From an uncultured Chloroflexia bacterium (GTDB taxonomy: Bacteria; Chloroflexota; Anaerolineae; B4-G1; SLSP01), in NCBI GenBank assembly GCA_963751345.1, contig CAVVUS010000002.1, positions 1 to 32,140 of the forward strand: 32,140 nucleotides of DNA, written 5' to 3'. The first letter of the stretch is position 1, and the number at the start of each line of letters is the position of its first letter. Below are positions 1 to 32,140 of this stretch, in pieces. The translations under genes were made by a program, and so were the position numbers. The notes beneath the pieces were generated by a model, which saw only the letters and a program-made list of their open reading frames with translations, was not told the origin of the DNA and made no database searches.

Positions 1-242
1 GGCCAATGCATGATGAGGGCCGCGATGAACATCAGCGACAGTCCGGGGATCTCGCGGACACCGGCTAACCAGAGGACCTGCTTTCCGCTCAGACCCAGGA
101 TATCGACGAAGAAGTTGGTGGCGGCGCCGTTGATCAGGCCCTGCCCTATACCGACGAAGAAGACAGTGGTGGCGAGCATGAGGACGTAGCTGCTCCAGTA
201 AGAGGTGAAGGCCTTAAGGCGATTGAGTAGTGTGACTTGCAT
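1..242 (-). CDS. MFS transporter, N-terminal part (runs off the window)
   Basis: Not in ORF track. Manual translation from ATG at 242: MQVTLLNRLKAFTSYWSSYVLMLATTVFFVGIGQGLINGAATNFFVDILGLSGKQVLWLAGVREIPGLSLMFIAALIMHW; hydrophobic helices with an MFS-like start; GAGG upstream. Confidence 0.75.
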   Translation of the reverse strand, partial: MQVTLLNRLKAFTSYWSSYVLMLATTVFFVGIGQGLINGAATNFFVDILGLSGKQVLWLAGVREIPGLSLMFIAALIMHW

Positions 243-344
243 ATCTGTTTATCTTGCCTCGGGTACAGGATAGCGGTTGGGAGAGTGTAGCACGTATGGC
301 GTGCAACGCAAAGCTCGTGAGGCGGCCCAAGTCTTCACGTCAAC

Positions 345-1001
345 CTACCTTGGCGGCCTGGTGAAGCGGACGGTATAGGCCCAGAGGTTTCCCAGCACCG
401 CCGCGACCTCGAAGCCTGCGTCGATGCCGGCCTGGACGGTGGTGCTGCTCAGCACGTAGTCGGGGTCGGTGATCCACTCGGTCACCGCCAGGACGCCACC
501 GGGGCGTAGGACGCGCCGGATCTCGGCCAGTGCGCGGGCGCGGTCGGGGATCTCCTGGAGCACCGTGATCATGTAGACCAGGTCAAGCTCTCCGTCGTCA
601 AAGGGCAGGGCATAGGCGCCGGCTTCGTGGAGGTGGACGTTCGTGAGATCCTGGTTCTCGAGTCGTTGGAGCTTTCGCCTCAGTTGGGCCAGCATCGCGG
701 GCTGGATGTCGAGAGCGTGGACCCTGCCGCTCGCGCCGACCGCTCGGGCGACAAAGGTCGTGTAGGCCCCGCTGCCGCAGCCGACCTCCAGCACCGTCAT
801 GCCCGCAGCGATCCCGCTGCGCGAGATAATCTGCCCCGGCGGCTGTAGCCAACGACGGAGGTCGCTGTCTAGAAGGCGCCCGATGAATGCCGGAGCGGGC
901 ACGTGCCATACCTTGCGCACAACCCGCAGGACGACTTGCCCCGCCAGCGCGATGCCCACGACGGTCAGCATCGTGCGCGCGATCGACTCAGATTTCCTCA
1001 T
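345..1001 (-). CDS. Class I SAM-dependent methyltransferase with N-terminal hydrophobic anchor (218 aa)
   Basis: Motif I VLEVGCGSG, ALDIQ, LPFDDGELDLV, RVLRPGG; AGGAGG RBS before ATG 1001. Confidence 0.9.
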   Translation of the reverse strand: MRKSESIARTMLTVVGIALAGQVVLRVVRKVWHVPAPAFIGRLLDSDLRRWLQPPGQIISRSGIAAGMTVLEVGCGSGAYTTFVARAVGASGRVHALDIQPAMLAQLRRKLQRLENQDLTNVHLHEAGAYALPFDDGELDLVYMITVLQEIPDRARALAEIRRVLRPGGVLAVTEWITDPDYVLSSTTVQAGIDAGFEVAAVLGNLWAYTVRFTRPPR

Positions 1002-1172
1002 ACGTTCACCTCCTGGTGCCCGCGACATTATGCGCCTTGGAGCCTTGCGCGGCAAGGGGAATACGGTCGGTGCCGTGGACGTCCCCGTACGGCGGTCAAG
1101 TCATGTCCTTGCGGCGCCGTCACATTCGGTGTAGAAATGGCGAAGCGGCTCGCCCTCTGAAGGAGGTGTTCC

Positions 1173-2631
1173 CTGTTCCAGACAGTGCTGCGGCGCAGAC
1201 CCCTGACGGCTCACGTCGGCATCCTCGGCGTTGGTCTCGACGTCTATTGGAGACAGTTTCCCGATCTGCTGACATGCCCTACTCGGCTATCTCAGCACCT
1301 TCGAGCACCAGGTGCAGGCGCGGGCCGTCGAGACGACCAACTTCGGGATGATCGACAACGCGCAGGCCGCCTACGCCGTGCTCCCCCAACTCAAGGCTGC
1401 CTCGTTGGACCTCGTGTTTGTCGATATGCTGACCTACGCTACGTCGTCTACCTTCGGGATCCTGATCCGCGAGCTGGACGTCCCGGTGGTGCTGGTTGCG
1501 CTGCAGCCCCTGGCCCGCCTGGACTATGCCCACGCTACCATCGAGATGCAGCTCAAGAACGACAACATCTGCTCGCTACCCGAGTTCGCGGGCGTGGCCG
1601 TGCGGATGGGCAAGCCGGTGCCGCCGATGATCATAGGGACGCTGATGGACGATGCCCGCGCTCAGGCTGAGGTCACGCGATGGTGTGCCATCGCACGGGT
1701 GCTCCACGACCTCAAGGGCGCGCGGATCGGCCACTTCGGCCATCCCATCGAGGCGATGCTCGATATGCACACCGACCAGACGGCGATGACCGCGGCGTTT
1801 GGGCTACACGTGGTCCAGACCGAGCTCGACGACCTCGTGGGGCTCGCGCGCACCGTGACCGAGGACGAGGTCGCGGCAAAGCAGGCCGAAATCCTGGCGA
1901 TGTTCGATACCCCGGATCCCGGATCGGACCCGCTGACGCGCAAGCTAACCGACGAAGACCTGGCGAACGCCGCGCGAATGGCGGCGGCGCTCGATCGCTT
2001 TGTGACGGCGTACGATCTCGACGGCTTGGCCTACTACTATCGAGGCGAGCCGGGGAGCGAGCGCGAGCGGGTCGCTGCCAACCTGATCGTGGGCAACTCG
2101 CTGCTTTGCGCCGCCGGCTTTCCGATGTGCGGCGAGTCGGATCTGAAAACGTGCGTGGCGATGCTGATCATGGACCGGCTGGAGATCGGGGGCAGCTTCG
2201 CCGAGTTCCATCCCGTCGATTTCGCGGAGGGCTTCGTCCTCGTGGGGCACGACGGCCCGCACCACGTCAATATCGCGGAGGGGAGGCCGGTGCTGCGCAG
2301 CCTGACGACCTACCACGGCAAGCCAGGGTCCGGCGCCTCCGTCGAGTTCAAGATCAAGGAGGGGCCGATCACGATGCTGGGCATCACGTCGACGGCGTGC
2401 GGGACGTTCAAGTTCGTGATCGCCGAAGGGCAGTCGGTCGCCGGCCCGATCCCCGCGACGGGCAACACCAACACCCGCGGCTTCTTTGAGCCCGATGTCG
2501 TCACGTTCCTTCAGCGGTGGCTCTCCGAGGGACCGACGCACCACTTTGCCCTCGGAATCGGCCATCACGCGGAGACACTCAAGCTGATCGGTGAGGCGCT
2601 GGGCATCGAGAGCGTGGTGGTGACGGGGTGA
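1173..2631 (+). CDS. L-fucose/L-arabinose isomerase family protein (~485 aa), +1 frameshift near 1272
   Basis: N-terminus HVGILGVGLDVYWRQFPDLL (frame of ORF 1185) continues as ALLGYLSTFEHQVQARAVETTNFGMID in the frame of ORF 1312; motifs GESDLKT, AEFHP, GHDGPHH, GPTHHFALG. AGGAGG at 1161-1166; start is CTG 1173 or GTG 1185. Confidence 0.8.
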
Positions 2632-2643
2632 GCGAGGGGGCGA

Positions 2644-3675
2644 ATGAGCGATAGGACCAGCAAAGCTTTGGGAGTGTGGGGCGGCGCGCCGAAGGTCGAG
2701 CTGCACCTGCACTTGGAGGGCGCGATCCCGCTTCCCGCGCTTTGGGCGCTGATGGACAAGTACGGGGGAGACCCCGAGGTGCCCGATGAGGTCACGCTGG
2801 CCCAGCGGTTTGCTTACCGGGATTTTCCCCATTTCCTCGAGATCTGGAATTGGAAGAATACCTACCTTCGCGAGGCAGAGGATTTCGCTTTCATCGCCGA
2901 GGCCGTGGCTCGCGATCTGGTAGCGCAGAACGTGCGCTACGTTGAGGCCTTCTACTCGCCCTCCGACTTCGCCATCCACGGGTTGACCACGCAGGAGATC
3001 ACCGTCGCGATCCGCCGGGGGCTGGACCGCGTGCCCGAGGTGGAGGTTGCGTTGATCGCCGATCTCGTCCGCAACCGCGGACCTGAACATGGCCTCCGGA
3101 ATCTCCTGGAGGTCGACGAGGTCAAAGGGTACGGCGTGATCGGCATCGGCATCGGGGGAGCGGAGCACGCCTATCCGCCTGAGCCCTTTGCGCCGGTCTA
3201 TGAGCGTGCCCGCGCCCTGGGTTTCCACACGACCGCGCACGCGGGTGAGGCCGCCGGGGCGGAGAGCGTCTGGGGTGCGATTCGGGCGCTGCACGTCGAG
3301 CGCATCGGCCACGGGACGCGAGCGTACGAGGATCCGGCGCTGCTGGATTATCTGCTGGAGATGCAGATACCGCTGGAGATGTGCCCGCTCTCCAACGTGC
3401 GCACCGGCGTGGTGCCTTCGATCGAAGCGCATCCCATCCGCCGCTATTTTGACCTCGGCCTGATGGTGACGGTGAACAGCGATGACCCCAAGATGTTCGG
3501 CAACAGCCTTGCTGAGGAGTACGCGACGCTGGAGCGCGCGCTCGGTTTCACGCCCTATGAGGTGCAGACGCTGGTCCTGAACGGCGTCCGGGCTTCGTGG
3601 CTGCCCGAGGCACGCAAGGCGGTCATGGTCGGGGAGTTCGAGCGGGACATCGCCGCGGTGCTCGAAGCGTCGTAG
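2644..3675 (+). CDS. add: Adenosine deaminase family protein
   Basis: PKVELHLHLEG, TAHAGE, ERIGHG, CPLSN and NSDDP motifs of the adenosine/adenine deaminase family. Confidence 0.92.
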   Translation: MSDRTSKALGVWGGAPKVELHLHLEGAIPLPALWALMDKYGGDPEVPDEVTLAQRFAYRDFPHFLEIWNWKNTYLREAEDFAFIAEAVARDLVAQNVRYVEAFYSPSDFAIHGLTTQEITVAIRRGLDRVPEVEVALIADLVRNRGPEHGLRNLLEVDEVKGYGVIGIGIGGAEHAYPPEPFAPVYERARALGFHTTAHAGEAAGAESVWGAIRALHVERIGHGTRAYEDPALLDYLLEMQIPLEMCPLSNVRTGVVPSIEAHPIRRYFDLGLMVTVNSDDPKMFGNSLAEEYATLERALGFTPYEVQTLVLNGVRASWLPEARKAVMVGEFERDIAAVLEAS

Positions 3676-3725
3676 GTGATCTTCCCGCATCCGCTTGCCT
3701 CTTCACAAAGGAGAACCACGTCTAT

Positions 3726-4571
3726 ATGAAACTGATCGACATTGTCAACCGCACACCCGCACCCGAGCCCTGGGCCGAGGGCGAGAAGATCCCCTGGAAT
3801 GAGCCGGGCTTCAGCGCCCGGATGCTCAGAGAGCACCTCTCGCAGGCGCACGACGCCGCTAGCCGGCGCTTTGCCATCATCGACCGCCACGTCGCCTGGA
3901 TCCACGAGTACGTGCTGGGCGGACACCCCACCCATGTGCTGGATCTGGGGTGCGGGCCGGGACTCTACGCCAGCCGGCTAGCGCGCCTGGGACACACCTG
4001 CACCGGCATCGACTTCGGACCGGCATCCATCGCCTATGCGCGCGAGGAGGCTGAACGCGAAAGCCTGAACTGCACCTACCAGCTCGCCGATCTTCGTGAG
4101 GCCGACTTCGGGGAGGGCTACGGCCTGGCGATGCTCATCTTTGGGGAGATGAACACCTTCCCGCCGGGAGACATCCGCAAGATCCTGGGCAAGGTACACG
4201 CCGCGCTGGCGCCGGGCGGCGTACTGCTCCTCGAGCCACATACGTTCGCCGAGGTCGAGCGAGAAGGCAAGCGGGCGCGCTCGTGGTATTCGTCGGCTTC
4301 GGGCCTATTCTCCGCTGACCCGCACGTGGTGCTCACCGAGAGTATCTGGGATGCCGACCGTGCTGTTACGACGAATCGCAACATCGTCATCGATGCGGCC
4401 TCGGGCGAGGTGTCGTGGTACCCGGAGAGTATGCAGGCCTACACCGACGACGGCTACCGAGGGCTGCTCAGTGAGTGCGGTTTTGGAGACGTCACGTTCT
4501 ACCCGTCATTGACCGGCGAGCCGAACGAGGGCGATTACGGGCTTTTCGCGATCGTCGCGACGCGGGGATGA
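3726..4571 (+). CDS. Class I SAM-dependent methyltransferase (281 aa)
   Basis: VLDLGCGPG, GIDF, ALAPGG; N-terminal KIPWNEPGFSARMLREHLSQ; AAGGAG RBS before ATG 3726. Confidence 0.9.
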   Translation: MKLIDIVNRTPAPEPWAEGEKIPWNEPGFSARMLREHLSQAHDAASRRFAIIDRHVAWIHEYVLGGHPTHVLDLGCGPGLYASRLARLGHTCTGIDFGPASIAYAREEAERESLNCTYQLADLREADFGEGYGLAMLIFGEMNTFPPGDIRKILGKVHAALAPGGVLLLEPHTFAEVEREGKRARSWYSSASGLFSADPHVVLTESIWDADRAVTTNRNIVIDAASGEVSWYPESMQAYTDDGYRGLLSECGFGDVTFYPSLTGEPNEGDYGLFAIVATRG

Positions 4572-5067
4572 AGGGAGTCGTTCGAGCGTGCGTGTACAGG
4601 TCGTGACCTTCCTGCCGAACAGCACTGACGAATGAACGAGCCGAGCGTTGCGGCCGCTTTGGGCGATCGCGTTCGCATACAAGCAGCTCGCGCATCCGCC
4701 GCGCGTCGCCTATTGCACAAGTCGCCACGTGGTAGTGAAAGAAGGTCATGGTTCCAAAGGTCTAGCTTACCCATCGTGCCCTGCTGTGGTGGACGTTGCT
4801 CCAGGTTTCTGTACACTTTGCCTATGACGGATGCGTACCGTTGTCTCTGTCCGGTAACACGCTTGACTGGCGCTGGGATATAGGGCAACCCGGCAGGCGT
4901 TCCCACAGCTATGCTGACTGGCTGGTACGCAACGCAGGAAGTCGCTAAGTCCCGTTAAGCTATGGCGACCACGTTCTGAGACGGTGCCTGTTCCGTCCAG
5001 AAGGTGCAGTGGAAAGGATCGCGGGCCGGTGCCCACACTGCAAGCGTCAGATACTTGGAGAGCAAAT

Positions 5068-7509
5068 ATGCTAAAGACCAAAGATATGCCCCACCGGTCG
5101 CCCTCATACACTGGCCATGTGCATGAAGGCGGAATCGTCCGCATAGACACCCTTCGGCAGAGCTGCGACCCCGATGCTACCGGAACGCTGACCATCTCGG
5201 CCATTCAGAGTAATATCGTCAAAGTGGAGTTTGTCGAGGGAGGCGTCGTTGCGCCTGAGAAGTCCCTCGTCGTTCTTCGTGATGACGTTGAAGGCACCTT
5301 CACGGTAACCGAAACCGAGGCGGAGCTGCACCTTCTTACATCCAGGATCCAGGTCACGGTGGACAAGCGAACCTGCGCGCTCAGCTACCGGGATGTGAAT
5401 GGCACCCCGCGGGACAATCTGTGGTTGCGGGAGTCTCCAGATGGTGGAAAGCGACTGACGCCCATCGATATCGAGCGGGTCATCTACGATGAGGATGCGG
5501 AATCGACCGTCGAAGACAGCGTCGATGGGTTGAAGGTGCGCACCGCCGCAATTGGAACCGTCAAAGACAGAGACGGTTTCCGGGCTGCTCATTCGTTTCT
5601 GCTTCAGGAGGACGAAGCTGTCTATGGATTGGGACAGCACGAAGAAGGGTTCCTGAATTACCGCCATCGGCAGCAGTTTCTCTACCAGCAGAACATGAAG
5701 GTGGCGATGCCTGTGATGGTCTCGACCAAGGGATATGGCATCTACTGGGACACACTGGCCCTGATGACGTTCAATGATCTTCGCGAGGAGACAGAAGTCA
5801 CGATAGATGCTGCTTCTTCGCTAAGATACTACTTCATCGCCGGTCCTGCATTTGACCAGATCATTGCTGGGATTCGCCACCTTTCGGGTGAAGTGCCTAT
5901 GCTGCCCAGGTGGGCGTATGGGTACCTTCAGTCAAAGGAACGCTACGAGACTGCCCAGGAGCTGATTGATGTCGTGGGCGAATACCGGGAGCGAGACATC
6001 CCGCTGGATTGCATCATTCTGGACTGGCACAGCTGGTCTGGTGATCTGTGGGGGCAGAAGACCCTTGACCCCGACCGGTTTCCGGATCCCCAGGCAATGA
6101 CCGCAGCACTCCACCGGCACGATGTCAAGCTCATGGTGTCTATCTGGCCTCACATGCGCGGAAACGGGCCCAACCAAGTGGAAATGGCAGAGGCCGGCCA
6201 CCTTCTCGGGAACAAGTCGACTTACGATGCCTATTCCCCCGAAGCTCGCCAAATGTATTGGAAACACGCGAATGAGGGACTCTTCAGCAATGGCGTCGAT
6301 GCTTGGTGGTGTGACTGTACCGAGCCCTTCGAAGCAGATTGGAGCGGTTCTCATCGACCAGACTCCTATACCCGTATGCGCATCAACTGCACGGAAGCAA
6401 AGAGGTATCTCGACCCCATGTACATCAATGGTTACTCTCTCGCTCACAGCAAGGGGCTTTTTGAGGGACAGCGGTCAACAGGTAGCAATAAGCGAGTGGT
6501 CAATCTCACGAGGTCTGGGTCGGTAGGTCAGCATAGGTACAATACCATCACCTGGAGTGGTGATATTGAAGCCCGGTGGAGCAGGTTACGCAAGCAGATT
6601 GCCGATGGCCTGAATTTCACCATCACCGGCAGCCCGCGTTGGACCTGGGATATCGGTGCCTTCTTTGTGAAGCCCGGGACCCAGTGGTTCTGGGATGGCC
6701 AATACCCCGAGGGAAATCAGGATCCGGGCTACCGGGAACTCTACTTGCGATGGTTGCAGGCATCGGTCTTCCTCCCAATCTTCCGTTCTCATGGGACTGA
6801 CACTGCACGCGAAGTCTGGCGCTTTGGCAAACCCGGGGAGCCCTACTATGATGCGATCAAGGCCAGCATCGAATTGCGCTACCGCCTTCTCCCCTATCTA
6901 TATTCCCTGGCCGGGTGGGAGTGCCAACGTGGCTATACGACCTTTCGCAATCTGGCCTTTGACTTCCGAGAGGATCCTGAGACGCATGATATTGCCGATC
7001 AGTTCATGTGTGGTCCATCGCTCATGGTGTGCCCCGTTCTGGCACCTCAGGAATATGGGCCGGACAGCGCGCCCATCACGGATGCTCCAAAGCAGCGCAA
7101 GGTGTATTTGCCCACATGCCATGGCAAAGGCGCTTTCTGGTATGATTTCCATACTCACAAGCGATATGAAGGGGGAGAGTGGATCGACGTCGACACGCCC
7201 ATCAATCGTATCCCGGTTTTCGCTCCGGCGGGAAGCATTGTCCCTCTGGGTCCCGTAGTCCGGCATGCGTCTGAGAGCTGCGATGTCCCCTGGGTTTTGC
7301 ACGTCTTCCCCGGCGCAGACGGGAGTTTCGACATCTACGAAGATGCCGGTGACGGCTATGGATATGAGCAGGGCGAGTATACCTGGCAGCATCTTACTTG
7401 GGATGATGCGAAAGCTGATCTTACCGTCCATCCAGTTCAGGGATCCTACCCCTCAATGGTCGAACGCAAGTTCGAAACGGTGGTCGTCACATCCGAAGGA
7501 TGGGAGTAG
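5068..7509 (+). CDS. Glycoside hydrolase family 31, alpha-xylosidase (XylS-like), 813 aa
   Basis: YGLGQH, PRWAYGYLQSKERY, nucleophile motif WWCDCTEP, WSGDI, acid/base region TWDIGAF, FRSHG, YEDAGDGY; GGAG RBS before ATG 5068. Confidence 0.9.
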   Translation: MLKTKDMPHRSPSYTGHVHEGGIVRIDTLRQSCDPDATGTLTISAIQSNIVKVEFVEGGVVAPEKSLVVLRDDVEGTFTVTETEAELHLLTSRIQVTVDKRTCALSYRDVNGTPRDNLWLRESPDGGKRLTPIDIERVIYDEDAESTVEDSVDGLKVRTAAIGTVKDRDGFRAAHSFLLQEDEAVYGLGQHEEGFLNYRHRQQFLYQQNMKVAMPVMVSTKGYGIYWDTLALMTFNDLREETEVTIDAASSLRYYFIAGPAFDQIIAGIRHLSGEVPMLPRWAYGYLQSKERYETAQELIDVVGEYRERDIPLDCIILDWHSWSGDLWGQKTLDPDRFPDPQAMTAALHRHDVKLMVSIWPHMRGNGPNQVEMAEAGHLLGNKSTYDAYSPEARQMYWKHANEGLFSNGVDAWWCDCTEPFEADWSGSHRPDSYTRMRINCTEAKRYLDPMYINGYSLAHSKGLFEGQRSTGSNKRVVNLTRSGSVGQHRYNTITWSGDIEARWSRLRKQIADGLNFTITGSPRWTWDIGAFFVKPGTQWFWDGQYPEGNQDPGYRELYLRWLQASVFLPIFRSHGTDTAREVWRFGKPGEPYYDAIKASIELRYRLLPYLYSLAGWECQRGYTTFRNLAFDFREDPETHDIADQFMCGPSLMVCPVLAPQEYGPDSAPITDAPKQRKVYLPTCHGKGAFWYDFHTHKRYEGGEWIDVDTPINRIPVFAPAGSIVPLGPVVRHASESCDVPWVLHVFPGADGSFDIYEDAGDGYGYEQGEYTWQHLTWDDAKADLTVHPVQGSYPSMVERKFETVVVTSEGWE

Positions 7510-7627
7510 CTCGGAGCTTCCGCACCTAGCAGAGTTCCTGGCCCAGCTAAGCGAGCGCTGGCAACGAATCCGCCCACGCTTTGCTGGTGCGGATGGTTTT
7601 GAACACTTTCGAGAAGGAGATGACCGT

Positions 7628-8638
7628 ATGATGAAGAAGTTTCTGAACAGACCTGAGGCGTTCGTTGATGAGATGTTGCAGGGCGTCCTGTCTGCACACC
7701 CTGACCAGCTGAAGAACGTTGCCAACGACCTGCGCTGCATCGTTCGGGCTGACGCACCAAAGTCCGGCAAGGTCGGTCTTTCGACCGGTGGTGGATCCGG
7801 TCACCTGCCGCTCTTTCTAGGCTATGTGGGGAAAGGGTTGCTCGACGGGTGCGCCGTGGGGGGTGTGTTCCAGAGCCCCGGCGCAGATCAGATGCTTGAG
7901 GTAACCAGATCGATCGACAGTGGCAAGGGCGTACTCTACATCTACGGCAACTATAGCGGAGATAGAATGAACTTCGACATGGCCGCCGAAATGGCGGACA
8001 TGGAGGACATCCGGGTGGAGTCCTACATCGCCGGCGAAGACGTGGCCAGCGCGCCCAAGGGAGAAGAGCATAAGCGCCGAGGCGTTGCCGGCATCTTCTA
8101 TGTCTACAAGTGCGCCGGAGCGAAGGCGGACGAGGGTGCCGACTTGGATGAGGTGAAGCGCATCGCAGAGAAGGCGGGCGCGAACGTGCGGACCATGGGT
8201 GTGGCGCTGTCTCCAGTGATCGTTCCAGAAGTTGGCAGGCCTTCGTTTACGATCGGCGACGGCGAGATGGAAATCGGCATGGGAATCCACGGCGAACCGG
8301 GTATTCGGCGCGGCAAACTGATGACAGCGGACGAAGTCGTGCAGGAGATGATGAACCAGATTCTGCCCGACCTTCCCTATCAGAGCGGCGACGAAGTCTC
8401 TGTCCTGATGAACGGTCTCGGTGCGACCCCGAAAGAGGAGCTCTACATTGCGTACCGCAAGGTGGCGGAGATTCTCAGTGAGAAGGGCATCTCGGTGTTC
8501 AAGGTCTACGTGGGCGAGTTTGCCACCTCGCTGGAGATGACGGGATTCTCCATTTCGGTATTCAAGCTCGATGATGAACTGAAGGGATTGCTTGCGAAGC
8601 CGGCATGCACGCCGTTCTTCGAGCAGACACAACTCTGA
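7628..8638 (+). CDS. dhaK: Dihydroxyacetone kinase family subunit DhaK (336 aa)
   Basis: MKKFLN, GGGSGHLP, NYSGDRMNF, RRGVAG, GMGIHGEPG, NGLGATP; GAAGGAG RBS. Confidence 0.92.
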   Translation: MMKKFLNRPEAFVDEMLQGVLSAHPDQLKNVANDLRCIVRADAPKSGKVGLSTGGGSGHLPLFLGYVGKGLLDGCAVGGVFQSPGADQMLEVTRSIDSGKGVLYIYGNYSGDRMNFDMAAEMADMEDIRVESYIAGEDVASAPKGEEHKRRGVAGIFYVYKCAGAKADEGADLDEVKRIAEKAGANVRTMGVALSPVIVPEVGRPSFTIGDGEMEIGMGIHGEPGIRRGKLMTADEVVQEMMNQILPDLPYQSGDEVSVLMNGLGATPKEELYIAYRKVAEILSEKGISVFKVYVGEFATSLEMTGFSISVFKLDDELKGLLAKPACTPFFEQTQL

Positions 8639-8650
8639 ACGGGAGGAGCC

Positions 8651-9271
8651 ATGTTGGATGTCTCGCAGGCGAAGGCCGCGTTGCACGCCGTCCGTCTCAC
8701 CATGGAAAAGAACCGCGACCGACTCATCGAGTTGGACAGCGCGGTTGGCGATGGAGACCTTGGTCTCACGATGTGTAAGGCGTTCGTGACTGCCGATCAG
8801 GAGCTGGCGGGATCCTCTGAGACCGATGTGGGGAAATTCCTGATGCAGGCCGGCATGACGATGGCGAGGGCAGCGCCTTCCACTATGGGAACCTTGATGG
8901 CTACAGGTTTCATGCGCGGGGGTAAGGCGCTCAAGGACAAGACCGAGTGTGCTCCGTCGGATATCGCCGCCTTCTTCCGAGCCTTCTCCGACGGGGTGAT
9001 GGAGCGCGGCAAGGCCAAACCGGGAAACAAGACCGTCGTCGACGTGCTGGAACCGGCCGCGGTGGCTGCAGAGAAAGCGGCAAGCAGCGGGGATATGGCC
9101 ACCGTTGCGGCAGCGATCCTCGACGCGGCACGAGAGGGCGAGGAAGCCGCGCGGGGCATGATGTCCGAGCATGGAAGGGCCGCGATCTACCGGGAGCAGA
9201 CGATCGGCAAACCTGATCCAGGTGCAGTTGCCGGGCGTCTGATGATCGAGGCCTTTGTTTCGGTGCTATAG
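8651..9271 (+). CDS. dhaL: Dihydroxyacetone kinase family subunit DhaL
   Basis: LDSAVGDGDLG, GKAKPGNKTVVD, GRA, PDPGA; GGAGGAG RBS; directly follows dhaK. Confidence 0.92.
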   Translation: MLDVSQAKAALHAVRLTMEKNRDRLIELDSAVGDGDLGLTMCKAFVTADQELAGSSETDVGKFLMQAGMTMARAAPSTMGTLMATGFMRGGKALKDKTECAPSDIAAFFRAFSDGVMERGKAKPGNKTVVDVLEPAAVAAEKAASSGDMATVAAAILDAAREGEEAARGMMSEHGRAAIYREQTIGKPDPGAVAGRLMIEAFVSVL

Positions 9272-9304
9272 TCCGGGAAGTTGTACTCTAGCGGGAGCCG
9301 GTGA

Positions 9305-9520
9305 CATGCCGAAATCCGGCGGATACTGAAGCTCTGCCGGCGGCCGGACGAGGCGTTCGCCTTCCGCGGATCGACGGAACTCATCCCCGGCGCCGAGCAA
9401 CCGGTGGTCAGCCCCGCGGCTGAGGATCTCATCAAGAAGGCTCTGCAGCCCCGAGACAAGCCGCTGTACGTGCTGACCATCGGGGCCCCGACCAATGTGT
9501 CGTCGGCCATCCTGACAGAA
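9305..9520 (+). pseudogene. Internal fragment of a nucleoside hydrolase (IU-NH family)
   Basis: Reads HAEIRRILKLCRRPDEAFAFRGSTELIPGAEQPVVSPAAEDLIKKALQPRDKPLYVLTIGAPTNVSSAILTE; PLYVxxIGAxTNVxSA is the nucleoside-hydrolase core motif; preceded by TGA, with no start codon and no N-terminal Asp-rich motif. Confidence 0.7.
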
Positions 9521-9531
9521 GCGCGATTTTC

Positions 9532-9738
9532 GGGGATCTATTCGCGAAGCGTCTCCGCTGGGAGGAGCACTCCGAAGCCTACTGGGAAGTAGTCGAACAC
9601 GCAGCCCGCGCTTACCGCGAGCACGGATTCTGGGGCGCTGTGGGACGCACGAATTCCGGACCGGGAGACCCAGTTTGGCAAGAGTACCCCAAGCGCCTCC
9701 GGCAAGTCAACGCCGTGTTCCTGAGCGAAGCGCCGTGA
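9532..9738 (+). pseudogene. C-terminal fragment of another protein, possibly cellulase-like/TIM-barrel glycoside hydrolase
   Basis: Different frame reads GDLFAKRLRWEEHSEAYWEVVEHAARAYREHGFWGAVGRTNSGPGDPVWQEYPKRLRQVNAVFLSEAP*; protein-like and Trp-rich, no start. Family call from recalled similarity only. Confidence 0.45.
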
Positions 9739-9794
9739 CGTCAACCGAACAGGCGGTGAGCAACCGGGGACGGGGCGATTCGCCTTGCGTGCGT

Positions 9795-11261
9795 CTACAG
9801 GAGGTACTCCATCTCCGGCCGCAACTCCCAACGCGCGGTCTCCGGTGGGCTGATCTGCCTCGTCCAGGCTTTGAGCAGCTCCGTAGCTTTGCGCTTCTCT
9901 CCCATCCTGTGCACCACGTGGTCGGGATCCCAATCCGCGAGGAGTTCCGCCATCAGCTCCTCACGAATCGGCTTGCATGCGGGGTCGTCTGCACGATCAT
10001 GCATCTCTTCCGGATCGTCCCCGAGGTTGAAGAGCTGCGGACGATCGCCGTGGTAGTAGATGAGTTTCCACGCATCCCGCCGTATCATCCGCTGGTAGCA
10101 GCCTCCCGGCGGACCGAAGAGATCGTCACAGTACTCGGAGAAGGCCAGGTCGTCCCAGGCCGCCGCATCCCCTTCGGTCAGCAGCTCGAGCATACTCCGG
10201 CCCTGGCACCCCGGCAGCGCCGGTGCGTCGAGCGCGTCGAGAATCGTGGCGGTACCATCGAGGGCGCTCACCACCCGATCGGACCGCATCCCCGCAGGAA
10301 TCCGGCCGGGCCAGCGGAAGATCAGCGGCACTTTCACCGACTCCTCGTAGAAGGTGTGTTTCCAGAAGAGCCCGTGCTCTCCGATACTGTCGCCGTGGTC
10401 GGAGGAGTAGACCACGAGCGTTTCCTGGGATAGCCCGGCGGCATCGAGCGCATCGAGCAGCCGGCCGATCATACCATCCAGGGCGTCGACCAGTCCGTAG
10501 TAAGCGGCGCGCGCGCGTGCGATCTCTTCCGGAGAAGCTTCGAACAGCTCGCCGTTCTCCATGCGCCATTTCAGGTGCGGGTGGATACGTTCGACCGGCG
10601 CACGCGGTTTCGCCGGCGAAGGGACGACATCGCGATACCGCTCGTAGAGCTCCTTGCCGGCAACGTACGGCGGGTGGGGAAGCATATAGCCTACGGTGAG
10701 GCAGAGCGGCTCTGGCGTGCCGCCGGTTGCCCTCTGCCGACCTGCAGCTTCGATGAAACGCACGGCAGCCTCGGTGACGTCCTCGTCGTGGACCTGGTAG
10801 CCGCTGGATCCGGGGCCGCTCGCCTGCAGGCTGATCCTGTGCGGCCCTGCCGTCCCCTGAGGGAGACCCCGTCGGGGCCCTTTGCCGCCGGGGTAGTTCG
10901 GGCTGTGGTCGCCGATTGGCCGCGCTGCGTAGCCGTGGAGCTGATCGGGACCGATGGCGTGCATTCTCCCGATGAGCGTCGGGCGGTATCCCGCGGCACC
11001 AAGTGAATGCGCGAGGGTAGGGATCCCGCTGTCGAGGATATGGTCGTTCGCCCATACCTCGTTCTGGTAGGGATGCCGGCAGGTGAGCGTCGACATCCGC
11101 GACGGGACGCAGATCGGCGACGGGCAGTAGGCGTTCGAGAAGAGCGCACCTTCGGCGGCGAGACGGTCGAGAGCGGCCGTTCGGATGACCGGGTCTCCGG
11201 CGCAGCCCATCACGTAGGGATTGTGCTGGTCGGAATGGATGTAGAGCAGGCCTGTCTTCAT
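9795..11261 (-). CDS. Formylglycine-dependent (Cys-type) sulfatase, choline-sulfatase-like (488 aa)
   Basis: SDQH, CVPSR (CxPSR), GRMH, PHPPY, SSDHG, YEESVKVP; GAAGGAG RBS before ATG 11261. Confidence 0.92.
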   Translation of the reverse strand: MKTGLLYIHSDQHNPYVMGCAGDPVIRTAALDRLAAEGALFSNAYCPSPICVPSRMSTLTCRHPYQNEVWANDHILDSGIPTLAHSLGAAGYRPTLIGRMHAIGPDQLHGYAARPIGDHSPNYPGGKGPRRGLPQGTAGPHRISLQASGPGSSGYQVHDEDVTEAAVRFIEAAGRQRATGGTPEPLCLTVGYMLPHPPYVAGKELYERYRDVVPSPAKPRAPVERIHPHLKWRMENGELFEASPEEIARARAAYYGLVDALDGMIGRLLDALDAAGLSQETLVVYSSDHGDSIGEHGLFWKHTFYEESVKVPLIFRWPGRIPAGMRSDRVVSALDGTATILDALDAPALPGCQGRSMLELLTEGDAAAWDDLAFSEYCDDLFGPPGGCYQRMIRRDAWKLIYYHGDRPQLFNLGDDPEEMHDRADDPACKPIREELMAELLADWDPDHVVHRMGEKRKATELLKAWTRQISPPETARWELRPEMEYLL

Positions 11262-11592
11262 ACGTTCTCCTTCAGCAGGAACACTCCTATGGTGCCAACG
11301 TCGGCAGCCCGAAGCGGGCATAGGGACCGTCCCAGCCCGTGGCAGTGAGCGGTGTCTCGCCACCGCGCTTGTCGGTTATGGTGGCGGCCTCGCAGAGGTA
11401 CGCAGCATCAGGGCGGCGTCCTCGCCACGGTTGACCGACGCGTTCAACAGATATCATAGCCGAGGTCCGGCACGAGTCACTCCGGAGGATGATATGGTGA
11501 CCTCGTTAGCGGGTATGGTCTACATCAAGCAGTGCCGCGGGTTCGCCGGCATCTGCGCCGCAGCCGACCGTACGGATGTAAGTCAAGGTCGA

Positions 11593-11757
11593 CAGCGAGA
11601 CCTGATGAAACTCATCGTGCAGCGCATGACTATCGATGGCGCGGGCGTCGTCGCGATGACACTGCGGCCGAATTACCAGCTCGTCTTGGGGCACAACACA
11701 AACGGGCCAACCGAATTCTCAGTTGACCCGTTCGTTTACAGGAGCGGGAGCGACGGG
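11593..11757 (+). pseudogene. C-terminal remnant of a large serine recombinase-family integrase
   Basis: QRDLMKLIVQRMTIDGAGVVAMTLRPNYQLVLGHNTNGPTEFSVDPFVYRSGSDG resembles the helix/beta-strand tail of resolvase-family integrases, with a GSDG ending as seen when such genes read into a tRNA att site; no catalytic domain upstream. Confidence 0.55.
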
Positions 11758-11782
11758 GATCGTTCCGCTACGGCGATCCCCG
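11754..11782. terminator. GC-rich hairpin downstream of the alpha/beta hydrolase
   Basis: CGGGGATCG-ttccgctacgg-CGATCCCCG perfect 9 bp stem, ~35 nt past the stop at 11816; no clear U-tract. Confidence 0.5.
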
Positions 11783-11815
11783 ATATCAGGCCCAACACGA
11801 AGATCACGATCAGAT

Positions 11816-13414
11816 CTACTCGTAGATGCAGGTGTCGTCCGGCGCGACGGAAGGATCCGCCAGGAACGCAAGGAACATCTCCTGTGGGCATCCTTTGACG
11901 GCCGTGGCGCCGTGGCCCACGCCGGGGTACTCGAAGGCGTAGGCGTGCGTGAGCGTCTCCGCGACATGGCGGCCCCAAGCCGGCGGCGTGATGGGGTCGA
12001 ATTCACCGGTCAAGATCAGGGTAGGGATGTCGCTGACGACCGGTTCGTTGGCTGAGGGCGCCGCTCTGCCCGCGTCCCAGCGCTCGCACACGCGGTAAGC
12101 CATCTCGCCGAGGAGGCCGTGAGCGAAGGTGCCGCTGAGCTCGGGATAGCGCACTTCGACGTCGCGCACGGCATCCGGTGAGCTGAACGCGATCTCTTCG
12201 TTACACTGCACCGAGAACATCATGCCCCGACTGGCAAAGGATTGCTGCGCCAGGAGGCCGCTGCGGAAGTTCTCCAACATGGCGAAGTCGCCGACGCTTG
12301 CATCGTAGATCAGGTCTGGGAGCAGGAGCTTCACCTCGGTGCTATAGAGGAACTGGAAGACCATGCCGGTTAGCAGGTCGCCGTCGATTATGTCCGGTAT
12401 CTCATCACCTGTTCTGAGATCGGTCATCGTCGAGGGGACGGGGTCGCGGTTGAGCCGGTCGACCGTCTCGAAGAAGGTGGCGCCAAGATCGGGATAGTTG
12501 GCGTTGCAGACCGGATTGGCGGCGCAGCTCTCAAAGAGCCGGTCCAACGCCCGCTCGAAGTTGGCCGGCGTCTCGGCATAGAGGTCGACGTCGGGTGGAT
12601 AGACGGCATCGAGCACGACGCTGCGCAGCCGGCCTCCGTCTTCCGTCTCCGCCGTCTGGCGCATGACCTCCAGCGCCAGGCGCGTCCCATAGGAACCTCC
12701 CCACAGGCTGACCTGATCGTAGCCGAGGCCGCGGACCAGGTCCAAGATGTCGCGTGCGCTCTCGGCGCTGTTGTACGCGCTCAGATCGGCGCTCTGACCC
12801 AGTCGCTGCCCACAGGCGACAAAGGCCTCGACCAGGGCGGTTTGGGCTTCATCTTTACTTACCGTGCGACCTTCGATCCGGCGGTCGACGAGTTCCAGCG
12901 CCATCTCATCGGCCTCGGGGCAGTCCAGGGCGGGGCGTGAACGGCCCACGCCGCGCTGGTCGAAGACGACGAGATCGTGCCCCTGTGCCAACACGGCTTC
13001 GAAGGCCTGCGGCATCTCGTAGCGCAGGGCCTCGAGCGCACTCGCGCCCGGCCCGCCGGACAGGTAGATCACCGGGTCGCGTGGCTCGCTCGCCTCAGCG
13101 CCACGGAACACCGCGACGGCGAGGCGGATCACCCGCCGGTCGGCCCGTAACGTGTCATCTCGACGCTCGGGTACCGTGAGTGTAGCGCATTCGACGTCCT
13201 CTCCTTGTTCGATGCCACTGGGGAGCGCGAAGGCGCACGGGCCTGGGACCAGTGACCCGACCTCGGCGGGGAAGGTCGACGGCGCTGCCGCCGCCGTGCT
13301 TGGTGGTGTAGGTGGTGCTGCCGGGCTGCAGCTCATAACCAGAAATGCGACAAGGATGAGTGCGCGCCACGAAGACGACCGTGACGCGACGGTAAGGACG
13401 TCACACATTTGCAT
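11816..13414 (-). CDS. Lipoprotein alpha/beta hydrolase (TAP-like, peptidase S33-related)
   Basis: Signal peptide with lipobox LVMSC and Pro/Ala linker; SGGPG, FDQRGVG, nucleophile GGSYG, FDPITPP, GVGHG triad motifs. Confidence 0.9.
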   Translation of the reverse strand: MQMCDVLTVASRSSSWRALILVAFLVMSCSPAAPPTPPSTAAAAPSTFPAEVGSLVPGPCAFALPSGIEQGEDVECATLTVPERRDDTLRADRRVIRLAVAVFRGAEASEPRDPVIYLSGGPGASALEALRYEMPQAFEAVLAQGHDLVVFDQRGVGRSRPALDCPEADEMALELVDRRIEGRTVSKDEAQTALVEAFVACGQRLGQSADLSAYNSAESARDILDLVRGLGYDQVSLWGGSYGTRLALEVMRQTAETEDGGRLRSVVLDAVYPPDVDLYAETPANFERALDRLFESCAANPVCNANYPDLGATFFETVDRLNRDPVPSTMTDLRTGDEIPDIIDGDLLTGMVFQFLYSTEVKLLLPDLIYDASVGDFAMLENFRSGLLAQQSFASRGMMFSVQCNEEIAFSSPDAVRDVEVRYPELSGTFAHGLLGEMAYRVCERWDAGRAAPSANEPVVSDIPTLILTGEFDPITPPAWGRHVAETLTHAYAFEYPGVGHGATAVKGCPQEMFLAFLADPSVAPDDTCIYE

Positions 13415-13417
13415 AGC

Positions 13418-14519
13418 TCATCTCTGGACGCGGCGCACCCGCCATGCGATCAGTCCTGCTGCGACCACAAGGCCGCCCGCGAGGCGGGCAACCGGGCCAA
13501 GCCAATCCTGGGGACGCACAGTGCGTAGCGTGGTCAAGGTCAAGGCCTCCCCGAAAGCCGCGCTGGGGAGCCAATCCATCAGAAGGCTGAGCGCCCTGGG
13601 GGCCTCGATCGTCGATCAGGCCACCCAAGAGCGCCGGCACCAACAGGATCATCAACAGCAACCCGACCCCGAGATTCACAGATGACGGGTTATCGATGAA
13701 GGTGCCCATCAGCAGGCCGATGGCGACAGCAAAGCCGGCGCCAAGGGCAAAGACCAGGAGCAGCAGCCACCCGTGGACGAACCACCTGGCGCCAAAGGCA
13801 TAGACGACCACCGCGGCACAGGTGCAGTAGAAGAGGCCGGTGAGGGCCTTTCCAAGGACCACCTGTCCATAGCCCGCGGGTGAGACGAGGAGCGCGTCCA
13901 GCGTGTGGCTCTCCTTCTCCTCTACCAACAGCATCGGCACAAGTGTTAGCCCTATGGTCAGGATGACCATCGATGCCGAACTGGTGACCATCGTGTGCTG
14001 GCCAAAGGTACCGGGCACGGGATAGGCCCTCCGGTCATCGATCACGATCGTGATCTCCTGCCACGTGGCCTGCGCCAGCTGTTCCTCGAAAAACGAGGCC
14101 AATTCGCTTGCCTGCCGGGCGGTGGCCCAGTGGGGGACGATCCCCTCCAGAGTCACCGGCGCTTCGCCGGCACCCTCCGAGGCCCCCGCGAACCCTGCCG
14201 GGAGGATCAGCCCAAGTCGTAGCTCGGACGAACTCCCAACGGCTTCCTCGAGCTCCTCGACCGAATCCACGATTCCCACGGAGAACTCCTCGCGCGCGGT
14301 CAACGCCCGGATCAGCGCAGATCGCCCCGGATCGTAGATGATGGCGGTCGGTTTCGATCTGAGCCGGATCAGAAGGGGCAGTGCCATCGAGGAGAGCATC
14401 AGTACCGCCGCTCCGAGTATGATGGAGATCGTGGCGCGGTTCCGAATAGCGTCCCCGATGTCTTTGCCCGCGATCGATATCACAATGCTAAGCTTGGTTG
14501 GTACGTCGTGTCCCGTCAT
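13418..14519 (-). CDS. ABC-2 type permease no. 3 (~366 aa), +1 frameshift near 13600
   Basis: KDIGDAIRN, EEKESHTLDALLVSPA; removing one base at the G-run 13598-13602 gives a hydrophobic tail RALSLLMDWLPSAAF...LIAWRVRRVQR* matching its paralogs; GGAGGAGG RBS. Confidence 0.85.
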
Positions 14520-14536
14520 GCGTCTCCTCCTCCGCG

Positions 14537-15631
14537 TCAGGCCCGATCCATTCGGCGAACGGCCCAGATGACCAGACCAAGTGCCCCGGCGGCATAGGCC
14601 GCCAGTACCAGCAGCGGTCCCAGCCAATCTGCGGCGACGATAGCGCCCGCGAAAGACGTCCGAATGAGCCTGAACATCACGGTGATGGGGGTCCACGAGA
14701 GAACGCTCACCAGCGCGGTGGGAATCAGCTCCTCGAGCAGGTAGAGCATCATCGACAGCAGCAGGGGGGCGGTCAGGACCCAGCCCCAGAGCATCAGCTG
14801 CTGTCGCGACTCGAGGAGCGTCCCAAGCAGCAGCCCCAGCGATACCGCGAAGAGTGCGCCGGTGACGGCAGTCGCGATGGCCACATCCCAATGCACCATC
14901 ACCGACCCATTGGCGATGAAGCTGATGAGGCCCCCCAGTGTCGCGTAGAACAGCCCGGCGATGGCTTTGCCCTCGACGACCTGGGCAGCGGAGGCCGGGG
15001 AGACCAGAACGGCGTTTAGCGTTCCCGCCTTCTTCTCGTCCAGCATCAGGCTAGGCGGCAGCATCAGCGCCAGGAGCAGCAGGACGTAGACCGTCGATAT
15101 ACCCAGCGACACGCTGCGCCCACCGGCGTCGGGCCTTGGGTAGACCCGCTCTTCCGCCATTCGCACCGGGATTACGGTCCCCAGCGCGGCGGAGATTTCG
15201 CCCTCGGCCAGCTGCTGTAGCCGCCGGACGTCGTCCGGCTTGACCCAGTGAAGCGTGTAGCCCACCAGATTGGGCATCCCTCCCGCGCCGAGGACAGCGT
15301 CGAAGTCCGCCGGAATCACCAACCCGAGGGCCGGTGCCTCTTCGTGTGAGAGGCGATAGCGCATGGCCTCCCCGTCCTGGGAAACGGTTCGTACATCGAA
15401 CACCGAGCTGTTCTCCAGCATCGGCGTGAGCGCCGCGTCGCCGGCGTCGTAGATGACCAACGTGGGCGGATCGAGGCGGTCGATCAGTGGCAAGGCGCGG
15501 TATAGGGCGACGACGAAGATCGCCGAAAACAGCAATCCCACGACGACCTTGTTCCGGACGGCCTCGATAATGTCCTTCCATGCAATGGCCGAGACGATAC
15601 GCACGTGGGTGCGTAGCCGTGATTCACGCAT
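14537..15631 (-). CDS. ABC-2 type permease no. 2 (364 aa)
   Basis: KDIIEAVRN, one TM, large extracytoplasmic loop, DEKKAGTLNAVLVSPA, five further TMs. Confidence 0.9.
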   Translation of the reverse strand: MRESRLRTHVRIVSAIAWKDIIEAVRNKVVVGLLFSAIFVVALYRALPLIDRLDPPTLVIYDAGDAALTPMLENSSVFDVRTVSQDGEAMRYRLSHEEAPALGLVIPADFDAVLGAGGMPNLVGYTLHWVKPDDVRRLQQLAEGEISAALGTVIPVRMAEERVYPRPDAGGRSVSLGISTVYVLLLLALMLPPSLMLDEKKAGTLNAVLVSPASAAQVVEGKAIAGLFYATLGGLISFIANGSVMVHWDVAIATAVTGALFAVSLGLLLGTLLESRQQLMLWGWVLTAPLLLSMMLYLLEELIPTALVSVLSWTPITVMFRLIRTSFAGAIVAADWLGPLLVLAAYAAGALGLVIWAVRRMDRA

Positions 15632-15663
15632 TAGTACTCTCCCTATCTTATATACCGTGTCCG

Positions 15664-16767
15664 TCACCGGTCTGTGGACCGGCGGACCGACCCTACCACC
15701 GCGACTATCGCTGCGGCACCGGAAGCCACTAGCGCGACCAGGTACGGCAGCCAATCTGAGAGTGTAATCGTTCCAGCACACGCCGTTCGTGTAAGGTTGA
15801 GCATCAGTGTGGTGGGTACCCAGCGGAAGACGCTGACCACGACCGGAGGCATCAGCTCAGCCAAGAGGGTCACCATCATAGACAAGAGCAGAGGTCCCAT
15901 GACGACCCAGGCCCAGAGCATCATCTGCTGCCGCGACTCAAGCACGGTACCGAGTAATAGGCCCAGGCTGACGCTGAAAATGCCTCCGACAACGGCAGTG
16001 ACCACGGCAAGTCCCCAATGGACGACGACGACCGAGTTGATCGCAAAGGCGATGGCGGCGCCGACGAGGGTATAGAAGAGACCGCATGCCCCCTTGGACA
16101 GCGTGACGTGCGTGGCCGTGGCCGGCGAGACGAGTAGAGCGTCGAGGGTCCGGTTCTGTTTCTCCTCCACCATGAGATTCTGGGGGAGCGTCAACCCGAT
16201 CACGGTGGTGACGTACGCCAGGGTAAGGCCAACCGTGGTCGACCAACCATGCGACGTGGGTAACGCGTAGATGCGATGGTCGGATAACCTGACATCGACG
16301 GTGAGGCCCAGCAGGGCTGCCAGCTCGCCCTCCATACGCGTCTGGAGCCTGCCGGCGTCACGTCGGCTCACCCAGTACTGGGTGTAGGCTGTCAGCGGCG
16401 GCGGCGTGCCCGCCTCGAGCAGCCCGTCGAAGTTCTCAGGGATGACCAGACCCAACTCGGCGACGTCATCATCTACGACGCGTTCCAGCATCGCCTCAAC
16501 AGAGGGATAGCCGCTGTACGCGTCCAGGTTGGCGCTGTTCTCGACCAAGGCCACGAGGGCTGAGTCGCCCGCGTCGTAGATGCGCACCGGCATCTCCGTA
16601 AGGTCCGTGCGAAGCATAGGCAGCGCCCAGTAGAACACCACCAAGAGCAGCGAGGTCACGACAACGGTTAGGGCGTTCTTGTTGCGTACCGCCTCCCAGA
16701 TGTCCTTGGTTGTGATGGCCCAGATGATCCGGGCATCGGTCGTCAGTCTGCACTGTGACATAGACAT
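15664..16767 (-). CDS. ABC-2 type permease no. 1 (367 aa)
   Basis: KDIWEAVRN, EEKQNRTLDALLVSPA, same topology as the other two. Confidence 0.9.
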   Translation of the reverse strand: MSMSQCRLTTDARIIWAITTKDIWEAVRNKNALTVVVTSLLLVVFYWALPMLRTDLTEMPVRIYDAGDSALVALVENSANLDAYSGYPSVEAMLERVVDDDVAELGLVIPENFDGLLEAGTPPPLTAYTQYWVSRRDAGRLQTRMEGELAALLGLTVDVRLSDHRIYALPTSHGWSTTVGLTLAYVTTVIGLTLPQNLMVEEKQNRTLDALLVSPATATHVTLSKGACGLFYTLVGAAIAFAINSVVVVHWGLAVVTAVVGGIFSVSLGLLLGTVLESRQQMMLWAWVVMGPLLLSMMVTLLAELMPPVVVSVFRWVPTTLMLNLTRTACAGTITLSDWLPYLVALVASGAAAIVAVVGSVRRSTDR

Positions 16768-16810
16768 CTACCCCCGTGATGATCGAGTGTCCGGTGACCG
16801 GGACTCATCT

Positions 16811-17551
16811 CTATTCCTCAAACTGCCCGCGCAACGGGTTGCCGGTCAGGGCGACGAAAACATCCTCCAGCGTCTCCCCGTGCTGAGCCTTCAGCGCGGT
16901 AGGAGTGTCCAGCGCCACGATGCCGCCCTGGTGCAGGATGGCGACGCGGTCCGAGAGACGGTCGGCCTCCTCCATATAATGCGTGGTCAGGAAGACCGTG
17001 ACGCCCTGATCGGTCAGTCCGGCCACGAAGGTGCGGATATCACGTGCCACGTTGGGATCCAGGCCGCGCGTGGGCTCGTCCAGGAAAAGCACGCTGGGCT
17101 CGTGAAGTAGGGCTCGCGCAATCAGAAGGCGCTGCTTCATCCCATTTGAGTAGGTCTTCACCTTCTTTCGGGCGTGAGGTGCCAGGCCCAAGAGATCCAG
17201 GACTTGGTCAACGCGGCGCCCATTTACACCATACAGCCTGGCCGAGAAGACGAGGTTGTCGCGGCCCGTCATACGCTCGTAGATGTTCTGGTGTTCGAAG
17301 ACCACGCCGATGTGGGCCTGGAGGCGCGGTCGCTCGTTGACGACGTCATAGCCCAGCACCTGGGCTGTGCCACCCGTGGGGCGCAGTTGGCCTGTGAGTA
17401 CCTTGATCGTCGTCGTCTTGCCGGCGCCATTGGGTCCAAGGAACCCGAACACTTCGCCTCGGTTGACCTCGAAGCTGATCCCGCGGAGCGCGTGTACGGC
17501 GCCGTAGTCGCGTGTCAAGCCCCGGACGGATATGGCTGGTTGAGTTGTCAT
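16811..17551 (-). CDS. ABC exporter ATP-binding protein (246 aa)
   Basis: Walker A GPNGAGKT, signature YSNGMKQR, Walker B LFLDEP, H-loop TTH; GAGGAG RBS. Confidence 0.95.
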   Translation of the reverse strand: MTTQPAISVRGLTRDYGAVHALRGISFEVNRGEVFGFLGPNGAGKTTTIKVLTGQLRPTGGTAQVLGYDVVNERPRLQAHIGVVFEHQNIYERMTGRDNLVFSARLYGVNGRRVDQVLDLLGLAPHARKKVKTYSNGMKQRLLIARALLHEPSVLFLDEPTRGLDPNVARDIRTFVAGLTDQGVTVFLTTHYMEEADRLSDRVAILHQGGIVALDTPTALKAQHGETLEDVFVALTGNPLRGQFEE

Positions 17552-17575
17552 AGCGTTCTCCTCTGCTTTTCCTCC

Positions 17576-17604
17576 AGTATAGAGAACCGCGCAGACCGCC
17601 GCAA
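17576..17604 (-). promoter_or_regulatory. Sigma70-type promoter of the ABC exporter operon
   Basis: Minus strand TTGCGG-17 bp-TATACT, 25 nt upstream of the ATPase start. Confidence 0.65.
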
Positions 17605-17614
17605 CATATCTGCC

Positions 17615-17705
17615 GCGAATGGCGTCGTGGGTGGGGTGAATGGCGCCGGGAGACGCTGAATGGAGTAACTGACCGTCGAGTGGCGGCAACCAACGCCCGA
17701 GCAGG
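17615..17705 (-). promoter_or_regulatory. Direct-repeat array, candidate LytTR binding sites
   Basis: Plus-strand cores GAATGG at 17617, 17638, 17658, GAGTGG at 17678 and degenerate GAGCAG at 17699; spacings 21, 20, 20, 21 bp; immediately upstream of the -35 box. Confidence 0.7.
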
Positions 17706-17842
17706 AAGCTCAGACCACGTGGACACGCAATCGTGCGGCGCCTAGGATCGCCCCCACGGCCCTCTTACCCATATTCCCGAGCTGCGCCCGATTTCCGGTC
17801 GCCACGGGCGAAGGACTGAAAGCCAACGCCTGTCCACTGCTG

Positions 17843-18844
17843 CTAGTACCCAGCAACTCACGGAGTTCCGCCGCCGAGCTCTTGCTCAGCGGGATCTCGG
17901 TCTCGTCGGCATCGTCGAGGATCAGGCTGAAGGCGTTGCGCGTGTAGGGGATCACCGACTTCACGTGTTGAAGATTGACGAGATAGCTGCGGTGCGCACG
18001 GAAGAACCCGCGGTTGGACAGACGCTCCTCGAGTTCGCCGAGCGTGAACTGTGTCGGCAGCTCGCCCGTGGTGGTCCGCAGAAGGCTGCGGCCCTCGGCA
18101 GCGGCTGCGAAGAGGATGTCTGAGGGGGTGATCAGGGCGACCTCTCCCTCCAGGCGCACCGGGATCTTCAGCGGGGGCGCCGCCGCAGCATCGCCGCCAG
18201 GCTCGCGCGCCGCCACGATCCGCCCACGCTCCATGGCGTAGATCACATCACACAATCGGGTCAGGTTGGTGGCATCGTGCGCGAGGATCAGCACGGGCTG
18301 GCAGTCGGGCGTCCCCGTCGGCCAGGGCGCGGATGCGACGGGCCATCAGCTCCACAGTCGCATCATCGCAACCCGCGAACGGCTCGACGAGCACAAGGAC
18401 CCGGGGCGCGTGCAGGATGGCGCGCCCGAAGGCGAGCCGCCGTTGTAGACCCGGCGCGAGGTCCTGTGCTATGACGTCCGCCTGGTCTGCCAGTCCCACA
18501 TCGAGGAGCGTGGCGTCCGCGCGGGTCTTGGGGAGCCCGCGCAAGCGGCAGTCAAACCGGAGGTGCCCCCGGGCCGACCTCCGCGGATAGAGGGCGTTTT
18601 CGGCGAAGAGCACGCCCAGGGCGGCGCTCAGTTGGGTGTGTGAGGTCGCCGGGTCGATGCCGTCCACGCGAATCGTCCCTGCGGTTGGGCGCGTTCGCCC
18701 GAGCAGAAGGTCGAGCAGCAGGTCAGTGCCGCTGCCCGGCAAACCGACAACAGCCGCGATCTCGCCTGCGCCGACATGCAGGCGATCGATCTCGAGTTCC
18801 GGTCTGCCATCCACTACCTTCTGTACCTGGTCGAGGTCGATCAT
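17843..18844 (-). CDS. Degenerate ABC-ATPase domain fused to a LytTR DNA-binding domain (~333 aa; indels near 18296 and 17850)
   Basis: ORF 18248-18859 is an ABC NBD lacking its last strand and H-loop, which begin ORF 17710-18294 (VLILAHD), followed by LytTR (FTLGELEERL, FFRAHRSYLVN, IPLSK). One extra C (GCCC GTG) splits them; one missing G hides the natural end ELLGY* (TAG 17843-17845). Confidence 0.85.
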
Positions 18845-18882
18845 CGCACTGCCTTCCACTTCTGAGAGGAGGGTACGGCCTC

Positions 18883-18910
18883 ACCATAGCGCAGGCTTCC
18901 GAGGTGTCAA
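18883..18910 (-). promoter_or_regulatory. Promoter of the ATPase-LytTR fusion gene
   Basis: Minus strand TTGACA-16 bp-TATGGT. Confidence 0.5.
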
Positions 18911-19061
18911 ACCCTCGCGGGAACCGCTTCCGCTGTTCGTCGCCCTCAGCCGCATCTGCGAAATCCGGACATCCGCTCGACAAACCGGCTAGCCTGTCCG
19001 CACCGGCCTCACGATCCGCGCCCTCCCAAGTGTATGCCCGCTGCGTAAGTGTGAAAACGTC

Positions 19062-19090
19062 TTGACAGGCCTCTGGCTTGGGCATAGGAT
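19062..19090 (+). promoter_or_regulatory. Sigma70-type promoter of phnDCE
   Basis: TTGACA-17 bp-TAGGAT; AAGGAGG RBS downstream. Confidence 0.7.
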
Positions 19091-19141
19091 TGGTTTGTCA
19101 CACAGGCACCCTTTCTTTAGCTGCGCAAGGAGGATGGTTGC

Positions 19142-20041
19142 ATGAAGAAGCTACTGATTTCCGTTGCTCTGATGCTCATCGTTGCTGTTGCGTTGGCCGG
19201 ATGTGGGGGCGGTGCTGCATTGGGCACCGAGAACAACCCCATCGTCTGGGCATTCGTGCCTTCCGGGGAGACCGCGACGGTCACCACAGGGGCAGAGGAC
19301 ATCGCGAATCTGTTGCAGGACGAGACCGGCTATGTCTTCAAGATCCTCGTGACCACGGAGTACGCCGGTGCGGTTGAGGCAATGTGTAGCGATCCGCCTG
19401 AGGCACAGATGGCATCGCTCAACACTTTCTCCTACGTGCTGGCCAACGAGCGCTGCGGTGTGGAGGCCAAACTCGTCGCGACGCGCTTTGGCACTGCATC
19501 GTACAACGGACAGATCATCGTGAAGGCTGACAGCGGTATCATGGGACTCGCCGATCTCGCCGGCAAGACGTTCTGCCGGCCTGACCCGCTCTCGACCAGC
19601 GGTTGGATCATCCCCTCGCTCTACCTTCGCGCAGCCGGGGTCAACCCGGACACGGACCTGGCCGAAGTGGTGGATGCGGGCTCCCACGATGCCGTGGTTG
19701 CGGCTGTCTACAATGGCGACTGCGACGCCGGTGCGACCTATGTGGATGCTCGCACGACGCTGGAGGCCGATCATCCTGACGTGATGGACGTGCTCACCGT
19801 GATCTGGATCTCCGACGATATCCCGAACGATGGTGTTCAGTTCGTCAAGGGCATGGATCCTGCGATGGAGGACAAGGTCATCCAGGGGCTGCTCTCGCTG
19901 ACCCAGTCGGACGCGGGGCTAGCCGCGCTGGACACCGCGTATAGCTGGGGCGGCCTGGAGGAGCACGGCGACTCGTTCTACGACCCCTTCCGCCAAGTGC
20001 TGCAGGCCTCAGGAATGAGCATCGAGCAGTTGACACAGTAG
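19142..20041 (+). CDS. phnD: Phosphate/phosphite/phosphonate ABC substrate-binding lipoprotein
   Basis: Lipobox LAGC, AFVPS, DPLSTSGWIIP, GSHDAVV, IPND. Confidence 0.9.
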   Translation: MKKLLISVALMLIVAVALAGCGGGAALGTENNPIVWAFVPSGETATVTTGAEDIANLLQDETGYVFKILVTTEYAGAVEAMCSDPPEAQMASLNTFSYVLANERCGVEAKLVATRFGTASYNGQIIVKADSGIMGLADLAGKTFCRPDPLSTSGWIIPSLYLRAAGVNPDTDLAEVVDAGSHDAVVAAVYNGDCDAGATYVDARTTLEADHPDVMDVLTVIWISDDIPNDGVQFVKGMDPAMEDKVIQGLLSLTQSDAGLAALDTAYSWGGLEEHGDSFYDPFRQVLQASGMSIEQLTQ

Positions 20042-20074
20042 ACGTGACCTGACCCCTCATCGGGGTCGAAGTCT

Positions 20075-20103
20075 GCAAAGGGGGGACTCTGTCCCCCCTT
20101 TGC
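20075..20103 (+). terminator. Intercistronic hairpin between phnD and phnC
   Basis: GCAAAGGGGGGAC-tct-GTCCCCCCTTTGC perfect 13 bp stem; a second small stem GACCCC/GGGGTC at 20051-20067; typical mRNA stabiliser or partial terminator after a binding-protein gene. Confidence 0.65.
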
Positions 20104-20126
20104 GCAACTCGGGGAGGAACGTCGAG

Positions 20127-20921
20127 ATGCTTGAGGTCAAACATCTGACCAAAGTCTACGAGGACGGGACTGTCGCACTCAGGGACGTCAGTTTCACCGT
20201 CAAGGACGGCGAGTTCCTGATTGTCATCGGCCTGAGCGGCTCGGGTAAGTCGACCCTGCTTCGCTGTATCAACCGGCTGGTCGAGCCGACGGAGGGCCAG
20301 ATCATCTGGGATGGCGAGGACATCACGGCGGCCGACCAGGCGCAGCTTCGCCTGATCCGGCGGCAGATCGGCATGGTCTTCCAGCAATTCAACCTCGTGA
20401 AGCGGTCGAAAGTGATCGCCAACGTCCTGAACGGACGGCTGGGCTACGTGAATCAGTGGCGGAGCCTCATCCGGGGGATGTCCAGGAAGGATGTCGAGAT
20501 GGCGTGGGCGGCCCTCGAGCGGATGGGGATCACCGATCAGGCTCAGAAGCGGGCCGATGAGCTGAGCGGAGGCCAGCAGCAGAGGGTCGGCATCGCGCGG
20601 GTGCTGGTCCAGGAGCCGAAGATCATCCTGGCTGACGAGCCTGTCGCGAGCCTCGACCCGGTACTGGCACACTCGATTCTCCAGCACCTGGAGGATCTGA
20701 ACCAGGAGGAGGGCATCACCGTTGTCTGCAGCCTCCACTACCTCGACCTCGTCCAGCGGTATGCCACGAGTGTGATCGGTCTGCGCGATGGTGAGATCGT
20801 CTACAAGGGAACACGCGCCGACATCCGGGCCATGACCGACCAGCAGTTCAGGGACATCTACGGTGAGCAGGCGGAGCGTGTGGGCGGCGGCCTTGAGGGT
20901 ACGGTCGGAGGTGCAATATGA
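20127..20921 (+). CDS. phnC: Phosphonate ABC transporter ATP-binding protein
   Basis: GLSGSGKS, VFQQFNL, LSGGQQQRV, LADEPVASLDP; GGAGG RBS. Confidence 0.93.
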   Translation: MLEVKHLTKVYEDGTVALRDVSFTVKDGEFLIVIGLSGSGKSTLLRCINRLVEPTEGQIIWDGEDITAADQAQLRLIRRQIGMVFQQFNLVKRSKVIANVLNGRLGYVNQWRSLIRGMSRKDVEMAWAALERMGITDQAQKRADELSGGQQQRVGIARVLVQEPKIILADEPVASLDPVLAHSILQHLEDLNQEEGITVVCSLHYLDLVQRYATSVIGLRDGEIVYKGTRADIRAMTDQQFRDIYGEQAERVGGGLEGTVGGAI

Positions 20922-22465
20922 CGACGGTCAGGCGTACTCCGGATGACAGGTCGGATTCCTCTCGTGTCCCGTCCGGGCCGCCGAGCCTGGTGTCTGCACC
21001 TCTCGCCGCGATCGCAAGTCTTATCATCCCGGGTCTTGGCCAGATCCTCGGGCGCCACCTGCGCCGGGGTCTGATTCTCCTGGGATCGGTCGTCACGATC
21101 ATCCCGCTTCTCGCATGGCGGATCGACCTGATCACGACCAGGCAGATCGGGGTTGCGGCGAAATACGGCCATGCGCTCGCCCGCGAACCGTTCTTCATCG
21201 GGTTGCTGACGGTCGGGATTGTGCTCCTGTGGCTATGGAATGTGTGGGACGCCTACAATCTGGCTCGGCCCGCGGGGCGGGGAGGGGCTGCGATCTTCCT
21301 GTTGATCACGCTGCTCTTCTTCGCGCTCGGATGGCAGATCAGCGAGATCAACCCCTACAAGGCTGTGACGGAGCTGTCGGATACGTGGCCGCTGCTCTCC
21401 AGGGTCCTGTGGCCGTGGCAGGCCGCGGTAACGCGAGAGACCGCGACGGTCTCAGCGTCGGCGGACATACAGGTGCCGTGCACAGACACTCCGCCGCCCC
21501 CGTCGGTTGAGACGCCCGGCAAGCCCTATCTGGTGGCCGAGCCAACCTGCGGCAATCTGTCCGAGTTGGACGAGAACAACAATATCATCCCGGGCACCAA
21601 GCTCCATCTGACCGGTGGCAATTTCGAGCCACGTACGGAGACCCAGATCTGGTGGAAGGACCCCATCAGCAATGAGTTTCAGGTGCGCGAGGGCGGGGAG
21701 TACGTGTCCCTGCTGACGGATGACGCGGGTAGCTTCGAGGTCGACATCATCATGCCCTACCGGCTGCTTCCGCCCAGCGCCACGGGGCCACAGATCAATC
21801 AGGTGCAGGCGCGGCAGGTCTCCGACGTCGGGCCCCTGGTCCCCAGCGAGCCGCTCAAGTTGAGCGTCGAGCGGATGGTGGAGACTATCTTCCTGGGCAT
21901 GATGGCCACCGCCTTTGGAATCGTGCTGGCTGTGCCGGTCAGCTTCCTGGCGGCCCGAAACCTCATGTCACACTCGCCGATCACGCTGGTGATCTACTAC
22001 ATCACCCGTACGATCCTGAACATCGTGCGCTCCATCGAGCCCTTGATCTGGGTCATCATCGCGACGCAGTGGGTGGGGCTCGGGCCCTTCGCGGGCATCA
22101 TCGCGCTGACGATCCACACGATGGCGGCGCTGGGCAAGCTCTACTCGGAGGCCATCGAGGGCATCGACCCGGGCCCCATCGAGGCGGTGCAGGCCACGGG
22201 GGCGACGCGGCTGCAGACCATCAGGTACGGCGTGATCCCGCAGATGATCCCGCCCTTCGTCTCCTTCTCCATCTACCGCTGGGACGTCAACGTCCGGATG
22301 TCCACGGTGATCGGTATGGTCGGCGGTGGTGGCATCGGCTTCATCCTGATCCAGTACATCCGGCTGCTGAACTTCCGCGCTGCCGGAATCGCGGTCTGGT
22401 TTATCGCCATCACGGTTGCGATCCTGGACAACGTGAGTGCCGAGATTCGGGAGAAGTACACGTAG
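20918..22465 (+). CDS. phnE: Phosphonate ABC permease with long N-terminal extension (515 aa)
   Basis: C-terminal ETIFLG, RSIEPLIW, GLGPFAG, GKLYSEAIE, YRWDVNVRMSTVIGMVGGGGIG; ATGA overlap with phnC. Confidence 0.9.
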   Translation: MTTVRRTPDDRSDSSRVPSGPPSLVSAPLAAIASLIIPGLGQILGRHLRRGLILLGSVVTIIPLLAWRIDLITTRQIGVAAKYGHALAREPFFIGLLTVGIVLLWLWNVWDAYNLARPAGRGGAAIFLLITLLFFALGWQISEINPYKAVTELSDTWPLLSRVLWPWQAAVTRETATVSASADIQVPCTDTPPPPSVETPGKPYLVAEPTCGNLSELDENNNIIPGTKLHLTGGNFEPRTETQIWWKDPISNEFQVREGGEYVSLLTDDAGSFEVDIIMPYRLLPPSATGPQINQVQARQVSDVGPLVPSEPLKLSVERMVETIFLGMMATAFGIVLAVPVSFLAARNLMSHSPITLVIYYITRTILNIVRSIEPLIWVIIATQWVGLGPFAGIIALTIHTMAALGKLYSEAIEGIDPGPIEAVQATGATRLQTIRYGVIPQMIPPFVSFSIYRWDVNVRMSTVIGMVGGGGIGFILIQYIRLLNFRAAGIAVWFIAITVAILDNVSAEIREKYT

Positions 22466-22478
22466 GCCGAGACCGTTG

Positions 22479-22518
22479 GGACGTTTTCACGTTTGAACGT
22501 TCAAACGTGAAAACGTCC
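22479..22518. repeat. Perfect 40 bp palindrome built from 8-bp ACGT-containing units
   Basis: GGACGTTTTCACGTTTGAAC|GTTCAAACGTGAAAACGTCC; ACGT at 22481, 22489, 22497, 22505, 22513. Confidence 0.95.
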
Positions 22519-22547
22519 TCTTGGGTCAAACTGTAACGAAAACGCAA

Positions 22548-22601
22548 TGGATTTATAACCAATAACAAACCTTTCTGCGATATAATGGGGTTGTAAATCC
22601 A
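22548..22601 (+). promoter_or_regulatory. AT-rich promoter with TATAAT bracketed by an inverted repeat
   Basis: TATAAT at 22581-22586; TGGATTTATAACC (22548-22560) and GGTTGTAAATCCA (22589-22601) are 12/13 complementary; no good -35. Confidence 0.55.
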
Positions 22602-22684
22602 CATGCCGCGAACGGCACGAGGCTCGGGGATGCGCCGGCCCAACACCTCGCGCGGTGTGGCTGCAACGTTATAGGAGGACGATT

Positions 22685-22789
22685 GTGACCGTGCAGATGA
22701 ATAGGGTCATCTGGTTTCTCATATCCATTGGCTTGGTGGCAGCACTTCTCGTCGCCAGCGCCCTCGTTGCGGGCGCCGCGTTTCCCTAA
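22685..22789 (+). CDS. Small single-TM membrane peptide (34 aa)
   Basis: AGGAGG at 22673-22678, GTG 6 nt later; MTVQMNRVIWFLISIGLVAALLVASALVAGAAFP*; below the ORF-track cutoff. Confidence 0.6.
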   Translation: MTVQMNRVIWFLISIGLVAALLVASALVAGAAFP

Positions 22790-22812
22790 CCTACAGCAGA
22801 CCCCAAAGCCGA

Positions 22813-22861
22813 TCACAGCGCGCGCCGCACGACGAGCCCGTGCGTGCGGCGCGTGTAGTGA
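22813..22861. terminator. Hairpin between the convergent small ORF and beta-helix gene
   Basis: CGCGCCGCACG (22821-22831)/CGTGCGGCGCG (22843-22853) perfect 11 bp stem, extendable with G-U pairs. Confidence 0.55.
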
Positions 22862-22873
22862 GATGGTTGTGCG

Positions 22874-24109
22874 CTAGACCTGCTCCCAGGAACCGAGTAC
22901 CTGGACGTCACCCGCGCTCTGGTTGGCGATGCGCAGGGGACCGCCGCCGGCCGTTGTCCCCACGATTGAGGCATAGGCGACATCTGCTCCCAGCGTGATG
23001 TGCGGCCCGGTGGGCGTAGCGTCCATGAAGTCCACCCCGTTGACGATGAGCTTCCCCGCCCGCACCTCGACACACGGCACGCCGTGGTGCTCCTGGTCCC
23101 ACGCGCTGAAGTGCGTCGCAGCCAGGAAGACCGTGCCGCTGCCCTTCAGGATCATCTGCGAGCCGGCGCCCGCGCGTCCCCAGAAGCCGCAGTTGCTCAG
23201 CTTCACGGGGCCCCGGTTCTGAGGCGCGATCTCGAAGCCCGACATGAACTGGCAGTTCTCGAACGCGATTCCGGCGTGAGCCTGGACCGCTTCGACCAAC
23301 ACCGCCAGAGGCCCGAGATCCGACCCGCTCTGGGTGATGACAGCATTGCCGGTGCCGCCGCTGGGCGTGTCAGAATCGATGAAGCGGAAGCCGACCTTGG
23401 CCCAGATGACGAACGAGTTGCTGATGTACTCCCAGTCCGTCCTGCCGATGATGTAGCCCTCCAGGTTTGCCAGCGTGTAGGCATTGACCTGGGCGACCTC
23501 CTCGCGCGTCAACGACCGCTCGGGATAGTGGATGCGCCACCAGTAGACGCTGTGTATGTGGACGTTCTCCAGCCTGCCGATGTCGGTGGTCTGGTCGATC
23601 AGGACCCCGCGCCGCAGACAGCACATCAGAACGTTCCGCAGGAAGTGGCCCTCGTTGTGGAAGGAGCCGCAGTCGACACCGTTGTAGGCGTTGGCAATCG
23701 TCACGTCGATGACGTTGTAGTGCTGCCCGCGACCCTGGATGGTCCAGGGGTAGGGGTGGATGTCGTCCGGCAACTGTTCCGGGTAATAGATCGTCACGCC
23801 CTTCAGGGTGCTGTTGTGTGTCAGGCTGATGAAGGGCGTACTCTCCTCGTCATCACGCCCGGCATAGGCCAACAGCACCGTCCCGCGCTCCACCATCGAG
23901 GTGTGGGGTCCGGGCCAGCTGCCCTCCAGCGTCACGCCCGCGGGAATCGAGAGCGTCCCGTCCAGCCGGTACTGCCCGACGGGCACGACGACGCACTTGC
24001 CCTCGCCCGCCGCCTCATCCAGTGCGACCTGGAACGCGCCCGTGTCGTCGTTGAGACCGTCCCCGTATGCGCCAAAGTCCAGTACATTGAGTGTTGATGT
24101 CTCTGCCAT
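22874..24109 (-). CDS. Right-handed beta-helix protein (pectate lyase 3 / GH28-related family)
   Basis: N-terminal NVLDFGAYGDGLNDDTGAFQ..L, VVVPVGQY, IPAGVTLEG; beta-helix-like repeats; no signal peptide. Confidence 0.85.
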   Translation of the reverse strand: MAETSTLNVLDFGAYGDGLNDDTGAFQVALDEAAGEGKCVVVPVGQYRLDGTLSIPAGVTLEGSWPGPHTSMVERGTVLLAYAGRDDEESTPFISLTHNSTLKGVTIYYPEQLPDDIHPYPWTIQGRGQHYNVIDVTIANAYNGVDCGSFHNEGHFLRNVLMCCLRRGVLIDQTTDIGRLENVHIHSVYWWRIHYPERSLTREEVAQVNAYTLANLEGYIIGRTDWEYISNSFVIWAKVGFRFIDSDTPSGGTGNAVITQSGSDLGPLAVLVEAVQAHAGIAFENCQFMSGFEIAPQNRGPVKLSNCGFWGRAGAGSQMILKGSGTVFLAATHFSAWDQEHHGVPCVEVRAGKLIVNGVDFMDATPTGPHITLGADVAYASIVGTTAGGGPLRIANQSAGDVQVLGSWEQV

Positions 24110-24167
24110 GTCAGTTTTCCTTTCGAACTATGTGTCTGAATCACAGATGCATGTATTACTCATTTTT

Positions 24168-25864
24168 TCAGACGCTCTTTCGTAGCAGATACTTTCCGAT
24201 GACCAGGGCATCGAGCCCCGAATTGTAGAAGCAGGCCACCGCTTCCTTGGGCGTGCAGACAATCGGCTCGCCGCGCACGTTGAACGAGGTGTTGAGCACG
24301 ACAGGCATCCCCGTTCGCTCGCCCAGGTGTTCCAGCAGCCTGTAGTAGAGCGGATTGCTCTCACGGGTGACGGTGTGCAGACGCGCCGTCCCGTTCACGT
24401 GGGTGATCGCCGGGAGCCGCTCGCCCACACCGGCGCGCACCGGCGCGACGCGCAGCATGTAGGGCGAGCGGCCCACGTCCTCGAAGTAGGTGTCGCTGGC
24501 CTCCTCGAGCACCGAGGGTGCGAAGGGCCGGAAGGGCTCGCGGAACTTGACCGCAGCGTTGATGCGCTCTTTCATGTCGGCCCGGCGCGGGTCGGCCAGG
24601 ATGCTGCGGTTGCCCAGGGCACGCGGGCCCGAACTCCAGACGTCCCTGGAACCAGCCAACGATCTGGCCCTGCGTCACAAGGTCGGCAGCGGTCGCAGCG
24701 GGATCGTCGAGCCGCTCGTAGTCGAGCTTGCCCAGGCGAAGGTGTTCCTCGATCTCCTCGCGAGCTGTATTCCGGCCCAAGGTAGACGTGGGCGAGCGGC
24801 TCGCGGGCGGCGTTCCCCAGGGCCGTGTGGTAGGCGTAGAGCGCCGCACCCAGCGCGCAGCCCGCGTCGTTGGCCGCCGGCTGGATGAAGATCCGGTCGA
24901 AGGGACCCTGTTGTGCGAGCTTGCCGTTGGCGGCGCTGTTGAGCGCGACCCCACCGGCCATGCAGAGGTTCGATAGCCCGGTGCGCTCGTGGAGGTGATC
25001 GACCAGGTGGAAGAGCGCCTCCTCCAGCCGCTGCTGGACGCTGGCGGCCAGATCCGCGTAGGGCTGCGGCGGCATGTCGGTCGTGGTCGACGGCGGGCCG
25101 AAGACCTCTTCCATGTAGGGGCTGTACCAGGTGGATCGACCATAGTCGTGGTGGAAGTTGAAGTACCGCAGGTCGAGCCGGTGCTGCGCCCCGTCGGCCA
25201 GGAGCAGGACCTCGCGCAGGCGTTCGTCGAAGCGCGGCTCGCCGAAGGCGGCCAGGCCCATCACTTTGTACTCGCCATCGAAGGGATTGAAGCCCAGGTA
25301 CTCGGTGAAGGCCGAGTAGTAGAAGCCAAGGGAGTGGGGGAAGCTGACCGATTCGAGTGCCTCCAGGCGGTTGCCCGCGCCCCGGTAGAGCGAGGTCACC
25401 GGCCATTCGCCCATCGCGTCCACGACGAGCACGGCGGCCTCGTCGAACGGTGAGACATAGAAGGCGCTGGCAGCGTGAGCGAGGTGGTGCGGCACGAAGA
25501 CGACGCGCGTGCGGGCCGGGAGCTTCAGCTCGTATCGGGCATAGGCGGGCGGCGCGAGATACCACACGCGTCGCGCGAGCTCGGCCAGTGCGATGAAGTT
25601 GGCCCTAGGGAAATGGCGGAGAGCGTGCCAGATGCCGCGTCCGAGTCCCACCGTCGGCGAGAACGAGAACGCGACCACGTCCACGTCGTCCGGGGTCACG
25701 CCGCCCGCCTCCAGGCAGTAGCGTGCCGCGCGTGCGGGGAAGGCGAACGGGGCGTGCTTGATGCGGCTGAGCCGTTCCTCCTCGACCGCCGCGACCAGCC
25801 GCCCGTCCTGCAGCAGGCTCGCGGCGCTGTCGTGCTCGCCCCAGTTGATGCCCAGGATGTTCAT
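24168..25864 (-). CDS. NodU/CmcH-family carbamoyltransferase (~564 aa), two +1 frameshifts near 24762 and 24627
   Basis: HDSAA, EEERLSRIKH, HHLAHA, EYKVMGLA, GGVALN, QPAANDAG, then [40 protein letters not shown] across three frames; GGAGG RBS. Confidence 0.88.
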
Positions 25865-25927
25865 GATGCAGACCTCCCCCCGATCGGTCCGGGTCGTGAC
25901 GTGGTGACTCTGGGTCCCTGAGGTAAG

Positions 25928-25956
25928 GTTGTACTTCGGAGCGCCGCTTCCGTCAA
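25928..25956 (-). promoter_or_regulatory. Candidate promoter of the carbamoyltransferase
   Basis: Minus strand TTGACG-17 bp-TACAAC. Confidence 0.45.
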
Positions 25957-25999
25957 CCGGGAAGGGGCTGCTGGGGTAGGGCATGCAGCAGCCCGGCGG

Positions 26000-26027
26000 T
26001 TGACCGCCCAGGCGCCGTATGTATCAT
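26000..26027 (+). promoter_or_regulatory. Candidate promoter of the nucleotidyltransferase
   Basis: TTGACC-16 bp-TATCAT; overlaps the ORF-track ATG 26019, arguing the true start is 26075. Confidence 0.45.
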
Positions 26028-26074
26028 CGTAACCGACCTCATCCAACTGACATTACCGGAACGGAGCGTAATCC

Positions 26075-26875
26075 ATGGGCGACCTACCTAGATCACCCAA
26101 CCCCCTATCCTGACGTCAATGCCCTGCTCGCCGTGCTGCTGCCGAACGTGCGCGCGATCCTGGGTGATCGCCTCATTGGGCTGTATCTTGATGGCTCGCT
26201 GGCGACCGGTGGTTTCGACCAGGATAGCGACATCGACTTCGTCGCGGTCACCCGTTCTCCGGTCGACGACAATGACTTCCTCGCTTTGAGCGAGATGCAC
26301 GATCGCATCACCACGCTCGACTCCCCGTTTGCCTTTGAGCTCGAAGGTTTCTACGTCCCTGCGTCGGCGCTGCGACGAGACGACCCCAGGGCCATCCGGT
26401 GCCCGAACCTCGAGCGGGGCAAGGGGGAGCGGCTCAAGTGGGTGCAGCTCGACACGTGGTGGGCCGTGCACCGTCACGTGCTCTATGAGCACGGGGTCGT
26501 GGTGTCCGGCCCGGCCCCACGGAAGCTGGTGGATCGCGTGACGCCGGACGAACTCCGCGACGCTATGGCGCCACTCCTGGCGGAGTGGCTGCCGGAGATC
26601 CGCCAGGACTCCACCGGAAATGGCGTCCCGCGGCTATCAGTGCTACATCGTCCTCACGCTCTGCCGGATCCTCTACACCCTGGCGCAGGGTGACGTGACG
26701 TCGAAGGCCGCCGCGGCTCGTTGGGCCCGTGATGCGGTCCCGTCGCGCTGGGTGCCGCTGATCGAGGACGCGTGGCGAGGGCAGGCATCATTCGGACGGC
26801 GACCTTCCGGCCGAGGCCGTACAGGAGACACTGGCGTTCATCCGCTTCACGCTGGAACACGGCAAGCTGGGCTAG
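26075..26875 (+). CDS. Aminoglycoside adenylyltransferase-like nucleotidyltransferase (DUF4111 type, ~265 aa), three +1 frameshifts
   Basis: GLYLDGSLATGGFDQDSDIDF (Pol-beta NTase GS..DxD), YIVLTLCRILYTL..G...SK, restored tail ETLAFIRFTLEHGKLG*; indels near 26078, 26610, 26780; GGAG RBS before ATG 26075. Could be a true pseudogene. Confidence 0.75.
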
Positions 26876-26889
26876 TGGATAGTTGAGTT

Positions 26890-26966
26890 GGTTCGTAGTA
26901 ACGACTTCAGTCGTTCTGGTGCCTCAGAAGTCGGTAACAGAACCGATGAATCGGTTACTACGAACC
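26890..26966. repeat. Inverted doublet of GTAG-type REP elements
   Basis: GGTTCGTAGTAACGACTTCAGTCGTTCTG (26890-26918) and the reverse complement of 26938-26966, GGTTCGTAGTAACCGATTCATCGGTTCTG; between convergent genes. Confidence 0.85.
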
Positions 26967-26991
26967 TACCTAACTGACCCTAGGCGTCGGA

Positions 26992-27858
26992 TCAGTCCTC
27001 CGTGTAGAAGGCGATGCCCAGCGTGCCCGGTCCACCGTGGGTGCCCACGGCGGGCGTCAGGATGCGCGTGGTCATATGCTCGGGCTTGAGACGGTCGGTG
27101 ACCATTTCCGTGAAAGCCGGTAGGTCCGCCTGCGCCTCGGCATGGATGATGGATAGCTCTGCCGGACGGCGACCGGCAAGGCGGTCCTCGGCGATCTCGA
27201 TGACGCGGCGCAACGACTTGTTGCGGCTGCGGACCTTCTCCAACGGCTCGACACGCCCCTGGTCGATCATCAACACCGGCTTCAGGTTCAGCGCTGATCC
27301 CAGCAGGCGTGCCGCTCCGCCGATGCGCCCGCCGCGATGCAGGAACTCGAGTGTGTCCACGGCGAAGATGACGTGGCAGGCATTCTGGCACCGATGCACC
27401 GCTGCCATGCCCTCCTCGATCGACAGCCCCTTGTTTGCTGCCCGCTGCGCCACCAACACCTGCAGGCCCAGGCCCATAGAGACCGAGTATGAGTTAATGA
27501 ACTCAATGCGCAGATCGGGGTCCGATTCAGCCAGATATGCCCTGGCCTGCATGGCGGAGGCAATGGTGCCGCTCAACTCGGCTGAGACGAACACGCCCAG
27601 GACTGCATCGACGCCCTGCGCCTCTGCAGCTGCCTTGATGAACTCGATGAAGGCGCCCGCGGAGGGCTGGGATGTCTTCGGGAGCTCCTTGCGCTCCTTG
27701 AGCCAGCGGTAGAACGTATCGGCGGGGAGCGTCACGCCGTCGAGGTAGGTGTCGCTGCCCCAGTGCACGTTCAGAGGAATCACGGGGATCCCGAGCTCCT
27801 CAGCTGGTCCTGGCGATAGGTTCGAGGTGCTGTCGGTAACTACTGCGAAGTGTTTCAT
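26992..27858 (-). CDS. DegV family fatty-acid-binding protein
   Basis: VVTDSTSNL, PKTSQPS, SAELSGT, TLEFLHRGGRIG, LNLKPVL, VGTHGGPG. Confidence 0.95.
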   Translation of the reverse strand: MKHFAVVTDSTSNLSPGPAEELGIPVIPLNVHWGSDTYLDGVTLPADTFYRWLKERKELPKTSQPSAGAFIEFIKAAAEAQGVDAVLGVFVSAELSGTIASAMQARAYLAESDPDLRIEFINSYSVSMGLGLQVLVAQRAANKGLSIEEGMAAVHRCQNACHVIFAVDTLEFLHRGGRIGGAARLLGSALNLKPVLMIDQGRVEPLEKVRSRNKSLRRVIEIAEDRLAGRRPAELSIIHAEAQADLPAFTEMVTDRLKPEHMTTRILTPAVGTHGGPGTLGIAFYTED

Positions 27859-27992
27859 AGCCGGCCCTTTCTGCGAATCGCGTTGGCTCGAGCCCTTTGA
27901 AGGAGCTTCTGTGCACGCAGTCGTGGACGGGGTACGTGGTTGGATGACGGTCGTGCTCTAGTCACAACACGCGTAGTGGATGAAGGATACGT

Positions 27993-30900
27993 TCACACGG
28001 TGTGGTGCAGCGCGGATGCCAGGGCCTGGCCCAGCTCCATGAGATCCGGCGGCTTGCGCAGCCATGTGTGAATGCCCTCCTGGCGCAGGGCGGCGAGATC
28101 CTGGCCCTGCGCGTGTCCGCTCATCAATATCACCGGCACCGTGGAGCCCTGGGCCCGCAGCGCGCGCGCCAGCGCGACGCCGCCCATCTGGGGCATGACG
28201 ACGTCACTGAGCACGAGGTCGACCCTCACGTCCTCGCGGTTGAGGAGCGCCAGCGCTTCCGCGCCGTTCGCCGCGGTCTTCACGGCATAGTGCCAACTGG
28301 TCAGCATTTCCTGGAACGCTTGTTGCAGCGGGGCGTTATCCTCCACGACCAGCACCAGCTCGCCATGTCCCATAGGAATCTCGTTTGATGTCACCGGCGG
28401 CTGCTCGGGGACCGCGAGGGAGAGTGCGGGGAGATAAATCGTGAAGGTCGTTCCGGCTCCGGCCCGGGACTCCACGTAGATGTGGCCCTGGTGCTGCACA
28501 ACGATGCCATAGACCTGCGCGAGCCCCAGGCCACTGCCCTCGCCGGGCGGCTTGGTGGTGTAGAAGGGCTCGAAGATGTGCTCCATCACGTCGTCAGGGA
28601 TGCCGGTGCCTGTGTCACTCACGGTCAGCTTGACCCAGTCGCCCGCCTCGATCCCCGATGGGGAGAGCTCGGTGCCCTCGGGCAGGGTGAGCCGCGCGAG
28701 CGTCAACCGCAGTTCCCCGCCCTCAGGCATGGCGTCACGCGCATTGATCGCCAAATTCACGATCATCTGCTGGACACGCGTGGGATCGGCGTCCACTGTG
28801 CACTGCTCGTCGTCATAGGTCAACTCGACGCGGATGTGCTCCGGCAGCGTGCGCTGCAGGAGCATGACTTGCTCTTTGAGCTGGGGAACGAGGTTCAGTG
28901 GATGGCGGGAGAGCATCGAGCGCCGGCTGAAGTCCAGAATCTGCTCGATCAGGCGGGTGGCAAACTGCGCCTGCTGGTTGACGGTTGCCAAACGCTCGCG
29001 ATCATGAACGGTGAGGCCTCCGCTCCGCGCAACCAACTCGGCCTGCAGAACGATCACCGCCATGATATTGTTGAAGTCGTGCGCGATCCCGGCTGCGAGC
29101 TGCCCCACGGCAGCGAGGCGTGCCTGTTGGTGTAGATGGTCCTGCACCTCGCGCCGTTGCGTCACGTCGTTGATCACCACGACCCAGCGATCGGCGTCGA
29201 TGCTGTGCAGCACAGGGCGCGACGTGATCTCGTAGGTGTGATGACCGGCCTGAACCTCGTACCACGACCCACGGGGCGCGGAGGTGAGCAGCTCGCCGAG
29301 AGGCCGGCTGCCCAGATGGGTGACTTCGCCGTCAATGTCCGGCGCGAGGATGGCGAGGGCGTGTTGCGCGGCCGGATTGGCGAGGACGATGGCCCCCCCG
29401 CCCTGCAGCACGAGCACACCTTCGGGCACTGTCTCGAGGATGTCCTGTAGCTGGTGGGCCTGGGCCTCGATCTGCGCCACGAGGCGGCGCCGCTCGACGT
29501 CCGCCTGGTGCCGTTCGGTGATGTCACGTCCCGTGCCAACAAGGCCCACGATCTCTCCGGCCTGGTCGCGTAGGGGGAACTTGGAGGTCAGCAACCACCG
29601 TTTCCTGCCGGTTCCGTCGGTCACGATCTCCTCACGATCCCGGACCGGCTCTCCGGTCTCAAGGACGTGACGGTCATCGACCAATAACGGTTCGGCGACC
29701 TCAGTTGGGTATGTCTCGAGATCCGTCTTGCCGAGGACGCTTGCCTCCGTGTCCGCGCCCATGAAATCCAGATCGACCCGGTTCGCCAGCATCTTGCGTG
29801 CCCGCACATCCTTCACGTAGACCGAGTCCGGCAGGTTATCGATGACGGTGCGCAGCAGACGGCGTTCTTGCGCGCGCGCCTCCTCGGCACGCCTGCGATT
29901 GGTGATGTCATCGAGGGCCAGCACCGCGGAAGGGCGACCATAGAGCGTGACCGGGTTGACCCGATAGCGCATCCAGACGGGTTCCGGGGAGGTCCTAAGG
30001 GTAAACGCCGCCTCTCCGGACAGGTCCGCAGACCCGACGCCGGACAGCGCCCGCCGGAGAGCCCCGGTGAGGGGACAGACGGTGCAGTCGCCAGAGTAGC
30101 CGCACCCGCGCGGATCCTGCTGACGATGGACGCATGCGATAAGGTCGCCGCACCTCAGGTGGAGCAATTCACTTCCCTGCTTTCCGAACGCTTGTGCTGC
30201 CGCAGGGTTGGCCATCAGCACCTCCTCGTGTTCGTCGAAGACGAGCATCGCGATAGGCGCCGCTGCCAGCACCGCTGCCAGGTTTTCCTTCTCTTGCTGG
30301 AGTGCCGCGTCCGCGTCTCTGTGGAGTAGCGTCCGCCAGACTACGTCCATCAGCAGGCTGAGCTGCAAGCCATCGACCTCGGTGTAGTCCGTCGTCTTGT
30401 TAGCGACGGCCACAACTGCTACGATCTTGCCCTCATAGTTGAAGGGGACACTCAGGAAGCGCCTCAGCGGCGCGTGGCCTTCCGGAAGCCCTCTACGGAG
30501 GGGGTTTGGCGTTCTGAAGTCGTTGAGCATGATGGGCTTGCGTTGCCGAACGGCCTCTCCCCACAAACCGGTCTGGTCGAGATCGGCGACCTGTCGCAAG
30601 CTCGAAAGCCTGCGGTCGGCCGTGGCCGAGCCGGACAAGGCGATCAGTCGGAATTGGCGGAGGTCCTCATCGTAGGTGTTCAGGAAGCCCATCTCGCTAT
30701 CCGTCAATCTAACCGCTTCATCAAGTGCGAAGTCCAACACATCCTGGGCCGTCTCCGCAGGGTGCTGCAGGACGTTGACCACGCTGCGTAGCCGGGCCTC
30801 GCTGCGGCGGATCTCCTGCTGAGCCCAGATCTGGTCGGTGATGTCGCGGACAAAGCCGCCGACGCCCAACGTCTCGCCCAACGGTACGGCGAACTTGTGC

Positions 30901-31663
30901 GTCTCGTAGATCCGGTCACCGACCTGCTCTCTGTTGATGACGATGGCGCCTGCGGACAGAGCCTCTTCGTCCGAGAGACGGCAGGTCTGTGCCATCCCTT
31001 CGGGCATGAGATCGGCGTCGTCCTTGCCCAGGATTTCGAGTTCGGATCGCCCATGTAAGCCCGGTACTTCGTATTGACCATGACGTAGCGGAGCGAGGCG
31101 TCTTTGAGGAAGGCCATGTCGGTGGAAGCGTCGAGGAAGGCGCGATAGCGCCCGTCGCCTTCACGCATGGCCGCCTGTAGCTCAGCGTCGCCTCCTGAGT
31201 GGCCGGCTTTTTCGGTGGTAGTCGCATCCTCGGTGGCCGGACGGTGGTTTCCCGGCATACCTTGTCGCTCGGCGTCCAGGGCTGCTTTCAGGGCACGGAT
31301 GTCCAGAAAGGCCCTGATCTGCGCCAAGAGCGCGGCGGCGCTGAGCGGCAAGTAGAGGTGACCGTCCGCTCCGTCCCCCAACGCGTCCGCGGACGCAGTG
31401 TGCGGACCAGCGGCAGCGTCGGACACCAACGCGACGAAGGGATTGGGCGGTCCCGCGGCAGCTCTCAGCGCCTGGAGGGCATCGGCATCATCGCCCGGCG
31501 AGGCGGGGTAGAGGATGAGTGCAGGGCGGCATTCACGGGCCTGCGCGCATGCGACTTCGCCGGGGGGCGTGTGCAGGACGCGATAGCCGGCAGCGCCGAG
31601 CGTTTGCGAATCTATGGAGCAGACGCCGCGACCGTCTTCGATCGCGAGAATGGTCTCCATCAT
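27993..31663 (-). CDS. Hybrid sensor histidine kinase: pseudo-REC, PAS, GAF, PAS x3, HisKA, HATPase, REC (~1223 aa), -1 frameshift near 31050
   Basis: AGIAHDFNN, NLAINARDAM, DTGTG, FYTTK, GSGLGL, C-terminal LSDVVMP; adding one G joins YMG to RSELEILGKDDADLMPEG within a PAS domain; AAGGAG RBS before ATG 31663. Confidence 0.9.
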
Positions 31664-32140
31664 CTTGGACTCCTTGTGTCCGGCGGCGACTATGTCCACG
31701 GTTCGGTCGACCGTCGACTGCGTGCGTGTAGGTTCGGCACTGCGGTGATGGCAGCGCGCTTCTGGGCCGTTGCTCGTGGCGGGATCCATCAGGGCATTAC
31801 GAGGCGCGAGTGGGCATTCCCGCAGCTCGCGCACTGCACTACATTATATACCAATATACCAATTACATCGGGTAGGGGCTACCAATGCAGCGACAACGGC
31901 GATGACGCCACGCTACGATGCTTGCGTCCGGGCCCCCATTCCTTATAATTAGATTGTTGCACGACAATCCTCCACCCTATTGAGGTGCTCTCACCTCACA
32001 TCTACCGTAGGTCTCTTCGCCGACGGCATCTCTGACGTGATGCATCCAATCTGTGAATTGGGCGGCAAAATGTGACATATCAGCGCGTGGCCTCGACCCA
32101 TTACTGTGGATTCTCGCCGCACTGACGCTTCTTTTGACGT

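Follow-up and report, generated by a model that had tools for sequence, protein, structure and literature searches.

The window analysed here (the whole 32,140-nt stretch of DNA from an uncultured Chloroflexia bacterium) contains a gene that encodes a pseudo-ATPase (ABC_tran) domain fused to a LytTR domain, followed by genes for an ABC-type ATPase, three permeases, and a hydrolase, all on the reverse strand. The fusion gene (17843..18844, ~333 codons) was delimited using Pfam, tblastn, and homologue alignment. It consists of an N-terminal degenerate nucleotide-binding domain (NBD; 18323..18844, per Pfam, alignment, and family statistics) and, after an H-loop segment (VLILAHD) and a linker, the LytTR DNA-binding domain (both within 17848..18294). 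The two parts are found in overlapping ORFs. Pfam assigned ABC_tran to the ORF at 18859-18248 (2.9e-17; 64 bits, cutoff 25) and LytTR (PF04397) to the ORF at 18294-17710 (2.1e-23; 82.8 bits, cutoff 22.6), the latter match covering positions 3-97 of the 98 in the model, which places the fusion in the LytTR family above the curated cutoff. The LytTR half is 81-83% identical to its closest homologues. A promoter-like site for the fusion gene (TTGACA-16 nt-TATGGT, 10/12 matches) lies at 18883..18910 on the same strand; the promoter scan returned three sites in the region, against 0.3 expected.

The original prediction of a single fusion protein at these coordinates, with neither a receiver domain nor an adjacent kinase, was confirmed. 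No Response_reg (receiver domain) match was detected by Pfam in either fusion ORF, and the nearest kinase gene, a hybrid histidine kinase at 31160-27996 that carries its own receiver, is approximately 9 kb away, past a divergent phosphonate importer. Annotation as a two-component response regulator of the LytR/AgrA type was rejected, since the fusion has neither a receiver domain nor a cognate histidine kinase. The motifs quoted originally (GLPGSGTD, VLFAE, LAPGL, VLVLVEP, and LILAHD) are all present in the translation: GLPGSGTD at Walker A, VLFAEN in the Q-loop region, where the Gln is absent, LAPGL at the signature, VLVLVEP at Walker B, and GCD at the D-loop, with the H-loop His present. The window fusion therefore resembles an ABC ATPase at the level of the fold (the ABC_tran match) and lacks the Walker A GxxGxGK[ST], the Walker B hhhhDE, and the signature LSGGQ and Q-loop Gln of a catalytic one.

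Downstream of the fusion is a true, DrrA-like ABC ATPase (16811..17551; Pfam ABC_tran, 1.7e-34) with canonical motifs (GPNGAGKTT, YSNGMKQR, LFLDEP, and the H-loop His), which scored 277.6 bits against the NCBIfam drrA subfamily, below the cutoff of 312. Next come ABC-2 permease 1 (15664..16767; Pfam ABC2_membrane_3, 7.9e-20), for which hydropathy indicates a first TM segment, a hydrophilic loop of ~125 aa, and then more TM segments, and which is 62% identical to its orthologue at another locus (L002); ABC-2 permease 2 (14537..15631), a paralogue of permease 1 (46-47% identity in cross-matches); and ABC-2 permease 3 (13418..14519, per tblastn frames, sequence, and ends), which is broken by one frameshift. 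All three permeases scored above the Pfam cutoff for ABC2_membrane_3 or ABC2_membrane_2. The last gene (11816..13414) encodes an alpha/beta hydrolase of the TAP-like (peptidase S33) type (Abhydrolase_1, 6.4e-17; Abhydrolase_4 (TAP-like), 6.7e-15) with a lipoprotein-type signal, and a signal peptide with a Cys was present in 10/10 orthologue N-termini inspected. Judged by these sequence matches, the downstream genes encode an ABC-2 (type V, DrrAB/ABCA-like) exporter. The gene order described originally, with the fusion preceding an intact ATPase, three permeases, and a hydrolase with a lipoprotein-type signal, is thus as found in the window, except that permease 3 is frameshifted.

Frameshifts in the window

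When intact orthologues were searched against the window with tblastn, the fusion was found in frame -1 at 18844-18323 and in frame -2 at 18294-17848, which places a first single-base indel between 18323 and 18294, at a ccc run. The second single-base indel lies at 17850-17843 (ggtactag): the window reads ELLGTSSS where homologues end in ELLGY and a stop, and the TAG is one frame off at 17845-17843. Both single-base indels proposed originally for the fusion gene are correct by these measures. A further frameshift, absent from that prediction, interrupts permease 3 near 13600-13566, where the frame changes from -3 to -1 beside a ccccc run, and a similar fourth indel breaks up a carbamoyltransferase gene unrelated to the cluster. 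The 32 kb therefore hold four indels, two of them in the fusion, and each coincides with a short run of one base (of C or G in three cases; in the fourth, homologues imply TT at the position).

Because two more such indels hit unrelated genes, the two frameshifts in the fusion are most likely assembly errors. It is quite unlikely that the frameshifts are real and have turned this organism's regulator and permease 3 into pseudogenes. Such decay would fit the finding that three of the four indels fall inside this 7-kb cluster, and the region is a variable island whose transporter has been lost in a relative (L001, described below). Nevertheless, the unrelated carbamoyltransferase is split by the same kind of indel, short base runs are found at all four sites, and the frames are otherwise clean, with no internal stops and 72-83% identity to intact orthologues.

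The fusion family and its genomic context

The search for homologues with a continuous ABC_tran+LytTR ORF, suggested originally, was successful: among the 119 best homologues (the window's own ORF excluded), 110 are continuous ABC_tran+LytTR proteins of ~330 aa. The other nine have no ABC_tran match, and the seven of these that were aligned are N-terminally truncated fusions starting inside the ATPase domain. The fusion homologues are continuous over 327-339 aa, start with MIxL, and end with ELLGY and a stop. In species genomes, 490 fusion loci were found, and 80/80 of those examined belong to Chloroflexota. The fusion is thus a large, uncharacterised family, many members of which are named ABC-2 transport ATP-binding proteins in their records, a misleading name. 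Related clusters were also seen in Bacillota.

Motif statistics were gathered from 183 distinct fusion-family sequences. The Walker A Lys is kept in 112 and lost in 71, and the Ser/Thr that follows it is kept in 39 and lost in 144. In the column of the Walker B Asp, the eight commonest residues, which account for 167/183 (Val 96, Ala 23, Glu 14, and others), do not include Asp; the next position keeps Glu or Asp in 174/183. The signature reads L-[PS]-[SP]-G-L, and the D-loop Cys and Asp are near-invariant (182/183 and 181/183). At the H-loop position, His is found in 15/183 and Asp in 110/183, the retained His being a peculiarity of the window's subclade. The conserved catalytic loss expected originally accordingly holds for the Walker B Asp and fails for the Walker A Lys, which most sequences keep, while the retained H-loop His holds for the window and fails as a family trait. 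The full set of GK[ST], D-E, a canonical signature, and the H-loop His occurs in 0/56 diverse fusion representatives, and six of them retain both GK[ST]T and DEP. The family forms a natural series of NBDs at successive stages of catalytic decay, from those with GK[ST]T plus DEP to those in which nothing is retained.

Coupling-region and D-loop positions are conserved in the dead domain. Its best NCBIfam matches are PQQ_ABC_ATP and drrA, its best solved relatives are the NBDs of ABCA3/4/1/7, and its structural neighbours in the Atlas are LnrL-, bacitracin-, and DrrA-type ATPases. By sequence comparison, it is assigned to the NBD class that pairs with ABC-2 permeases (DrrA/ABCA class). The fusion and ATPase subtrees have several subclades in common in a quick tree with a long stem, which neither supports nor excludes an origin of the dead domain from the partner ATPase.

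The synteny with an ATPase and ABC-2 permeases that had been expected is conserved. An orthologous ATPase follows the fusion within 1 kb in 66/73 loci and is missing in 7/73; in those 66 loci, the distance from the fusion to the operon is 120-830 nt. Across 67 loci, the neighbouring ATPase has GPNGAGK[TS]T in 65, [YFL]S[NHS]GM[KR]QR in 66, and DEP in all 67. Two to four ABC-2 permeases are present in 39/41 loci, and these represent two or more distinct paralogues. Only 7/41 loci have the hydrolase after the permeases; it is for this reason an accessory member of the operon, outside the core mechanism, which weakens the role originally given to it. At locus L001, a close syntenic relative, the fusion ORF is intact and the transporter genes are deleted down to a remnant ORF that joins an ATPase N-terminus to a permease C-terminus. 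The regulator can therefore outlast its presumed partner, at least temporarily.

Between the fusion and the ATPase gene, repeat search, position weight matrix (PWM), and conservation identified a predicted operator of direct repeats CCATTC[AG] (17612..17686). Its three repeats lie at 17663-17657, 17643-17637, and 17622-17616, with spacings of 20 and 21 bp and PWM scores of 16.9, 18.6, and 11.8 bits, and a weak fourth site lies at 17686-17673. The triple repeat occurs once in the window (two overlapping pair matches, against 0.02 expected). The predicted LytTR box consensus is GC[GT]CC[AG]TTC[AG]nC, at 20-21 bp intervals. Chains of at least two C[AG]TTC at set spacing (19-23 bp allowed) were found in 39/71 fusion-ATPase intergenic regions, against 0.3 in shuffles, in 2/71 of these regions on the reverse strand, and in none of the 73 regions upstream of the fusion or the 66 coding controls; the only spacings seen were 21 bp (36 times) and 20 bp (16 times). 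A leave-one-out PWM detected box pairs in 48/71 fusion-ATPase regions, against 0/72 and 0/66 controls, with no pair at 8 bits or more in the remaining 23. When 80 loci (1,075,289 nt) were scanned on both strands, all 68 strong box pairs were, by coordinates, on the fusion's strand and downstream of its stop. In some loci the boxes are 260-800 nt upstream of the ATPase start. Pair search and PWM found no LytTR box upstream of the window fusion gene's own promoter. This conserved LytTR-type predicted operator before the ATPase gene is new here, beyond the original prediction, and ties the regulator to exactly this transporter.

The proximal box in the window ends 12 nt before a weak -35, and the repeats are in phase with it. 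This -35 belongs to a candidate activator-dependent promoter of the transporter operon, read from the sequence at 17576..17604: TTGCGG (17604-17599), 17 nt, and the -10 TATACT (17581-17576). GAGGAG is located 6 nt before the ATPase ATG at 17551. The promoter scan did not call this candidate promoter because its -35 matches only 3/6. Known LytTR response regulators (AgrA, AlgR, ComE, and NatR) use direct repeats about two helical turns apart beside the -35, and the AlgR site is CCGTTC. The repeats predicted here in silico are likewise short, direct, ~21 bp apart, and near a promoter, and their core, CC[AG]TTC, resembles the AlgR site. The fusion has the same DNA-binding domain as these regulators (Pfam LytTR) but no receiver or cognate histidine kinase, and its input is an ABC-type pseudo-ATPase instead.

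A proposed circuit, its alternatives, and known systems

The fusion, its degeneracy, the predicted operator, and the synteny are in silico results. We consider it highly likely that the fusion is a LytTR regulator of the adjacent operon acting through the CCATTC repeats, and it is very probably a kinase-free activator of this predicted exporter operon; activation rather than repression is what we infer from box position alone. The protein would be a cytoplasmic one-component transcription factor expressed from its own promoter, several copies of which would bind the three or four in-phase direct repeats via LytTR. Binding just upstream of the weak -35 would then activate the operon of the true ATPase, the three ABC-2 permease paralogues, and the lipoprotein hydrolase. 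The pseudo-ATPase domain would serve as an input and oligomerisation module. Because the window's pseudo-ATPase would not hydrolyse ATP and probably would not bind it, the signal would most likely be contact with the transporter, through either the coupling helices of the permeases or the true ATPase, and the level of free DNA-binding regulator would depend on transporter number and state. We put forward contact as the signal only tentatively. The original interpretation, which is partly supported by these results, had the dead NBD docking on the permeases or dimerising with the true ATPase. With similar reserve, we suggest that the dead domain may sit where an NBD would dock on the ABC-2 permeases, or cap the true ATPase, such that transporter abundance and conformational state directly set the amount of free LytTR factor. 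The explanation as a whole, a dead-NBD LytTR activator of the operon signalled by transporter contact, is one we hold with moderate confidence.

A rather unlikely alternative is that the fusion is autonomous, with a dead domain that dimerises or senses a small ligand (nucleotide or other) and never touches the transporter, which would merely be the target operon. The fusion's own promoter and its distance from the operon in 66 loci agree with this, as do the retention of the fusion without a transporter at L001 and the near-invariant D-loop Cys-Asp, which fits a conserved homodimer interface. Some members may also bind nucleotide, such as the 112/183 with a Walker A Lys or the 6/56 with GK[ST]T and DEP. 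However, nucleotide binding cannot be the signal family-wide, because the Lys is lost in 71/183, the Ser/Thr in 144/183, and the Walker B Asp lies outside the eight commonest residues. An autonomous regulator would also leave the 66/73 linkage and the matching NBD class unexplained beyond adjacency to its target. Repression, in which the protein on the repeats shuts the operon off and a signal releases it, is unlikely. The boxes found 260-800 nt upstream of the ATPase start in some loci would be compatible with it, but those in the window lie upstream of a poor -35, in phase with it, and overlap neither the -35, the -10, nor the start, which is the layout of the activator-dependent promoters of the LytTR regulators AgrA, ComE, and AlgR.

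It is very unlikely that the fusion is instead a stoichiometric subunit that provides an asymmetric transporter with its second, degenerate NBD and carries LytTR as a moonlighting appendage. Two or more distinct permease paralogues would suit an asymmetric complex, and so would the conservation of the dead domain at its coupling-region and D-loop positions. Asymmetric heterodimers in which one ATP site is degenerate are known among ABC exporters (TM287/288, TAP1/2, and CFTR), and they likewise place an NBD with a non-canonical Walker B and H-loop beside a canonical partner. In known asymmetric pairs, though, the consensus site draws a canonical signature from the degenerate NBD, whereas the fusion's signature is itself degenerate, and therefore both ATP sites would be impaired in such a pair. 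The fusion further differs from these exporters in its often degenerate Walker A, the lack of a transmembrane domain, and the presence of a DNA-binding domain. Its gene also lies outside the ATPase-permease operon, since it has a separate promoter and precedes the operator, and the motifs of the true ATPase, including the signature, are invariant, as expected for a homodimer.

The preferred reading, a LytTR activator signalled by transporter contact, can be compared with known couplings of transport to transcription, which run via kinases (Bce modules), separate activators (MalK-MalT), or membrane inhibitors (LytTR regulatory systems). Similar to MalK-MalT and Bce, the state of an ABC transporter is proposed here to set transport-gene transcription via contact on the cytoplasmic side, and the proposed logic resembles MalK holding MalT, or a LytTR membrane inhibitor holding its regulator. 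MalK-MalT consists of two proteins, an NBD with ATPase activity and an activator; in the fusion, by contrast, an NBD-like domain that is dead and a DNA-binding domain are in one polypeptide. The permeases here are of the ABC-2 type, unlike those of either system. Bce-type flux sensing (BceAB-BceS) relies on a 10-TM permease of the FtsX type together with an intramembrane-sensing kinase and an OmpR-type response regulator. A Bce-type module was rejected, as the permeases match ABC2_membrane_3/2 and not FtsX, and there is no kinase in the cluster.

As described in PMC6193735, LytTR regulatory systems (HdrRM, BrsRM, and relatives; Streptococcus mutans) have a regulator without a receiver or kinase, which a membrane protein restrains and whose action depends on direct repeats; some of these systems share a transcript with ABC transporter genes. 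Compared with the systems in that account, the fusion likewise lacks a receiver and kinase and has predicted direct-repeat sites, but there is no small membrane inhibitor gene next to it, a dead ATPase domain is covalently fused, and the operator precedes the transporter operon and not the regulator's own gene. Such systems are marked by a membrane inhibitor gene that is co-transcribed behind the regulator gene, and by autoregulation of that operon via repeats preceding the regulator. Membership in these systems was rejected: the next gene is an ATPase behind an intergenic operator, and box pairs were found in 0/73 regions upstream of the fusion.

If the proposal is correct, the fusion would represent kinase-free, transporter-tethered one-component signalling, a mode not yet described and possibly widespread given the 490 loci and the related Bacillota clusters. 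It would also be the shortest transport-transcription circuit, with a transporter-type dead ATPase domain and a DNA-binding domain in one polypeptide. The family gains a concrete predicted regulon, of one operator and one operon, and a biochemical question, namely the partner of the pseudo-ATPase.

The fusion gene and its family

Pfam matched ABC_tran (2.9e-17) to the ORF at 18859-18248 and LytTR (2.1e-23) to the overlapping ORF at 18294-17710, both on the minus strand, with no receiver domain or any other Pfam match in either ORF. The original prediction had joined them, by repairing two single-base indels, into one protein at 17843-18844. Both the indels and these coordinates are correct, since intact orthologues align over 18844-18323 in frame -1 but over 18294-17848 in frame -2, and since the orthologues end in ELLGY and a stop, whereas the window continues as ELLGTSSS and has a TAG in a neighbouring frame (17845-17843). 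The motifs quoted for the protein (GLPGSGTD, VLFAE, LAPGL, VLVLVEP, and LILAHD) are all in the window translation. The two indels lie at a ccc run and at a position where homologues imply tt, and the window contains at least four single-base breaks of this kind. The third, at a ccccc run on the minus strand near 13600-13566, moves permease 3 from frame -3 to frame -1, and the fourth, at a gggccc run near 24625, divides a minus-strand carbamoyltransferase gene (26023-24171) into Carbam_trans_N (26023-24575) and Carbam_trans_C (24674-24171). Apart from the indels, the frames are clean, with 72-83% identity to orthologues. Because the indels are scattered over unrelated genes, each at a base run, they are better explained by errors of assembly than by targeted decay. 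Programmed frameshifting in the fusion gene was excluded because the homologous genes are read without any change of frame.

The LytTR part of the protein, used as query in a word-indexed search, returned 1334 matches, of which the best 119 (the window's own ORF excluded) were inspected. As had been anticipated, ABC_tran and LytTR occur together in one continuous ORF in 110 of these 119, at lengths of 263-339 aa (mostly 329-336), under source names such as "ABC-2 type transport system ATP-binding protein" or "LytTR family ... domain-containing protein". The ABC_tran call is missing in the other nine short matches; the seven that were aligned (all except P0073 and P0120) are N-terminally truncated fusions starting inside the ATPase domain, ruling out separate ATPase-like and LytTR genes for those seven. 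An exhaustive profile search found 58 representatives of 300-430 aa within its best 150 matches, 56 of them with LytTR, and eight ESM Atlas clusters share this architecture, one being mostly Bacillota. Relatives are encoded in 490 stretches from one-genome-per-species contigs; the 80 kept are Chloroflexota MAGs, mostly Anaerolineae, with one exception titled only "uncultured bacterium". The ABC_tran-LytTR architecture is already catalogued in Pfam-based annotations, and a search of openly available full-text papers found no study of such a fusion.

Degeneracy of the ATPase-like domain

Motif positions were counted in 183 distinct family sequences. The predicted degeneracy of the catalytic motifs holds across the family for the Walker B Asp, which is not among the eight commonest residues at its position (covering 167 of 183, and led by Val in 96, Ala in 23, Glu in 14, and Phe in 11); the next residue is Glu in 135 and Asp in 39. 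Loss of the Walker A Lys is not universal, as it is retained in 112 of 183, and the Ser/Thr following it in 39. The H-loop His is indeed kept in the window, but as a family trait it fails: His is found in only 15 sequences and Asp in 110, making it a subclade feature. The signature reads L-[PS]-[SP]-G-L. None of 56 diverse fusion representatives has a complete set of catalytic motifs, and the six that retain both GK[ST]T and DEP are missing the H-loop His and the canonical signature. Assessed as a catalytic ABC ATPase, the fusion does not qualify, and with these motifs its input domain cannot work as an ATPase. In contrast, the neighbouring ATPase (17551-16811, minus strand), predicted to be intact, has near-invariant motifs across 67 loci, with GPNGAGK[TS]T in 65, [YFL]S[NHS]GM[KR]QR in 66, and DEP in all 67. 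The fixed columns of the fusion are of interface type and include the D-loop, the helix following the signature, and the segment following the Q-loop. Set against the invariant neighbouring ATPase, these columns argue that catalytic residues in the fusion drift freely while interface-type positions stay fixed. The solved relatives nearest to the ATPase-like domain are ABCA nucleotide-binding domains (NBDs), and its sequence places it in the DrrA/ABCA class, which pairs with ABC-2 permeases.

The D-loop (window ~18375-18370) has Cys in 182 and the following Asp in 181 of the 183 fusions; in the partner ATPase the pair is Leu-Asp. A Cys so nearly invariant at an NBD-NBD interface might have a redox or metal role.

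The transporter operon and its predicted operator

Synteny was scored in the 73 loci whose downstream sequence runs to 1.5 kb or more, counting as an ATPase orthologue a gene of 55% identity or better that lies within 1 kb. Such an orthologue of the window's ATPase is present in 66 loci and missing from seven (L001, L025, L031, L041, L059, L070, and L073). Among 41 loci that have the ATPase and 6 kb or more of downstream sequence, two permease genes are present in 26, three in nine, four in four, one in one, and none in one. The expected conserved synteny with the ATPase and ABC-2 permeases is thus borne out. In the permeases (permeases 1-3, 16767-13418, minus strand), an initial TM segment is separated from the later ones by a hydrophilic stretch of ~125 aa. 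The hydrolase (13414-11816, minus strand) has Pfam Abhydrolase_1 and TAP-like C-terminal domains, and all ten orthologue N-termini shown carry a signal peptide ending in Cys. The predicted lipoprotein character therefore stands, whereas membership in the core cluster does not, with a hydrolase after the permeases in only 7 of 41 loci; by its sequence features it is a lipoprotein of peptidase S33 type, accessory to the system. One related locus, L002, has the orthologous cluster in full (ATPase 83-85% identity to the window's, permeases 62-69%). In five loci (L005, L008, L022, L049, and L075), a conserved extra ORF of ~185-200 aa separates the ATPase gene from the first permease gene; this ORF has a hydrophobic C-terminus and the motif WKQ..FGA..FEL.AG, and it is missing from the window.

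Three direct repeats of CCATTC[AG] on the minus strand (17663-17657, 17643-17637, and 17622-17616; spacing 20 and 21 bp) form a predicted operator between the fusion stop and the ATPase ATG at 17551, with a fourth, weak box 20 bp further upstream. Twelve nucleotides after the repeats comes TTGCGG, followed by 17 nt, TATACT, and then a GAGGAG ribosome-binding site. The spaced box-pair pattern occurs at this single place in the window, against 0.02 expected. Of 71 intergenic regions between fusion and ATPase genes, 39 contain chains of at least two C[AG]TTC at set spacing (versus a mean of 0.3 in shuffles); such chains are found in none of 66 coding regions and in 2 of 71 reverse strands. With a range of 19-23 bp allowed, every spacing was either 21 bp (36 cases) or 20 bp (16 cases). 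Conservation extends to positions not imposed by the search, giving the box GC[GT]CC[AG]TTC[AG]nC. With a leave-one-locus-out position weight matrix (PWM), pairs of at least 8 bits were found in 48 of 71 intergenic regions versus 0 of 72 and 0 of 66 in controls. At 9 bits or more, the 80 loci (1,075,289 nt, both strands) contain 68 pairs, and by coordinates all 68 are on the fusion's strand, downstream of the fusion stop; L041 has strong pairs ahead of its displaced ATPase gene. By sequence, the repeats have the classical LytTR site layout, and their placement before the ATPase gene identifies the adjacent operon as the predicted target of the fusion and, within these flanks, its sole target.

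The fusion gene has a promoter-like site of its own on the minus strand (TTGACA-16-TATGGT, 18910-18883) with no box. Autoregulation through upstream boxes was considered, and no C[AG]TTC chain was found upstream of the fusion gene in the window or in 73 related regions. A single strong PWM match (16 bits, 28261-28274, plus strand) and a weak box pair (7.9 and 7.5 bits, 29487-29521, plus strand) both lie inside the minus-strand gene of a hybrid histidine kinase (31160-27996) and probably arose by chance in GC-rich coding sequence. Six loci (L023, L024, L034, L036, L038, and L079) have a fusion-ATPase gap of 680-830 nt; boxes were found right after the fusion stop in L038 and near the ATPase gene in L079. 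With a gap of the L038 type, the ATPase gene is preceded either by a long untranslated leader or by a small gene that has escaped annotation. A riboswitch or leader RNA explanation was rejected for the window because no Rfam family matches there.

Possible mechanism and related systems

Since the boxes lie upstream of, and in phase with, a poor -35, they suggest activation, in which several tandemly bound copies of the fusion would switch on the operon. As for the signal, nucleotide-driven dimerisation cannot fill that role across the family, since the window protein has neither the Walker A Lys nor the Ser/Thr next to it. An asymmetric pump made of the true ATPase and the fusion is unlikely, because the signature of the fusion is degenerate too and its gene lies outside the operon, upstream of the operator. 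Trees of the fusion and the ATPase (a quick build with 30 even-numbered loci of the 66 and 15 flank ATPases) have subclades in common, consistent with co-inheritance of the ATPase-like domain with one orthologous ATPase-permease set. This co-inheritance, the DrrA/ABCA class, and the conservation of interface rather than catalytic positions make contact with the transporter the preferred reading, a serious possibility if short of a probable one: the domain would touch the transporter, and that protein contact would set the amount of regulator free for DNA.

LytTR regulatory systems consist of a receiver-less LytTR regulator held by a membrane inhibitor, some being linked to ABC transporter genes (PMC6193735). 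They are the closest described systems to the fusion cluster. The cluster itself qualifies neither as a LytTR regulatory system operon nor as a Bce module, and the fusion is a LytTR-domain protein that does not classify as a response regulator. MalK-MalT and Bce-type flux sensing are also conceptually near.

In one locus, L001, both flanks are syntenic with those of the window (85-94% nucleotide identity), and the fusion gene is intact but only 75% identical to the window's. Behind it lies a remnant ORF in which the N-terminus of an ATPase runs into the C-terminus of a permease, and a single strong box survives; the regulator can thus outlive its transporter. In this comparison the fusion gene lies at the edge of a variable island, which in the window (4571-17845, ~13 kb) holds GH31, Dak1/Dak2, a sulfatase, the hydrolase, and the transporter, and in L001 (10009-15165, ~5 kb) the remnant ATPase/permease ORF, a DrrA-like ATPase with an ABC-2 permease, and DUF1254. 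A divergently transcribed phosphonate-type ABC importer (window 19142-22462, plus strand; Phosphonate-bd lipoprotein, ATPase, and BPD_transp_1 permease), whose ATPase has 96% protein identity to that of L001, appears unrelated to the fusion system. What is new here is the predicted operator, which gives the fusion a concrete, testable regulon.
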